NCBI GenBank assembly: GCA_043228905.1
Contig: JBHGNT010000008.1
Span: forward strand, 15,190,001 to 15,254,000
Length of the DNA: 64,000 bases
DNA from: Azolla caroliniana
Taxonomy: Eukaryota > Plantae > Polypodiophyta
Reading direction: 5' to 3'
Translations under genes and position numbers: made by a program
The notes under the pieces: model-generated
The model's database searches: none
What the model was told of the DNA's origin: nothing
What the model saw: the letters and a program-made list of their open reading frames with translations, nothing else
Part shown: positions 1 to 64,000 of the stretch, one piece after another
Numbering within the stretch: the stretch's first letter is position 1
Layout of the letters: each line of letters begins with the position of its first letter

Positions 1-1908
1 TCACGCAAGTTTGACGCCGCCGAAATCAACTACGAAATTCATGATAAGGAGCTATTGGCAATAGTGGATTCTTTTATGCAATGGAGGCATTTTCTGGAGG
101 GATCCTCTCATCTGGTCATTGTATTTAGTGACCACAAGAACCTTGCCTACTTTCAGGATGCTCGTGTGTTGAATCGACGTCAACCTCGGTGGGCCCACTT
201 CCTCACGCGTTTCGACTTCAAAATTACATATTGTCCGGGGAAGCACCAAGGGAAGGCGGATGCATTATCACGACGTTCGTATCTAGCACCCCGTCCTGGC
301 GAGCCAGCTTTCGATAACCAAAAACAAGTCATCTTGGGACCGGCACGACTACAAGCAACACAGATCTTTGACATGCCCATGGATTCCCGCGTTATCGATA
401 CCATACGCAAAGACTTGAAGACAGATGAGTTTGCCCAAGCTATACTAGCACAAATTGATCCCTCTCGCGCGTCGTGTTCACAGTCGCAACCACCAGGTAC
501 GGACTATCGGCAATTCAAATACCATGATGGATTACTCTTCTTTAAAGAACTTTTGTATGTTCCTAATGGTTCTTGCCGTCCTCAAGTAGTACAAAATTGT
601 CATGACACATATACAGCTGGGCATTTTGTTAGTACTAAAACATTACATTTAGTACAACGATCATTCTGGTGGCCTTGTATGCGACAATTTGTCGAGGATT
701 TTGTTCGGACTTGTGATACATGCTGCAGAGCGAAAATGCCAAGGCATCATCCATATGGTTTATTAGAACCATTACCAATTCCAAGCAAGTCGTGGCAATC
801 CATTGCTCTAGACTTCATCACAGATCTTCCAGTCTCTAAGGGGTTCAATGCGATTCTAACGGTGGTCGATCGATATACGAAGATGGCTCATTTCTTGCCA
901 TGTACTAAGGAGATCTCCAGTGAAGACACTGCCGAAATTGTCATGCGTGAAGTATGTCGGCATCATGGAATTCCCGATAGTATCATCAGCGACAGTGGAC
1001 CCCAGTTCGTGTCAAAATATTGGAAGCTCCTTTTTAAGATGCTCAAGGTCACTTGTAACCTCTCCTCCGGCTACCACCCCCAAACCGATGGCCAAGCCGA
1101 ACGAACCAATCAAACACTGGAGCAGTATCTGCGGTGCTTTCTCAGCTATCATCAGGATGACTGGGCAGATATTCTCCACTTCGCCGAATTTGCCTATAAC
1201 AACTCTATCCACGCATCCACTAAAGTTACGCCATTTTATGCTTATACGGGATGTCACCCTCGGTGGTGTGTACTTGAAACCCCAGAGGTGTCCACAAATC
1301 CTTGCGCAGAAGATCGTTTGGAGAGGTTACGCAAGATACAAGCGGATGTATCTACTCACCTTCAACAAGCTCAACAAACACACAAGGTTTATGCGGATCG
1401 TCATCGACTCCCATCTAGTTTTAACATTGGAGATCGGGTATGGCTACTCCGACGACACATCAAGACCACTCGCCCATGCGAGAAGTTGGATTATCGGCGA
1501 TTAGGTCCTTTCCGTATTTTAGGAAAGATTAATGATGTCGCTTTTCGTCTTGATCTACCTCCACAACTTCGGATACATCCGGTGTTTCATAGTTCTCCCC
1601 TCGAACCCTATCAAGAGAGCACCATCCCAGGACGTATTACACAGCCTCCACCCCCGATTGAGCTTGAAGATGGACATGAGTACGAGGTTGCCGCCATCCT
1701 TGATTCCAAGCTTGTTCGCAACAAGCTCTACTATCTAGTCGATTGGCTAGGATATAGTCCCAACGAGCGTACTTGGGAACCGATAGAGAATGTCACCAAT
1801 GCTCGTGCTCTTCTTGAAGACTTCCATCGTCAATATCCAGACAAACCGGGTCCTCAATCCAAAACGACTCGTTACACTCGTCGTTTTAGAGGGGTGATAG
1901 TGTCATGA
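1..1908 (+). CDS. pol: Pol C-terminal part: RNase H, integrase (HHCC + DDE), chromodomain; 5' end outside the window
   Basis: Motifs SDHKNL, ADALSR, H-x4-GH...CDTC, DFITDLP, DGQAERTNQ, IHPVFH and YEVAAILDSK...YYLVDWLGY...TWEP. Closely similar to ORF 50038-53610. Confidence 0.95.
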   Translation, partial: SRKFDAAEINYEIHDKELLAIVDSFMQWRHFLEGSSHLVIVFSDHKNLAYFQDARVLNRRQPRWAHFLTRFDFKITYCPGKHQGKADALSRRSYLAPRPGEPAFDNQKQVILGPARLQATQIFDMPMDSRVIDTIRKDLKTDEFAQAILAQIDPSRASCSQSQPPGTDYRQFKYHDGLLFFKELLYVPNGSCRPQVVQNCHDTYTAGHFVSTKTLHLVQRSFWWPCMRQFVEDFVRTCDTCCRAKMPRHHPYGLLEPLPIPSKSWQSIALDFITDLPVSKGFNAILTVVDRYTKMAHFLPCTKEISSEDTAEIVMREVCRHHGIPDSIISDSGPQFVSKYWKLLFKMLKVTCNLSSGYHPQTDGQAERTNQTLEQYLRCFLSYHQDDWADILHFAEFAYNNSIHASTKVTPFYAYTGCHPRWCVLETPEVSTNPCAEDRLERLRKIQADVSTHLQQAQQTHKVYADRHRLPSSFNIGDRVWLLRRHIKTTRPCEKLDYRRLGPFRILGKINDVAFRLDLPPQLRIHPVFHSSPLEPYQESTIPGRITQPPPPIELEDGHEYEVAAILDSKLVRNKLYYLVDWLGYSPNERTWEPIENVTNARALLEDFHRQYPDKPGPQSKTTRYTRRFRGVIVS

Positions 1909-2313
1909 TATGGCAAGACTCGAACCCATGACCTTATGCTAAATGGGTCGAGCTCTTGACCATTAGACTATACATTGTAATACGTAGAATATTATTTTTA
2001 TTTATGTTTTATTATAGAAAATTGATGTATATTCCAGATTTCTCTGGAACATTCTAGAAACTTTAGGAGTATTCCTTAGAACACTATAAAAGGAGGCACA
2101 AGGCATTATTTCGAACCAAATCGGTTCAACGCCAGTCTTAAGCCTCCTAGCTACTGTACATTTCCTCACATAATATATATCTTTTCTTATCATCACTCTC
2201 TCTCTCCCTCCCTCTCACTCACTCTTTCCTTCTCTCGAGAGTCCTTCACCTCTCTTAGTACTAGTACTTCGTTTAGTACTAATTCCTTCTCTGTCTTAGT
2301 ACTGTTCCTGACA
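1..2313 (+). mobile_element. Ty3/gypsy chromovirus (Tf1/Tcn1-like), 3' part only; element A
   Basis: Pol C-terminus, PPT AGAGGGGTGATAG ending at 1900, then LTR 1901-2313 (TGTCA...TGACA) homologous to the LTRs at 48474 and 53622. Inserted into the RT of the minus-strand gypsy that resumes at 2314. Confidence 0.95.
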
Positions 2314-5300
2314 GTTTCAACTCCTCGTTCAGTTATGAGATGTCCAAGATAAGTAATTGATTTCTTGAAGAACTCACATTTTTAGATCTTCGCATAAAAC
2401 TGTTTGTCACGCAATGTTTGTGAAACAAAGCGGACATGTTTAGCATGTTCTTGTAATGTACGGCTATAAACTAAAATATTAATCAAGAAAATAACGACAA
2501 ATTTTCGAAGTTGTTCTCGGAAAATTAGCCAGAGCATTGGTCAAACCAAAAGGCATAACCAAAAACTCATAATGGCCATAGCGCGTACGAAATGTCATTT
2601 TAGGAACATCCTCCTCACTTATACGAATTTGATGGTAGCCAATACGGAGATCAAGTTTCGTAAAATACCGAGCTCCCTGGAGACGGTCAATTAGATCGTC
2701 AGCCTAGGGCAATGGATACGAATTCTTGATCGTCACTTTATTCAAGCGGCAGTAATTAATACACATACGCCATGTGGCCTCTTTCTTTTTTAACCAAGAG
2801 AACTGGTGCACCCCATGGAGATTTACTATAATGTATATAACCCATTCGTAAATAGTCCTTGAGTTGCTTAGACACCTCATCCTCTTAGGATCAACTTAAG
2901 AGATAAGGATGTATACTTATTGGTGCAACGCTAGGTACAATATCTATATGATGGTCTATATTACGTTTAGGAGGTAACCCATCTGGTAGTTCACTCGGAA
3001 AAACATCACGAAAATCATTTAAGATTTCATCAAGTTGTTGTTGTTCAAAATATGTTAATTGAACTGAGACATTATCAATATTGTAAACGTGAATGTCTGG
3101 ATCAAGTACACAATAAAAAAGAGTAGAACAAGACAACTCAGATATTGATGGAGAGGAAACAATCGAGAGGGATTGTTTTTTTACACATTGAATAAAATGA
3201 GTACAATCGTTTAGTACAAAAGTTATTGAATGATGAACCCAATCAATAGATAAAGAAGAGTTTTTATTATAGAATCGGGGATAACCCAGTATTACATCAG
3301 TGGTACAAAGATTTATTACATGGAAGTCTACTTCCTCTATATAAGTATCAATAGAAATTCCTAATGAATGAATCACCACATTGATGTGTTGTACTCTTCC
3401 ATCAGCCAAGTGCACCATATAGGTGTGATCACTTACGGTGGGTTGGACTCCCCATATCTGAACCAAACGATCATTCACAAAGTTGTGTAAGCTTCCTGAA
3501 TCAAACAAAAATTGTACGGGAGATCCATTGATATACCCATTTGCATGTAGTAAATCATTGTGACCCAATACATAGTGAGGGAAAGAACATTGACAATTAC
3601 TTAAATGATGTATATAGACCTGAAGAACATTAGGAATCTGACCTTTATGGTCTGTAGCTTTAGCTTTGCTGTCGTGTTGTTTCCGTTGGAGCATTCGACA
3701 TTGTTCTTTTGTATGTCTCTTCTTTTTGCAGAATACACAAAAAGGATGTTGTCGCTTACAATCGTGATCCATGAATTCGTTGGGTGTCTTGCGTTTCCCA
3801 ACGAATTGGGGATGTCGTGCACTATCCAGTGATAGTCCGAATTGGGGATGTCATTGACAAAACAAGCTATCAACCAATTGTCCCCTTCTAGACCCGACTT
3901 TTGGATTTGGGTTCTAGCATGGTCCACATAATCTTCTAGCGAGGAAAATTTCCAGCTAGAGAGGTTCATTCAAGCTTGTGCTGCCTCGGTTCGAGAGGGA
4001 GGTTGTAGAAATTGGCCCTTGAAAACTGTGGCAAAATCTGTCCAGGTATCAGGCAATTTCCCCAAACTATGGAGCCCACGCCACCAAACGGCGGCCTTAC
4101 CCCCTAGTTCTCGGGTGACATATGCAATCTTCGTACTATCTAGCATGGGATAGAGCTCAAAATGAGAGTCCCATCGGCCCAACCACGTGTAGATTGCTTC
4201 TTCGGTTCTTTCCTTTTTTTCTCCCGTAAATGGCTAAACGACAAATGATGGTTCACCCTGTCGCTCATCAGGTCTATTAGTCTCATGTTGTAAACTAATG
4301 ACACGTGCCTCGAGAGCACTTTGAGATTGCCGAAGTTCGGTCATCTGTTGAGCGGTGAAACTGAGGTATTGGGTTATTTGCGAAAAATACATCTCAATGG
4401 CCATTTGTCCAAGAGGATTTCCGTGAGTTCCTTCCACTTGAGCGGATGACATAGGGTCGTTATTTTGAGCCATTGAATGATTATTTCTGACAAAGAAATA
4501 GGATAAGGTGAGACAAATAGTCATAACATCATGTCGTGATGTAAAAATATCATGGGCAAACATTAATCGATATCATGATCTCACGTCAATACCGCTCTAG
4601 ACGTATGAGATGAGGTTCAAGATTAGGCTACTATGGTAACACAAAGGTGTTTTAAAAACCATGGGAGTGACAAATTAATGTCTTTCCCTGATCTCTATAT
4701 TGATTTTGTCCTGGCGGCTCCCCGAGGCTCAACCATGTATGTTCACGTCATGAGTAGTTTATACACGAAAAAAATGTTAACAATAAACTATGTTTCTGTG
4801 CCCACATATGTGGTTTCGGCTCTTCAAGTCCTATTACGAGGACCCCGAAGTGCACTTAGACCTCAAGTCTAAGCATGTGTTATAGTCATATGTATCAACA
4901 CTGTTGTATGGTCTTGGTTATATTTGAACTCGAGACCTCGAGAACAAATGCATTAAACACTTGAGCTAACCAATTAGGTTGCTCTTTTTGAATGTTTAAT
5001 GTTTCATGTGTATAAGAGATATGCGAGGCATTTGCCCATATATGTTTCTTTAAAAGAAACATATATGTCAAGAGTTCTTATTTCCCCCTCGTTTACTACA
5101 AAATATGTTGGTACGTTACCTAACCTCAAGTCTCGTAATTACGATGGCATACGCCAAAGTGCAACCTAATGGTCAAGACAAATGAGCCCTTTTTCGTAGT
5201 AGGCCCACGTGGCCCATCACATGGTTACGTCATTACGAATGCCTCTCGTAAGAATGATCTCATGGTGGCATCGTATCCATGTAACGAGGGAGGGATGTTG

Positions 5301-6617
5301 GATATGTGTGTCATAGGAGCGACCTCACATGAAGTGGGTCAAGCCCTACGTTCTCAACATCATTGTGGCTATAGGCATTTCTTTACGTAATAAAATTGAA
5401 GTCACCAATGGGAATGTCAAAAATAAATTGTTGAAAAAGGGATGGTGAAAACGCCATTCTCACAAAAATGTGAGGACGGCCACCAAGATCCTTTTCCCGA
5501 CAAGGACAACATTCAATAGAAATCACGTTATATCAAATATACACGTATGTTTACTTATCACATATATACGATCAAATACGTATACACGTGACCACATATG
5601 CGTACATTAAACAAATCGTTCCATCAAATAGCCAAAAATGATGTAATCTAGATATGTAATCGAGGCATATACCCTCTATGCACACAAAACATCTAAAAAT
5701 AAGGGTTCATCGTGATACGCAATTGAGGTATTGACCTCTTATGCATACGAGACTAAACACATATCACTTACAACGAAATCGAGGTATTGACCTCATACGC
5801 ATATGTAACATATGTACGTGAGCGTAATACGCAATTGAGGTATTAATCTCGTGCACATACGACATTAATCATATATTCAATATATATCAAATGAGGTAAT
5901 GACCTCATACACATATGCAAACGTTTTATAAAACCAAATAATTACCATTACAACATCATTGAATTAATGAAAAAAATTACATATAGACTATATACATGAT
6001 TAGATGGGAGAAGAAAAAATACAAAAAAATCAGGAAAGAGTTACCGAAGTTCTCTGTTGATCGTTGTCTGGATCAAGGCCGACCGCACATCGATCGATCA
6101 CCATCAATCAAGAACACCAAAGATAACAAAAGAAACATTAGAACATGAGCTCAGATACCAACTATTAGAGATATGTACTAATGTAAGCAAAGGATAAGGA
6201 TAAACGATAGATCTAGATAGAAAGGAGAGAGAGAAAGAAAGGTGCCGATCCACCAAACCACCCCCAAGCGAAGGGATCGAGACGGACTTGAGCCTCGATC
6301 AGCGTCCCATACCACCGTCGTTGCGTCGAGTCGTACCTGGTGCTTGTGCACTTGCTACAAGAGTTGTTCCACCACGAAACAGAGTCTCGACGTAGTCAAC
6401 AAGATGATGAAATGAGGGTAGCTAGGCCTCTTATTTATAGTGATACCGAAGGCCCCCATGCAAGTTCACACTTGTCCTAATGGGTTGTCTCAATCCCGAG
6501 GATTAAAAGTAATCCTCCCCTTCTTTACACTCTCATTTAACCCTCACACTTATCCACGTGTATAGAATACTACGGTAAATTCTCACCACGGGATATTATA
6601 TGGTTATGCCCTTAACA
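2314..6617 (-). mobile_element. Decayed Ty3/gypsy element, 5' half (LTR, PBS, long leader, gag, protease, RT)
   Basis: LTR ~6163-6617 (minus strand begins TGTTAAGG). tRNA-iMet-type PBS TGGTATCTGAGC at ~6149-6160. Gag fragments 4473-3600 with CVFCKKKRHTKEQC knuckle, protease FLFDSGS, and [14 protein letters not shown] / [19 protein letters not shown] at ~2530-2670. Stops and frameshifts present. Confidence 0.88.
5655..5910. repeat. About five diverged ~57-bp tandem units with core AATTGAGGTATTGACCTC in the gypsy leader
   Basis: Core recurs at about 5658, 5721, 5777, 5833 and 5889. Confidence 0.75.
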
Positions 6618-8650
6618 TTGCTAGTCTCTCTTGTAGATGTTCAATGTGTGGGACAAGATAGTTTCGTTCACTTTCACTAGGTGATAGTCGACAAATGTTC
6701 GGATCTTTGCATTCTTCTTGGGAACGATGAATATCAAGGACATCTAATTTTTTCTCTTCATTGGATAGATAATCCTAACCACCAACATTTTATCAACCTC
6801 AGCTTTCACTTATTGGGTGTAATGTTGATTCATTAGCTAAGGGCGTTGGCTCACTGGTCTTGTGTTGGCCCACATCAATATGGTGTGGGACCTGACTTTC
6901 TCAAGGATGCCATTCATATCTTTACATATCCTTTTGAATACATCATTGAATTCAAGGGCAAATACCAAGGAAGTTTATTCTTTCAGATGGAGGTCCATGG
7001 TATGAAAACTGGTTTGGGAGTTTTAGTGTCACCGAGGTTGACTTCTTTGGCTTTGGTTGGCCCATTGTAAGTTGCGCCTGACATGGTCATCGTGTGTCGC
7101 TAGAGTGAGTGCCTTGTTCATATAGTTGGAAATGGGCGGGAAAGATAACTTTCTCGAGAGGCAATGATCTTTATGTGTGTATGTTGGTATGTTGGTGAGA
7201 TTTTTTTATGTTTGTTCACCATTGGGATGCAAATTTTACTATGGATGAGCCTTAGATTTCAGCCAACCATTTCTCCTTCACACGGTTGAGTTCTGTGGGC
7301 CATGTATTTCCTCTTCTTTATCAAGAACGGTAATTGTGAGGGGGGTAAAATTGAAACACAAAATGGTAAATTCTCATTATTGTCGCAACAATGTGTTCCA
7401 ATGGGATACATAATGTCAACGATGGCTAAAGCATGTACCTAATTCATGTATGAAGAGGTGGAGCCAATGGACTTAGGCTTGGCACGGTTTAGGATCTAAG
7501 GGTTGGGACCTCAAGGAGGGTTGTCCTCTTGCCAAGATCTTCAGAAATTTTTTTGCGCTCGCGAGCGAGGAGGTTTGTGTCAAACTTGGTGGTCTCCGAC
7601 AAGTTATCCATGAGTGAGAGTGGGCTTCCTTCTTGTTCGTGGACCTTTTCTGTGTAGACTTGGATTTTCAAGGTCTTTCTTGCTTTGCACATGTAGATAC
7701 ATCACGAAATTTACTTACTCAAGGCAATGTCGCCTGAGTAAACACTTGTAGGCAACGTGGTTAATGGATTTTGTGATAACAACATGAGATGTCATTCCCG
7801 AAATCCATGGCTAATCTACTTACTCGAATGCAAGCTTGCCCAATTAAACACTCGTAGGCAACGTGGTTAGTGAGGCTTGTGATAACAAACATGAGAGAAA
7901 ACTCAATGCTATATATCATGAAGTTATGAAGGGGCACCATACCTTCCAGTTGCTATATAGACTCGTTTACTATTGGTTGCCTTATGGGGTTAGGAACATT
8001 TTCAAGCTACCCCATGTCCACAATCATGCCTATTGATTCTTACACATGTTCCTGTGTTGTTTATGGTTGGAGTGGTTATGTTATTGACACATATAGGGAG
8101 GGTGAAGCTTGTCTCATTAGTCTCAAAATGAGCTCCAAATGTGTTGCTTTTGTGACCTGGTTGACGACGTCGATATTCAGCAAGTTCGAGAGACTCCACT
8201 ATTTAGTGTTTGGAGAACATTAGGCCAAGGTTGAGGGTTGATTTCTAACAATTGTTTTATTGTATGCTCAACTTTTTAGAAACGATCTTCTTCAAACCCG
8301 AGCTAGTTTTTGTGGGGGCACCTATTGAGTAATACACCTTCTATAGAGTGAGTTTCACCTTAAGTGCTAATTTTCGTTGTAGTAATGCCATGTTGACCTC
8401 TTTGTTACTATACGTAGTAGTGAGTTATTGGTGATGGTGGCTATATGTTGCCTGATGGTTGCTTCATTGATCCAATAGCCGGGTTGGCTGAAGTTCAATC
8501 TTGGGAGGCTTGGTGCTTGGTCTTCTAGTTGTTGGAGCACTTGTACTCCTCTACTTGTTTCTTTACTTCGATGGGGTTAGGGTAAATGGTGAGGTGTGCG
8601 AGTAATCTTTCCGTTGTGTCTTGAATAGGCAATCCTATCACGTTGTCGTA
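6618..8650 (-). pseudogene. Highly decayed Ty3/gypsy gag-pol fragment (protease to RT N-terminus)
   Basis: Minus-strand translation across stops at ~6680-6890 gives HHIDVG...PVSQRP...VKAEVDKML...IVPKKNAKIRTFVDY. Protease-like remnant near 8000-8200. Distal end is approximate. Confidence 0.6.
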
Positions 8651-8734
8651 TTGTACTTCGTACACTACGTGAAAAATGTACAGAGTACCCAGTTGAATAA
8701 GTATGAGGAAAAAGGAGAAATATATTAAAATGCA

Positions 8735-9240
8735 TGTTACATGTAGAAGGAAAGATTTGAACCTTGTACCTCTATATTAACAATCCCAACCCCTTACCTT
8801 TGTGGTTATTAATTATAGATTTAGTTTGTATAATATATCCTCACGTGCAAATTTTAGGAAACTTACTCATGCATGACTATTGTGCATGAGTACTATACTT
8901 AGAAAAAGCTACTCATGCACAACTAGTGTGCGTGAATACTAAAGTAAGAAAAAGCATGATGCTTGCCATAGGGTAAGTTATACTTATCCTCCCCCATCAT
9001 TATATAAGATGGGGAGTAAAATGTAATTGGGGGATTGATAAATTTTGAGGTAAAATTCTTGGGTATTATTAGGGTTTTAAATATTCATTAATAAAATACA
9101 TTATACTAATTGGATTCATGCATTTTCTATATCTCTCTCTTTCAAGCTATTCATGTCCTGATTTCTCTTAAAATTCTCCTCCTCCTAGTCCAAAACCTCA
9201 ATAGTTTCCACCCGACTCACACAACAATTTGGCGCCGAAA
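8735..9240 (+). mobile_element. Putative LTR followed by a TGGCGCC-type PBS (Athila/Tat-like)
   Basis: ...CACAACA-ATT-TGGCGCCGAAA at 9220-9240. 5' boundary uncertain. Antisense B-box-like GGTTCAAATC near 8754-8763. Confidence 0.4.
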
Positions 9241-9541
9241 TGCACGACAACGTTGTCATTTTCGGAGTTGTTATTGTGGGAGGCTAGTTTTGATTACATG
9301 ATTAACCTCATTTTCTCTTGCTTCCTCTTCCTTTGTTGTGTAGTTTCGGCCCCCTTCTCTTGATTGTTGAGGTTGTGAGAAATTTCTTTGGGCACACGTG
9401 ATAAAGTGCGCTCCGATTGTTGATGGGATGACTGATCATAAATTTTAACCGACTCTCTTCTTTTTCTTGATATACTGAGGCACTAGATGTTCTAGTTCAC
9501 ATCCTAGACATGAAGCTTGTTACGAGCATGACCATAAATTA

Positions 9542-12500
9542 TGTTGAGATTAGAATCATTGATCCAGAAGAAAAGGAATATGCTGAAATACACAGCTTGG
9601 AAACCCAGAAAAATAGTGTACACAGATTTAACGTGTAAACCCTAAAACGGGAGAAAACCACAGAAAACAAAGTTTCCACTATACACAAGAGAATAAGAAA
9701 AAGGTTACAATCTTCTCTGATACACACAAAGGATAACCCGCTTAAGGTTCTTAGCAAGTTCATTGAACTTTGTTGCCACTCTCTCTCACACTGACACACT
9801 CTCTCTTCTCTGTCGCGCTCACATATAGAGGCTCACACTATTCTGTTCTTACTCCTGTTCTACTTCTCTCAGGTTTGCCCTAAGTGTATTTATACTAATA
9901 CACAAAATGTCTTATTTACAATCATGGCCATTATTATTATCTAAACAATAATAATAGTCTTACTAATCAATCAACCGACTCATCCATTGATTGTCGGGTC
10001 AGTCTGACTAGTCGACCTGGTCATTCACCATCTGATTGGCCCGACTAGCCAGTCATGACTTTGATCTCGATCATCTCTTGTCAACTCTCAAAAAGTCGAC
10101 TCCTCGACTGTCAGGTCTCTCTATCTTCGACAGTCGGTTGCTCCTTGTCTTCGACTATCAGCTCTCTCTGAGCAGTTGGCTCCTCCCATTGGAGGGACAT
10201 ATTCCTAACAAACTCCTCCTCCACTCTAGTGGGTAGGACCCGGTCAGTCCTATCTTTTGTCGACAAACTGTAAATCTGTCGATAGGGAGGTTCTTCGTGA
10301 GTATGTCGAATACATTGTCGTTGGTATGTATCTTCGAGAGGGAAAACTCGCCTTCGTCTACCATCTCTCGCAACCTGTGATACCTCCTTTGTATATGGTC
10401 TGAGAGTGGTATGCAGAGTACTTTGCAATATGTATGGCACTTTTATTATCACAATGGAGCAAGAATTCTTCTTGCTTCATCCCGACTTCACTAAGGAAAC
10501 TCTTCATCCAAATCAGCTCCTTGCCAGCTTCTACCGCTGGCATAACTCTGCTTTTGTGGTCGACAAGGCCACACACTTCTACAGTCGCAATTGCCACGAT
10601 ACTGCTCCCCCTACATAGGTCATCACGTACCCTGACGTGGATCGACTTGAATGTACATCGCCTGACATGTCGAAGTCGGTAAACCCTTCGAGCATGGGTT
10701 CTCCAACACCATACCTTAGGCATACCCCCGAGGTGCCTTTTAAGTACCTGAGTATCCACTTCACTGTTGCCTAGTTTAGCATGGGAGAGCAGGCTCCTTA
10801 GTCTCTCCATGATCCTCTCTGCAAGCTCGTTCAACTCAATGCTCTTAGGCACTGTGTATTCGACACAAATACCTTGGGCCTTGCAATATTCCTTAAACGA
10901 CCCTCTATACTCTCCACTGTTGTTGGTTCGGACTGTAGAGAAATGCACAGAATATCACTCAGCCACAACCGAGTCTTGAATCACAGAAATGGGAATGAAG
11001 GAGAGTACACAAAAGAATGACACAGGATGTTTACGTGGAAAACCCTAATAGGGAAAAACCACGGGAGCCCACTGACTCCGAACTATCACTATGAAGAGAA
11101 GGGGTACAATCAAAGACTCGTAGGCAATGACCTCGAGCTCTGTTTCTTCGCACAGTGGCAATTACAACAGAGTATCGCTTTGTATCTCTCTCTCTCCCTC
11201 TCTCTCTATACAACAGTTACAGCAATATGACAACAACACAATCGCACCCAAAGTTATTGCCCTAAGTCATATTTATAGTTATATGAACTTAGGGCTAGTT
11301 ACAAATATAGCCTCAATGGGCTTATTCAAGACATATTTACAAATCTGTCTTCACTTCCGGTTCTCACCGGGTCCACCGATCCATTTTCCGGATCCCACTC
11401 ATGTGTTCTAGCCTCTTATGCCATAACTCTTTACTCGAGTTCGCTACCACATTTACTTTTGACTTACACAGTCGGGCATGCATCATATAAAATGTGCCTT
11501 CTTTCTGTGCTCGGGCCACTATGAGGTTTCGTCGAGACAACTTCCACTTGCCGTTTTGAAAGCTACCAATGTAGCCTTCGTCATCCAACCTTCCAATCGA
11601 TATTAGATTCAATCTGATATCGGGGACATGTCGAACTTCCCTCAGCATTAGTTGACATGCTTCCTATGCCGACTATCTTGCACTCTCCATGATCTCCCAT
11701 CTTTACATAGCCATGATCCCCGACCATGTAAGTTGAGAAACACTGTCTCGACGGAGTTATGCGGAATGATGCACCTGAGTCGATTACTCAGGTGCACGCT
11801 TCCCTTGCAAGTTTTGTGCTTGTCTACTCACAAATGAACATGATCTCCTTCACACGTGTGGCTACGGTCGATGTGCCCTTTTCATCAGGAATCTTCCTGG
11901 GTTCGACATTATTTCCAACACTCTCGTCCTTCCTCATGTGTCGGTAGTCCTTCTGGAAGCATCCAAGTTTTCCACAATAGAAGCACACGAGCTTACCTTA
12001 GGACTTCGATTTGGCATTGGACTTTTCTCTCCTTAGTGGACTCCTTTGTTGGGTCATTCCTTTGCCGCTTTGTTGAGTCAAATTTGCCTCCGACTGGACA
12101 AGGACACCCTTGTCCTTCCTTCTCGCTTCCTCATTCAGGATGCTTGTCTTCACCGCTTGTAAAGAAAAGTTCTCTTCTTGATAGGAGGTGGTGAGAGTAA
12201 ACACCAGGTTCTCCCAGCTATCCGGCAATGTGCACATTAGTAGGATGGTCTGCATCGCATCATCAAGGGGAAACTTGGTTGCGGCAAGTTGATTCACATA
12301 CCCCATGAATGTGTTGATGTGTTCGATGATGCTCTCATTGTCTCTGTATTTTAGTCCTATGACCTTTCTCATCAGTGAGGTTTTATTGAGGGCATTCTTC
12401 CTCTCGTACAAACCTGATAGCTTCTGCCACATCTCGTGGGCATTTGTGTCGTTCACCAAATCTTGAAGGACACTGACATTGACACACTATCGGATGGTTG

Positions 12501-13523
12501 CCACCGGCTTTCTGTTGAGAAGTTTCCATTCCGACTCTAATACCCTCGTGGGTATTTCTGCTCTATCGATCGGCTCGTACAAGTCTTTCACAATGAGAAG
12601 GTCCTCCATTTTTATCTTCCACTCTGCATTGTTCTGTGTGTCCTTCACCACATCTTGAAGGACACTGACATTGACACACTATCGGATGGTTGCCACCGGC
12701 TTTCTGTTGAGAAGTTTCCATTCCGACTCTAATACCCTCGTGGGTATTTCTGCTCTATCAATCGGCTCGTACAAGTCTTTCACTATGAGAAGGTCCTCCA
12801 TCTTTATCTTCCACTCTGCATAGTTCTGTGTGTTTAGAACTATCATACCTGGGAAGCCGCTCACACCTCCTTCCATGCTTGCACCTCAAGCTCTGATACC
12901 AGATTGTTGAGAATCGAATCGTTGATCCACAAGAAAAGGAATATGCTGAAATACACAGCTCGGAAACACAGAAAAACTGTGTACATAGATTTAACGTGGA
13001 AACCCTAAAACGGGAGAAAACCACGGAGAACAGAGATTGCACTATACACATGAGAGTATAGAAAACGGTTACAATCTTCTATGATACACACAAAGGATAA
13101 CCAGCTTAGGGTTCTTAGCAAGTTCGTTGAACATTGTTGCCGCTCTCTCTCATTCTCACACGTTCTCTCTTCTCAGTCGCGCTCACATACAAAGGCTCAC
13201 ACTATGCAGTTCTTACTCCTGTTCTACTTCTCTCATGTTTGCCCTAGGTGTATTTATACTAATACACAGAATGGTTTATTTACAATCATGAACATTATTA
13301 TTATCTAAATAATAATAATAGTCTTACTAATCATCCAACTCATCCGTCAACTGTCGGGTCAGTCCGACTAGTCGGCCTGGTCATCGACTATCCGGTCGGC
13401 CCAACTAGTCGGTCGTGACTTCGATCTCGATCATCTCTTGTTAACTCTCTCAAAGTCGACTCATCGACTGTTGGCTCTCTCCGAGCAGTTGGCTCCTCCC
13501 ACTAAAGGGACATATTCCTAAAA
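9542..13523 (-). mobile_element. Ty1/copia element (Tnt1/Tork-like), internally deleted; copia-1
   Basis: LTRs 12905-13523 and 9542-10210. PBS TGGTATCAGAGC at 12890-12901, PPT at 10211-10222, near-TSD AATTA/ATTTA. Gag (MEGGVSGFPG...) and GAG-pre-integrase present. Integrase fragment joins directly to the RT end/RNase H (KWILRYLKGT) at ~10770. Confidence 0.92.
10934..11395 (-). mobile_element. Truncated copia LTR related to the copia-3 LTR (58419), inside copia-1
   Basis: Reverse complement shares AAGACTCGGTTGTGGC, TATAAATATGAC and CCGGTGAGAACC blocks with 58500-59065. The LTR 5' end was lost together with part of the host integrase. Confidence 0.8.
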
Positions 13524-13999
13524 ATTTATCTCTTAGTAATATTGTACCATAGTATTTTATACACATGGATATAGTGTGAGGGTTAAACGAGAGTATAAAA
13601 AACAGAGGATTACTCTTAATCCTAGTAATTGAGCTAACCCATTAAGGCTAAGTGTGAACTTGCCTGAGGGCCTTAGGTCTGGATATAAATATGAGGCCTA
13701 GCTACCCTCATTTGACACATTAACAACTACATCAAGAGTCTGATCTAGTGGTGATCAACTCTTGTAGCAAGCGTGCCAGCACCAGGTATGACTCGATGTC
13801 ACGATGGTGGTATGGGACGCCGATCAAGGCTCGAGGCCGTCTTTATCCCTTTGCTCGAGGGTGGTCAGGTGGATCGACACCCTTCTTTCGCACTCCTCTC
13901 TCATTTTTCTATCTCTTATTTCTTTATCGTATACTTACATTAGGATTAAGCTCAAACAAAGCTTCTCTTTGAAACCAACGATAAACTCTTACGGTTGTT

Positions 14000-16900
14000 G
14001 GTCATAGGGGTTTGAAGGTCACGTGGGTGCGAGTACTTCTTGTTGATTTTACCATGGGTGTTGCACCATGCGACTATAGTATTCCGTTCTTTTGGGAACT
14101 TGATCACCATATGTGGACCTTGGAAATTGAAGCACTTAAGAGTTTAGGCATTTATTAACCTCTTTGTGTCCCATTGTGAGTCCTCATAGTTCACTTCTCA
14201 AAACATCGACCAGGATTTGGCCACCATCAAAATCAATGGAGTTATAGAGGACCCCTTCATTGGTTTCATAATCTTGGTATTGGATTTCGTAGTTTATATA
14301 TGGGGTTACACTCCCCCCAACCTGGGCTCGCTCGTCTCTATCATGTTTGAGCTCCGGTAGTCGAGTTCCAATTCAAGGGAATGGTGGTTCTTGTGGACCG
14401 ATAGTGGGTGGGATTGGATGGTTCGGTCTTGATGGTGAGCCGGGTAGTTCAATTGCCCGTGTTGTCTAAAGCTCTGTCTAAACCTTCGAGTGGGTGCTTT
14501 CCAACAATATGCTTGTGCATGCATCATGAAAGCCTTTTAGTATTTGCAATAGTGTATCTGTCTTTGATATAAGACTAGGCATTTGTATCCCGTATGATAT
14601 CCTTGACATACTGGAGAAGGAACGTTCTCCTTTGTAGCATAAGCTTGAGGCCATCCCACTCGAGGAAGTCTTGGTACCGGTTGTTGTGTGGTTTCGGGGA
14701 GATTCTCGCGTTTGTTGGTCAGGGCTTGGGTTGGCACTTGTAAGTCCGTCATGGAATCTTTGAATGTCATCAATATCGAGCATGCTTAGATGAATGATCA
14801 ACATGTTCATGCTATTGGGAATATGTCCCTCCAGTGGAACGAAGAACCGACTGATCGGAAAGCCGACAGTCGATGACAGGGAAGATCCGACTATTCGGAA
14901 AGCCGACAGTCGAAGAGTCGAAAACAGTGAGTCGAGCCGATAGTCGAAGAGTCGAAAACAATGAGTCGACTGTTTGAAGATTCGACTATTATTATTATAG
15001 TAATAGTAATAAGGATAATGTTAGGAAACAGGTCTCTTCGGATGGGGAGAGAGAGGAGCCGAGTTGATGAGGGACTCGACCGAGGCCAAAACCAGAAACG
15101 TGTATATAGCCAACTCGGGAGACTATAATTGTAAATAGTCTAAGTGTGCATAGGTTGTTGTGTACAGTGGTTGTAAAACGCAAGGTAGCGTGAGAGAGAG
15201 AAGGGAGAGCCGCACCATAGCTGTGTGTGTAACAAGAGACGCGAAGAGCCCTATGCGGCTGATACACTCGACAGAGTGTTGTAATCATCTCTATATTGTA
15301 TATCCACTATACTATAGTGAAGAATCTGTTCACCCGTGGTTTTTCCCTCTTTTAGGGTTTCCACGTAAATCTCTGTGCATTGTTGTGTGTCTTGTTTTTT
15401 TTCCGGAATTTTTGTGATTCGTATTTTAGTGCGTAGTTCGTTAATTGTGATCTATTCCCTATTCCGCATCGATTTCTCAACAAACTAGTATTAGAGCTTG
15501 AGGTACAAGCATGGAAGGAGGTGCTAGCGGTTTCCCAGGTATGATAGTTCTGAACTCACAGAACTATGCAGACTGGAAGATAAAGATGGAAGACCTTCTT
15601 ATAGTTAAAGACCTGTACGAGCCAATGGACAGAGCAGAAATACGCAGGGGGGTATTGGAGTCGGACTGGAAGCTTCTAAATAGGAAGGCGGTGGCCACAA
15701 TCCGACAGTGTGTCGATGTAAGTGTTCTTCAGCATGTGGTGAACGACACGAATGCCCACGAGATGTGGTAAAAGCTGTTGGGTCTGTACGAGAGGAAGAA
15801 CACGCTAAACAGAACCTCGCTAATGAGAAAGATCGTACGGCTGAAATACAAAGATGGTGCGAGCATCGTCGAACACATCAACACATTTATGGGGTATGTA
15901 AATCAACTTGCGGCGACCAAGTTCCCCCTGGATGATGCAATGCAGGCCATCCTGCTGATGTGCACACTGTTGGAAAGCTGGGAGAACCTGGCGGTTACTC
16001 TCAGCACCTCCTGTTAGAGAAGAGAACTTGTCTTTACAGACGGTGAAGACAAGCATCCTAAACGAGGAGGCAAGGAGGAAAGACAAAGGAGTCCTGTCCC
16101 AAACGGAGTTGAATCTGACTCAACATATGGACAGAGGACAGGACCAGCAGAGAAGAAGTCCGCAGCGAATGGACAAATCCCACGCCAGATCAAAGTCCAG
16201 AGGTAAGCCTCTGTGCTTCTATTGTGGAAAACCTAGACACTTCTAGAAGGACTGCCGACACATGAAGAAAGATAAGTCTGTCGGAAACAATGTCGAACCC
16301 CGGAAGATTCTAGATGAAAAGAACACTTTGGCCATGGCTACGAGCAATGAAGAACACCTGTTCATTTGTGAACAGACGAGTGCAAATCTTGCGAGTGAAG
16401 ATTGCACATGGGTGATCGACTCCGGCGCATCCTTCCATATTACTCCGTCGAGAGAGTATTTCTCGACTTACACAGCTGGGGATCATGGCTATGTAAAGAT
16501 GGGTGATAGTGGAGAGTGCAAGATAACCGGAGTCGGAAGTGTATGCTTAACGACATCGACAAGGTGTTGACTGACGTTGAAGGATGTTCGACACATCCCT
16601 GATGTCAGATTGAATCTGATATCAACTGGAAGGCTTGATGACGATGGCTACAATGGTAGCATTCGGAATGGCAAGTGGAAGTTCTGCAGAGGAAATCTCA
16701 TAGTGGCCCGAGCACAGAAAGAAGGCACATTGTACATGATGCATGCCCGACTGTGTAAATCGGAAGTAAACATGGCAGCCGACTCGACAAGGGAGATATG
16801 GCATAAGAGGCTAGGCCACATGAGTGAGAAGAGAATGCACCTGTTAGCAAACTAGAAACTTCTACCATATGTCAAGGGAGTGCACCTGGAGAAGTGTGTC

Positions 16901-19900
16901 GACTGCTTGGCCGAAAAGCAGAACAGGGCGACATTCCACATGAGACCACCGAGGAGAAGAGAAGCTGCACTGGAACTTGTGCACACGGATGTGTGCTATG
17001 TGGATGCTCCATCGCATCGAGGTGGATAGTACTTTGTAACGTTTAATGACAACTATAGTTGGAAGACATGGGCCTTCGTACTGAAGTCGAAGGATCAAGT
17101 ACTGTTGGTTTTCAATGAGTTCCAGGCAAGAACAGAAAGAGAGTCGGGTCGGAACTTAAGGTTGTCCGAACTGACAACGGTGGCGAATACAAAGGGCAAT
17201 TCGAAGAATCCTGCAAATGCCAAGGTATTCGAATTGAATACACAATACCAAAGACCCCATAGTTGAACGGGCTTGCACAAAGGATGAATCGAACAATCAT
17301 GGAGAGAGTAAGGAGCATGCTCTCTCATGTGAAACTGCCGAAATCCTTTTGGGCTGAGGTGTTGTACATAGCTGTTTATCTGATCAATAGGCCTCCCTTA
17401 GTGCCATTAAAGGCTGATGTCCCACAAAGGGTGTGGACAGGGAAGGATGTTTCCTACCAACACCTAAGGGTGTTTGGATTTTTGGCGTATATGCATGTAC
17501 CAAAGGATTAGAGGTCTAAGCTCGACAGCAAGTTGAAAGCATGGATATTTATGGGATACTCCGAAGATGAGTTTGGCTACAGGTTGTGGGACTTAGTCGA
17601 TAAGAAGGTAGTGAGAAGTCGAGATGTAGTCTTTCTTGAAGATAAGACAATTGAAGATTGGAAGCAACAGAAGTCGGAACCAACTCCCCAATCAACCTCG
17701 ACTACCATCAACTTAAGGCCAAGTTAGTCGTCACCGACAACTGTAAGGAGACAGCTGGCCGATAGAGCCGAATCCGAGTCGGTCGACTCGGAAAGATCGA
17801 CAGACTATGAGTCAGAAATGGTAGAGCTACTGAAGTCAATTGATGAATATGAGTTGGAGTTATCCAACCTGGAGAATCCCGAGCAAAGAGAAGAGTTGGT
17901 AGAGACATCCGGACTGGAGCCAACAACGAGTGGACGAAGATACCCACTAAGAGAAAGGAAGGCACCGATTACATATGCCAGTCAATACATCCTCTTGACT
18001 GATGACGGTGAACCGGAGTGCTATGAGGAAGCCATTGCCGACAAGAGAAGAGGAAAATGGCTGAACGCGATGCAAGAGGAGATGGAATCCTTGCACACGA
18101 ATTACACCAACGACCTAGTAGAGTTGCCGAAAGGTAAGAGAGCACTCAGGAGTAAATGGGTCTACAAGGTGAAGACTGGAGAAGTCGATAGCGAGCCCAG
18201 GTATAAAGCCCGCAGTGTGGTGAACTGTTTCCAACAGAAGAAGGGTGTCGACTTCAAAGAAATATTCGCACTAGTCGTGAAGATGACATCCATACGAACT
18301 GTTCTGAGCATAATGGCCAACATGGATCTGGAGATCGAACAGTTGGATGTCAAAACCACATTTCTGCACGGGGAGTTAGACGAAGAGATCTACATGCATC
18401 AACCTGAAGGCTTTGAGGAGAAAGGGAAAGAGAATTTGGCGACTAAGGAAAAGCTTGTATAGACTGAAACAAGCTCCACGACAATGGTAAAAGACATTCG
18501 AGTCCTTCATGATGGAAGACCGGTTCCAGAAAACATAGGCTGATCATTGTGTGTTCGTAAAAAGGTACAAGGAAGGAGATTTCTTGATTCTCTTGCTGTA
18601 TGTTGATGATATGTTGATAGTCGGCCAAGATGCAAGGAAGATTGGAAGCTTGAAGAAAGCTCTCGGCAAATCATTTGCCATGAAAGACCTTGGACCGGAA
18701 AAGCAAATCCTAGGCACATAACCCGAGACAGAGTTCAGAAGATGTTATGGCTATCACAGCAGAAGTATGTGACGAAGATCCTAGAGAGGTTCAACATGTC
18801 GAACACAAAGTCGGTCGGCTCCGTGTTGCCGACAAATTGCAGATTGAATGTGAAGCAATGTCTGAAAGGACAGAAGGAGAAGGCTAAGATGAGGAAGGTA
18901 CCATATACCTCTACCATCGGTAGTGTAATGTATGTTATGGTCTGTACGAGACCGTACATAACATTTGTTGTGGGAGCAGTAAGCCAATATATGAGTAATC
19001 CAGGGAGAGAACACTAGGTAGTGATGAAGTGGATACTCAGGTACTTGAAAGGCACCTCGGAGGTGTGCCTAAGGCATGGTGTCAAAAAACCTATGCTGGA
19101 AGGTTTTACCGATTCGGACATGTCAGGAGATGTCGACTCGAGCCGATCCACGTCAGGGTACCTGATGACCTATGCAGGGGGAGCAGTGTCGTGGCAGTCA
19201 TGACTGCAGAAGTCTGTAGCCTTGTCGACTACAGAGGCAGAATATATGGCAGCGGTAGAAGCCGGAAAAGAGTTGATTTGGATGAGAAATTTTCTCACCG
19301 AACTAGGCATGGAGAAAAAGGAGTTCTTGCTTCACTATGACAGTCAAAGCGCCATACACCTAGCTAGGAATGCGGCGTACCACTCCCAGACCAAGCACAT
19401 ACAGAGGAGGTATCACTAGTTGCGGGAGAGAGTCGAAGAAGGAGAGTTATCCCTTGTGAAGATACATACCGACGACAATGGATCCGGCATGCTGACGAAG
19501 AACCTACCTTTGGACAGACTCAGAGTCTGTTTACAAATTACAAGACTGACATATTTCCTCCCACAAGAGTGAAGGGGGAGTTTGTTGGGAATATGTCCCT
19601 CTAGTGGGAGGAAGAACCGACTAATCGGAAAGCCAGTTGTCGATGAAATGGAAGATCCGATTGTTCGGAAAGCCGACAATCGAAGAGTCGAAAACAATGA
19701 GTCGACTATTTGAAGATTCGACTATTATTATAGTAATAATAATGATGATGATGTTAGGAAACAGGTCTCTCTGGATGGGGAGAGAGAGGAGCTAAGTTGA
19801 TGAGGGACGATAGCCTCGGCCGAAACTAGAAACGTGTATATAGCCAACTTGGGAGACTATAATTGTAAATAGTCTAAGTGTGCATAGGTTGAAAAAACGC

Positions 19901-20600
19901 AAGGTAGCATGAGAGAGAAGGGAGAGCTACGCCATAGTTGTGTGTGTAACAGCAGATGCAAAGAGCCCTGTGCGGTTGATACACTTGACAGAGTGTTGTA
20001 ATCATCTCTGTATTGTATATCCACTATACTATAGTGAAGAATCTGTTCACCCGTAGTTTTTTCCCGTTTTAGGGTTTCCACGTAAATCTCTGTGCATTGT
20101 TGTGTGTCTTGTTTTTTTTCTAGCATTTCTGTGATTCGTATTTTATCACGTAGTTTGTTTATTGTGATCTATTCCGCATCGATTTCTCAACACATGCTTA
20201 TGTTGTACCTAATGACATGATATAGAAGATCTCCCCACCGTCACTGCTTTCTTGCCCAAAACCATCCCTCTGTAGTTCCTCAACTGAATGGTTGTACTAC
20301 ACATAACAATCATCCCCCAACATGGACATCTCTGTTCTCAATTGGCTCACGTATCAATGGAATGACCATGTTGGCCAATGAGGAGGGCGCAACTAAAAAA
20401 CTCCTTCATAGCTGTACAAATACTCCACACCATTTTTGAAAGTGAAGAAGGTTCAACACCACTTCTAGAGTTTAAGTGGTTAGTGTGATCATGATAAACA
20501 ATGTGGACTATATCATTAGGTTTATTGGGGATGTTCAAGGGGTGTTTTTGTAGACATAAACTGGCACAACGAGCTCCAAGGCACAAGATGACATTGTGAA
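14000..20600 (-). pseudogene. Very decayed gypsy integrase/chromodomain end with PPT and LTR start, interrupted by copia-2
   Basis: Minus strand GGGGGGAG-TGTAACCCC at 14318-14302 (PPT followed by LTR start). Integrase-like remnants at 14320-14812 and 20198-20600. Confidence 0.45.
14813..20192 (+). mobile_element. Full-length decayed Ty1/copia element (Tnt1/Tork-like); copia-2
   Basis: LTRs 14813-15482 and 19583-20192, TSD CATGC, degenerate Met PBS 15486-15497, PPT GAAGGGGGAG 19571-19580. Gag from 15511, CFYCGKPRH knuckle, WVIDSGAS protease, integrase, RT (QLDVKTTFLHG, YVDDM) and RNase H (STTEAEY), with many stops. Confidence 0.96.
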
Positions 20601-22579
20601 GGAGGAGGTTGCAGAGAATATGAACAAAGTAGAATATTTCTAGAAAAGATAGGTGGCACCTTATCCGGGTGTGCCATTATAACTAAAGATCTGGAACTTT
20701 GGAATGTTTTAAAATAAGGTGATGTACGAGATCAAAAGTGAAGTAAGGGTCTCTTATATGACAACATATGAAGAGAAGTCACTTGACCAAGGCTACAATG
20801 AGCCTCATTGCATATATATATGGGTTGGTACTTGTATAAAAAATCAATTGCATCTTAACCTTAAGCCCTTAAATCAAATGTGTATTTTTTATAATAGGCT
20901 TTCATTTTAATATATGAAAATCTGTTGTAAATTTTCTCCATGTGATTTGGAATCGGACAAGCCTCAAAAATCCAAGCTATGAGTGAAAATCTATAATAGT
21001 AAATTGTTTGAATATTGCGGCAATTAACTTTTGATTGTATATGATGATGAGAGAAAGAAAAAAGATAGAGAAGAGAAGAGGAAGAGAAAAGAATACTTCA
21101 ATGTACTATTAGGAAAACAATAAAATCCTCTTAGACTCCAAAAGTAACCCCAAATACCTACTTCAATATACTATTAGCCAAAATAGTCTTTCCTTCTTCT
21201 CTTTCTTCAACTAATCTTCTTCTCACTTCTTCAAATCGTCTTCTTCTTTCTCACTTCTTCTTCCTCACTTCTTCTTGTAGATCTTCTATCCCTCCTTGTA
21301 GATATTCTACTCTTCCTCCTCCCTTTTGCTAAGAATACCCTCATATTTATAGGTTTTTAGTTGCGTTATTCTTGCTTTTTTCTTTTCTTTTCTTTTACAT
21401 ATCCTCGAGTTTGTGTGATTCGTTTTTCATATCATTATTTCTGGTTTTTCATTTAAATTTATCATACAAGAAAGCTCTCTTTGTCAGCTTCCTTACAAAT
21501 CTTTTCTTTTGAAATTTGGACATGAGATGAAGAATTTATGAGCTTTTCTCTCTACCTTGCTTTCTCAGCCTTTGTATGTGGTTTTTCCTTTTTTCTATTT
21601 TCTTGCTTTTTCTACTTTTGGGAAACGCCTCTAATTTCATATCCCTTCAATCTCATTCGTCTTTTAACTCTTGAACCTTTCATGTTGTGCTTTATTCTTA
21701 TACACCTTAGCATCTAATGTATCTGCCATGGTCTTTTCGTACGAGCAAAAATTGACTTCACAGTATACATTTGAGTGATCGACATACCATCTTTTAGCAA
21801 TACATGCAAGAAACAAGCCAAAAGCTTTGCTTTGCAAATTAGAGTCATAGAGATGAAAATTAGACGAAGCGACAGAATTCAAACTTGTGATACCACATTT
21901 CCATAAATCTAGTGCTCAATCAACCAAGCAACATCCATGTCTACGAAGATTCAAGAGAACATTGAATAAAAATACTCAAAGACCTCTGGGTAAATACATT
22001 CCACAAAGGATTGCTTGAAGGTTCACTTCCAAGTGCTTGCTTTTACCCAGTTTTCCACGAAAGCCCGTTCATGGAGACTTCCAAATGAACAAAGAAGGGA
22101 GAGGATGAGGAAGCAAACAAACATTCATTTGTTGCTTGACAAGCAGTAGCATAGAGAAATGAGAAAATGGAGCAACCACATGGTTGCTTGATGTAGTAGA
22201 AATTTTTGTTGTTGCTACTTGGCATTGTCTAACCTCAACACCTATCCTATGCTCGACAATGCGAGAGTAGGTTTCATATCATTTGCCTCTATTGCTACCT
22301 TTCCCACCTCAATCACATTCAACCTTTTCCGCCTTCTCACATATACCCATACACACACTCCCCCTTGCACCTTCTTACTGAATATACCCCTTACTTCCAA
22401 CAACTATTAAACCTACAATACACACACTCATATTCCTTCATAATCAATCACATTCAAATATACACATATCCTTATATTCCCACACATTCAATCACAATAA
22501 AAAATGTACATACATACTTACATTCACATACATACTAGCGCACACACACATTTACACTCAAACATATGTTATACTAAAA

Positions 22580-22830
22580 AAACACAATTCTATACTTACA
22601 TGGACACATCACATACAAATAAACTTATATGATCATTCACGAAGTTGCACATATATCGCAAGAACTTAATTCACATAGAATTGCACACCTATATATACAT
22701 ATATAAACACAATTCTAGACTTACATGGACGCATCACATACAAGTAAACTTATATGATCATTCACGAACTTGCACATATATCTCAAGCACTTAATTCACA
22801 TAGAAATGCACACCTATATATACATATATA
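22580..22830. repeat. Two-copy ~125-bp direct tandem duplication
   Basis: AAACACAATTCTA...CACCTATATATACATATAT occurs at ~22580 and ~22705. Confidence 0.85.
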
Positions 22831-24063
22831 TTCATATTTACATATTTTTTGTTGATCAAAATACAACTATACAATATTACAAAGGATACAATAAACATTT
22901 ATACCTATAGGCTATAACTATATACATGATCACACATTTGTACTCCTACAACTGGATACATACATTAGCTCATAAATACTCTACTTACCTATAGAAATAG
23001 AAACACAAAAGTTACAATAAATGAGTGAGCATTCAAACAAATATCTTGAAGGGCTACCATTCACTTGGAAGTTACATTTGAGAAAAAAGGAAAATTTTAA
23101 CTGCTTTGAGACATATTAAATGAGAAGTTCATCACCCACAATTCTACATCAAGGATTACATCGTTTGGTCCAAGTGCTCGGTGATCCCACTTAGTCTTCA
23201 CATGCACACCCATTAATTTTCCACAATATCATTGTCAAATCCCATTTATGTCAATTGAGAACTAAGCAATTGAGAACTAAAGATACTAATCCCAAACCTT
23301 GTGTCTAATATAATGGGTATGGGTTTTACCTTCACCATCATTGGAACAATAAATCTATTTTCATTATGCTCAAATTGGGCTAGTATGACATTCACTTATT
23401 ATGTTTATTTTATTTAGGTTTCTTCTATGACTTTCTGTTCTTGTGGTGCCATCTTGTATAATTTTTCAAGCTTGATTAACTACGCATACCCCCAATTTTG
23501 TGCCACAACCATTAGTAACTTCTTGTTAATTCTCTTCTTCTTTTTCAAGGAAACATGTATGAGGTTATCTCAATCATACCTTTCTAGAAAATTTAGTCAT
23601 ACTTTTAGTGTTACTTCCAAGAGATTATGAATAATAGCAGAAATGCCCAAGTTTCCAATGTTTGACAAGTAGTTAGCACCTGTATATAGTCATGAATGTG
23701 AAAAATGTTGTGTCAAGCTTCCTTGCTAGACATTTCCTAACCCTCTCTCCTTTAACATTGTTCTTAAAGATGTTTTGGATATATGCCAAGTGATGCACCT
23801 CATTTTTATGAGAGACTTCCTAAATTGACACACTTAATGGATTTTTTTCCACTTTAAATTATAAGTTAAAACTTTAAGTAACTGCATGGCTTCACCAAAT
23901 GTAAAATTTAATTAATCATAAAAAATATTCTTCTTAAAATGGAATGCATAATAAAGGCAACAATTAAGTATTTACTCAACATCGAGTTATTTGCGTGGGA
24001 GTTTCGAATTTCTAAATTCACGTTTTGGATTTAGGTATTTTATATAGTTAGGATTCTAAGTTC

Positions 24064-25581
24064 CTACAACTTATATAGCTCAATGACACTAAATTCATTT
24101 ATCTTGGATTTTACTTCAAGACGAGCAAAACCAACACTTTTAGCAAGATTCTCAACCTCTTCTTGGGTTCGTTCTCTACCTCCAATGGTTTGGGTAAACA
24201 TATAAAGATCCAAATGGTAACCAACACGAGCTCTCAAGTCCCGTTCGATACCCATCGGCAATATTGCATCAATTATAATGACTTTTCCATTATTCAATAA
24301 TGCCTTGTAGCAATTCTCTAATATCTTCATGCAATGTTCGTCGCTCCAATCGTGCAAAACCGTCTATGCAATGTTAAATCTTGTTAGTTTTGTGCAAAGT
24401 CATTTAGACATAAAAGAATAATAAACTTATATGAATTTATTGGTACCAATAAATTTGTTAAATTTTAGATTGTCAGTGCATATATAGTTGAGCTAAGCGC
24501 AAATAATGACATTCTAATTGTATATTTTATTCAAAATATATTGTTGGATGCATTCTCATTATTTGGGTTTTGTTAACAATGCATGAGACTATACATATTA
24601 ATTAATACGGAAGGGATTTGAACCTTCATGAAAATTGCATCAGCTTGAGGTATTTCAATAAACATGTCACCTCCCACATGCTCGATTCCTTATATCAAAA
24701 AATAGTAAAATGAAATATATCAAAATTACTTATTTTTTAGTCTTCACGAACATTTCAAATTCATTATGTATATCAAACAATAGATGTGCTTGCCATAATT
24801 GCATACCTGAATAATTTGGGGCTAGAGAAATGACATGTGGTTGGTCAAAGTTTATACCACGAATGTGGGGAAAGCGAGAGATGATCAAATGAAGTGATGA
24901 TCCATGGCCACCACCAACATCAACGAGTATATTTATATCATCGAAACACGTGGGATAAGAGTCGAGGAGGTCACGAATGGGGATAGTGCTACCATTGGCC
25001 ATAGCAGTGTTGAAGATGGAACCAAAGTGTGGATCATGTTGGCCATATTCAAAAACATCTAGACCATCGTGGGCCTTGGCGAAGGGTTGGCCACCATCAA
25101 GAACAGCCTCATGTAAGACATGCCAAGATTTAATAGTAACAGGGTCTACACAGAGTCGCAGTAGTGGTGCCAAAGAGGATCCATTCTAGACAAAATATTG
25201 GCTAACTAAGTTAAGACCATATCTTCTTGTTGGGTGCTTAGTGAAGGGATCAAGACCAATGTCCGCATGAACAACACCATGACTAGTCACCACTCTCAAA
25301 AGTCTATCTAATGCTACGGAAACTCTTATATTGGCATCTGGTACGACACTACTACTCATTCGTGACACTATTTCTTCGACTGAATATAACCCTCGTTCCA
25401 TACCCTCCTCCTTTTCTATATCTGCATTTGCCATGACATCAAAGACTTTCAATTTTATGAGTGTGTTAATGGCCATGGGCAAACAACACAATAAGCTCAA
25501 TTCTACTCCCCTCAACCATGCTTCATTTTCCACTTCCTCACCCATCACCCCAAGCATCGACTCATTAACAATGTCACCCAT
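24064..25581 (-). pseudogene. Class II plant O-methyltransferase (COMT-like), three exons, single in-frame TAG at codon 132
   Basis: Exons 25581-24807, 24688-24624 and 24363-24064, joined by GT-AG introns into 1140 nt. Motifs LVDVGGGHG, GINFDQPHVI, EHVGGDMF, DAIFMK, catalytic-His LHDW and GGRERT. Stop at 25188-25186 with the frame continuing beyond it. Confidence 0.92.
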
Positions 25582-25586
25582 CCTCA

Positions 25587-25621
<35 letters not shown>

Positions 25622-25927
25622 CCTCTCTAGATCTGTCTATCCCTCTCTGTTCTAGGTGACTTTCTTATATAGCCTCATCATAGGGTATTTGTCTTGTCAT
25701 ATGATATAGACTTTCATATATAATCACAAGAAACAAGATTGAGAAGAAAACCAGAAAAGTAAAACTGAGCACGCTACTACCAAACAATCAATTTCTATGT
25801 CAAGTAGGCCCAAATGAATGTAATGCTTTTGTCTTTCCTTTTTTAAATGCTAAACGACCAATTTCTATCTGAATTCCTATGCAACGTAACATGTCACACA
25901 ATAGATTCACTGCACAGAAGATAAATG

Positions 25928-26718
25928 AAACACACATTAGCGTGCACATTTCTACCAAAAGAGAGAGCCAGTAATCTGCTGCAGAAGACATAGTATCAAC
26001 CAAAGCGCCTCAAAATTGTGGCTCTTAAGAGTGTCAAAACGGAGCACAGACCAACGCGAGGTTGAGAAGGAAAACCACAAACTCATACATGATTACTTAA
26101 ATTTGGAATATATTTCTTCGATGACAGGCAGAAAATTTGGAATATATTTTCTCGATCGTAGGATTATACAATGTGTGTGTATATGTGTGTTTCGTTGACA
26201 AGCGTCGGAAAAATGTAGGGAGTTTGCATCAAGAACAACCTCATGTAAGACATGCCAAGATTTAATAGTAACAGGGTCTACAGAGAGTCGAAGTAGTGGT
26301 GCCAAAGAGGATCCATTGTGAACAAAATATTGGCTAACTAAATTAAGACCATACCTTCTCGTTGGGTGCTTAGTGAAGGGATCATGACCAATGTCCGCAT
26401 GAACAACACCATGACTAGCCACCACTCTCAAAAGTCTATCTAATGATACGGAAACTCTTATATTGGCATCTGGTACGACACTACTACTCATTCGTGACAC
26501 TATTTCTTCGACTGAATATAACCCTCATTCCATACCCTCCTCCTTTTCTATATCTGCATTTGCCATCACATCAAAGATGTTCAATTTTATGAGTGTGTTA
26601 ATTGCCATGGGCAAACAACACAATAAGCTCAATTCTACTCCCCTCAACCATGCTTCATTTTCCACTCCCTCACCCATCACCCCAAGCATCGACTCATTAA
26701 CAATGTCACCCATCCTCA

Positions 26719-26751
<33 letters not shown>

Positions 26752-28042
26752 GGTCTGTCTATCCCTCTCTATTCTAGGTGACTTTCTTATATAGCCTCAT
26801 CATAGGGTAGTTGTCTTGTCATATGATATAGACTTTCATATATAATCACAAGAAACAAGATTGAGAAGAAAACCAGAAAAGGAAAACTGAGCATGCTACT
26901 GCCAAACAATCAATTTTTATGTCAAGTAGGCCCAAATGAATGTAATGCTTTTGTCTTTCCTTTTTTAAATGCTAAACGACCAATTTCTATCTGAATTCCT
27001 ATGCAACGTAACATGTCACACAAGAGATTCACTGCACAGAAGATCAATGAAACACACATTAGCGTGCACATTTCTACCAAAAGAGAGAGCCAGTAATCTA
27101 CTGCAGAAGACATAGTATCAACCAAAGCGCCTCAAAATGTGTGTGTATGTGTGTTTCGTTGACAAGAGTCGGAAAAATGTAGGGAGTTTGCATCCTACTG
27201 TGCAAAAGAGGAAAGTGTACATAAAGAGAGTCTAGATGGATGTAGCTTAATTGCTAAGGTTGCACAATGGAGACCTGAGGGTTATGGGTTCAACCCTTAC
27301 AATCTAGAGTGGCATCTACTAAATTAAGACTGAAGTGATATCTATGGAGTAATAGAGAGGTAAGCAAATTGGCTTTCGAATCTAAGACTTCGTGTACATT
27401 AATAGTGGAGTGCACCAAAAAACAACAAGGGGGGAGGAGGACATAATGGGTTTGCCATTTGGATTGGTTCGAAGACAAGTTTTTTTTTGTTTTGTTTTGG
27501 GAGGGTTTTGCCATAAGTTTTGGTTTGCTTTGGTTTGCTTGGAGTTTGGTAAGTCGTCAAAGATTTAGAAAGCAAACAAAAATTACCGAAAAAGTGAAGA
27601 GAGAGGGAGAGAGAGAGAGAGAGAGACATGTTCCAAAGATCATACAGATTGGGATGTAAATCTAGCAGATCGGGTTTCGAACTGAAGACATAGTGCACAC
27701 TAATAGTGGAGGGCAACAAAAAATAACAAGGGGGGGAGGAGGACATAATGTGTTTGCCATTTGGATTGGTTCGAAGCGAAGCTTTTTTTTTGTTTTGTTT
27801 TGGGGGGGTTTTGCCATGAGTCTTGATTTGATTTGCTTTGCTTGGAGTTTGGTAAGACGTCAAAGATTTAGAAAGCAAACAACAATTACCGAAAAAGTGG
27901 AGAGCGAGGGAGGGAGAGAGAGAGAAACATGTTCCAAAGATCATACAACTTGGGATGTATGTGCATGTGTCTTATCTCTCTAGAAAGCACGAGGTCCCCA
28001 AAACTGTTGCTTTCTATACACACACACCCACACACCACACAT

Positions 28043-28095
<53 letters not shown>

Positions 28096-28491
28096 ATTGT
28101 ATTGTGCAAAAGAGGAAAGTGTACATAGAGATAGTCCAGATGGATGTAGCTCAATTGGTAAGGTTGCCCAATGGAGACCCAAGGGCTATGAGTTGAACCT
28201 TTACAATCAAGAGTGGCATGTAGTAAATTTAGACTCAAGAGATAAGTAGGGAGTAACAGAGAGGTAAGCAAATCGGGTATCGAACCTAAGACATAGTGCA
28301 CACTAATAATGGAGAGCAACAAAAAACAACAAGGGGGGGAGGAGTACATAATGTGTTTGCCATTTGGATTGGTTCGAAGAGAAGCTTTTGTTTTGCGGGG
28401 GTTTTGCCATGAGTCTTTATTTGATTTGCTTTGCTTGGAGTTTGGTAAGACATCAAAGATTTAGAAAGAAAACAAAAATCACCGAAAAAGT

Positions 28492-28547
<56 letters not shown>

Positions 28548-29209
28548 GTGTTCCAAAGATCTTCTAGATAGGGATGTATGTGTGTGTGTCTTATCTCTCT
28601 AGAAAGCACGAGGTCCTCAAAACTCCTCCTTTCTATACAGACACACACACACACCACATGCAGAGAGAGAGAGAGTTTGAATTGTATTGTGCAAAAGAGG
28701 AAAGTGTACATAGAGATAGTCCAGATGGATGTAGCTCAATTGGACAGGTTGCCCAATGGAGACCCAAGGGTTATGTGTTGAGCCCTTACAATCAAGAGTG
28801 GCATCTAGTAAATTTAGACTCAAGAGATATGTAAGAAGTAACAGAGAGGTAAGCAAATCAGGTTTCGAACCTAAGACATAGTGCACACTATAATAGTGGA
28901 GAGCAACAAAAAACAATAAGGGGGGGAGCAGGACATAATGCGTTTGCCATTTGGATTGGTTCGAAGAGAAGCTTTTTTTTTGTTTTGTTTTGAGGGGGTT
29001 TGCCATGAGTCTTGATTTAATTTGGTCAAAGATTTCGAAAGCAAACAAAATCACTGAAAAAGTGAACACAGAGAGAGAGAGAGAGAGAGAGAAACATGTT
29101 CCAAAGATCGTACACGTTGGGATGTATGTGTGTGTCCTATCTCTTTAAAAATCATGAGGTCCCCAAAACTCCTGCTTTCTATATATACAGACACACCCAC
29201 ACACCACAC

Positions 29210-29255
<46 letters not shown>

Positions 29256-30207
29256 TGCAACCAAACAAAGGAAGTGCACAATCTAAAATATATCGATTTT
29301 CAGAAAAATAAAGAATGCATGTGTAAAGTACATACATACATATAACATATATACTTGGTTTGCGATGTTCGTTGGTGTGTTGTGCTCATTTCTTCTTCTT
29401 CTTATTAAAACAAAACAAAACGAAAAAAATAAAAATGAAGAAGAAGATCACTTAAACACACATTAGCTTGCACATTTCTACCAAAAGAGAGAGGTAGTAA
29501 TGTGCTACCGAAGACATAACATCAACTAAAGCACCTCAAAACTGTGGCTCTTAAGAGTGTCAAAACCAAGCACAAACAAATGCGAGGTTGAGAAGGAAGG
29601 CAACAAACTCAGACATGATTGCTTAAAGTTGGAATATATTTCTTCGATGACAGGCAGAAAAATTGGAACATGTTTTTTCAATGGCAAGCTTATGCAAACT
29701 GTGTGTGTGTGTGTGTGTGTGTTTCGTTGACAAACGTCGGAAAAATATAGGGAGTTGGCACTATACTATGCAAAAGAGGAAAGTGTACATAGAGAGAGTT
29801 CGGATGGATGTAGCATTTAGTAAATTAAGACGGAAGAGATATCTATGGAGTAACAGAAAGGTAAGCAAATTGGGTTTCAAACCTAAGACATAGGGCACAC
29901 TAATATTGGAGAGCAACAAAAAACAGTAAGGGGTGGAGGAGGACGTAATGGGTTTGCCATTTGGATTGGTTTGAAGAGAAACTTTTTTTTGTTTTGTTTT
30001 GGGGGGGGGTTGCCATGAGTCTTGATTTGCTTTACTTTGCTTGGAATTTGCTAAGATGTCAAAGATTTTAAAAACAAACAAAAAACACCCAAAAATGGAA
30101 GAGAGAGAGAGAGAAAGAGAGATGCCCCCAAAATTCCTGCTTATCTCTCTAGAAATCACAAGGTCCCCAAAAATCCTGCTTTTTATACACACACACACAC
30201 CCCACAC

Positions 30208-30256
<49 letters not shown>

Positions 30257-30382
30257 CAAAGTGCAACCAAACAAAGTGCACAATCTAAAGTATATCAAAT
30301 TTCAGAGAAATAAAGAAAATAACAAAAACAAAAATGAAGAATAAGAAGAAAAAGAAGATCACTGAAACACACATTAGCTTGC
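25928..30382. repeat. Complex tandem repeat (~0.55-0.9-kb units) with (GA)n and (CA)n tracts; resumes at 40823-41616
   Basis: Blocks AAAAGAGGAAAGTGTACAT, GCCATTTGGATTGGTT and AAACACACATTAGC recur at about 27205, 28108, 28693, 29772 and 41075. Confidence 0.88.
26227..26713 (-). pseudogene. Truncated tandem duplicate of the OMT exon-1 5' part (with upstream region to ~27190)
   Basis: Near-identical to 25095-25581 at offset 1132. Own nonsense codon TGA at 26527-26525 (CGA in copy 1). Breaks off at a CATC microhomology. Confidence 0.93.
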
Positions 30383-30739
30383 GAATAAAAGTATGCGAGT
30401 GGAAACACTATTATAACTAATCAGCTAGTAAAATGGTCATAGCTATCTAGTTTTTTGTGGGCAAATCATAAGGGTCATTTATGAAATTTTATGCTTTATT
30501 AGTTAAATACATGTCATTTAATTTATGAGAATGCTCAAAATTTTGAACTTTGCGGCTTAGGCATAGAGGACAAAACTGCTACTCTATTGGTACCCTTATG
30601 ACCATGCCACGACACATACCATATCGTTTGTTTTCAATATGCCTGTCACATTGCTATAGTCTGTTTGGGGGATTGCAATATAGCTCTCCTAGATGAGTGA
30701 AGAAAACTTATAGGTAAAATTGTTGCTTGGCTCTATAGT

Positions 30740-33265
30740 GTAGTAGCTAATTAGTTACATCTTAGCTAATTAGCTAAGCCGTATAAATTGTGGTAGCTAC
30801 TTAGTTGTTATGGTTCAGTAGTGTAGTAGCTAATTAGCTACAACCTAGGTATTAGCTAATTAGCCAAGATGTAAATAATTAGCTACTGCAAATCTATGGT
30901 TTAATAGCTAATTAGCTACTGCAAATCTATAGTCTAACAACTAATTAGCTATAGTGTAGCTAATTAGCTAAGCAGTATCAAAAGTGGTAGTTAATTAGCT
31001 ACTGCCATAGTTAAGAAGAATAGCTAATTAGCTACTATCATAATTAAGTAGAAAAGCTAATTAGCTACAACATCCTATAGTATAGTAGCGAATTAGCTAC
31101 TACCACACTTAAGTAGAATAGCTAATTAGCTTCGATGTAGCTAATTAGCTACTGCCAATCTAGAGTCAACATCTAATTAGCTAGCAATATCAAGAGTGGT
31201 AGCTAATTAGCTACTGCCATAATTAAGAAGAATAACTAATTAGCTAAGTTGTAGCTAATTAGTTACTCCCAATCTATAGTCTATAAGCTAATTAGCTAAG
31301 ATGTAGCTAATTAGGTAAACAATATCAAGAACGGTAGCTAATTAGCTCCTACCATACTTAACTAGCTAATTAGCTAAGATACAATAGCTAATTAGCTACT
31401 GAAGCCATAGTTAAGAAGAATAGCTAATTAGCTATTAAAGCCATAGTTAAGAAGAATAGCTAATTAGCTACTATCATAATTAACTAGAAAAGCTAATTAG
31501 CTACAACATCCTATAGTATAACAACGAATTAGCTACAATGTAGCTAATTAGCTAAGTGGTAGCTAATTAGCTACTACTACACTTAAGGAGAATAGCTAAT
31601 TAGCTACTGCCAATCTAGAGTGAACAACTAATTAGTTAGCAGTATCAAGAGTGGTAGCTAATTTGCTACTACCATAGTTAAGAAGAATAGCTAATTAGCT
31701 AAGTTGTAGCTAATTAGTTACTCCCAATCTATAGTCTATAAGCTAATTAGCTAAACAATATCAAGAATGGTAGCTAATTAGCTCCTACCATACTTAACTA
31801 GCTAATTAGCTAAGATACAATAGCTAATTAGCTACTACAGCCTATACTGTAGCAACTAATTAGCTACAATGTATTGAATTAGCTAAGTGGTAGCTAATTA
31901 GCTCCTACCATACTTAACTAGCTAATTAGCTAAGATACAATAGCTAATTAGCTACTACAGCCTATACTGTAGCAACTAATTAGCTACAATGTATTGAATT
32001 AGCTAAGTGATAGCTAATTAGGTATTGCCATAGTTAGGAAGAATAGCTAATTAGCTAAGATGTAGCAAATTAGCTAAGTGGTACCTAATTAGGTACTGCC
32101 AACCTATAGTCTAGTAGCTAATTAGCTAAGAAGTATCAAGAGTGGTAGCTAATTAGCTATTTCCATAGTTAGGAAAAATAGCTAATTAGCTAAGTGGTAG
32201 CTAATTAGCTACTGCCAACCTATAGTCTAGCAGCTAATTAGCTAAGATGTAGCCAATTAGTTAAGTGGTAGCTAATTAGCTACTACCAACCTATAGTCTA
32301 GTAACTAATTAGCTAAGATGTAGCTAATTAGCTAAGTGGTAGCTAATTAGCTATTGCCAACCTATCGTCTAGCAACTAATTAGCTAAGATATAACTAATT
32401 AGGTAAGTGGTAACTATTTAGCTACTACCAGTCTATAGTTTAGCAGCTAATTAGGTAAACAATATCAAGAGTGGTAGCTAATTAGTTACTACTATAGTTG
32501 GAAGAATAGCTAATTAGCTAAGTTGCAGCTAACTAGCTAAGTGGTAGCTAATTAGCTACTGCCAGCCTATAGTCTCGCAGCTAATTAGCTACTGCCATAG
32601 CTGGAAGAATAGCTAATTAGCTAAGATGTCGCTAACTAGCTAAGTAGTAGCTAATTAGCTACTGTCAACCTATAGTCTAGCAACTAATTAGCTAAGATGT
32701 ACCTAATTAGCTAAGTGGTAGCTAATTAGCTACTCCGAGCCTATAAACTAGTGACTAATTAGCTAAACAGTATCAAGAGTGGTAGCTAATTAGCTACTAC
32801 CATAGTTGGAAGAATAACTAATTAGCTAAGTTGTAGTTAACTAGCTAAGTGGTAACTAATTAGCTACTACCAACCTATACTCTAGCAGGTAATTAGCTAC
32901 TACCATAGTTGGAAGAATAACTAATTAGCTAAGTTGTCGCTAACTAGCTAAGTGGTAGCTAATTAACTACTGCCAATTAGCTATGACGTAGGTAATTAGC
33001 TAAGTGGTAGCTAATTAGCTACTTCCAACTTATAGTCTAACAGCTAATTAGTTATGAAGTAGCTAATTAGTTAAGCATTATCAAGAGTGATAGGTAATTA
33101 ACTACTACCATAGTTAAGAACAATAACTATTTAGCTAAGATGTAGCAGTATCGAGGAGTATCAAGAGTGGACGCTAATTACCTACCATGTAGCTAATTAG
33201 CTACCATGTTTAGAATTCAACTAAGGTCATAGAAAAACACAAGAGAAGCCACTAATTAGCTGACA
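30740..33265. repeat. Array 1 of palindrome TAGCTAATTAGCTA with short recurring spacers
   Basis: Roughly 100 copies (estimated, not counted). Spacers include AGATG, AGTGG, CTGCCATAGTTAAGAAGAA and AACAGTATCAAGAGTGG. An exact 120-bp higher-order repeat lies near 31780-32010. Confidence 0.95.
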
Positions 33266-33293
33266 TGTTGTAGAATCTCGTGGATTAAGGAGG

Positions 33294-34900
33294 TTGCATG
33301 AGGTGTCTGGTGCCGATGACGCCATAACTGATGAGGAGATAGTTGGCAACGTGGTTGAAAGTAAGAGTCCTGCTATCACATCTCCTTCAGATCAACTCCA
33401 CCCTATTCTTTTGGAAGATTGTTCTGAATTAGGCAACGTTGTGAAAAGCCATGAAATATTGGAAACAATATGTAAATATGAGGTTCATAACAACACTGTT
33501 TTTGAACACTTGATGCAACATTTCTTTGAATCACAAAACCTTGATTCAAGCCCACTGAGCCCAATTGCTGATGACGTCCCACCAGATCCCACTATACTTG
33601 AAAAGCTATCGCAAGACACAGCTAATGTGCAAGCCGTTGTTGAGGCAATGGAAATGTTGTTGGAGGAGGACACACTTGCGCAATGGATGAAAGAAGCAAG
33701 GCTAAATGGACAACCGACTAGAAAAAGGCTGAAGAAGGGGCCACAATCGGGGGCAAGACCAGTTACTCAATCAAGGGGCTCTTGAATTTGAGCTAATTAC
33801 TACCAATTAGTGATTAGTGGGATATGATTGTTAGCTATTTTCCTAGAAAATTATGAAGATGCCCTATGGTCTATTTGAACAAGTAGCACCTCATATTGGT
33901 TGTTGATTGATCCACATTATGTAATGGAACTCTATGATGGATATTAAGGTAATATTATTATTTTGTTGCAGAACATTTCATGTTCATTATGTTGTTTTGT
34001 GACACTGTTAGCCACTTTGTGAATGTGAATATGTTGGTGTTTTCTGATGTTGCAGAGTCTAAAGGGTTTGAATCTATTGCTCCTAAGGCCGATGGTAGTG
34101 TGGAAACTGTTGATGTTGTTGCATGTTTAGATGATCTAATTTTGCAGGTAGATGGAGCATGTGATACGAGTGGGCTGATATCGACTAGAGAAGTATCTAC
34201 ATGCGACACGGTCGATTATACAAGAACAAAATAGTGTGAAGCCAGACCTAATGACTACACAAGAGCAAAACAAGGTGAAGCCAAACCCAAAGACACAGTC
34301 GACCAGGGATTTGAAGAGGAAAAGGACACCAATTGTGTTGACAGAACCCGAGTTGTTCGAAATTGATTGTGTGCTACTAATACTTGGGGTAAGAGAGGCT
34401 CAGTTGTAGGAATGGAAACCTAAACAATTAGAAGATGAAAGAAGAGTCTTGATCTTGGAGCTTGATAAAGTCCTGATGAGTGTGCGATATATGACACCAA
34501 GGAGGGCCGCGAATCAATTTCTAGAGTGGGTTGTGCAATACTTTGATTTTTTTATTTGGAGTGAAAAACCACGTTCATATGTTTGGAAGTGTGTAGAAAA
34601 ATTCTTTCTAAAGTGACGACAACACTTCAAGGGTCAATGGACACGAGAAAGATGTGAGCAGTAGGATATTGCAAGATTCAAAAGACTTTTTGATTTTTGG
34701 GATATACCTTGCCCGAATAAAATGCCGACAATACATTGATTGTGGATACAGAACATTTCCGGCATTACTACAACCTTCGCAGATGCTGTCTCATTGTACC
34801 TGATGAAATGCCTAATAACTACTTGGTGAAAACATTGAGCTGCCAATTAACTGCATGGTTATGGACACTATATTGAGCTTGGTATGCAAATCACATATGT
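33294..34900 (+). pseudogene. Decayed accessory gene: acidic N-terminal ORF plus FCP1/NIF (HAD-fold) phosphatase-like domain
   Basis: ORF 33294-33785. From 34443: RVLILELDKVLMSV...PRRAANQFLEWVVQYFDFFIWS...YV...WTRERC...FKRLFDFW, then after a frameshift NTLIVDT...N...CLIVP. This follows the FCP1-homology motif order. Joining the segments into one gene is inference. Confidence 0.6.
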
Positions 34901-35389
34901 AGAGAAGTTCCACTGACCACCAAGAGCTTAGCTATTTATAGGCACTTTGTAGACATTGCCAATGGTGTATTATAAATATGTAATTTGATGACTGATTAAT
35001 CAATGAAGAATTAAATCGCTTGTTTTAAGTAAATTATCTAGTAACTATGTAATTTTAAAATAGGTCATAATTTGATTTATGTTTTCATGTTGCTGTTTGT
35101 TCTCAAAATGGCAAATTGTTTGAACTTGTACATGGTTCACTTGAGAGTAAAAAAACCATTGCCAAAATATATTCCATGCAGTATAATCGTCATTATGCAC
35201 ATTGAACAGACACTAAAACTCAAAGTGGCAATAAGTAAAACTGATTGTAATCAATACACATTTAACAAACAGAATTTTATTAAGAAACATAAACAAAAAA
35301 AAACTCCCAAACAATTTAATTAAACTGTTTTTTTGCAATACAACTACTTTGTCCACTTTACAAGAAAACTGGTATGATCTCCTTGTAGC

Positions 35390-35893
35390 TGTTAGGAAAC
35401 AGGTCCCTCCGAATGGGAAGTGAGAAGAACCGTGTTGATAAGCAACTCGGCCGAGGCCAAAACCGGAAATCGTGGAGATAGCCAACACAGAAGGCTAAAC
35501 TTGTAAATAGTCGAAAGGTTACATTAGTATGTAAGTACTTAGGGCAATCATGTTAGATAAGTGCATTATTGTAAAAGCTACCGACGACGAGGTCACTGCC
35601 TTTGTAACTGTGAGAGAAAACGAGTGGGAGTGAAAGCGTGTGAGCTCCATAGCCACCTGTTGGCGAAGCAAGATCTCGAGGTCGTTGCCTCTAAGATCTC
35701 TGATTGTATTCCTTTCTCTCATAGTGTTCTGTTTTGGAGTTTGTGGACTCCACGTGGTTTTTTTCCCAGTTCGGGTTTCCACATTAAAATCTGTGTCATT
35801 CTCAGTTTCTATATTCTATTTTTCCTTTCCATTAGATTGACTATTATTCCGCACACGTACAACCAGTTGTGGCCGGCAACAATTTTAACTTCA
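35390..35893 (+). mobile_element. Copia solo LTR inside the DNA transposon
   Basis: TGTTAGGAAAC...CTTCA with TSD GTAGC (35385-35389 and 35894-35898). Contains the GGTTTTTTCCC...GGGTTTCCAC block shared with the other copia LTRs. Confidence 0.88.
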
Positions 35894-35899
35894 GTAGCT

Positions 35900-38800
35900 A
35901 CAAATTCAATGGCATACTTTTGTAAATACATTCATACACATTAGCACTAACTGTGTATAAATCTGAGCAACTATTGTATTGCAACATCGGGACGTTGATG
36001 CACCTCACCAAATGAGACTACATGTACTCTACTGATTTGTCTTCTAAAAGCCTATACACATAATCATAATAATCTAGTCTTGCATAAAAAATACCTTTGA
36101 TGTAGAATGTCCCGACATATACAAAATTTCCCCAATCATCTACAATATTCTGTGTTGCACATTGTTTACGAACCATGCACTTCAATATATAGAAATCAAC
36201 ACCCTCTGATTTGTCTTCTTCTACATTTACAACGAAATTATTCCCAACGTTTATGACATCACTCAGAGTATCTCCACAACCTTGATATGTGAAGTCAACA
36301 TTGTTTTCTGTTTTTCCATCCGCTCGGTCCTTATCATTCTATGTATGGTACTCCCAATTCTGAATATATGCTTTGTTTAATCAATACCTCCAATTTCCCT
36401 GCACACAACGGAAGCAAAAACAAGTTAATTCTCTAACCGCAATACAATGACCATCCAACCTAGAATAACCCCAAACAACATGGAGAGATCACAATTTGGG
36501 AATTCCTTGGCACTCCCAGGTCTTCTCCCTATTTACTTCATCTATCTTCACTTCCCAAAATTCACGTTTGATATCTTAGACTTGAGAGGAATAAACACTA
36601 GTTGCACTCGTCCCTGCTCCATCATGTTCACCTTTACCATGGCCAGACCCAAAAAGATTCCATCTCATCTCCAAACCTGTTACAGAAGGATACCTCCCAA
36701 CAAAATAAAATGGACATCTAGCCTTTCGTTTATGACGTAGCTCCATTAGACTAGACCCAATATTGAGTAAGCTCCAAACGTTGACATAATAACCATTGCC
36801 AATGTAACTTAAAACAATGTTGGACAAACAAGGTATCATGCTTCTAATCATCAGAAATAAAAAAATGAATTACTTTCTTAACATCATCTGAAACTCGAAA
36901 ATATGTTATGTGCATTGAACACCAACGCATGGATTGAATTTTATTATGCTGCTTGAAAGTATAATTCTCTACGAAATCTCCTACTGAGTCTACTACATCA
37001 TTTGGAAAATCATATTTGCAAGTCTTAAACTGATGGGCTTGCCATGAATAAATGAAGTTGTGTTTAATGAACTTTCCTAGAGATACTATAAATAAAGAAA
37101 CCAAATCCCTTGGTTTAAGTGACTTCCTAACTAGATCCTTTATTTTACACACCTTTCCTTCAAAATTGGTGTCCATAGACTCAAAAACTTGATAGAGATT
37201 AATGTTTCACAACTCAACTCTTTTGGACACCACCTAAATCTACGAGGACCACAATCTTGACATAAACCCATACGACACATTTATGATTGTGGAAGATAGC
37301 CTCAGATTCTCTCAAACACAATACTGAATCTAAAAGACCACTCATGGAAGAGATAACATGCACTATGATTTACAGTGCTCTTGCAGGCTAGATCCACCAA
37401 TTGGCCATTCTCAAGTGCAGACTACATCGTCTAGGGAGGAGCTATTGTGACGTAGTAGATTAACAGATTCCTTGAGAAAACCCATTTGTACATGGTAAAT
37501 GCAACACCAGAGTATTGATCCTTTAAGCGTCTCACAAAGTGTGGCTTAAGAGACTCGAATGTTCGTAGTTGAACTTTGATATTTGGATGCATTCGCTTGA
37601 ACCTAATAAATAAATCAACTTTCGTAATAAAAAGGGAGTCCGGTGAGTATAAAAAATGTGCCCTAATGTAGCTAGTTAGATATAGCTAATTAGCTATTGA
37701 CTATAGCTAATGAGCTACCTCAATAGCTAGCTCTTGACATAGCTCATTAGCTATTGCCAGTAGCCAATTAGCTATTAAGAGTAGCTAATTAGATACTGAC
37801 TGTAGGTAATTAGCTATTAAGAGTAGGTAATTAGCCATTGACTATAGTTAATTAGCTATTAAGAGTAGCTAATTTACAATTGACAATAGCTAATTAGCTA
37901 ATGACATAGCTAGTTAGTTATTGCCAGTAACTAAATAGCTATTGACAATATCTAATTAGCTACCTTAATAATTAGCTAATTAGCTGATAAGTGCTAAGTT
38001 TACTATTGGCAATAGTTAAATAGTTCTTAACAGTAGCTACTTAGTTATGGTTATATTCTGAGGTAGTTAATTAGCTGATAATAACTTAGTTTAGTATTGG
38101 CAATAACTATTTATCTATTACCATTAGCTAGTTAGCTATGGTCATATTCTAAGATAGCTAATTAGCTATTGTGGTAGCTAATTAGTTGCTACACCAGTAA
38201 CTAGTTAGCTATGATCATATTCTGAGGTAGCTAATTAAATACCACAATAGCTAATTAGCTATCTCAAAATATGACCATAGCTAATTAGCTACCACAATAG
38301 CTAATTAGCTACCTTAGAATATGACCATAGCTAATTAGCTACCACAATAGCTAATTAGCTACCTCAGAATATGACCATAGCTAACTCGCTAATGGTAATA
38401 ACTAAATATCTATTGCCAATACTAAACTAAGCTATTATTAGCTAATTCGCTAGTTAGCTATGGTCATATTCTGAGTTAGCTAATTAGCTATTGTGGTAGC
38501 TAATTAGCTGATAATAGCTTAGTTTAGTAATGGCAATAACTATTGAGCTATTACCATTAGCTAGTTAGCTATGGTCATATTCTGAGGTAGCTAATTAGCT
38601 ATTGTGGTAGCTAATTAGCTATGGTCATATTCTGAGATAGCTATTTAGCTATTGTGGTAGCTAATTAACTGCTACACTAGTAACTAGGTAGCTATGCTCA
38701 TATTCTGAGGTAGCTAATTAGCTATTGCGGTAGCTAATTAGCTGATAATAGCTAAGTTTAGTATTGGCAATAACTATTTAGCTATTACCAGTAGCTAGTT

Positions 38801-39400
38801 AGCTATGATCATATTTTTAGGTAGCTAATTAGCTATGGTCATATTCTGAGTTAGCTAATTAGCTATTGTGGTAACTAACTAGGTGATAATAGCTAAGTTA
38901 GGTATTGTCAATCGCTATTTAGCTATTACCAGTAGCTAGTTAGCTATGGTCATATTCTGAGGTAGCTAATTAGCTACTGGTAATAGCTTAATAGATATGG
39001 TTATACTCTGAGATAGCTAATTAGTTGATAATAGTTAAGTTTGCTATTGTCAATCGCTATTGAGCTATTACCAGTAGCTAGTTAGCTATGATCATATTCT
39101 AAGATAGCTAATTAGCTAACTAACTAAGCGTAAAAATCAAAACAAAAGTTGACATAAATGTAAATACCTAAGGTACATCAAGAAGATGAATGGGATATTC
39201 CTCGTATTGACTCGTTCCAACACGTTTCCTACATAAATCCTTCTTATTAGGTGAAATCCTACTCTCATTAGTCCAAAATATGGTGATTATATCCTTGATT
39301 TTTGATGTTATGGGTGTCATTGGCTTACATCTTGTTGTTAGCTTTAGCAAACTAATTCCTTCACCACTTGAAATTATTTGGTTCATTGTATTGTACACAA
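35900..39400 (-). pseudogene. Sola2-like DDD transposase, decayed, with the second palindrome array in a putative intron
   Basis: Ordered motifs SRISPNKKD, FESLKPHFV, CCIYHVQM, HNFIYSWQ, DFVENY...IQSMRW, ISDD..HD, WV*SNG, WNLFGSGHGKGEHDGAG and RELTCFCFRC. Family assignment is from recalled motifs and needs an HMM check. Confidence 0.75.
37665..39125. repeat. Array 2 of palindrome TAGCTAATTAGCTA with a different spacer set and an internal inversion
   Basis: Spacers TTAAGAG, TTGTGG and TGGTCATATTCTGAGG. Segment ~38240-38450 carries the reverse-complement spacers CCACAA and CCTCAGAATATGACCA. Confidence 0.93.
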
Positions 39401-40119
39401 TTTTTCTACTAACACCAATTAGCTTAGACTAGACCTTTTTAAGACAAGATCATCTTTTGACCTGCTCATGGATACGAAACTATTATAGAGATTATTTACT
39501 AGTATAGATGTTATGTTTGCATTAAGATCGTCACAATCAACAAACTCCTTTATCGCTGGATCATTTAATATTCCGTAAAGTACTACCTTCTTGTCTTCAT
39601 TGCTGATGTGCTTGGTCTGAACATTGAAATAGTCTACAACCTATCTCTCTATGATAGTAGTCTCATTACTTCCATTCTCAGTGGTATTTAGACCTATATC
39701 GCAACCAATGCTATGCTTACTTTTAGTGAATGTGGCGTTTGTATCCTTCAACAATGGACAATGTTTCCTTTTTTTTTATGCCCAATACTTTCGTATCGCT
39801 TGTTGTAACCTGATAGCGTCATCCCTATCCTGGTGATCCACGAGAGGTATTGGTAAACACCCTCCTTCCCCTTTCATTTGTCTTGACATATTCATTAGTA
39901 AATTTCCACAACCAAAAGACACGTAGCTAGTTACTAAACAACTTGCAAACCAGTTATTCATAGGAGCGATCCCACCGTTGGTAAGTTTATTTTTGTTGCA
40001 GCGGAGTAATAGCTACTCAACTACCATCGGGAACGAGCTAAGATGACTATGGGCAACAACAATACACAAAATTATTCCGCAATACATAGGATAATCAACA
40101 AACGGAATAATTATTGCAA

Positions 40120-40550
40120 TCCAGGGTTGAACAGTGGCGGCGATCTAGGACCGAACAGTGGCAGCAACTGACTATAGAATGGCGGCAGTGGAGGAGTAAA
40201 ATCCGTCGGATCGAACAATGACAGATGATGCTTGGAATGCACAGTGGCGGAAACTGAGTGTAGAATGGTGGCAATGGAGGAGTGAACTCCGTTGGATCGA
40301 ATAGTGGCAACAATCCACGACCGAATAGTAGCGGCAACTGAGTGTAGAATGGCGGCAATGGAGGAGTGAACTCAATAGGAGCGAACAATCGCAGATGATG
40401 CTTGGACCGAACGGTAGCGAGAACTGAGTGTAGAATGGCAGTGATGGAGGAGTGAGCTTCGTTGGATCAAACAATGGCAAATGATGCTTGGATTGCACAA
40501 TGGCGGCAACTGAGTGTATAATAGCGGCAATGGAGGAGTGGACTCAATAG
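40120..40550. repeat. About five ~80-90-bp tandem units near the right end of the DNA transposon
   Basis: ACTGAGTGTAGAATGGCGGCAATGGAGGAGTGAACTC recurs at about 40167, 40253, 40336, 40423 and 40509. Minus-strand reading gives a repeated FTPPLPPFYTQ peptide. Confidence 0.85.
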
Positions 40551-41616
40551 GGTTTAGGAACAATGGAAGTAATCTAAGCTTGGATAGTAACAACGTGATG
40601 TGCCAATGGATCATGCATAATGGACCTAGGAATTCGGTATATAATTGACGGTGCACATATACATTTATGGTGCACGTTTATGGTGCTCATTTATATAATT
40701 AAAATATTCTAACGTTTTCATTCATGGTGCAAAAATGACTATTTATCATTGGTAGTTTTTTACATAGCTAATTAGCTATGTCAAGGACATAACTAATTGT
40801 TTCCACTTGCATGCTTTCACCTTTGCACGTTTCTATCGAAAGAGAGAGGCAGTAATTTGTTGCAGATGCCATAGCATCAACTAAAGTGCCTCAAAATTGT
40901 GGCTTTTAAGAGCGTCAAAATTGTGGCTCAGACAAACGCGAGGTTGAGAAGGAAAACCACAAACTCAGACATGATTACTTAAAGTTGGAATATATTTCTT
41001 CGATGCCTTGCAAAAAAATTGGAACATGTTTTTTCGATGGTAGGATTAAACAAAGTGTGTGTGTGTGTGTGTGCAAAAGAGGAAAGTGTACATAGAGACA
41101 GTTCGAATGGATGTAGCTCAATTGGTTAGCTTGCCAAATGGAGACCCGAGGGTTATGGGTTATGTGTTGAACCCTTACACTCAAGAGTGGCATCTAGTAA
41201 ATTAAGACTCTAGAGATATCGATGGAATAACAAAGAGGTAAGCAAATCGGGTTTCGAACCTAAGACATAGTGCACACTAATATTGGAGAGCAACAAAAAA
41301 CAATAAGCGAGGGAGGAAGACGTAATGGGTTTGCCATTGGGATTGGTTCAAAGAGAATCTCTTTCTTGTTTTGCTTTGGCGGGATTTTTGCCATGAGTCT
41401 TGATTTGATTTTCGTTGCTTGGAGTTTGGTAAGACGTTAAAGATTTAAAAAGCAAACAAAAGTCACTGAAAAAGTGAAGAAAGAGGGAGAGAGATAGAGA
41501 GAGATAGAGATAGATAGATAGAGAGATAGAGAGATAGAGAGAGAGCCAAAGTGCAACCAAACAAAGGAAGTGCACAATCTAAAATATATCAATTTTCAAA
41601 TAAATAAAGAATGCGT

Positions 41617-44600
41617 TGTCGTGTGGTTCTTCACACAAGATATAAAAAATAACGAAATAATTATTTTAGATTAGCTGAATGGTTTGATATGGAAAAGATG
41701 GACGTCTTCAAGAGCTTCCAAATGCATTTTACTACATATGAAATGGACAACTAAGTATCAAGTTATGTGAGTATGAAGTTTTAGAAGACGAGAGAAATAG
41801 AACTGTAAGATATCCCACATAGAGAGGACAACACCGAATGCAACATTATATAAGTAGAACTCAAACCCATTACTTTATATTTTGGTGTTTGGTGCATGGG
41901 TTGTTCATAGTGCACGAGTTGTTTTCACAAGTTGTTCGGCCGTTCGGAGCGTTCGTAGTGCACGAGCTGAACCACTCAACTAAAGTAAACGCCATGTGTG
42001 GACGCATGCAACTGAACGTTGAGGCCATGCAACTGAAGTAAAGGTTATGTGTGGATGCATGCAATTGAACAAAAAGGGGTCATGATCAACAAAGAAACTC
42101 TAGATGTATTTCACTCTCTTCTTTTCTCCACCTTCTTCTCCTTTCTTTCATGAATCATCTCTCATATTGATATCCAACCCATTGTAACTACTCAACTAAA
42201 GTAAACGCCATGTGTGGACGCATGCAACTAAAGTAAAGGTCATGTGTGGATGCATGCAACTGAACATAAAGGTGTCATGATCAACAAAGAAACTCTATAT
42301 ATATTCCACTCTCTTCTTTTCTCCACCTTCTTCTCCCTTCTTTCATAAATTATCTCTCATATTGATATCCAACCCATTGTAACATGATTCTAAAATTATA
42401 AAGAATCTATTGTTTTGATATAAACTAATGTTTTCTTTCACCTACTTATCTTATGTGTAAATCTTGATTGTGTTGTGCGTGTGAGCTCTAATTCCTTCCA
42501 GTCCATAACCCCGGCAATTCCGCCTCACCATCCGCACATAGTGATGGATATTTCACGACATAATTAAGTGGTGAACCCGACCGGAAGAGACGGTAGGAAG
42601 GATTCAAGTGCTTGAAATAGAAGGTTAGAAGTTGTCTTCTTCGACAAATACCCAAGCTGACGAAGTGGCAAAGTTGGTGGCTATTGTCGAGCATATGATG
42701 AGAGCTCGAGATAATGATGCAAGCTTAGACAAGGCCATCGACCGGATCGTTGAGATAGCATACCAATTTGGTGGAAGGAACATTACGGATTTTCTCTCTA
42801 TATACAAGACAAAGATGCAACAAAGAGATGTCATCGAAGAGAAGCAAATATCAAGCTTCAAGTGTGTTGTGGCAATAGGGTTACAAGGCTGTATACGGGA
42901 GATTCAAGCCACCCAAATGACATGGGTGGGATTTGAAAGGGCACTTTTGGCTAAATATATGCTTGAAGATGCATCAAGGATGACTCGTCATATGTTGATG
43001 AAGTGGATCGAGAAGAAAGGGAAGAACATGAACACATCGGGAGTGTACACTGAATTTGACCAAATGTATAACCGTCTCCCGAGAACTGACCAAACACTTC
43101 TCGAAGGAAATAAATTTTTATACTTCTTAAAGGCGGTAGATGAAAAAGATAGACGAGAACTAGGTAGTCTATTAGAGGACGAAGCACAACCCAACGGTCT
43201 CGTAACGGATTGGGTTGCGGTAAGAAGAGCATATGATTGATTCGATAAGCGTCGGCGATGGCTAGAGGATTCCGACATGACGGGGTCGGTGGTCCAAAGA
43301 AGGAAGGTTCCAATAGCAATTAAGATGACAAAGCAATGCGAGCCGACTGAAACAGTGATGGGGAACTCTATCATTGAAGAGTTGGCTAAAAATTTTGAAG
43401 TGGTTTTGTTAGCTAATATGAATCGTCGAGGGCCGAAGGGGAAAGACCCATATAGATGTGTGTGGTGTGATAGTATGGATCATGCGAGGAAAGACTGTGT
43501 TAGCCTTCAAGAAGCAATTCGACAAAACCTCGTCTACATGCAAGGCAACAATATACACTCAAGCAAGACTTGCAAGCCATTGCAAGTGAATTTTGGTAGA
43601 GCCGGGCTCAAGAAAATCATGGATGAGGCCGATGCAAGCCATGTCGAAGCTATATACTATGCCACATTCGCTGGTATAAGAATCGGGAAGGAGAAGCTTG
43701 GGATGATTAAACTGGGAATGGGGTTTTGGCTGACTGTCCTTGAATACGGACAAAAAGGGAAGATTAATTTGGATGATGCAAAGCTAGCAAACCTTCATGT
43801 ACGAGACCTTACAGGATGGGCGGATCTTATTGATAACAACACGATCTCGGCAGAGGTCATATGCGAAACCCACAAAGTCTTTATGGATGAGAAGCGGAAG
43901 AGGATAGATCTAGAAGAAGGCCCTTCCAAGAAATATGACACAAGAAGCGTAAAGAAGAAGGAAGAGGTAATCAAGACCATACGTCAAGAAGATGGAAGCT
44001 CAAACAAGAGAGTCGAAGAACCGACTCAACCATCTGAAGAGAATGCCAAGAAGGGGAAGGATAGATCGATGCCAACATACAAATTGAGGTCGAATATTGA
44101 ACAAAAAACAAACTTAAGGAAGGTTGTTGAAGAAAGAGTGCTCAATAGCCATATTGACCTTACATTGAGAGAACTACTTGCAATTGCAAAGGAGTTCCAT
44201 ATTGACCATCGTCAATCTTATAATAAAAAAGACAACAAGTGGATGAGGAAGAGGGAATTTCTACAAAGGTGACAACCAATGCCATAATATGGCAAGAACG
44301 GAAGAGAAAGAAGAAGATCTAGTGGATAGTAATATACACGACCCCATTGGGTGAGAGTGATAACAGAAACTCCGGTGAAGATTGGAGAGAAGAAAGAGAC
44401 GGTTGTGGCTCTTAGAGACCACAGATCAGAGATTAACCTCTTATAGAAGGGAAGATGGCCTATCAACTCAAACCATGGATGGAAGATTCGTGCAACGACG
44501 AAGGCAACAGAAGAACTTTATGGAGCATATCCTAACATTCAAGTCATAATTGGGGATGTAGAGATCCACCAACACTTCTTTGTGCAAGATTCGGCTTCCT

Positions 44601-45601
44601 ATTCGGTGATTCTTGGGCAACCCTACATAACATCATCAAGGATGGAGACTAAAGTGTTTGACAGGGGAGCAACATTTGCTCGGGTGAAGAGTCTCGATGG
44701 TCGGAAGTTGGTTCAATTCATGACGGTGCGAGCTAATCATGAGAGGAACCGAGATAGCCTCGGAGATGAGGCCTCGGATTTTTAACACGAACTCTAGTAG
44801 AGTGGGGTAAAGATAGTCTGAGAAAATGTAAGTCCCCAAAAAGAAGGAAAAAGCAAGAAGGAAACATATATTTAGCACCTAATGGTGCATGTGGGATGAT
44901 TACACACAATGAGATTGAGAAGCGCCAAGTTCAAAGCTTTGAACATTGGTTAAAAGAACAAGGAATATTAGAAGAATAGTACAACATATCATGGATCATG
45001 GAGGACACTTCATTTAACAATACAATCAGAGAAATAGAGATCATCGTGGAATTGAGCCCTTGTGAGCAACATATTATTCAAGTTAACTCCATCAACATGT
45101 ATACCGCCATCGACGAATGTCAACGAGGGGTTATGGAGGAGATGGTCAAAGTAAATACAAAATATAAAACAATAGATAAGAAGATCAAGCCAATAGTTAT
45201 TCCGTTACCGGAGGATAGTTGGCAACGAATGAAGGAAGTTACCAAGGATCCAAGTCTGAGAGACCCAAAAGTGATAGGCCATACCTTCACCGACGAATCA
45301 AGAGGGAAACTCCGAGTCGGGAAGGATGATTTCCTTATCCCCAAAGAAGAAGAAAGGTTTAGGGTGATGCTAGAGAGACATGGAAAAGCCTTTGTCTTCT
45401 CTGCACAAGAGATCGGATGTGCCGACCCGAAGATGATAGAGCCGATGGTGACATTTACGGTGCCTGATGTACCTTGGAACCTCACACCAATACTGGTTCC
45501 AAGAGCTCACATTCCGAAGTCGATTTAGCTTCTAAAGGAAAAGGTTAGGATGTTAATTCTTGAGCCGTCCAATGCTCCCTACTCCAATAGATGGTTTACA
45601 G
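41617..45601 (+). mobile_element. Ty3/gypsy non-chromovirus element (Phygy/Selgy-like), 5' half
   Basis: LTR 41617-42560 (TGTCGTG...CACGACA) containing an internal ~200-bp duplication. PBS TGGTGAACCCGAC at 42569-42581. Gag 42632-44272 with CVWCDSMDHARKDC, protease end VILGQPY, and pol start to EPSNAPYSNRWFT where it is cut by the next element. Confidence 0.85.
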
Positions 45602-48300
45602 TGTCACGTCGATGTCGGCGTACGAGAGCAAACGAAAAGAAAATCGCGATTTCGGGAAGTAAGCATCGGGCTTCTTGTCAAAGAAAGAGGAGAAACGGAT
45701 ATAACTTGTATTGATATTTGAAGATGATTACAAAATATTTCTTGTACAATAATATAGCTTGTCCCTCTTAGTATATTAATATTCCTTGTCTCATGTTCTC
45801 CCCTTACTCTTTTCCCGTTCCCTCTTTAAATAGGTGCCCCCATGAATATGATGCATGTGAGGCTACAAGACATGCATGTAGTGCATGAAATGCATGTGAT
45901 GCATGAAAGACATCTCACGCATTTGAGCTTTCATGTATGAAAATATACATGACATAAGTATAATCATTACATCCTCCCCCTCTAGACTTGCGCATCCTTT
46001 GGCATGCACCAATGAATGTCTCCTTCTTCAGCTTCATGGATGTCATCTTCATTTAGGAAGTTAGTGCTTTGATCTTCCCTTCTCTTGAATAGCTTAATTC
46101 GCTTTCCTGTAATTGGTAATCTTAAAGCAACTCGAACCATTTGAGTTAGGAAATACTTTGCATTTTTATTCACTTGTCTAATGATATATGGCCCGAACCA
46201 TCTTTTGGCAAATTTGCGAGAAGTACTATGTTCAGGTTATCCAAGCTTCTATCATAAACTATGACCCAATCACCTTCTTGGAGCTTTCTTGGTCGAAGGC
46301 GATGGGTTTTATCAAATCTTTCTTTGTTCCGTTATGAAATAGCTCCCTTGACCATGTTCCATCTTTCTCATTAGTACTCAAGTATTTTCCAATTTGTAAC
46401 ATCTCCCCCTCGTACTCAGATTCACGAAGAATAACATGAACACCCAAATCACATGACCCCTTCAAGTTACAATTTATGGAAAAGAAATCAAAACTCTCAT
46501 CTTCTTCATCAATCATTACCATAGTATTTTTACCTTTAAACCTCGCTCTTGAGAGCATATTGGCAACTGGGTTATCCGTTCCTACAATGTGCTTGATTTC
46601 AGGACATAGTGATTTTATGTAAGCTATCCATCTAAGCATTGCTATATCAAATGTTTCCCAACTTGAGATCATTCCTAGCAATGGATGACAATCTGTTTCA
46701 ACCACAACTTCAACACCAATTAAGCATTCACGATCTGATTTTATAGCTGTTAACATACCCCATAACTCTCTTTTAATCAGTGGGTAAGCTCTTTGGCATT
46801 CTGTTAAGATTTTTGCACCAAATCAAACTGCATATCTCAACCCATCCTTCTCTTCTTGGCTAACAACTCAATTGATCCCGATTGGACTTGTATCCACAGT
46901 AACAATGATGGGGTGTTCACTATCATACCTAGCCTTCCGTAAAATAGGGGCATTCAACAACATTTCCTTTAGGTGGTAAATTGCATCTGTATGTACATTA
47001 GTCCAAAGGAAACTTGAATTCTTCTTAAGCAACCCATAAAGTGGATCAGCCACATGTGCAAAATGTGGAATCCAAATTCGGTAAAACACACAAGCACCCA
47101 AAAACCTACGCACTTCTGTTAGAGATTTACAATCATCCTTTAGATTTTGAATTGCATTTATCTTAATTGGGGATGGGTTTCTTCCGTATGGTCCACACAT
47201 GTGCCCTACAATTAGAACTTCGGGAACCCCAAACATAGATTTTTGACCTGAAAATGTAAGATGAACCTCTTCTAACCTTGAAAGGATTCCTTCACAAGCA
47301 TCAATGTGGTCTGCAACAAACTTTCTACATCCGTTCGCCATGAGTTTTTCATCCTTCTTATTCATCGAGCATCCTTTAATTGGAAGATCATCTAGAAAAG
47401 GCATAGTTTTTTTGGGCACAAAATCTCTTAAAATTTTATTCATCACATTCACCATATGTGCTACAGAATTTGTAGCACCTTGAGGCAATGTACACATTCG
47501 CATCAATCCAATTGGTGTTCTTATAGTAGTTATATGACGACTATCAATAGCAAGCTGAAATTGATCATATCCTAAATACAAATCACACATAGAATATATA
47601 GCTCTTCCTATGAAAGCTTCTGCAAAGGCATTGACAATCGGTCCAACACCGATGTTTCAAATAGTAACTCTATTAACAGGCTGTAATCCTTAATGAACCG
47701 TTCTTTTTAGGTACAATAAACCACTTATTCGAGTAGGGGGCATATGATGGCTCCAAGATACCCATTTCTATTTTTACCTTAAGCAAAGCTATTACTTGCG
47801 TTATTTGGGCCCGAGGAATAGGGATAGGTCTTAAATTCCAGGGAATATGCGGAACTGTAAATATAATCATTGGTTCCACAACTATTGGGTCTACACAACC
47901 AATTTCACACGGCTCAAATGCAAATGCTTTCCCATGACTAGCAATCATATTTCAAAAACATTATATCTCAACAGGCAAAAGAAAATCATTGTCGCCAATT
48001 TTTAGTTGATCTAGAGTAGCATTTGTAAACTTATGACCAATATCCGTAGAATTCCACAATGTTCGCTCAAACGCGACATTCGTTTTCATTTCAGTACTAT
48101 CCATAGGTAGATGCATGGCCACAGGCTTGACCTTTTTGTCTATTATTGTATATTTAGTCTTAATGTTTATTGCATAGTTATTTTTACTTGCTTTTTTAGC
48201 CATTTCATGAGAGCTATTGCCAACTATTTCACTATTAGCTATACAACCATTTTTTTCAATAAACTCAGCAATATGAAGGTAGATATCAATGGAATTTACA
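45602..48300 (-). mobile_element. Related Phygy/Selgy-like gypsy element, 3' half (RT, RNase H, deleted integrase, PPT, LTR)
   Basis: LTR 45602-45971 next to PPT AGAGGGGGAGGA. RT motifs MCTLPQGATNS and FLDDLPIKG, RNase H VDTSPIG and ETDCHPL. Frameshifted. Confidence 0.88.
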
Positions 48301-48473
48301 TACGTGACGAATCTGGCGCTGCTTCATTTACTCCTTCCATGTAGCTCCAGTATCTATGCCCCAGCAAGCACTGATGCATTTTATACAACCAGGACGCATA
48401 GTTGCTCCAGTCGAGCTTTTATGTAGAAAGCAAGCTCGCCATGCTTCTGTCCATATCCTTTCTTTTCGGTCTG

Positions 48474-48550
48474 TGTCATGAGATGGCAAGACTCGAACCC
48501 ATGACCTTATGGTATATGGGTCGAGCTCTTAACCATCTCACCATCTATTG
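48474..48550 (-). promoter_or_regulatory. tRNA-like Pol III A/B-box module at the LTR outer end (also 1901-1977 and 53622-53698)
   Basis: Minus strand reads TGGTGAGATGG (TAGTCTAATGG in element A) ... AGGTC-ATGGGTTCGAGTC with tRNA-like spacing. Confidence 0.65.
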
Positions 48551-48904
48551 TAATTCATAGAATATTATTTTCATTTATGTTTTATTATAAGAAAGTAATG
48601 TATATTCCAGATTTCTCTGGAACATTCTAGAAGCTTCAGGATTATTCCTGAGAACACTATAAAAGAAGGCACTAAGCATTATGTTGAACCAAATTGGTTC
48701 AACACCAGTCTTAAGCCTCTTAGTCGATTTGTACTTATCTTTCATATAATATAAGAGCTGCTGTCATCATCCTATCTCTCTCTCTCTCTCCTCTTCTCAC
48801 TTCCTCTCTCTCGGGAATCTTACGCAGTCCCGTCCTCTTAGTACTAATAGTACTACTCTTCTTAGTACTAATTCCATCTCTGTTTTAGTACTATTCCTGA
48901 CAGT

Positions 48905-50041
48905 TTGAACCAATCCGTTTTCTCCGAGCTACAGTGCCTAAAAGAAAAGTTTGTTGCCTTGGAACAAGAAAACCAACGGCTGATAGGGGATCTGCAACAA
49001 ATCGCTCTAGAAAAACAACAAACGCAACAACAACATGGGGAGTTAGCGTTACGGGTACAACAACTCGAAGCAGCGTTGCAACAACAAGGATCCAGTCCCC
49101 AAGGATTTCATAAAGAGCCCAAGATTGGACTTCCTGTGAAATTTGATGGAACGCGTTCGCAATTTCGGGGATTCCTTAATCAGGTACGCTTAGTCATCCA
49201 GATGCATCCTTCCCGATATCCCACTGATGCATCTCGAGTCGGCCTAATAGGCACGCTACTTAGCGGCTCAGCCTTGGCATGGTTCGCTCCGCTTCTAGAA
49301 AAACAATCGCCCCTGCTTAATAACTTTGAAGATTTTATTGGTGAGTTTAAAGCCTGCTTTGGAGACACCGACAGCATCAGGACGGCGATCAACAAGATCC
49401 GGCGATTGCGTCAAGGCGATCGTCCAGCCTCTGCCTACGCGGCGGATTTCCGCCTACTTGCTTCAGATATACCCTGGGATGATCAAGCACTAATGGAGCA
49501 GTTTCGCTATGGCTTGCGAAACGATGTCAAAGATCTACTTCTAACTTTCCCCGAAGAACCAAAGTCTCTTACGGAGGCAATCAGTCGAGCAGTTCGATGT
49601 GACAACCGCCTTTTTGAACGGCGTTCAGAACGTCAATTACAGATACCACGCTCTAGGCCAGAGCCCACTTACGCCGCAGTCGCGGCTAAACCGTTTGCAC
49701 GAGACATACCTCAAGCAAATACTTCGACACCGATGGAGATCGATACCATGCGTCGACGCGGCCCGTTATCGGAAGAAGAAAAGCAACGACGACGTGCCAA
49801 TCGATTATGCCTTTATTGCGGTGGACCAGGACATATCGCCATCAATTGTCCCCATAGGCCAAGAAGACAGGTAAATCAAATTGTCGCCTGTACTAAACCT
49901 GAGTCAATTCTTCCCTTCGGAGTGTCTGATAGTAGTAATAGTACTAATAGAGTGTCAGATAGTATTCATAGTACTAATAGCCCAAGTATCTCAAATAAAT
50001 TTGAAATCCTTAGTCAATTAGATGAAGAGTTAAACGATTGA
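48905..50041 (+). CDS. gag: Gag (coiled-coil N-terminus, capsid, CCHC knuckle); start codon uncertain
   Basis: KFDG...F...SALAWF, LRQG, QFRYGL, PMEID and CLYCGGPGHIAINCP. First in-frame ATG is only at 49202. Confidence 0.93.
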   Translation: MNQSVFSELQCLKEKFVALEQENQRLIGDLQQIALEKQQTQQQHGELALRVQQLEAALQQQGSSPQGFHKEPKIGLPVKFDGTRSQFRGFLNQVRLVIQMHPSRYPTDASRVGLIGTLLSGSALAWFAPLLEKQSPLLNNFEDFIGEFKACFGDTDSIRTAINKIRRLRQGDRPASAYAADFRLLASDIPWDDQALMEQFRYGLRNDVKDLLLTFPEEPKSLTEAISRAVRCDNRLFERRSERQLQIPRSRPEPTYAAVAAKPFARDIPQANTSTPMEIDTMRRRGPLSEEEKQRRRANRLCLYCGGPGHIAINCPHRPRRQVNQIVACTKPESILPFGVSDSSNSTNRVSDSIHSTNSPSISNKFEILSQLDEELND

Positions 50042-50084
50042 GTCCAGCCAAAATAGGAGCCATTTGGTTGGACAGCAGCCCTAG
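50029..50084 (+). promoter_or_regulatory. -1 programmed ribosomal frameshift signal
   Basis: G TTA AAC at 50029-50035 in gag phase, 6-nt spacer, then an 11-bp stem (50042-50052 with 50063-50073). The pol frame opens only at 50026. Confidence 0.8.
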
Positions 50085-53000
50085 ATCTGTACAGCCCATT
50101 AGTGGTTCCATTCCTTCCAAGCAAGTTAGCAATGTGTTCCTAGCCCAAGTCATTGTTAGTACTAAAAGTACTCCCCCAGTACCCGTCCTAGCACTTTTAG
50201 ATTCCGGAGCTAATTCCTGTTTCATGGATCGAAATTTTGCCCAAGCTTCTCAGATATCCTTAAGAAAACTTCCTTGTCCCGCATCTGTAGTGGTCATTGA
50301 TGGTCGTCCCATTGCTTCCGGGAATATTGTAGAAGAATCAGAACCCATTCAAGTTGTCCTAGGTAGTTTTGTGTGTATAATATCATTTAATATAATTAGT
50401 AGTCCAGAGCATCCCATTGTCCTAGGATTACCTTGGCTTGAGTTACATAATCCAGCCATAGATTGGAGAACAAGAGAAGTCCGATATCGACCACCCCAAG
50501 AATCAACTCGCCGAGTTTCGACCATTTCACTCCATCAACTACGCGAAGAAGGACCCAAGGAGGAAATGTTCCTATTTTCCATATCAGTACATCCTTCCAG
50601 CACTATTAAGAAGGACTCCTCAGTACAACTTCCGGCAAAATATCATCCTTATGCCGATGTATTTGACAAGGTAAAAGCCGGTACCCTTCCTCATCACCGT
50701 CCCTATGACTGTCCCATCGATTTACAACCAGGAACCGAGCCACCATGGGGACCAATTTACAACCTGTCACCCACCGAGTTAGAAGTCCTTCGAGCCTACA
50801 TAGAGGAGAACTTGGCAAGCGGGTTCATCCGTCATTCGAAATCTCCGGCCGGTGCACCCATCTTCTTTGTCAAGAAGAAAGATGGCTCACTTCGTCTTGT
50901 CGTTGATTACCGCGGATTAAATAAAGTCACCATCCGGAATAGGTATGCACTTCCTCTTATATCAAGTCTTTTAGAGCGAGTTAATGGTGCCAAGTTTTTT
51001 ACTAAAATCGACCTACGCGGAGCGTATAATCTCGTGCGGATCCGACCGGGAGATGAGTGGAAGACCGCTTTTCGCACGCGGTATGGGCATTTTGAGTATA
51101 CTGTTATGCCGTTTGGCCTAACCAATGCACCCGCAGTCTTCCAACACATGGCAAATGATATATTCAGAGACCTCTTGGATATCTGTTTGATCATTTATCT
51201 GGATGATCTGTTGATTTATTCGAAGACCCAGGAAGAGCACGACTCTCATGTACTATTAGTACTAAAGCGACTCCGCGAGAATGGTCTTTATGCCAAGCTA
51301 GAAAAATGTAGCTTTGACTGCAAGCAAGTGGAATTTCTAGGCTACGTCATCTCCTCAAAGGGCATCGCCATGGATCCAGCTAAGATCCAAACTGTACTAG
51401 AGTGGCAAATTCCACGGTCGGTACGAGATGTACAATGTTTTCTAGGTTTTGCTAACTTCTACCGTAAGTTTATACAGGATTACTCGAAGATTATTTTACC
51501 TCTCACACAACTTACGAAGAAGGGCCAAGCATTTCTTTGGTCCATTGAAGCAGATATGGCTTTTCGGCATCTTAAGAAAGCCTTTACATCAGCACCGATT
51601 CTAGCTCATGTGGATACAAGCAAACCATTCATCATGGAGGCCGACGCATCAGATTTCGCCCTCGGTAGCATCCTTTCTCAACAAGGTGATAAAGAAGAGT
51701 TGCATCCGGTGGCTTTCCATTCGCGCAAATTCGATGTCGCAGAAATCAACTACGAAATACATGACAAGGAGTTATTAGCCATCGTGGATTCATTTGTACA
51801 ATGGCGGCATTTCTTAGAGGGCTCTCCACATCAGGTCATTGTCTTCAGCGATCATAAAAATCTTGCTTATTTTCAGAACGCTCGCGTACTAAATCGACGG
51901 CAAGCTCGGTGGGCGCAATTCCTCATGCGTTTCGACTTTAAAATCACATATCGACCGGGGAAGCAGCAAGGAAAAGCAGATGCACTATCACGACGTTCAT
52001 ATCTTGCACCTCGTCCTGGTGAAGCAACATTTGATAATCAAAAGCAAGTAATCTTGGGACCAACACGATTGCACACGACGCGGATTTTTCACACCCCGAT
52101 GGATTCACGGATTACCGATGACATACGTGCAACCTTGAAGACGGATAGTTTTGCTCAAGACATCCTGGCGCACATTGATACTTCTCGGGCATCCTGTTCT
52201 CAGTCTCAACAACCAGGTATTGACTACCGACAATTCGAATATCATGATGGTTTGTTATTCTTTAAAAAGCACGTATATGTCCCCGATTGCTCCTGTCGCC
52301 TTCAAATTGTCCAACATTGTCACGACACCCATACGGCGGGACATTTCGGTAGTACTAAGACGTTGGAGCTAGTGCAGCGATCTTTTTGGTGGCCCCACAT
52401 GCGCCGTTTTGTCGACGACTACGTTCGGACCTGTGATGCTTGCTGCCGAGCAAAAATGCCACGACACCATCCATATGGCTTGTTGGAACCTTTACCAATT
52501 CCAAGTAAGCCATGGCAGTCTATTTGTCTTGATTTTATCACAGATCTGCCGGTCTCGAAAGGGTTCGATGCTATCCTAACCGTCGTCGATCGATATACGA
52601 AGATGGCACATTTTGTGCCATGTACTAAAGCTATCACTAGCGAGGAAACCGCCGCTCTTGTTATGCGTGAGGTTTTTCGGCATCATGGCCTCCCAGACAG
52701 TATTATCAGTGACCGAGGCCCGCAATTTGTCTCCAAATTTTGGCAGCATCTCTTCAAGATGCTCAAGGTCTCCTGCAACCTCTCCTCCGGCTACCATCCT
52801 CAAACCGACGGACAGGCGGAACGAACAAACCAAACGCTGGAGCAATATCTCCGGTGCTTCCTGAGTTATCAACAGGACGATTGGGCCGAGATTCTCCACT
52901 TTGCGGAGTTTGCGTATAATAATGCTATTCACTCCTCGACTCGGGTCTCCCCATTTTTCGCTTATACCGGTTTCCATCCTCGCTGGTCGGTGATCGACAC

Positions 53001-53610
53001 TCCGGAGCTACCTACCAACCCTCGTGCCGAGGATCATTTGGAGAGGCTACGCAAGATCCAGATGGATCTCTCTACTCACCTTCGTCATGCTCAACACACA
53101 CAGAAGACTTATGCGGATCGTCATCGGATTCCCTCCTCTTTTGCCATCGGAGATCGAGTATGGCTCTTACGTCGTCACATCAAGACTACTCGACCGTGCG
53201 ACAAGTTGGATTATCGACGACTCGGTCCTTTCCGTATTACGGGGAAGATTAATGACGTCACCTTCCGCCTTGATCTCCCTCCGCAGCTTCAGATACATCC
53301 GGTTTTCCATTGTTCTCTTCTTGAACCTTATAAAGCAAACACCATTCCCGATCGTGTGACACCACCGCCGCCCCCACTGGAGTTGGACGCCGGCCCGGAG
53401 TATGAAGTTGCTGCCATCCTCGATTCCAAACTTGTTCGCAACAAACTCTATTACTTGGTCGATTGGCTCGGTTATAGTCCGAGCGAACGTACTTGGGAAC
53501 CCGTCGAGAATGTTGCCAATGCACAAGATCTTCTTGCTGATTTCCACCGAAAGTATCCGGACAAACCCGGTCCGCAAGTAGCGCTGACTCGTTCCACTCG
53601 TCGTCTTTAA
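50038..53610 (+). CDS. pol: Pol (protease, RT, RNase H, integrase, chromodomain) in the -1 frame relative to gag
   Basis: LLDSGA, MPFGL, YLDD, DASDFALG, HHCC/DDE integrase and C-terminal chromodomain; 1190 codons open. Confidence 0.97.
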   Translation: MSPAKIGAIWLDSSPRSVQPISGSIPSKQVSNVFLAQVIVSTKSTPPVPVLALLDSGANSCFMDRNFAQASQISLRKLPCPASVVVIDGRPIASGNIVEESEPIQVVLGSFVCIISFNIISSPEHPIVLGLPWLELHNPAIDWRTREVRYRPPQESTRRVSTISLHQLREEGPKEEMFLFSISVHPSSTIKKDSSVQLPAKYHPYADVFDKVKAGTLPHHRPYDCPIDLQPGTEPPWGPIYNLSPTELEVLRAYIEENLASGFIRHSKSPAGAPIFFVKKKDGSLRLVVDYRGLNKVTIRNRYALPLISSLLERVNGAKFFTKIDLRGAYNLVRIRPGDEWKTAFRTRYGHFEYTVMPFGLTNAPAVFQHMANDIFRDLLDICLIIYLDDLLIYSKTQEEHDSHVLLVLKRLRENGLYAKLEKCSFDCKQVEFLGYVISSKGIAMDPAKIQTVLEWQIPRSVRDVQCFLGFANFYRKFIQDYSKIILPLTQLTKKGQAFLWSIEADMAFRHLKKAFTSAPILAHVDTSKPFIMEADASDFALGSILSQQGDKEELHPVAFHSRKFDVAEINYEIHDKELLAIVDSFVQWRHFLEGSPHQVIVFSDHKNLAYFQNARVLNRRQARWAQFLMRFDFKITYRPGKQQGKADALSRRSYLAPRPGEATFDNQKQVILGPTRLHTTRIFHTPMDSRITDDIRATLKTDSFAQDILAHIDTSRASCSQSQQPGIDYRQFEYHDGLLFFKKHVYVPDCSCRLQIVQHCHDTHTAGHFGSTKTLELVQRSFWWPHMRRFVDDYVRTCDACCRAKMPRHHPYGLLEPLPIPSKPWQSICLDFITDLPVSKGFDAILTVVDRYTKMAHFVPCTKAITSEETAALVMREVFRHHGLPDSIISDRGPQFVSKFWQHLFKMLKVSCNLSSGYHPQTDGQAERTNQTLEQYLRCFLSYQQDDWAEILHFAEFAYNNAIHSSTRVSPFFAYTGFHPRWSVIDTPELPTNPRAEDHLERLRKIQMDLSTHLRHAQHTQKTYADRHRIPSSFAIGDRVWLLRRHIKTTRPCDKLDYRRLGPFRITGKINDVTFRLDLPPQLQIHPVFHCSLLEPYKANTIPDRVTPPPPPLELDAGPEYEVAAILDSKLVRNKLYYLVDWLGYSPSERTWEPVENVANAQDLLADFHRKYPDKPGPQVALTRSTRRL

Positions 53611-54536
53611 GGGGGAGATAGTGTCATGAGATGGCAAGACTCGAACCCATGACCTTATGGTATATGGGTCGAGCTCTTAACCATCTCACCATCTATTGTA
53701 ATTCATAGAATATTATTTTCATTTATGTTTTATTATAAGAAAGTAATGTATATTCCAGATTTCTCTGGAACATTCTAGAAGCTTCAGGATTATTCCTGAG
53801 AACACTATAAAAGAAGGCACTAAGCATTATGTTGAACCAAATTGGTTCAACACCAGTCTTAAGCCTCTTAGTCGATTTGTACTTATCTTTCATATAATAT
53901 AAGAGCTGCTGTCATCATCCTATCTCTCTCTCTCTCTCCTCTTCTCACTTCCTCTCTCTCGGGAATCTTACGCAGTCCCGTCCTCTTAGTACTAATAGTA
54001 CTACTCTTCTTAGTACTAATTCCATCTCTGTTTTAGTACTATTCCTGACAGTCTGTTCTTTTCTGGAAGTTAGGGTTTGTCCGTTTCAAGTAGTTGTCGT
54101 CAGCAGAGGTTCTCAACCCTCCCACTCTGATACCATGAAAATGTTAATATGCGGAAATTTTAATAAAACGGCTCAGTCGGATAGCAACAGAATATTGACA
54201 GGTTTAATGGAAGCTTAGAATACACAGTACACGGGAGAGACAAAGAGAGCAGAACAAATAAACTAAATTCAAAATAATAACACTCTATGTACATACAAAT
54301 ATCCTACATAACCCTTTTTATACAACTCCTTAAAATGAATGGCAGAAGTATTGATAGGTACTTCAATGCTCATATGAGTGACTGACAATGACTCCCAACA
54401 ATACGCTTACGTACAATGCTCATATGGTTACAATCCGGTCAGTCTCTCCGTTCCGGCTCCTGGTTCCGGATATCGATCCGGTTCTTCGTTCCAGAATCCA
54501 ATCCGGCTTTGGTTTATTGAGCTTGTCTGCTCAACA

Positions 54537-55195
54537 TTCTTCAATCGGCAAACTACCGAGGTGTTCCGTTCGGATAGAAATCCAAGGGTTGTACCATGTA
54601 AACTTGTTCCTCAAGATCGCCTTGCAAGAACGCATTCTTCACATCCATCTGATGTAAGTGCCACCCCTTTGCCGCCGCAACCACTAGCAATACATGGACA
54701 ATAGTCATCTTCGCGATCAGCACGAAGGTCTCATCATAATCGATGTCGTGTTTCTGCGCATGGCCCTTTGCCACTAATCAGGCCTTATATTGGTTGACCA
54801 AGCCATCGGCATTGTACTTGACCTTGTACACCCACCTGCATCCGACCAGCTTCACACCCTTGGGGGTGTCAACCAGGTCCCAAGTCTCGTTCTCGATTAG
54901 CGCGCGCATATGTTCTTCAATAGCAACATACCAATTCGAGTCCTTCGCCACTTCTGCGTAGCTCTCCAGCTCACACACATTTGCCACCTTCTCCATATAC
55001 GCATAATGATGCGCCATATAATCATTGTACCCATACCGAATTACGGGATGCTTCTCACGTTTGGATCAACGTAACATCTCAATCAATTTCGACCGCGTTT
55101 TCGAGGGTTCTTTTTTGGCCCTGGCCATGTCGGATTCTCTTCGATCCGATATTTCAGCCTGAGTGCCATAATCCTGTGCCTTCATCTTTCCCTTC
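54537..55195 (-). pseudogene. Copia RT fragment
   Basis: [42 protein letters not shown]. Confidence 0.9.
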
Positions 55196-55198
55196 ACC

Positions 55199-56680
55199 TT
55201 GCATGTAAATCGTCCCCTCAGTTTCTGGCATGGGGACTATACGTTCTTGGTAGTTGAGGACCGATTTACCAAAATGGTGCATTTTATACCATGTTTCAAA
55301 GCCATCTTAGGCTTAAAGACAATGAATCTAATTTTGGCGAATTTTGTGCGCCTCCATGGGTTTGCTGATAACATCATCTCCGATTGTGGTGCACCACTTA
55401 TTTCCCATTTTTGGAAACGTCTCTTCCATATTCTCGACACCACCACCAAGTTATTGATGACATTCCATCCACAAATAGACGGGCAAATGGAATGCGTAAA
55501 TCAGGTACTAGAGCAATATCTTCGATGTGTGGTGAGTTACCAACAAGACGATTGGACTAAGTTCCTCCCATTGACTGAATTCTCTTATAATAGCACCCTT
55601 CATTCATCCATCGACACCTCCCCATTCTTTGCCAACTTTGGTTTCCAACCTCACTTCAACATATCCCTTCCCTCTGGTTCGGTGAAAACCGTGGCAGAAG
55701 AGCGGGCACCTCGTCTAAAAGAAATCCACCAAAATCTAACTCTTGAGCTCGTTAATGTGCAAGACCGACAAAAGGCAATGGCCAACCATCTACGGGCTTC
55801 GGCATCCAACTTTCAAGTAGGTGACATGGACTACCTACTACGGCACAATATTATGACCACTCGTCCATGTGCCAAGCTAGATTACATAAAATTGGGCCCC
55901 TTCCGCATCTTTACCTTCCTCCACACTATCACGTCCATGATGTTTTTCATGTATCTCTCTTGGAGGTTTACCATCCCTCCGTACTTCCCGGACGGCAACC
56001 CGCTCGACCATCACCCACCGAGTTGGAGTTTGGCAATGAGTATGAAGTTGAAGAAATCCTTGACTCCAAGCTTCTACTTCGAAAACTCGATTATCTGGTA
56101 CCCTAGAAAGGATACCCGATATTTGAAGCTACTTGGGAACCTCACCACCATTTGACGAATGCAACCGAGGTAGTTCGTGATTTCCATCTTCGTTATCCAC
56201 ACAAGCTTGTGCTAAACATGGGGGATAATGTCACAAACATGGCAACGGTCATCTCAAGGTTTGAACTCGTGACCTCTTGTGTTATAATCAAGTGTTATGT
56301 GTTAACCAACATGTCCAATATACAGTTATATGCATAATTGTTCCTTGTAGCATTAAGCTAGCATCATGAGCTTAATTGCTCCATTGTATTATTCACACTT
56401 GGCACATGCATGCGTACATACATGCTCAAGTGTATCACATGCACGCAACAGGCATGCATGCCTCTTAGTATAAATATTTGAGTTCACCTTGAATGAAATC
56501 AAGGTGAACAAGACTAGTTAATGATACTTGCTCCTTAGCTTTTCAATCGTCTGTTTGTAGCACTTTTAGGCTTGTCGATCGCATCCTTGTAGTTCCGATT
56601 CTTCTTTCCTTGATATTAATATCCGATTTCATTAGTATCCTAATCTTTTCACCTTGCTTGTTTATGGTTTCTTAAAGACA
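55199..56680 (+). mobile_element. Decayed chromovirus 3' fragment (integrase, chromodomain, PPT, LTR ~56229-56680); element C
   Basis: DRFTKMVHFIPC, HPQIDGQ, HDVFHVSLLE and EYEVEEILDSK. GGGGGATAA-TGTCAC at 56220-56234. Putative LTR end ...AAGACA at 56680. Confidence 0.82.
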
Positions 56681-56838
56681 AATCAAGTGACTCATAATCA
56701 TTTTGTCCATTGTGGTTGAGTTTATTGCATTGGTGTCAAGAATCGTTGGTGATATTGGCTCATTATACATCATACTCCCATTTTTTGTAAATGCCTTATG
56801 ACGGTTGGCCATTCGAGGAACAAAACCCATGAGAAGTA

Positions 56839-57229
56839 TGTAAAAGAATATGTGTGCAAGTACACAGTTAGTTTTTGGAAACTCAACACTTAGGTATACA
56901 CAGAGAATGGATAAACAGTGAGAGAGACAGAGAGAGCAGACAACAACTTTCTATTACGAATAATGAACACTCTGTATATACATAGTCCTCAGTGAGCACG
57001 TTTTATACAAGTCCTGACAAGTGGGCTGACCCAAGTAACATCAGTACTTGACTGCTCATAAATGAGTCTGACATTAATTCTTCCTACAATATTCCTATTT
57101 ACTATAATTGGAATATAGGCCCTCAATGACCTTCTAGAATCGTTTGGACTTGTCTCACCCGAATCTAACTCTATTCGATTCAGAGGCTGCTTCAGCCGAG
57201 TCGGCCCATGTTGAGCTTGTCTCTCAACA
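56839..57229 (-). mobile_element. Solo LTR
   Basis: TG...CA ends with TSD AAGTA (56834-56838 and 57230-57234). Related to the LTR at 54136-54536. Confidence 0.85.
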
Positions 57230-57744
57230 AAGTATACCTCTGAAACCTACTAGCTTTAGTTGATTACAAAACCAATCTTCTTAGATCATATCGTAGATCT
57301 TGGGGTGAGCTTTCATTCGAGCCATATCTTAACAAAATCGGACCTAGTATAACAAAGGAATAGCTAAAATAGACTTGAAAACAGAGAAAGAAAGAAAGAA
57401 AGAAAGATATATTAACATCTTCTAAGGCCAAAATTGTCCCATGATACAAATGTTTTACAACAAAAAATGGGATATTTACCCATTCATCGAAAGTAAAAAA
57501 TAAAAATAAAAATAAGATAAAAATAGAGTTGTAAGCTAAATAGTTCTAGTAAAATAACAAACATGTTCTATATAAAAAACATGTTCTACAATGGAAATGA
57601 TGTTATACTAGGCCTAATTTCATTTCCATTGAAGTCTCTCGAAGAGAAGTGGGAGGTCAAAGGCTTTCGATGTGGATGTGGCCTGTGGTCCAAATGTAAA
57701 AGATACCCCAACCATAGCTTCTAGTCGACGTAGCTCACGTTCCC

Positions 57745-58418
57745 TTATCTTCTTAATCTTTTATACTCTATGTCAACTTGTTTTGAAGGCCAACATCCGA
57801 GGGGTTTGGTTGTTCTTTGCATTTCTGCTTCCTCAAGAGAGAGGCCGAATAGCGTAAGTGTATACACATTCATCGTCTCCCCTTGTTCCGGAAAATTTTC
57901 ACTAGTTACATGTTGATGAATAGTAAAAGGGTTATGGTTAACACTTTGTAATTTATTCTCCCTATGTTGTTTTAGCTCTAAGATATACCTACCTAGTCTC
58001 TTTACATCCGAGGTATCTAATAGCTTGAAGAGGGTGGGAGGGGGTACTAATATGTCTTGGTATTCTGCCCGTATCTTGGCATAAGTTGCGCACTTGCATG
58101 TGAAGTGATACTCATCCTTTATCTCTATGTGGCATAACCTACATAGCCTTTCCTCTCTAGGGACTCTATTAGCCCGACCATTCTCAATCTCAAGTCGGTG
58201 AGATGATATCCTAAGTTGTCCAATGGCCACCCTTAGTGCATTTGATAAGAATGTATCTAGATATCTTGGTCGTGTAATAAAACCTAACTTAGAGAAGTGC
58301 AAGAAGTGTTCCATATAGTACAACATTTTAGATGGGAGGGCCTCTCGTGGGGTGATCCATTGATATCGAGTGTAAATTTTCCATATTTCTTGGCGTATCA
58401 CTTTATTACGGTCTTCAT
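57745..58418 (-). mobile_element. Non-LTR retrotransposon (LINE, RTEX-like) ORF2 C-terminus; probably continues at 63805-64000
   Basis: LRISSHRLEIENGR...PREERLCRLC...DEYHF..KC..Y..IR, a CCHC thumb/zinc-knuckle pattern typical of LINE ORF2 ends. Confidence 0.75.
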
Positions 58419-61400
58419 TGTTAGGATCTCGGTCCCTCTAGATGGGATGATGAAGGCCCGGTGAGAACCGGATGATGCAGACACGGTGAAAACCGGATAA
58501 TGAGTACCTGGCAAGGAAGACCTGGTGAGAACCGGATGTTGCAGGCCCGGTGAGAACCTCTCACCGGATGAAGGGACATATATGTAAATATATTCCAGAG
58601 AGCCCATTGGGGGTTATATTTGTAAATAGCCCGAAAGTCATATTACTATAAATATGACCTAGGGCAAACTCTTGGCTGTTGTTGTCATTATTTGTTGTAT
58701 AGAGTTATTGGTGTAACTGTTGTACAGAGTGTAGCAGAGCGAAAGAGAGAGAGAAAGAGACAGAGACAGAGTGTGTCTCTGTTGTAACCGCCACTAGGCA
58801 AAGATTGTGAGCACGAGGTCGTTGCCTCTGTGTTCCCCTGTTGTATTCCTCTTAGACATAGTGATAGTTTGGAGCTTGTGGGCTCCCGTGGTTTTTCCCG
58901 TTTAGGGTTTTCCACGTAAACATATTGTTTACTCTCTTTTCAATGTTTCCTTTTTTGTGTGTATACATGCATCTATCTCCACATTCCCATTTCTGTGTTT
59001 GTAATTATCAACGATGTAATCGAAGACTCGGTTGTGGCCGAGCATTATTCCGCATATTCTCAACAAATTGGTATCATAGCGAAACGACACAGAAAATGGA
59101 AGATTCGTTTGGAGGCATGTTCAAGCTCATCGGCTCCAACTACTCAGTGTGGAAGTAGAAGATGAGGGACATGCTCGTGGTTAAAGACCTTTCCTTGCCA
59201 GTTCAGTTCGGGGACAAGAGACCGGATAAGATCGACGCCACGGTGTGGGAGGTAATGCACATGAAGACAACGGCATACATCCGATGTTTCATCGACATGA
59301 GCTTGTACAACAACTTTAATGAGGAGATCAAGGCTCATGAGCTCTGGGAGAAGATCGACATTATGTTTCAGAACAAAAAGGTTGTTAATCGGGTTTCGGT
59401 ATTCCGGACGCTAGTAAGACTCTAGTACCAAGATGGCTCCAGCATGGCGGAGCACATGAATGCCTTCCTAGGGCTGATTCACCAGGCAACATCGTTGGAA
59501 GTACCTCTTGCCAATAAGGTACTAGCACTGCTCTTGCTTAGTTCCCTCCCTGATAGTTGGGAGAAGTTGGTTGTCACTTTGGGCAACGCCGGGCCGAAAG
59601 GAAAACAGTTATCCCTAGCAAGAGTCAAGTCAAGCTTGCTAGAGGAGTAGGCGTGTTGGAAAGACAAGGATATGAGCTTCGACTCCAAAGCACTCTTTAC
59701 CGAATCGGAAGGCGGAAGACAAAGGAACCAGAGTCCCCAGAATCGGGAAAAGTTGGGGACACGGTCAAAGGCAAGGGGAAGGCCCACTTGCTTCTATTGT
59801 GGGAAGTCGGGGCACTTCCAAAAGAACTATCGGCATTTCCGGAAAGAGAAGGAAACCAACAATACCGATTCGAAGTGGTCACCGGACTGGAACGGTAAAG
59901 ACCGGAGGGGACTGGACTGGAAGGGAGCGACGGCAATCGCGGCGAGTGAAGAAGAGTTGATGCTCGTCCCCGAGGAGAGTGAGTTGAACCTTGTCGCCGA
60001 CGAGACAACGTGGGTTGTCGATTCCGGAGCGTCATTCCACCTGACCCGAATTGGAAATGCTTCTCATCCTCCACAACCGGTGATCACAGTTGTGTCCGGA
60101 TGGGGAATGGAGGTACATGCCGAATTGTTGGCATAGGAGATGTGTGGCTGACAGCACCAACCGGATGCAAACTGCTGCTGAAGGATGTCTGACACGTTCC
60201 GGAGGTTCAACTGAACCTGATATAAGCCGATCAGCTCGATGATGAAGACTACACGGGTAGCATCCAGAATGGTGTCATGAAGTTCAGCAAGGGGAGCCTG
60301 ATAGTGGCTCGAGCCCGGAAGGTCAACACACTGTACTTGATGAATGCCCGTATATGTTCGGAAGAAGTGAATGTTGCATCCGACACTGCCGGTGAGCTGT
60401 GCCACAAGAGACTGTGTCACATGAGTGAGAAGGGGATGAAAAGGCTTGCTAATGCCAACCTCATTCCGGTGAAGGACGTGCATCTTGAGAGATGCACTGA
60501 CTGCCTGGCCGATACGCAAAGCCAGACCTCTTTCCGATGAAGGCCACCGATGAGACGTAATGCACCGCTGGAGCTGGTGCATAACGATGTGTGTCAAGTG
60601 GACACGAAGTCACATGTCGGATCGTAGTACTTCGTGATTTTCATAGACGGCCACAGCCGGAAGCTCTAGGCCACACCGTTGAAGATGAAGGATCAAGTGT
60701 TATCCATCTTCAAGGAGCTCCACCCGAGAGTGGAAAGAGAAACCGGCCGGAAGCTGAAGGCGGTTCGAGCAAATAACGGAGGAGATACCGGGGGCAGTTC
60801 GAGGAGTACTGCAGCTCGAAGGGAATCTGGCTCGAATTTATCGTGCCGAAGACGCTGGAACTCAATGGGCTGGCGGAGAGGATGAACCGGACCATAATGG
60901 AGAAGGTCCAGAGTATGCTAGCACATGCAAAGTTACCCAAGACGTTTTGGGTTGAGGCACTGACGATAACGACGTACGTGATAAATAGATCACCTACCCT
61001 TGGACAGAGACACGCCGCAGAGAGTGTGGACCAGTAAGGAAGTGTCTTACCGGCATCTGAAGGTGTTTGGGTGTCTCGTTTACGTGCATGTGGCAAAGGA
61101 CCGGAGAGCAAAGTTGGATGCAAAGTCCCGACCTTGCATATTCCTCAGATACGTCAATGATGAGTTCGGCCACCGAGTGTGGGACCCCGTCGACAAGAAG
61201 GTGTTCCGGAGTCGAGATATTATCTTCATGGAGGACAAGACCCTTGCCGACTAGGAGTTGGAGAAGAAGATAATGAGCTCCGAGTCGACCGGTAAGGATT
61301 GGAGCGATGAGATTCGGACCTACCCGGCTAAGAGTAGGTTGACACTCGAAGAACCGGCCAGTTACGGTGAGGATACCGAACCGACAGAAGAAGGAGAGGA

Positions 61401-63799
61401 AGTTGAAACCGGAATCGAACAACACCCTGAATCGGATTCGGATGAAGAACAAACGCATGAGATATCCACTCCGGGAAAGAAGAGCCCCCCGGAGATTTCC
61501 GGATGCAGAGCATGTGCTGTTGACCAATGAGGGGGAGCCGGAAAGCTTCGAAGAAGCAAAGGATGACACCCATAGCCACAAGTGGTGAAGTGCCATGCAA
61601 GACGAGATGGATTCCCTGCATGAGAACCACACGTATGAATTGGTGGAGTTGCTGAAAGGAAAGAGGGCACTCCGAAACAAGTGGGTGTATAAGCTGCAAC
61701 CGGGAGATACCGGCAACCCCCCAAGGTACAAAGCCAGGATCGTGGTGAAGGGGTTCCAACAAAAGAAGGGAGTGGACTTCGACAAGATATTTGCCCCGGT
61801 AGTAAACATGACTTCCATCCGGATGGTACTAAGCATAGCCGCAAGCATGGATCTCGAGGTAGAGTAGTTAGACGTGAAGACGGCGTTCCTTCACGGTGAC
61901 CTTGAAGAGGAGATCTACATGCAGCAACCGGAAGGATTTGTGAAGAAAGGGAAGGAGCACCTTGTTTGCCAGTTGAAGAAGAGCCTATACGGACTAATGC
62001 AGGCTCCTCGGCAATGGTACCGGAAGTTTGACTCCTTCATGACTAATCAAGGGTACCACAAGACGCAGGCCGATCACTTCGTATTTGTGAAGAATTTCGA
62101 AGGTGGAGACTTCCTGATACTCCTATACGTGGATGACATGTTGATCGTTGGACGAGACCTAGTCAAGATACGGATGCTAAAGAAGGCTCTGAACCGGACC
62201 TTCTCAATGAAAGACTTGGTTCCGGCAAGACAAATATTGGAGATGCATATCATCCGGGACCGGTCAAAGAAGCAATTGTGGTTATCACAGGAGAAGTACG
62301 TGACAATGGTGCTTTAGCGGTTCAACATGTCAGATGCTAAACCGGTCGGATCGACACTCCCGAAAAACTGCAGGTTATCCGATAAGCAAAGCCCAAACAT
62401 GAAGGCAGAGAAGGCGGATATGATTAAGATACCATATGTCTCTGCCGTCGGGAGCTTAATGTATGCAATGGTGTGTACCCGACCGGATATCAGATACGCA
62501 GTCAGAGTGGTGAGCCGGTTCATGAGCAATCCCAGCAAGGACCACTAGAATGCAGTAAAATGGATACTACGGTACTTGAAAGGCACCTCAAGTATGTGTC
62601 TCCGATTCGGCACCGGTAAACCCCAACTTGACGGTTTCGCCGATTCGAATATATTGGCTGATGCAGATACTAGCCGGTCAACATCCGGATACATCATGAC
62701 ATATGCGGGGGGAGCTGTTTCGTGGTAGTTGATGCTGCATAAAACGGTTGCGTTGTCAACCACAAAAGCGGAGTACATGGTAGCTGTGGAAGCTAGCAAG
62801 GAAATAATGTGGATGAAGGACTTCATCAGAGAGCTAGGGATCCGGTAAGAGGAATATCGGCTCTACTGCGACAGTCAAAGTGGCATCCACCTTGCGAAGA
62901 ACGCATCGTATCATTCCAGGATGAAGCACATCCAACGGAGTTACCACTGGATTCGGGAGCGAGTGGAAGATCGAGAGTTCATGCTAACGAAGATCCACAC
63001 GGAGGAGAATGGGTCAGAGATATGCTGACCAAGATGCTGACACCCGACAAGTTGGACGCATGCCAGAAGCGGATCGGACTGACGAGGCATCCCATGTTGG
63101 AGTGAAGGGGGAGTTTTTTAGGATCTCGGTCCCTCCGGATGGGATGATGAAGGCCCGATGACAACCGGATGATGAAGGCTCGGTGAGAACCGAATGATGC
63201 AAACCCGGTGAGAACCGGATAATGAGTACCCGGCAAGGAAGAACTAGTGAGAACCGGATGTTGCAAGCCCGATTAGAACCTCTCACCGGATGAAGGGACA
63301 TATATGTAAATATGTTCTAGAGAGCCCATTGGGGGCTATATTTGTGAATAGCCCGAAAGTCATATTAGTATAAATATGACCTAGGGAAAACCCTTGGTAG
63401 TTGTTGTCATTATTTGTTGTATAGAGTTATTGGTGTAACTGTTGTACAGAGTGTAGCAGAGCGAAAGAGAGAGAGAAAGAGAGAGAGATAGAGTGTATCT
63501 CTGTTGTAACCGCCGCCATGCGAAGATTGTGAGCACGAGGTCGTTGCGTCTATGTTCCTCTGTTGTATTCCTCTGTTGTATTCCGCTGCCATAGTGATAG
63601 TTTGGAGCTTGTGGGCTCCCGGGTTTTTCCCATTTAGGGTTCTCCACGTAAACGTATTGTGTACTCTCTTTTCAGTGTTTCCTTTTATTTTTGTGTATAT
63701 GTGCATTTATCTCCACGTTCCCATTTTTGTGTTTGTAATTATCAACGAAGTAATCGAAGACTCGGTTGTGGCCGAGCATTATTCTACATATTCTCAACA
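58419..63799 (+). mobile_element. Full-length decayed Ty1/copia element (Tnt1/Tork-like); copia-3
   Basis: LTRs 58419-59065 and 63116-63799, TSD TTCAT, PBS TGGTATCATAGC 59069-59080, PPT GAAGGGGGAG. Gag from 59096, CFYCGKSGH, WVVDSGAS, KTAFLHGDLEEEIYM and YVDDM, with many stops. Confidence 0.96.
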
Positions 63800-64000
63800 T
63801 TCATGAGGGGTTAGAGTTTCATCAGTCCCATGGTTGTACTTAAAGGGAGGTAGGTTATTAATTTCTACGTCATTTGCAAGAAACCAACTCAACACAGTGC
63901 TATACCAAGAGGTAGTGTCTCCAGACGCATGTAGGGATCGGGATGTCTCAAAGGCTCGACGGGATATCCTATCTTATGGTTGGCTATGTATCCAATGAGT

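Follow-up and report, generated by a model that had tools for sequence, protein, structure and literature searches.

Sola2 DNA transposons are characterized by transposase motifs in the order SPNKK/GKK, CxCxYH, a Cys cluster, DFAENY, QxEIQSxHW, ISDDxxH, SDGxxxQFK, and WxFFxxHGKxxxDG (PMC3627910, Additional file 10) and by a 4-bp target site duplication (TSD) (PMC3627910, PMC10741241); the terminal inverted repeats (TIRs) of Sola elements span 11 to 1124 bp (PMC10741241). The Sola2-Fanzor1 elements of Dictyostelium and Polysphondylium combine a Sola2 transposase and Fanzor1 within short TIRs and are flanked by the 4-bp TSD AWWT, so that, going by the portion of PMC3627910 that covers these amoebozoan elements, the view of Sola2 as a single-ORF group, taken in a first-pass annotation of the locus described here, does not always hold. 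Among plants, Sola repeats are on record in moss (Sola1), the ferns Azolla and Ceratopteris, and Capsicum, with Azolla being described as SOLA-rich (PMC10741241, PMC9033089, PMC6786969, PMC6890710, PMC12973397). The available portions of these reports list them by class label or count and describe neither the anatomy of a subgroup nor any accessory gene or array.

Few transposon anti-silencing or regulatory factors have been proven by experiment, and the two considered here, VANC and TnpA, come from flowering plants. In VANDAL elements, the accessory protein VANC binds motifs that are specific to the family and lie in tandem within introns and termini (PMC5735166), and TnpA of CACTA/Spm requires dense motif clusters (bioRxiv 10.64898/2026.08.24.746577), as far as the accessible parts of both sources go.

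The window (the whole 64-kb stretch of Azolla caroliniana DNA that was analysed) contains, at positions 30383 to 40822, a degraded member of a cut-and-paste DNA transposon family that is abundant in the genome (Table 1). The preferred reading, to which we assign a probability of roughly 45%, is that of a decayed land-plant Sola2 copy whose second gene forms part of the transposon and probably codes for a sequence-specific regulator, similar to VANC or TnpA but with no homology to VANC domains found. This protein would attach to the arrays in the introns of its own element and counter host methylation.

Table 1. Features of the Azolla caroliniana element, in window coordinates
Feature	Positions	Strand	Remarks
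Left TSD, TTGC	30379-30382	.	Empty paralogous site has one TTGC (29468-29471)
Left 25-bp TIR	30383-30407	+	Decayed; family form GGGTAAAAGCATGCGAGTGGAAACA
Subterminal array palindrome	30414-30427	.	Degenerate here; 31 bp from left end
Accessory exon 5 remnant, RING-H2-like finger	30550-30713	+	Alignment with other copies
Accessory intron, GT..AG, phase 1	30714-33273	+	Predicted splicing; holds array 1
Array 1	30744-33203		86 TAGCTAATTAGCTA-type sites; periods 19 and 33 bp
Accessory exon 6: acidic tail, basic NLS-like end, stop	33274-33785	+	Internal phase-1 donor at 33360/33361
Accessory exon 7: linker and FCP1/SCP-fold (NIF) domain	34056-34975	+	DxD motif absent (ELDKV); broken in window copy
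504-bp TG..CA insertion, solo-LTR-like	35390-35893	.	5-bp GTAGC duplication; postdates the element, foreign to the family
Transposase exon 2: Cys-rich region, DDD core, C-terminal domain	35898-37619	-	613 aa when intact
Transposase intron, phase 0	37620-39167	-	Holds array 2
Array 2	37669-39126		49 sites
Transposase exon 1: HTH, SPNKK motif	39168-39889	-	About 250 aa when intact
86-bp tandem repeat, 4.7 copies	40148-40551	.	Upstream of transposase start
Subterminal array palindrome	40765-40778	.	44 bp from right end
Right 25-bp TIR	40798-40822	-	Family form GGGTGAAAGCATGCGAGTGGAAACA
Right TSD, TTGC	40823-40826	.	

Termini, Target Sites, and Decay

The 25-bp TIRs proposed from the window alone proved to have a genome-wide family form: a degenerate TIR pattern matched at 781 sites, against a single match for the reversed control, with both window TIRs showing 3 mismatches to the nearer family TIR. 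The proposed 4-bp duplication, borne out by the empty site, recurs in 26 of the 27 paired elements (window copy counted); none of the 27 has a 5-bp match, and this comparison rules out TSDs of 3 or 5 bp. The 26 duplications include 24 different 4-mers and are 73% AT. Kolobok was rejected, as it targets TTAA specifically and the TSDs of this family vary. The termini of this family are GGG, which would fit 5'-GRG ends as a Sola2 feature. Intact elements are 10 to 12 kb long and young copies are ∼99.4% alike; the family has recently amplified in this genome. No TIR pair was found within the 20 kb taken around 8 of 10 older copies, which had been fetched by DNA similarity.

The window copy itself is dead. 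Its transposase exon 2 is interrupted by stops and frameshifts, has lost ∼103 bp following HGKGEHDG, and has its splice acceptor mutated from AG to AA; a ∼2-kb deletion at about 30549/30550 has removed accessory exons 1 to 4 (N-terminal domain and coiled coil) along with the start of exon 5. Of 26 other copies, a single one matches the 504-bp insertion, in part and at another place; a diverged counterpart of the 86-bp tandem repeat is found at high coverage in 25 of the 26. Changes of C to T affect 34 of 158 CG, 39 of 215 CHG, and 45 of 1140 CHH sites of the window copy, and, judging from this pattern, the family is methylated by the host.

Transposase

All the minus-strand transposase motifs listed in the first-pass annotation are there, but in broken frames; in young copies, the gene is intact and has two exons. 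The family transposase contains all seven motif patterns taken from the Sola2 alignment, and its D215, D298, and D339 are invariant across 43 homologues, with the same D-82-D-40-D spacing as in Repbase Sola2 (counted by eye in Sola2-5_HM). There is no Pfam MULE match, and the intact exon 1 matches HTH_11 below the cut-off (E = 6.5e-5). The suggested assignment to Sola2 is thus supported by the agreement of motifs, DDD spacing, and 4-bp TSD. In a tree that includes no named Sola references, the land-plant transposases form a clade (100/97) separate from their animal relatives.

Accessory Gene

The second gene, first described as phosphatase-like and convergent with the transposase gene, is indeed convergent and encodes an NIF fold, but this is one domain of a multidomain protein, and its catalytic motif is missing. 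The intact gene is larger than that description had it, with seven exons that encode an unclassified folded N-terminal domain (N-domain), a coiled coil, a RING-H2-like finger, and then either the acidic tail or the FCP1/SCP-fold domain; two isoforms are predicted, A of 618 aa and B of 807 to 820 aa. The FCP1/SCP-fold domain matches Pfam NIF with E = 1.1e-4 in the window copy and above the cut-off (E = 2.5e-7) in the intact form; its structural model (pLDDT 80) retrieves CTDNEP1, TIM50, and SCP1 in Foldseek (E = 2e-7, 1.5e-6, and 6e-5, respectively). FCP1/SCP phosphatases share the catalytic motif DxDx(T/V), and both catalytic Asp residues are present in none of the 11 aligned sequences that cover the site (ELD, DLN, NLN, or NLD are found instead). 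The NIF part is likely, on the aligned sequences, a pseudophosphatase domain of a larger protein. In the RING-H2-like finger, all eight ligands of the C-x2-C..C-x-H-x2-H-x2-C..C-x2-C pattern are present, with the last pair spaced by x3-4, and zf-RING_2 matches it below the cut-off (E = 0.01 to 0.023).

The N-domain, with a model of pLDDT 94, contains 18 columns with more than 50% Lys/Arg, and it is this charge, together with its context, that suggests DNA binding. Its model has no close fold relatives in the Foldseek PDB search (best E = 2.0), the wide VIA-align search (best Z = 2.6), or the viral library (best E = 2.9); a PDB sequence search with alignment A2 returned only coiled-coil matches, and no Pfam DNA-binding family matched the domain. 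A link to PMD/DUF1985 hinted at by a "VxWA" motif received no support from Pfam: DUF1985 and DUF287 matched none of 55 alignment members (E = 0.01) and none of 10 proteins (E = 10), thresholds that leave room for remote homology. Kinship with the dynamin GED was also discarded, as it was seen in Atlas (0.94 to 0.95, with low recognition and fewer than 170 shared features) with a longer query only and was gone with the domain alone (0.85).

In contigs guessed to be RNA from a related copy (3 runs of one study), exactly the predicted GT..AG introns 1 to 3, of 96, 335, and 78 nt, are omitted; these spliced contigs depart from the gene model in exon 4 and include no full-length transcript. No RNA record contains the transposase/NIF stretch, and four RNA runs cover it in part, with no junction at the intron between exons 6 and 7, a coverage too incomplete to be informative.

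Between the old and young subfamily consensus sequences, dN/dS is 0.14 for the N-domain (p = 5e-9), 0.18 for the coiled coil, 0.29 for the RING exon, and 0.36 for NIF: the accessory gene is under purifying selection. Selection on four regions argues against the very improbable alternative that the gene is passive host cargo, acquired by Pack-type capture and of no use to the element, as might be suggested by a dN/dS of exon 6 (0.43 to 0.52) not significantly below 1, by the commonness of RING and NIF domains in hosts, and by the lost NIF catalytic motif.

Conservation in Related Lineages

Relatives in the moss clade, with 30 to 40% transposase identity, carry an N-domain/RING gene, always on the opposite strand, at 12 of the 25 loci with at least 4 kb downstream (7 of these 12 loci helped seed the search profiles) and no accessory domain at the other 13. 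In hhalign, this moss-clade gene is matched with a probability of 94% and a score of 47.7, compared to a shuffled maximum of 17.5. An Adiantum protein combines N-domain, coiled coil, RING, and NIF in a single chain. Of the 1119 candidate matches to it in the Azolla caroliniana genome, the best 60, which were scored, have near-identical scores and the exon spacing of the family's N-domain/RING gene, with no distinct host gene among them, which again speaks against host cargo, as does the convergent position of the accessory gene, conserved in the moss-clade and fern-side lineages alike. The cargo reading is largely refuted by the dN/dS values and this deep conservation. At the gymnosperm-side loci inspected, no accessory gene was found in the short flanks.

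At one further related locus (L121), a RING ORF lies on the same strand.

Palindrome Arrays

The first-pass annotation placed ∼4 kb of palindromic arrays inside the element; they measure 3.9 kb, contain 135 of the 137 motif sites of the window copy, and are both intronic. Outside the element, the core 12-mer does not occur in the 64-kb window. On contig C1, the first 50 sites with a double motif group into 7 loci, every one of them within a TIR-bearing element, so an independent satellite or nested MITE was rejected as the source of the arrays. Among 26 other paired copies, both genes are near full length in 17 and both arrays are present in 24; in view of this co-occurrence, the proposal that accessory gene and arrays share one pair of TIRs, rather than being independent insertions, stands.

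It is rather unlikely, in our estimate, that the arrays are binding sites of the transposase (for end recognition, synapsis, or self-activation), with the accessory protein being a cofactor that, similarly to MURB or the Harbinger Myb protein, binds the transposase or the target. The motif adjoins both TIRs, where transposase sites would be expected, and an HTH is part of the transposase; both points count against the regulator reading. In each of the 26 other copies checked, the left subterminal palindrome stands at position 32 (one copy being read from the opposite end). The 31 TIR pairs on contigs C1 to C3 all span at least 4,980 bp, and each of the 26 paired copies fetched retains at least one array, as if internal sites were needed in cis; array retention in deletion derivatives can, however, be mechanical, through recombination between arrays. 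In known systems, as far as the source passages go, the AtMu1 transposase itself activates cognate copies and MURA binds MURB (PMC12973397). Against transposase sites, most motif copies are intronic, 2 to 4 kb from the ends, the related family L082 has a closely similar TIR but a different array motif, and the RING and NIF domains suggest host-protein targets.

We consider it distinctly unlikely that the accessory protein ignores the arrays and aids the element in trans, for instance through degradation or sequestration of a host factor for silencing, with the arrays being tolerated intronic satellites or sites of a host TAATTA-binding factor. The TAATTA cores are of the homeodomain type, array length differs severalfold between 99%-identical copies, and the moss-clade relatives have the gene without large arrays: their introns show a motif above the null, weakly, in only 2 of 8 cases checked. 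The gene can therefore occur without large arrays, which is also a point against the regulator reading. Yet, between subfamilies, the core motif remains constant while spacers and period turn over (19/33 versus 20 bp), and the same motif is found next to each terminus, within the two long introns, and again in the interval where the 3' ends of the genes converge. In addition, all 7 further families examined from this clade, in which the transposase intron has the same position, show enrichment of a motif of their own over shuffled nulls (sister families share one), and such family-specific motifs would not be favoured by a fixed host factor.

Proposed Mechanism

Under the preferred regulator reading, the basic N-domain, dimerized through the coiled coil, would read the palindrome. 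The RING-H2-like finger, predicted to be a ubiquitin ligase, and the FCP1/SCP-fold domain, degenerate in its catalytic motif and predicted to bind phosphopeptides or proteins, would then target the machinery of silencing or transcription on the element so bound, keeping it transcribable against host methylation. The arrays would expand by slippage and conversion in introns, where no coding sequence is lost. A more far-reaching proposal, which we regard as tentative and rather doubtful, is that of an ancient land-plant Sola2 lineage equipped with an anti-silencing system that is separate from VANC and TnpA and in which an unclassified DNA-binding domain, joined in one protein with a RING ligase and a mimic of Pol II CTD phosphatases, would read lineage-specific intronic palindromes. 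If true, modules that pair a protein with a private repeat array would have been invented repeatedly, and a small DNA-binding domain of a new kind would be added. Binding specificity and motif swapping are directly testable, since the family has young copies that are intact and a candidate site of 14 bp, and related families have other motifs.

Comparison with Known Systems

The Azolla family would be a third, nonhomologous candidate beside VANC and TnpA, in seed-free plants. To the extent that the available portions of the sources describe these systems, it resembles VANDAL/VANC in combining a transposase with an accessory gene and in the tandem amplification of short family motifs in introns and terminal noncoding DNA; VANDALs, however, are MULEs rather than Sola elements, the DUF1985/DUF287 domains of VANC are unmatched here, and VANC binding and demethylation are experimental, whereas the Azolla family is known from sequence. 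Similarly to CACTA/Spm TnpA, it has dense family-specific motif clusters and an element-encoded, here predicted, factor, but TnpA is transposase derived and acts at the termini, whereas the accessory protein shows no homology to a transposase and its putative sites are mostly intronic. With Sola2-Fanzor1, it shares a Sola2 transposase accompanied by a second gene, short TIRs, and a 4-bp TSD; the cargo there is Fanzor1 and the TSD AWWT, compared to an N-domain/coiled-coil/RING/NIF protein and varied 4-mers here.

The suggestion of an undescribed plant Sola2 lineage needs narrowing, as Sola was already known in moss, ferns, and Capsicum; the two-gene anatomy was found in none of the papers, in their accessible portions, and our literature search returned no paper on a Sola2 with an accessory gene and intronic arrays. 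Whether or not the proposed mechanism is correct, the definition of Sola2 is refined by a two-gene anatomy that is conserved and by a domain that is unclassified: judging from the Repbase material available, the Azolla family has in common with Repbase Sola2 the motif order, D-82-D-40-D spacing, 4-bp TSD, and short TIRs, and differs in its length of 10 to 12 kb, its second gene, its intronic arrays, and its placement in a land-plant clade apart from animals.

The window copy and its insertion site

The first-pass annotation had placed here a large Sola2-like transposon with 25-bp terminal inverted repeats (TIRs) and the 4-bp target site duplication (TSD) TTGC. Both are present, and comparison within the window identifies a paralogous empty site, available because the locally duplicated target repeat supplies it (see the table). 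The minus-strand transposase contains every motif that had been named, although its frames are broken, as is the plus-strand frame resembling the FCP1/SCP-fold (NIF) domain of the accessory protein; exons 1 to 4 of the accessory gene are missing. The palindrome arrays were likewise recovered, as two arrays of TAGCTAATTAGCTA-type sites that occupy 3.9 kb and whose core is absent elsewhere in the 64-kb window. The copy shows 89 to 92% identity to older copies of its family and 88.5% to young ones; it is an old, dead family member. Its C>T load, far higher at CG (34/158) and CHG (39/215) than at CHH (45/1140) positions, matches the pattern that methylation would be expected to leave. Among the neighboring insertions, the LTR retrotransposon at 48473-54055 is young, given its nearly identical LTRs.

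Coordinates of the element, neighboring features and related loci
Locus	Position	Feature	Details
Window	30383-40822	Whole element	10,440 bp; 25-bp TIRs; TTGC flanking each end
Window	29468-71	Paralogous empty site	Single TTGC
Window	25095-30320, 40823-41530	Target of the element	One unit of a locally duplicated repeat (~0.3-1 kb, rich in AG microsatellite) with several copies at 77-96% identity
Window	35390-35893	Insertion just beyond transposase stop, likely a solo LTR	504 bp; TG..CA; GTAGC duplication; initial ~126 bp similar to 15019-15143 and 19752-19877
Window	15019-15143, 19752-19877	Parts of a repeat pair	Pair at 14815-15482/19585-20192
Window	48473-54055	LTR retrotransposon	435-bp LTRs, 99.8% identical; long ORFs 48872-50038, 50026-53607
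Window	1-2321	Relative of the 48473-54055 retrotransposon	
Window	58445-63799	LTR-type element	634-bp repeats at 58445 and 63167, 90.7% identical
Window	9542-20192	LTR-type relatives	Nested and decayed
L043 (element copy)	810-1285	Repeat run in accessory intron 2, young copies	ATTAGGGTTT-type; length variable, expanded in young subfamily
L043	6265-6800	Repeat between converging 3' ends	~255-bp unit with two palindrome sites; 1-4 repeats in young copies
L035+L036 (element copy)	G000:C6:12771952-12785873	Array 2	Array 1-type spacers and 19/33-bp period
L121 (related transposase locus)	3658-4917	RING-containing ORF downstream of transposase	Same strand, a different arrangement
L082 (related family)		Transposase intron motif	ACCATTAATGG
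L083 (related family)		Transposase intron motif	GTGGTAATTAG
L086 (related family)		Transposase intron motif	AGGTGAAAATTTCACC
L087, L088 (related families)		Transposase intron motif	AGTACCAA
L085, L089 (related families)		Transposase intron motif	ATGCTAGTTAGCAT

A recently amplified Sola2 family

A degenerate TIR pattern produced 781 matches in the genome searched (G000, 523 Mb) versus 1 for the control, and the first 100 matches listed included 31 TIR pairs spanning 4,980 to 28,540 bp, mostly 9 to 12 kb. Two sets of copies were fetched: 24 TIR pairs selected because their TIRs were near-perfect, and 10 older copies identified through DNA similarity; 2 of the latter have a TIR pair, for a sample of 26 paired copies. 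A 4-bp TSD, represented by 24 different 4-mers, flanks 25 of these (26 of 27 with the window copy). Both genes are near full length in 17 of the 26, both arrays are present in 24, and all 26 carry at least one array and keep accessory exons 1 to 3 at least partly, which upholds the proposal that accessory gene and arrays co-occur between one pair of ends. Because 18 young copies have a median identity of 99.4% (96.9 to 99.9%) and 65 of the 76 best-scored transposase matches (among 1611 candidates) contain no stop, the family has amplified recently.

The intact transposase (about 250 + 613 aa) is encoded by two exons with array 2 between them; the exon 2 residues D215, D298, and D339 are invariant among 43 homologues. 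Its motifs, with patterns checked, come in the same order as in the portion of the Repbase Sola2 alignment compared (PMC3627910, Additional file 10), and the D-82-D-40-D spacing equals that of Sola2-5_HM, counted by eye; together with the TSD length, this supports the Sola2 assignment. The named homologues belong to Ceratodon, Calypogeia, Cryptomeria, and Taxus, with those of animals more distant. In a midpoint-rooted tree of 90 catalytic cores, built without named Sola references and leaving out unnamed proteins P0001-P0098, duplicates, and rows with <150 aa of core (including both Adiantum hits), one clade (100/97) takes 74 cores, including all named plant rows, and the sister of the own-family clade is the clade with Ceratodon. 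Old and young subfamily consensus sequences differ with a transposase dN/dS of 0.04 to 0.44. Sola2 enzymes carry out cut-and-paste transposition, by which the element would move.

The accessory gene and its pairing with the transposase

Alignment of the copies defines seven GT..AG exons. Seven of 26 copies have an open frame for predicted isoform A (618 aa, stopping in exon 6), and 4 have one for predicted isoform B (807 to 820 aa), in which splicing would continue to the NIF exon. Introns 1 to 3 (96, 335, and 78 nt) are skipped exactly by contigs from three runs of guessed RNA status, all from one study and from a source copy about 95% alike, which depart from the model inside exon 4. The N-terminal domain (N-domain; ~140 aa, 139 relatives, model pLDDT 94) matched no family in Pfam and is followed by a coiled coil, a RING-H2-like finger, and either an acidic tail that finishes in a basic stretch or the FCP1/SCP-fold domain. 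The description of the second gene as phosphatase-like therefore needs qualification: it is convergent and has such a fold, but both catalytic Asp residues are kept in 0 of 11 sequences, and the fold is one part of a multi-domain protein. Of 10 relatives of the N-domain whose identity was retrieved, 9 are proteins of Adiantum, and one of these combines N-domain, coiled coil, RING, and NIF in a single chain; the element's host is thus probably a fern or close to ferns. Between the subfamily consensus sequences, dN/dS is 0.14 for the N-domain, 0.18 for the coiled coil, 0.29 for the RING exon, and 0.36 for NIF; the exon 6 value (0.43 to 0.52) is not significant. The ATTAGGGTTT-type repeats of intron 2 resemble plant telo-boxes.

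Among 80 metagenome loci, a convergent NIF frame was found in two families at 45 to 48% transposase identity. Moss-clade loci carry a convergent gene with N-domain, coiled coil, RING, and acidic/basic part; judging by profile comparison, their N-domain is homologous to that of the own family (hhalign 94%, score 47.7; shuffled maximum, 17.5). In the profile search of 25 loci with at least 4 kb downstream, several of them near-duplicates, 12 showed an N-domain or RING (7 of which served as profile seeds), all 12 on the opposite strand, and 13 showed neither. In the gymnosperm-side relatives L114, L117, L119, and L127-L130 the array intron is absent, and the sequence upstream of the transposase contains short repeats, of which some are palindromes.

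Palindrome arrays

Both arrays are intronic, array 1 in the accessory gene and array 2 in the transposase; single or paired sites are also found close to each TIR, and young copies have them between the convergent 3' ends as well. Exact double sites number 3,134 in the genome, and the first 50 fall into 7 loci, all inside elements. The core is common to old and young subfamilies, with differing spacers and period. The transposase intron is conserved in related families and there holds different motifs, which are enriched above shuffled nulls in 7 of 7 families (L085 and L088 on flanks only); sister families have motifs in common, which demonstrates descent rather than co-evolution. Of 8 moss-clade introns, only 2 rise above the null, and weakly. 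The L035+L036 arrays suggest, from their spacing, copying between an element's two arrays.

Comparison with known systems

In the parts of the papers accessible to us, Sola as a class is recorded from moss (Sola1), Capsicum, Azolla, and Ceratopteris (PMC10741241, PMC9033089, PMC6786969, PMC6890710), and active Sola clusters are rare in a 1007-genome survey (PMC12973397). Sola itself is thus not new to plants, but the literature on Sola and VANC covered here (subscription journals and Repbase reports being outside its scope) yielded no plant Sola2 with such an accessory gene or arrays, so the suspected undescribed lineage may stand in that narrower sense. Sola2 elements are not always single-ORF, as Sola2 with a cargo gene is described from amoebozoa (PMC3627910). 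The element is a real, new Sola2 variant with an unclassified conserved domain, and its accessory gene and arrays give a testable regulatory hypothesis.

At a probability of roughly 45%, we tentatively favor a VANC/TnpA-like role, in which the accessory protein and the private intronic motif would work together. This reading is weakened by the accessory protein, in which no homology to VANC domains was found, by the subterminal motif copies, which would suit the transposase, and by moss-clade accessory genes that occur without large arrays. The VANC/TnpA-like role is preferred because the element shares four traits with what is reported of VANC (PMC5735166) and TnpA (bioRxiv 10.64898/2026.08.24.746577): a conserved protein, a motif of its own, amplification of that motif in introns, and turnover of the motif from family to family.

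Follow-up and report, generated by a model that had tools for sequence, protein, structure and literature searches.

The palindromic tract at 30744-33262 of the window (the whole 64-kb stretch of DNA that was analysed), referred to here as array 1, is one of two hypervariable repeat blocks lying in predicted introns of a Sola2-type transposon, and we lean, if only slightly, towards reading its palindrome as a putative site for an element-encoded protein that probably serves anti-silencing. Searched across the window at up to one mismatch, the 14-mer TAGCTAATTAGCTA was found 99 times, against 0.00 expected from 100 shuffles, with 65 of these matches located in array 1, 33 in a second array (array 2, 37669-39118) and one at 40765. 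Parsing resolved array 1 into 94 units, of which 35 are perfect, 30 carry one mismatch, 21 carry two and 8 carry three or four. The initial annotation had described about 100 perfect palindromes; the array itself is real, but only 37% of its units are perfect, and the perfect fraction amounts to only 8-64% per array, young copies included. Spacers measure 5 nt in 36 of 92 intervals and 17-19 nt in 43, and the recurring spacer types reported for the tract are present in the parsed array. All four cytosines of the 14-mer sit in CTA, and inspection of the sequence bears out the reported absence of CG and CHG from the motif. Single copies had also been noted near both terminal inverted repeats (TIRs), and these were recovered at 30414-30427, with two mismatches, and at 40765-40778, where the palindrome is perfect; intact copies of the element present two perfect palindromes, 26 bp apart, at their left end.

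Array 1 is hosted by a decayed 10.4-kb DNA transposon of Sola2 type (30383-40822), flanked by the 4-bp target site duplication (TSD) TTGC at 30379-30382 and, identically, at 40823-40826. A single TTGC stands in an unoccupied unit of the surrounding host repeat (29425-29500), versus the duplicated one around the element. The left TIR (30383-30407, forward strand, 25 bp) differs by three changes from the family sequence GGGTAAAAGCATGCGAGTGGAAACA, and the right TIR (40798-40822, reverse strand) was placed through flank alignment of related loci. A 2,011-bp internal deletion, the junction of which (30551-30552) was located via blastn against the sister copy L035 and landmarks, removed the 5' exons of an accessory gene, encoding its N-terminal domain and coiled coil. 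What is left of that gene is a RING-like exon remnant (30551-30713, forward strand) with two stops and a predicted GT donor at 30714, and the 3' exons (33274-34972, forward strand), which encode an acidic linker and a degenerate NIF/FCP1-like domain and also contain stops; the Pfam NIF match has an E-value of 1e-4 in the window copy and of 2.5e-7 in an intact copy. On the reverse strand, transposase exon 2 (35910-37619), which encodes the DDD catalytic domain, has stops and frameshifts in the window copy, and exon 1 (39168-39892) shows a weak helix-turn-helix (HTH) match, assigned in an intact copy to Pfam HTH_11 at an E-value of 6e-5, below the cut-off. An 86-bp tandem repeat without the palindrome (40127-40551) lies 5' of the transposase. 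Both genes are broken in the window copy, which is dead. The copy nearest to it, L035 (669-3445), is situated 50 kb before the window and has the same left flank; the two therefore derive from a local duplication and not from a separate insertion. The host repeat targeted by the insertion occupies 25900-30340 and 40823-41600 in units of 300-1000 bp with AG and TG microsatellites. The window also contains an O-methyltransferase exon (24730-25185; Methyltransf_2, E 6e-21), adjoining a 925-bp tandem duplication at 25095-27143, and a seemingly intact chromodomain Ty3/gypsy element (48473-54055) with 435-bp LTRs that are 99.8% identical.

Array 1 had been placed upstream of the accessory gene. It lies instead within a predicted intron of that gene, between the GT donor of the RING exon (30714), which is 5' of the array, and an AG acceptor (33273), filling 98% of the intron (30714-33273), with the next accessory exon beyond; it looked upstream because the deletion had removed the upstream exons. 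Array 2 comprises 56 units with other spacers and fills 94% of a predicted transposase intron (39167-37620), the acceptor of which has decayed in the window copy; it includes an inverted block (38228-38452) with palindrome units at both bounds. In an intact copy, GT and AG bound both array introns. Wherever a copy yielded both exons that flank an array, the RING-like exon and the accessory exon following it enclose array 1, and the two transposase exons enclose array 2. The short intron preceding the RING exon is skipped in contigs of three presumed-RNA runs from one study of a relative, and is read through in a fourth run.

Aligning the flanks of related loci yielded 25-bp TIRs of the form GGGT(A/G)AAAGCATGCGAGTGGAAACA, for which the genome holds 843 ends at up to one mismatch; the family is young and numbers about 420 copies. 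Twenty TIR-to-TIR copies, taken from the first listed TIR pairs on contigs C1 to C4, span 10.1-12.2 kb, and all 20 are flanked by 4-bp TSDs of varied sequence, which do not follow the AWWT rule for Sola2. Their termini are GGG...CCC in 20 of 20 cases, and 5'-GRG termini are a Sola2 criterion. All 150 transposase matches scored have at least 96% identity, mostly with a 619-aa open frame. Across 72 transposase sequences D215, D298, D339 and HGK are invariant, and the protein model (pLDDT 89) is of RNase H type, its Foldseek matches, to integrases and RNase H, being weak. Sola2 elements have been described as encoding a DDD transposase with the motifs DFAENY, QxEIQSxHW, ISDD, SDGAxxQxK and WxFFxxxHGKxxxDG (PMC3627910), and as having a 4-bp TSD, short TIRs and possibly a second gene (Fanzor) (PMC3627910; PMC10741241). 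The element shares these features with Sola2, and its transposase motifs, compared by eye, are those of the published alignment; on its 4-bp TSD, DDD transposase and these motifs it is classed as a Sola2-type DNA transposon. Its cargo, unlike the Sola2 Fanzor, is a gene whose product combines a 135-aa helical N-terminal domain, a coiled coil, a RING and a degenerate NIF domain. The 135-aa domain has 139 relatives and a confident model and belongs to no named family, and the accessory gene is under purifying selection. Named homologues of the transposase come from moss, liverwort, ferns and conifers. In young copies (e.g. L087:6000-6500) the space separating the two convergent genes holds one to four motif-bearing units, each about 255-295 bp long, and L204:1800-2098 is a non-autonomous derivative of about 300 bp retaining both TIRs and subterminal palindromes. 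In another locus, L033:1174-8827, a Sola1-type element (DUF7869, E 3e-53) with ORFs that appear ParB-like and methyltransferase-like by eye is nested in a transposase exon of the family.

The palindrome had been reported as kept while the spacers vary, and this holds for array 1. There, among 31 unique units, the palindrome is the more conserved, with 0.134 versus 0.206 for homologous spacers at G/C positions and 0.025 versus 0.076 at A/T positions, array units not being independent in this comparison; the same is seen in 127 array 1 units pooled from eight related copies. In array 2, however, the excess is small or absent: the interval for its G/C component across array 2 types includes zero (-0.015 to 0.068), and the A/T component is absent from young copies. 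The consensus 14-mer is identical in 58 of 58 arrays, a count that is partly circular, since units were found via the motif, and spacer sets mostly do not overlap from one lineage or intron to another, the motif outlasting the spacers across lineages up to a dS of about 0.9. Among metagenome loci, family homology is present at 15 of 22, where the accessory sequence falls to as little as 39-65% identity and the motif is kept with new spacers. Eight of ten diverged loci in the host genome carry the motif, one without an array, and in L182, the most divergent of the copies examined, there are single sites and no array. Variation within the palindrome is greatest at its centre and its outer bases, the pattern of a pair of half-sites separated by 2 bp. 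In three of four sets, mutations are more frequent at outer cytosines than at inner cytosines of matching context, a contrast that is gone in deep lineages (40 versus 40). Distances between units form clusters of 18-22, 27-33 and 40-42 bp, whereas 9 of the 568 intervals measure 23-26 bp, and the observed phase score was reached by 0 of 20,000 per-array shifts; these spacings may have been inherited from two ancestral units.

A sister family was found using a codon pattern for the HGKG motif. Its transposase, at about 46% identity, is encoded in six of the nine loci fetched, and the TAGCTAATTAGCTA 14-mer is present in none of the sister-family loci. This family (L128-L139) has the TIR GGGTCGAAGCATGCTACGGTGTACCAA and, in its introns and at its ends, a different palindrome with an AGTACT core, its arrays being rich in AGTACT/TAGTACTA; its complete copies present other TIRs, a RING exon and, in three of three, 4-bp TSDs. 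In one sister copy, the density of AGTAC is 22/kb in the RING intron, 31/kb in a transposase intron at another position and 0-3/kb in exons. Phasing is weak in this family (mean cosine 0.11-0.36). By eye, a 52-bp sister unit (18+34) resembles a 52-bp unit of the window lineage (19+33), and the motif may therefore have switched from a common ancestor. The sister variant TAGTATTAC coincides, possibly by chance, with the VANC21 motif YAGTATTAY (PMC5735166).

An explanation that we consider unlikely has the palindrome bound by a transcription or chromatin factor of the host, with the transposon and, separately, a Copia element exploiting it as an enhancer or insulator within introns. Five sites outside the arrays were checked: one is a family end, one belongs to a non-autonomous copy of about 300 bp and three lie in Copia LTRs, which carry about four motif copies in their first 150 bp (5' end) and have 403 LTR matches genome-wide; the presence of the motif there would suit a host reader equally well. 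The motif also stays constant while element proteins diverge by 35-50%, and it contains TAATTA, a homeodomain-type core; GTAC is likewise the core of SBP sites. The LTRs in question are L146:2191-2631 and its partner in L147 (12.2 kb further on), L203 and L205. The Copia cluster nevertheless matches an intergenic stretch of the Sola2 family, spacers included (83% over 59 bp), which suggests that the LTR captured it from the family, and Copia is possibly hitch-hiking on the putative activator of the Sola2 element. Moreover, the motif changes with the family and adjoins the TIR in both families, AGTACT being found next to both TIRs in the sister one, and the genome-wide total of 19,622 perfect palindromes (versus 11 for a reversed control) is accounted for by some 420 elements, at roughly 50 perfect copies per element. 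The sharing of a VANC motif by an unrelated element, finally, has a precedent (AT9TSD1; PMC5735166).

We give similarly little credence to the arrays being functionless minisatellites, in which the palindrome, where TAGCTA is repeated in direct and in inverted orientation alike, drives slippage, template switching and inversion that introns tolerate. The two arrays range over 827-2063 and 531-1565 bp, no two of 20 young copies share an identical array, imperfect units are numerous and the same elements hold other tandem repeats without the motif, all of which would fit such a process, as would the inversion bounded by palindromes. So would transfer between introns: one copy's transposase intron holds the spacer set of the accessory intron of another copy (cosine 0.94), the two being sisters with 96/93 support. 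Since a spacer set has moved between introns, exchange at palindromes does happen; it explains the amplification and weakens conservation as functional proof. Recombination taking place at the most frequent shared word would, in addition, make the palindrome uniform. Against a purely mutational origin, the 14-mer is unchanged across near-saturated synonymous divergence, its variability is half-site-like and spacings of 23-26 bp are avoided, the sister family independently filled with its own motif a transposase intron placed differently from that of array 2, and the remaining introns of the element are short and motif-free.

It is very improbable that the arrays act as RNA, with intron folding or a branch-point-like CTAAT tuning splicing, or small RNAs regulating the element: both arrays do lie within predicted introns, CTAAT, a branch-point-like consensus, is followed by TAG on both strands of each unit and array 2 contains a 174-nt inverted pair with 93% complementarity, but the motif also stands beside both TIRs and between genes, its spacing tracks the DNA helix and, among the 25 longest pairs listed, the long inverted pair occurs only in the inverted block of the window copy. 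The proposed tie between the motif and a transposon with TIRs is upheld by the first array loci on C1, seven of seven of which are in family elements (a small sample from one contig), alongside the metagenome loci with family homology, and on these two sets and the five sites outside the arrays a general genomic satellite was discarded. The CRISPR-like appearance attributed to array 1, a constant palindromic repeat alternating with spacers, proved superficial. CRISPR arrays have unique acquired spacers of about 25-45 nt and repeats of at least 23 nt, and a CRISPR array was rejected here, the tract being a eukaryotic transposon intron with a 14-nt repeat and recurring 5-19 nt spacers copied in blocks. 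Rfam gave no matches in 30300-40900, and no cas genes were found among 10 of 27 long window ORFs and the element exons scanned, where the only families identified were retroelement, O-methyltransferase, NIF and HTH.

If the palindrome is read by an element-encoded protein, as we prefer, one subterminal site would have been copied into the introns, which alone among the internal parts of the element are unconstrained by coding; there, arrays would grow by slippage and unequal exchange restarting at the palindrome and would be retained since more sites recruit more protein. The site would be recognized as a pair of TAGCTA half-sites set 2 bp apart, repeated near whole helical turns, and the element, coated by the protein, would probably be sheltered from host silencing in the way that VANC shelters VANDAL. 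The likeliest reader would be the accessory protein, the transposase HTH being the alternative. A bolder and decidedly tentative proposal is that Sola2 elements of seed-free plants possess their own VANC-like anti-silencing: helically phased intron palindromes would be read by an accessory protein that combines a DNA-binding domain of remote VANC/PMD type with a coiled coil, a RING and a phosphatase-like domain, this protein would co-evolve with the family motif, and Copia would parasitise the system via the motif captured in its LTR.

In the Arabidopsis VANDAL/VANC system, a family-specific motif forms tandem repeats in intron, intergenic and terminal regions, and both motif binding and demethylation have been shown for VANC (PMC5735166). 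The Sola2 element resembles it in its accessory gene, in the distribution of its tandem motif over the same three kinds of region, in the difference of motif between related families and in the sharing of the motif by an unrelated transposable element. VANDAL, however, is a MULE, and the window element is a Sola2 with a 4-bp TSD and Sola2 transposase motifs; VANC is reported as dicot-specific (PMC13547354) and its motif is 9 bp and non-palindromic, whereas the Sola2 element likely resides in a seed-free plant and has a 14-bp palindrome and an accessory protein that adds RING and NIF domains. The accessory protein has no DUF1985/PMD match in Pfam, and a match to VANC21 was at noise level, without sequence support. 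Judging by layout, the Sola2 element appears to work like VANDAL/VANC and is not a member of it. Spm/CACTA TnpA and the AtMu1 transposase are likewise described as sequence-specific activators operating via motif clusters (bioRxiv 10.64898/2026.08.24.746577), similar in their dense family-specific clusters and terminal motif; there an element protein is recruited, and the transposase itself can be the reader. Those clusters are terminal, in contrast to the Sola2 sites, nearly all of which lie in two internal introns, and the main text of that preprint makes no mention of Sola, ferns or mosses. Literature searches that did not extend to Repbase, to the paper first describing Sola or to supplements of preprints found neither the motif nor such arrays in Sola elements.

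Sequence-specific anti-silencing encoded by transposons has been described in flowering plants, for MULE and CACTA elements; meeting this architecture again in a third superfamily, and probably beyond the seed plants, would mean that it evolves repeatedly. The 135-aa domain is a candidate DNA-binding module, and the family places about 20,000 perfect sites in one genome and has numerous copies that are intact and nearly identical. Two co-resident families with different motifs provide a ready swap test of the co-evolution of protein and motif.

Follow-up and report, generated by a model that had tools for sequence, protein, structure and literature searches.

The window (the whole stretch of DNA analysed here, 64,000 nucleotides of the Azolla caroliniana genome; contig JBHGNT010000008.1, positions 15,190,001 to 15,254,000) contains a degenerate Sola2 DNA transposon carrying a domain of the NIF/FCP1 fold, an identification of element and domain that is held with great confidence. 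The window copy is dead, with stops, a frameshift, and the 5' exons of its second gene deleted. The best explanation for it, put forward tentatively and falling a little short of probable, is that of a dead copy from a family in which the second gene is under selection and encodes a catalytically dead adaptor.

The element belongs to an old subfamily (A) and spans positions 30,383–40,822 (10,440 bp, no strand assigned), as delimited by terminal inverted repeats (TIRs), a TTGC target site duplication (TSD), and homology to young copies of 12.2 kb. The left TIR (30,383–30,407, plus strand, 25 bp) has three mismatches to the family TIR, GGGT(A/G)AAAGCATGCGAGTGGAAACA, and the right TIR (40,798–40,822, minus strand) has two and is directly followed by TTGC, confirming that the domain lies inside a DNA transposon, as the original prediction had proposed. 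Exact matches to the TIR number 552 in the genome (283 + 269; control 0), and a 4-bp TSD flanks all nine copies for which both ends were located among 31 long stretches examined, window included. Approximately 500 bp at 35,391–35,893 (no strand assigned) are a later insertion outside the element proper, marked by a GTAGC duplication and missing from sister copies; this 5-bp duplication and the TG..CA ends are solo-LTR-like. The Sola2 insertion site itself (27,100–30,380 and 40,830–41,600) consists of repeat units of 300–900 bp with AG microsatellites.

A DNA search of the genome with the NIF segment returned 488 candidates; 40 were scored, every one of them matching at 87–100%. A family search returned 401 candidates, 150 of which were scored; host genes (SCP, CPL, TIM50, and DLNG) account for a few of the top rows, while the rest are mostly dispersed, near-equal matches with frames of 353–405 aa. 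Copies sort into subfamilies Y, B, and A, the window copy falling in the older A. Within the young subfamily, copies are 99.5–99.9% identical to one another, and the young copies studied (n = 10) share ~12.2 kb between 25-bp TIRs. These ten were chosen for open NIF frames, so that their intactness at NIF is selected; the transposase core contains a stop in three and a frameshift in one. A family-wide transposase frameshift was suspected and proved private to locus L061.

The transposase gene lies on the minus strand, where exon 2 (35,907–37,640) holds the catalytic core (DFVENY at 36,961–36,978; HGKGEHDG at 36,621–36,641) with stops and frameshifts, followed by a predicted intron with a palindrome array (37,660–39,167; 37 sites in 37,500–39,499) and a broken exon 1 (39,168–39,895; tblastn 74–86%) covering a helix-turn-helix (HTH) region. 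HTH matches were obtained for exon 1 of the young copy scanned (E 7e-4), and the gene has no match among Pfam transposase families. Compared by eye with the published Sola2 alignment, it shows the Sola2 motifs DFAENY, SDD..HD, SDG, and HGKG..DG (as given in the part of PMC3627910 available), and we accordingly class the transposase as a DDD type with Sola2 motifs, a class that rests on those motifs. The literature treats Sola as a group of DDD transposons that have 4-bp TSDs (PMC10741241, in part), and the 4-bp TSD and the size of 10–12 kb seen here agree with Sola2. The first 11 bases of the 25-bp TIR are identical to those of the Ceratodon Sola2 cluster_4006, and Table S2 of the same source assigns related clusters from mosses and ferns to Sola1, Sola2, or both (PMC12973397, available in part). 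Unlike known Sola2 elements, the present family has a second gene with a RING finger and an FCP1 fold, as well as intronic palindrome arrays; the Sola2 cargo reported in PMC3627910 is Fanzor1, and for Sola neither a NIF/PF03031 nor a zf-RING row appears in the accessible part of Table S6 of PMC12973397.

The FCP1/NIF-fold domain occupies positions 34,389–34,975 of the plus strand, with ELDK at 34,458 and the motif IV sequence DTE at 34,745. The original prediction had recognized this domain from a frame starting at 34,443, which reads RVLILELDKVLMSV exactly; all of the other peptide pieces that it quoted are present as well, with NTLIVD, N, and CLIVP shifted to a different frame by a 2-bp insertion near 34,703. 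The domain extends farther than had been described, to 34,972, and is interrupted by five in-frame stops (34,407, 34,614, 34,662, 34,718, and 34,874) before the natural stop at 34,973. A 57-aa piece of the window copy (34,443–34,613) already exceeds the curated Pfam NIF cut-off (E 7e-5; 23 versus 21.8 bits), and the intact domain of a sister copy matches at E 1.8e-8. The proposed FCP1/SCP-type HAD fold was borne out by structure prediction for a sister copy, with a pLDDT of 95.2 when modelled from a 67-row alignment (single-sequence prediction only 35). The top fold matches are all FCP/SCP (best UBLCP1, CTDNEP1, TIM50, and Scp proteins), with Z scores of 16.5 for 1t9z, which we take to be Scp1 (rmsd 2.5 over 147 residues), 16.0 for UBLCP1, and 15.4 for TIM50. 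A sequence search of solved structures found UBLCP1 alone (E 1.2).

Alteration of the catalytic DxDxT, noted at the outset for the window copy, extends to the family. Motif I reads ELDKV in 36 of 43 copies, its first position being D in just one decayed copy (DLDKV), and the second Asp of motif IV is present in 0 of 43, where the motif reads DTE; the D at +2, the motif II Ser, the motif III Lys, and the first motif IV Asp are retained. Both Asp residues of the DLDNT signature are described as essential, and TIM50 as lacking the signature (PMC9426563, in part). Since motifs I and IV are both altered, a pseudophosphatase is likely, and of the two options that had been offered (captured phosphatase or pseudophosphatase) the latter is preferred; catalytic death of the domain, judged from its motifs, is highly probable. 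The domain thus resembles the FCP/SCP proteins of PF03031 (Scp1, UBLCP1, CTDNEP1, Fcp1, and TIM50, which is without DxDx(T/V)) in fold and motif order, whereas it differs in sequence (13–19% identity), in having ELDK and DTE rather than DxDxT and DD, in its short insertion after motif I, in the lack of a visible BRCT, UBL, or dsRBD, and in being borne by a transposon. In Scp1 this insertion contributes to the CTD pocket; compared with DLNG relatives, the domain here lacks ~15 residues of it. The suggested action on the Pol II CTD is not supported, in view of these missing residues and of the best tree, in which the domain groups with the DLNG branch and not with SCP/CPL; a CTD-specific role appears doubtful on this sequence evidence.

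The second gene is convergent to the transposase. The plus strand of young copies carries two short exons, a 227-codon N-domain, a 48-codon coiled-coil-like exon, and a RING-H2-like exon, followed by a palindrome intron, an acidic exon, and the NIF exon. The window copy has lost the N-domain and coiled-coil exons upstream of RING by deletion (the N-domain exon gives no tblastn match there) and begins with a remnant of the RING-H2-like exon, not mentioned in the original prediction, at 30,551–30,715 (plus strand; two stops; tblastn 64% to the young RING exon). There follow a predicted intron at 30,716–33,273 (plus strand), with conserved GT and AG ends and an array of AGCTAATTAGCT (75 sites with at most one mismatch in 30,500–33,499), and the acidic exon with its basic tail at 33,274–33,785 (plus strand; RKRLKK at 33,720), in which an internal GTAAGA donor near 33,361 would splice to the NIF exon. 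The 5' part of that last exon is a linker (34,057–34,388, plus strand) with a KRKR patch at 34,314, frameshifted here and carrying 13-aa repeats in young copies. The number of these repeats varies among young copies (L061:6,500–6,660), giving frames of 353, 366, 379, 392, and 405 aa. All eight C3H2C3 ligands of the RING-H2-like exon are kept in the three subfamily consensuses, with the last Cys pair spaced x3; matches to RING profiles are weak (zf-rbx1 E 0.098; zf-RING_2 E 0.27; relatives E 0.008–0.013). The N-domain has no Pfam match at E values up to 10 and no Atlas assignment, so that its proposed DNA binding is conjectural. When it was examined for identity with PMD or Transposase_32, Pfam gave no match and the Atlas scores (0.75–0.76) were noise. 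Compared with the N-domains of NIF-less elements it gave an hhalign probability of 13.5% (E 0.002).

Of 10 young copies tried, six had matches for all anchors, and in five of these (the sixth has a stop) a six-intron GT-AG model of the second gene that uses the internal GTAAGA donor is open and predicts a protein of 807–833 aa, while reading through the donor gives a predicted protein of 618 aa ending in the basic tail. Splice dinucleotides are conserved at the RING donor (25/25), the acidic acceptor (30/31), the internal donor (26/28), and the NIF acceptor (22/26), although conservation of the internal donor could instead reflect coding sequence. RING and NIF are therefore probably joined in one polypeptide by the predicted splicing, and three gene models from Adiantum nelumboides join a coiled coil, RING, and NIF. 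The acidic open reading frame that had been tentatively attached to the same gene (33,264–33,782, with RKRLKK at 33,720) is present and likely does belong to it; the role given to RKRLKK as an NLS-like part of the NIF gene needs revision, as this tail likely ends the shorter isoform and a separate KRKR patch is present within the NIF exon. The 618-aa isoform, being without the FCP1 fold, would match an older two-gene Sola2 design. Two further leads were abandoned: contigs of three runs contained no splice joints, their single GT..AG joint being a 78-bp difference in repeat number, and are uninformative on expression, and an open frame of 449 aa runs across stops and introns.

Comparison of copies indicates purifying selection on the NIF domain. 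Between subfamily consensuses (built at NIF from 23 A, 10 B, and 10 Y copies, with fewer upstream), which contain no stops, dN/dS for NIF is 0.29, 0.25, and 0.35 (p 8e-7, 7e-8, and 0.007), and the other exons give 0.22–0.25 for the N-domain, 0.28–0.40 for RING, and 0.11–0.23 for the transposase core. Because the copy-versus-consensus control for NIF was 0.49–0.58 and not 1, an extra test against private mutations was made, in which fixed nonsynonymous to synonymous changes of 46:36 and 38:35 contrast with private changes of 179:43 (p 3e-5 and 6e-6). The consensus comparison and the private-mutation test thus agree in showing NIF to have been selected in the transposing lineage. Relative to subfamily Y, dN/dS is 0.41–0.46 for the linker (34,057–34,388); towards its 3' end the acidic exon is only weakly constrained, at 0.56–0.63, which is not significant. 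With a NIF match found, and with many copies in which NIF is under selection, neither observation that had been named as damaging to the original prediction (no NIF/HAD match, or a segment confined to this copy and evolving neutrally) was made.

The origin of the domain was traced through 80 related transposase loci from metagenome contigs, 25 of which have at least 2 kb of sequence behind the transposase. A convergent NIF occurs at two of the 80 (L097 and L100, both DLNG, with 50–56% transposase identity), the first being the only one of the 25 loci with such flanks to contain NIF, as the flank of L100 is shorter. In a 33-row transposase tree, the ELDK family, L097, and L100 fall within a single 8-row clade (support 99/98). 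Within this clade, 2.4 kb at L094 (67% transposase identity) contain no NIF, so that an element can do without the fold, and the flanks of four rows are too short to tell whether NIF is present. More distant Sola2 elements (L106, L118, L138, L153, and L169) carry a RING gene convergent to the transposase, in most cases with an acidic-basic tail, and no NIF, and in L133 the RING gene is on the transposase strand.

A profile search found 112 proteins; named homologues of the second gene are from Adiantum and Ceratopteris. A 65-row domain tree, restricted to matches covering at least 115 profile positions and biased in its sampling towards the query, places the ELDK family, both transposon-linked loci, and fern gene models in a 27-row clade (100/99), which sits within a wider DLNG group, apart from host DLNG genes. 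The first residue of motif I varies among D, N, and E across this clade, as expected if catalysis is not selected, and sister Ceratopteris proteins have lost the motif differently (EVEV/DTT). The nearest branch in the best tree is that of the DLNG-type FCP1-homology proteins found in plants, fungi, and protists (presumably the C1271.03c-like proteins), from which the transposon-linked set differs in forming its own clade with further eroded motifs. Capture from the genome's own DLNG gene was rejected (L038; p-AU 0.001), whereas grouping with SCP/CPL was not (p-AU 0.099), in a test whose outgroup fragments were short and long-branched. On these trees the domain is best read as one old capture from the DLNG branch and not a fragment of a host CTD phosphatase, and the simplest history would be a two-gene Sola2 with a RING accessory gene, a single gain of a DLNG-type domain, and erosion to ELDK/DTE. 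The rejected donor is a single-exon DLNG NIF gene whose sole two matches in the genome are 99% identical copies 27 kb apart (L038 and L039; G000:C15:234,844 and 261,661). A very old relic of the transposon NIF (L090:3,739–4,005, minus strand; 35% identity) lies downstream of a host SCP-type gene. P0217 and P0218 combine a host-type DLNG NIF with an apparent Ulp1-type protease region (judged by eye) typical of Mutator-like elements, a possible second, independent capture.

The AGCTAATTAGCT palindrome occurs at 113 sites in the window element and at none elsewhere in the window, and at 139 sites in a young copy. The sites lie nearly all in the introns of both genes, with few beside both TIRs (3 of the 139 subterminal), and array length varies freely among copies. 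Under the adaptor explanation, a dimer would bind these arrays through the N-domain, the dead FCP1 fold would grip a host nuclear protein, and the RING would ubiquitinate that protein, which would keep array-bearing copies transcribed or transposition-competent, at least transiently. A counter-silencing role for such an adaptor is conceivable from the combined analyses, at a strength somewhat below that of the adaptor explanation as a whole. More speculative still, and improbable as it stands, is the specific form in which the second protein would be a sequence-targeted ubiquitin ligase that uses a disarmed CTD-phosphatase fold as substrate receptor and removes a host silencing or transcription-control factor from element DNA, by a counter-silencing strategy that would be unrelated to VANC. 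Private C-to-T changes in young copies amount to 4.6, 6.5, and 0.27 per 1000 in CG, CHG, and CHH contexts, respectively, and this CG/CHG-biased decay implies that inserted copies were methylated, which argues against a lasting, VANC-like protection.

The closest rival to the adaptor model, though itself unlikely, is that the second protein is a transposition helper resembling TnpA of CACTA elements, which would bind palindromes near the ends and inside the element and help to assemble the transposase complex or set its timing; the RING and FCP1 fold would mediate interaction or turnover, perhaps keeping the transposase itself in check. Palindromes that adjoin both TIRs, the convergent RING gene of the five distant Sola2 elements, and the methylated appearance of young copies all fit such a helper, whereas the scarcity of subterminal sites, the others being intronic, and the freedom of array length to vary do not. 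In another rival, the NIF exon would be a separate third gene with its own ATG (MLVFSD, 34,031), not joined to RING. This arrangement is distinctly less probable than a helper. In its favour, many copies have an open frame of 353–405 aa leading up to the stop, the sequence around the ATG is conserved, and the end of the acidic exon resembles that of the last exon in NIF-less elements; against it, the GTAAGA donor (26/28) and AG acceptor (22/26) are matched in phase, the spliced model is open, and fern gene models join the parts.

Two readings concern the domain itself. That it is an active, non-canonical phosphatase using Glu and the remaining Asp is very unlikely: ELD is conserved and the +2 D, motif II Ser, motif III Lys, and first motif IV Asp are kept, but Glu occupies the nucleophile position, motif IV reads DTE, and the Ceratopteris sister proteins lost the motif in another way. 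Least probable of all, and refuted for the family, is a neutral passenger recently captured from a host gene in the manner of Pack-TEs. The window copy itself does decay neutrally, with stops and a frameshift; against this stand the purifying selection found in two tests, the position of NIF at the same place in Sola2 elements with 50–56% transposase identity, and the rejected grouping with the genome's own DLNG gene (p-AU 0.001).

The adaptor model has partial parallels in other known systems. VANC binds tandem motifs in the introns of VANDAL elements and itself contains tandem peptide repeats (PMC5735166, in part), and the present family shares with VANDAL an element-encoded accessory protein with such repeats and intronic tandem arrays that vary between copies. 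It differs in its superfamily, in its palindromic motif, and in its RING and FCP1 fold, and Pfam scans gave no sequence link to VANC domains. A transposon-related domain is likewise combined with a phosphatase fold in silencing control in the PMD-PP7 fusions and MAIN/MAIL1/PP7L; those, however, are host genes that promote silencing and have the PPP fold (PMC7156037, in part), and the N-domain here has no PMD match. Few counter-silencing or helper proteins of plant transposons have been tested (VANDAL and one CACTA microRNA are named in the part of PMC12973397 available). Catalogues of Sola elements from mosses and ferns exist, and accessory genes are already known in plant transposons (PMC12973397 and PMC13547354, both in part). 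No description of a transposon gene combining RING and an FCP1 fold was found in the literature searched, and Repbase entries may already note the open reading frame.

This little-studied superfamily offers a conserved accessory gene in hundreds of copies, young intact members, and a candidate target motif, through which transposon persistence in a seed-free plant becomes directly testable. The stepwise catalytic loss from DLNG/DD to ELDK/DT in a fold still under selection would be a case of an enzyme becoming an adaptor. Gene models in ferns that carry the annotation 'FCP1 homology domain protein' are likely transposon genes, which would inflate counts of the phosphatase family.

Elsewhere in the window, a plant O-methyltransferase gene (24,067–26,758, minus strand; Methyltransf_2 and Dimerisation matches) has part of its first exon duplicated at 26,096–26,758, and a young Ty3/Gypsy element with a chromodomain and identical LTRs lies at 48,473–53,920.

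What the first reader, a model, noticed from the sequence alone, without database searches (positions are those of the whole stretch)
48474..48550. tRNA-derived A-box/B-box module antisense at the outer tip of chromovirus LTRs
Seen: the reverse complement of the LTR start is ...TGGTGAGATGGTTAAGAGCTCGACCCATATACCATAAGGTCATGGGTTCGAGTCTTGCC. This has an A box (48543-48533), the tRNA variable-loop AGGTC and a B box GGTTCGAGTC (48499-48490) at tRNA spacing. Element A has a different but still canonical A box, TAGTCTAATGG (1970-1960), with the same B box (1926-1917). The anticodon arm does not pair, so it is not a tRNA gene. Knowledge: Cassandra TRIMs carry 5S-derived Pol III promoters in their LTRs, and TFIIIC-bound B boxes can act as chromatin barriers. 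Inference: an autonomous retrotransposon with a built-in outward-facing Pol III promoter or insulator. From the 3' LTR it would transcribe antisense into the PPT/chromodomain end.
Basis: partly seen in the sequence, partly recalled or inferred. Interest (0 to 1): 0.75.

Follow-up and report, generated by a model that had tools for sequence, protein, structure and literature searches.

The report
Outward tRNA promoter at retrotransposon tip
A recently inserted, intact plant jumping gene carries at the outer tip of both end repeats a backwards, tRNA-like stretch with both RNA polymerase III promoter boxes that is predicted to fold into a long hairpin and hardly varies across its family, and it likely serves as a binding site that would shield the element's own promoter from silencing, though no binding or transcript has been shown.

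Summary
Confirmed and extended. An intact chromovirus (48474-54050; identical 429-nt LTRs, 5-bp TSD, predicted Tf1-type self-priming) carries an antisense A box / AGGTC / B box module at exact tRNA spacing, starting 16 nt inside each LTR. It beats 2000 of 2000 shuffles on a tRNA profile but is no tRNA gene. In family contigs the B-box arm shows no common variant (0 of 20 positions). The arm pairing with it is nearly as fixed (1 of 21), the loop varies, and A-box conservation is not significant; the intact element breaks A14. A second, distant chromovirus in the window also has an antisense tRNA-like block at its U3 tip, without the hairpin; its closer relative L122 and all 64 related LTR tips lack one. 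Best reading (0.45): a captured tRNA/SINE promoter kept as an outward TFIIIC site or barrier. Main rival (0.30): a replication hairpin beside the PPT. No binding or RNA evidence. Closest known: Helenus and Cassandra (non-autonomous; Helenus-1_SMo is sense). This scan noted tRNA boxes in fungal LTRs before. New variant, interest 0.5.

The parts
48474..54050 (+). Element B: intact Ty3/gypsy chromovirus, Tf1/sushi (Tcn1-like) type
   Evidence: LTRs 429 nt with 0 differences, TG...CA ends, TSD GTCTG on both sides; gag and pol with chromodomain
48474..48902 (+). 5' LTR of element B
48490..48543 (-). tRNA-derived module spanning A box to end of B box (tRNA positions 8-61)
   Evidence: sequence; tRNA profile 15.2 bits over 48482-48537
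48533..48543 (-). A box, with G at position 14 (non-canonical in element B)
   Evidence: sequence; variation at the matching element-A positions
48503..48507 (-). tRNA variable-loop word AGGTC (positions 44-48); GTC part lies in the hairpin loop of element A yet shows no common variant
48490..48499 (-). B box GGTTCGAGTC; one of T54/T55 is bulged out of the predicted hairpin but kept
   Evidence: no variant or indel row at 1917-1926
48479..48540 (.). Long imperfect hairpin covering the module (both strands); outer 8-bp stem is longer in B than in A
   Evidence: MFE -34.4 (+) and -38.0 (-) kcal/mol, z -5.33 and -6.26, 0 of 200 shuffles each
48580..48589 (-). AT-rich TATA-like block about 30-39 nt upstream of tRNA position 1; possible TFIIIB site (inferred)
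   Evidence: identical in A and B; position; plant tRNA upstream TATA near -35 (PMC3082873 passages)
48658..48665 (+). Pol II TATA box of the LTR (predicted)
   Evidence: sequence; 35 nt before the predicted RNA start
48693..48702 (+). Predicted RNA 5' end acting as self-primer
   Evidence: 10-bp duplex with 48905-48914 in the folded 5' UTR
48905..48914 (+). Self-priming PBS (complementary to the LTR, not a tRNA-end motif)
   Evidence: neighbouring stem 48759-48765 with 48898-48904
48872..50041 (+). gag ORF (stop to stop, 389 aa)
   Evidence: Pfam Retrotrans_gag, Ty3_capsid
50026..53610 (+). pol ORF (PR-RT-RH-IN-chromodomain, 1194 aa), in the -1 frame relative to gag
53608..53618 (+). Polypurine tract just before the 3' LTR
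   Evidence: sequence
53622..54050 (+). 3' LTR of element B with an identical module (53638-53691, minus strand)
1901..2313 (+). 3' LTR of element A (82% identical to B), module 1917-1970 on the minus strand with canonical A box and the same hairpin
56246..56316 (-). Element C: tRNA-like block 17 nt inside the 3' LTR tip (56229) of a second, decayed chromovirus; no rod hairpin
   Evidence: Rfam tRNA 21.4 bits, below the gathering score of 29; PPT and chromodomain upstream; fold z -0.95/+1.21
8746..8800 (-). Element D (tentative): tRNA-like block near the presumed start (8735) of an LTR that ends at 9226 before an Arg-type PBS motif
   Evidence: tRNA profile 13.9 bits; LTR start not verified, no second copy in the window

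Best explanation
The tip of U3 in this chromovirus family holds an antisense, tRNA-derived A box / B box module that was likely captured from a tRNA gene or SINE and is likely kept as an outward-facing TFIIIC binding site that would shield the element's Pol II promoter from surrounding heterochromatin, with at most weak antisense Pol III transcription. Shown: the boxes, their tRNA spacing and orientation, the lack of common variants across the B-box arm, and a similar block at the U3 tip of a second, distant chromovirus. Predicted by folding: a long hairpin. Inferred: capture of just the promoter span (positions 8-61); TFIIIC binding at the B box; TFIIIB loading on the AT-rich block at 48580-48589, about 70 nt upstream of the Pol II TATA box; a barrier effect useful to an element whose chromodomain likely targets silent chromatin. 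The hairpin is a second constraint. It likely arose as the captured sequence lost its cloverleaf, as SINE RNAs do (recalled), and may act at the 3' end of the genomic RNA beside the PPT.
For: (1) Origin: tRNA profile 15.3-16.2 bits, 0 of 2000 shuffles; only positions 8-61 are tRNA-like, and acceptor and T stems do not pair. (2) No variant at 4% or more at 20 of 20 positions of the B-box arm, against 12 of 29 flank positions variable at 10% or more (Fisher P=6e-4). Positions 18-27 nt from the other LTR end do vary (48875-48884), so nearness to an end does not alone explain it. (3) Features the hairpin does not need are kept: the bulged T of the B box, the unpaired loop bases 1931-1933, and the A-to-B spacing (no indel row). 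(4) In element A's register the common A-box variants stay within the degenerate classes (R9, Y11, N12, Y16); T8, A14, G18 and G19 have no variant row. (5) Element C, 46-50% aa from B but 69-71% from module-less L122, has an antisense tRNA-like block with a canonical B-box core 17 nt inside its tip and no rod. The shared feature is the outward T-arm/B box, not the hairpin. (6) Precedent for TFIIIC-bound boundaries in yeasts (PMC3395662, PMC2040200, listing with abstract start; PMC9540200 passages).
Against: The arm that pairs with the B box is not promoter sequence, yet only 1 of 21 positions varies at 10% or more (P=0.004 against flank), so structure is under constraint too. Fixed A-box positions are not significantly conserved (0 of 5, P=0.14; outside the hairpin 0 of 3, P=0.27), and G10 varies at about 10% in one run. 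The intact, youngest element B has G14, a change that helps extend the outer stem to 8 bp. No T4 terminator within 700 nt in B's 3' LTR context. CAA lies at tRNA positions 1-3, not at -10 to -3 as in plant tRNA genes. Other parts of this LTR also fold well (z about -3.2). Variant shares come from contig depths, not copy counts, and variants near the ends of the stretch are under-reported (the 48579 variant is missing at the matching position 2006). The plant review read names tRNA-gene insulators for animals and TFIIIC barriers for yeast, not for plants. C is a single decayed copy and D's LTR start is unverified.
Confidence: 0.45

Rival explanations
1. The working unit is the hairpin directly behind the PPT, on the genomic RNA or on single-stranded cDNA (plus-strand priming, strand transfer, packaging or end protection). 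The tRNA-derived sequence was only raw material and the boxes are inert.
For: z -3.8 to -6.3 in both elements; both arms conserved while the loop varies; position 1942 is C or T in nearly all laid depth, and both pair with G1930 on the sense RNA; element B's changes lengthen the stem at the cost of A14; the stem starts 5 nt after the LTR start, next to the PPT.
Against: Does not explain the kept bulge, the unpaired invariant loop bases or the fixed A-to-B spacing, nor C and D, which have the outward T-arm without a significant fold (z -0.95 to +1.21). No LTR tip among 64 related loci was tested for an equivalent conserved hairpin beyond single MFE values.
Confidence: 0.3
2. Neutral passenger: a tRNA or SINE piece was copied into U3 once or a few times (for example by tRNA mis-priming near the U3 tip, which would give this antisense geometry) and persists because it sits by the integrase end, while template switching keeps the two arms alike.
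For: tRNA-like heads are common in this window's repeats (6 hits of 13 bits or more in 4 families); the LTR is rich in inverted repeats; the module is family-specific (0 of 64 related tips); an earlier AI note judged a fungal case a passenger (e1-9852194, untested here).
Against: Sequence 17-36 nt from the U3 end shows one minor variant (1934, 5% in one run) while the matching zone at the U5 end varies. The pattern holds in runs labelled as three organisms. Two distant lineages have such a block at the same place and in the same orientation.
Confidence: 0.15
3. The sense RNA uses the anti-tRNA stretch to bind a host tRNA through its T arm, as the 3' part of the bipartite Ty3 primer site in U3 does, bridging or chaperoning the RNA ends.
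For: Explains the antisense orientation; Ty3 has tRNA-binding segments in U3 (PMC5371799 passages); the 17-mer is found unchanged in many real tRNAs.
Against: The element is predicted to self-prime and has no tRNA-end PBS; the hairpin would bury most of the anti-T-arm; no host tRNA set was available to test for an exact partner.
Confidence: 0.07
4. Chance likeness: an inverted duplication made a hairpin that happens to resemble tRNA boxes.
For: T16, G18 and G19 of the A box are also the pairing partners of the outer stem; Rfam and ARAGORN do not call it.
Against: 0 of 2000 shuffles reach the profile score; no hit of 10 bits or more in 20 shuffled windows; T8, R9, G10, Y11 and AGGTC lie at exact tRNA positions and, in element A, largely outside the stem.
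Confidence: 0.03

Closest known systems
Helenus (TRIMp3; Kojima 2024, PMC10886601; parts 1-4 of 6, searched passages and supplement passages read)
   Same: tRNA-derived sequence in both LTRs, conserved around boxes A and B, not a functional tRNA; proposed origin by SINE insertion into an LTR; one family known from a non-seed plant (Selaginella). The paper also says that 'not a few LTRs' in Repbase contain a sequence similar to part of a tRNA, but analyses only TRIMs.
   Different: Helenus is non-autonomous and short (311-1263 bp), tRNA-primed, and its Pol III promoter is proposed to make the template RNA; Helenus-1_SMo has the boxes in the sense direction. Here the element is autonomous (5.6 kb), predicted to self-prime, has a Pol II TATA box, and the module is antisense at the outer U3 tip and folded into a rod.
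Cassandra and Ajax TRIMs (5S-derived LTR promoters; as described in PMC10886601)
   Same: Pol III gene piece fixed in LTRs; Ajax keeps only the promoter span, as this module does (positions 8-61).
   Different: 5S type 1 promoter, non-autonomous, drives the element's own RNA (shown for Cassandra); here a tRNA type 2 promoter facing away from the element.
Tcn1 / Tf1-sushi chromoviruses of non-seed plants (PMC6317226, PMC2864245, PMC10085805; passages)
   Same: Chromodomain integrase, no tRNA-end PBS, predicted self-priming 5' UTR with central and flanking duplexes, 5-bp TSD, LTR of similar length to SM-Tcn1 (440 bp).
   Different: No tRNA-like U3 module is mentioned in the passages read; 0 of 64 related LTR tips carry one.
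Extra TFIIIC (ETC) sites and tRNA-gene chromatin barriers of yeasts (PMC3395662, PMC2040200 listing with abstract start; PMC9540200 passages)
   Same: A B box with a weak or missing A box can bind TFIIIC and act as a boundary without Pol III transcription.
   Different: Those are fixed chromosomal sites shown by ChIP; here the site would be carried by a mobile element in a plant and binding is untested.
Ty3 bipartite PBS (PMC5371799 passages); tRNA-like sequence in HIV-1 U3-R (recalled; paper not held)
   Same: Sequence complementary to tRNA arms in U3 at the 3' end of the genomic RNA.
   Different: Those elements are tRNA-primed; this one is predicted to self-prime and hides the anti-T-arm in a hairpin.

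Membership tests
tRNA gene | Cloverleaf with paired acceptor, anticodon and T stems; called by covariance model or ARAGORN | tested here: not met
   the T stem does not close as in real tRNAs with the same 17-mer; rod fold instead
Type 2 (tRNA-like) Pol III promoter | B box with GGTTC core (motif as in PMC10886601) | tested here: met
   48499-48490, 1926-1917; no variant row
Type 2 (tRNA-like) Pol III promoter | A box at tRNA spacing (full consensus with A14 is recalled) | tested here: inconclusive
   spacing exact; canonical in A, G14 in B; conservation of fixed positions not significant
Type 2 (tRNA-like) Pol III promoter | Plant upstream signals: TATA/AT-rich near -35 and CAA at -10 to -3 | tested here: inconclusive
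   AT-rich block at -39 to -30 shared by A and B, CAA at +1 to +3; these signals are weak in non-flowering plants (PMC13578239 passages)
Type 2 (tRNA-like) Pol III promoter | Oligo-T terminator shortly downstream | tested here: not met
   B 3' LTR: no T4 within 700 nt; B 5' LTR: first at +566 in flank; A: T4 at +114
Type 2 (tRNA-like) Pol III promoter | TFIIIC/Pol III occupancy or a Pol III transcript | not testable with these tools
   only assembled contigs were offered; they show neither strand nor RNA ends
TRIMp3 (Helenus/Cassandra/Ajax) | Non-autonomous, short, no coding capacity | tested here: not met
   5577-nt element with intact gag and pol
TRIMp3 (Helenus/Cassandra/Ajax) | Small-RNA-derived sequence in both LTRs | tested here: met
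TRIMp3 (Helenus/Cassandra/Ajax) | Pol III promoter oriented to transcribe the element's template RNA | tested here: not met
   module is antisense and points out of the 5' LTR; the predicted template start lies 35 nt behind a TATA box
Chromovirus, Tf1/sushi (Tcn1) group | Chromodomain at the integrase C terminus | tested here: met
   PF00385, E 1.3e-13
Chromovirus, Tf1/sushi (Tcn1) group | Self-priming 'pretzel' 5' UTR instead of a tRNA PBS | tested here: met
   predicted 10-bp primer/PBS duplex plus neighbouring LTR stem; criteria from PMC10085805; RNA start inferred, not mapped
Chromovirus, Tf1/sushi (Tcn1) group | RT-RH-INT tree placement with named Tcn1 references | not tested
   no labelled Tcn1 reference among the 120 homologues listed; no tree was built
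ETC-type TFIIIC barrier | TFIIIC bound without Pol III and blocking of heterochromatin spread | not testable with these tools
   needs ChIP and a reporter

The most novel reading that the evidence does not exclude
Several autonomous LTR-retrotransposon lineages in this non-seed plant have each fixed an outward-facing tRNA-type promoter at the very tip of U3. It works as a portable TFIIIC barrier that lets heterochromatin-targeting chromoviruses stay transcribable after inserting into silent chromatin, and in one lineage the same sequence doubles as an RNA hairpin beside the PPT.
Probability: 0.2. Interest if true: 0.8.

Novelty: new variant of a known kind. Interest (0 to 1): 0.5.

Why it matters
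How chromoviruses that aim at silent chromatin remain expressible is an open question, and the plant barrier review read here names no TFIIIC barrier in plants. A conserved, high-copy, mobile B box at the promoter-distal LTR tip would give both questions a direct test. It would also extend Pol III promoter capture from TRIMs to autonomous elements, in the opposite orientation. If the hairpin is the working unit, it is a new cis signal next to the PPT of a self-priming element. Searches found no description of this arrangement beyond Kojima 2024; the library lacks most subscription papers and Repbase was not searchable.

Tried and rejected
No whole genome was held, so no genome-wide LTR alignment was possible; contig depths from public runs were used instead. 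No RNA holder was listed. Run X21 (RNA is a guess) laid 3 low-depth contigs on the element-A tip; contigs show neither strand nor ends, so this is no evidence either way. Close relatives with DNA could not be fetched: proteins at 62-94% identity exist, but the best loci were at 57% or less in metagenomes, 7 loci in viral contigs, 80 in genome contigs, and the single-protein scan found none. Pattern scans of viral contigs gave tRNAs, matches of 21 nt or less to the LTR, 4 loci without pol or nothing. In one search, 123 of 167 related loci had usable downstream DNA and 6 of 123 had a B-box-like 10-mer within 500 nt, 64 of 167 had a PPT plus TG tip found by pattern (some may be false) and none scored as an antisense module (best 7.1 bits, sense strand). 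Pairing of the U3-tip sequence with the self-primer was weak (-7.0 against -11.6 kcal/mol for the PBS) and was dropped. Lower CpG decay in the B box than at 1949-1950 could not be told from the 4% listing threshold. G-U asymmetry did not settle which strand's hairpin is selected (1942 favours the sense strand, 1958 the antisense). No tRNA isotype could be assigned, for lack of plant tRNA sequences. Helenus-1_SMo was compared by eye only. The landing-pad idea of e1-10420520 was not tested beyond seeing no insertion upstream of the boxes in the 3 A/B LTRs. Position 1942 was left out of the regional counts because it closes the stem. Look-ups of earlier notes by sequence and by relatives found nothing.

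Full report
The element. The finding lies at the start of a complete LTR retrotransposon, element B (48474-54050). Its two 429-nt LTRs are identical and it is flanked by the target duplication GTCTG, so it inserted recently. It has an open gag frame and an open pol frame with protease, RT, RNase H, integrase and a chromodomain. A purine tract precedes the 3' LTR. The bases after the 5' LTR are not a tRNA-end primer site. Folding from 48693, 35 nt behind a TATA box, pairs 48693-48702 with 48905-48914 next to a second LTR stem, as in the self-priming structure of Tf1/sushi elements (PMC10085805 passages). In plants this type is reported for the Tcn1 clade of mosses and club-mosses (PMC6317226 passages). 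I did not place it on a tree with named references. Element A (ending at 2313) is a sister copy, 82% identical in the LTR.

The observation. A sequence profile built from 122 other tRNAs of fetched viral loci, none holding that 17-mer, scores A at 16.2 and B at 15.3 bits. None of 2000 dinucleotide shuffles per LTR reaches this, while 77 held-out tRNAs score 20.9-54.1. Twenty locally shuffled windows give no hit of 10 bits. ARAGORN and the Rfam tRNA model do not call the module, and its T stem does not close as it does in the real tRNAs. So it is tRNA-derived, covers about the internal promoter span (8-61), and is not a tRNA gene. Element B's A box has G at position 14; only A's is canonical.

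The module is an imperfect inverted repeat. It folds into one long stem on either strand, with z -5.33 and -6.26 in B and -3.96 and -3.77 in A. The anticodon-side stretch is complementary to the T arm. The next two 87-nt pieces of the LTR also fold well (z -3.22 and -3.19), so this LTR is generally rich in hairpins.

Conservation. No genome was held. I laid assembled contigs of public runs on the LTRs: four runs on B's whole LTR (40 of 73 variant rows shown) and four on A's first 130 nt (all 36 rows shown, threshold 4%; three DNA-type runs labelled organisms A, C and E were used for counts). The B-box arm (1911-1930) has 0 of 20 variable positions. The loop (1931-1941) has 5 of 11 at 4% and 3 of 11 at 10%. 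The pairing arm (1943-1963) has 4 of 21 and 1 of 21. The outer A box (1964-1970) has 4 of 7 and 3 of 7. The flank (1971-1999) has 14 of 29 and 12 of 29. Position 1942 was left out; it is C or T in nearly all depth and closes the stem. Against the flank, Fisher P is 6e-4 for the B-box arm, 0.004 for the pairing arm, 0.14 for five fixed A-box positions and 0.27 for the three outside the stem. Positions are not independent, depth is not copy number, and variants close to the ends of the stretch are under-reported, so these are guides only. Two readings follow. The hairpin is under constraint: a non-promoter arm is conserved, the loop is free, and B's own changes extend the outer stem to 8 bp at the cost of A14. 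The B-box sequence also seems constrained beyond pairing: one of its two T is bulged yet never lost, unpaired loop bases 1931-1933 are fixed, no indel is listed between the boxes, and common A-box variants stay within R9, Y11, N12 and Y16. At the other LTR end, positions 18-27 nt from the tip vary, so end position alone does not explain the fixed zone.

Promoter context. On the minus strand an AT-rich TATA-like block lies 30-39 nt upstream of tRNA position 1 and is identical in A and B. Plant tRNA genes have TATA near -35 and CAA at -10 to -3 (PMC3082873, PMC13578239 passages); here CAA is at +1 to +3. There is no run of four T within 700 nt downstream in B's 3' LTR context; A has one at +114. 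A defined short Pol III RNA is therefore not predicted for B.

Distribution. Proteins 62-94% identical exist in metagenomes, but their DNA could not be fetched. Among 167 loci of more distant relatives (best full-length match 57%), 64 had a recognisable PPT and LTR start, and none had an antisense tRNA-like block there. The module is not a clade-wide trait. However, the profile found other tRNA-like heads in the window. One (56246-56316, minus strand) begins 17 nt inside the 3' LTR of element C, a decayed chromovirus. Rfam scores it 21.4 bits as tRNA, below the gathering score of 29 (E 0.026 in 221 nt; E 7.5 in the whole window). C is 46-50% identical to B in protein but 69-71% to L122, whose LTR is 81% identical to C's around TATA and R yet lacks the block. 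Another head (8746-8800, minus) lies near the presumed start of an LTR followed by an Arg-type PBS motif; that start is unverified. Neither folds significantly. Eight other LTR-end stretches of the window gave no profile hit (some ends only approximately placed). So at least two distant lineages in this host have an outward T-arm/B box at the U3 tip, by independent capture or by exchange of LTR tips. tRNA-like heads also occur away from LTR tips (27240 family, 4923-4969), so donors are plentiful in this genome.

Mechanism. I rank first (0.45) a captured tRNA/SINE promoter kept as an outward TFIIIC site. It would sit between flanking chromatin and the Pol II promoter, and by facing outward it would not transcribe through that promoter. 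TFIIIC sites without Pol III act as boundaries in yeast (PMC3395662, listing with abstract start). All of this is inference. Second (0.30) is a hairpin signal beside the PPT with inert boxes; the two are not exclusive. Third (0.15) is a passenger, perhaps from tRNA mis-priming in U3. A Ty3-like tRNA-binding site in U3 (PMC5371799 passages) is unlikely (0.07) because the element is predicted to self-prime and the stem hides the site. Chance is nearly excluded (0.03).

Known systems. Helenus TRIMs have tRNA-derived LTR sequence with conserved boxes, and Kojima notes that not a few Repbase LTRs contain part of a tRNA, but studies only short non-autonomous elements and argues that autonomous ones must use Pol II (PMC10886601). 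The Selaginella family has its boxes in the sense direction (supplement seen only as searched passages). This element fails TRIMp3 membership on autonomy and orientation. Paper searches found no account of an antisense tRNA-type module at the U3 tip of an autonomous plant element; one search returned 0 papers with all six terms. Earlier AI notes of this scan describe tRNA boxes in fungal retrotransposon LTRs, so LTR capture of tRNA pieces recurs; I did not test those notes.

Verdict. A real, conserved feature and a new variant of a known kind. Interest 0.5.

Noticed in passing
window 56229-56316: Second chromovirus (element C, decayed; integrase-chromodomain remnant 55241-56205) with an antisense, partly cloverleaf-folding tRNA-like block 17 nt inside its 3' LTR tip; closer relative L122 lacks it.
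   Followed up: partly
window 8735-9226: Probable LTR followed by an Arg-type PBS motif, with an antisense tRNA-like block near its presumed start; the loop at the anticodon position reads TTGTTAA, which looks Asn-like (recalled). No second copy to fix the LTR start.
   Followed up: partly
window 27240-27302, 28144, 28729, 41112 (+): tRNA-like head with A and B boxes (up to 17.4 bits) inside a repeated unit of several hundred bases with GA microsatellites; possible SINE-like or tandem family.
   Followed up: no
window 4923-4969 (-): Weak SINE-like head (5.5 bits) between the presumed PBS near 6150 and the coding remnants of a minus-strand gypsy element.
   Followed up: no
window 48682-48704: A 10-bp hairpin spans the U3-R border. 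In the 3' LTR RNA its U3 arm would sequester the second copy of the self-primer sequence (duplex -14.9 kcal/mol). The primer itself reads like a B box in the sense direction, with no A box upstream.
   Followed up: partly
window 48604-48635 and 48838-48885: Further palindromic blocks in the LTR; 48604-48635 has the highest laid depth of the whole LTR in 4 of 4 runs, suggesting another conserved cis element.
   Followed up: no
window 50026-50041: gag and pol overlap, pol in the -1 frame, so pol is likely made by frameshifting.
   Followed up: no
window 24064-27143: ORF pieces that look by eye like a plant O-methyltransferase (not scanned), with a 927-nt, 96% identical duplication at 25095-26020 / 26227-27143.
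   Followed up: no
window 30700-33200 and 37700-39100: Arrays built from an AGCTAATT-type palindromic unit, with long inverted repeats that give spurious miRNA-family hits.
   Followed up: no
window 9542-20192: Nested, oppositely oriented copia-type elements with LTR pairs 9542/12905 and 14815/19585; their LTR ends have no tRNA-like block.
   Followed up: partly
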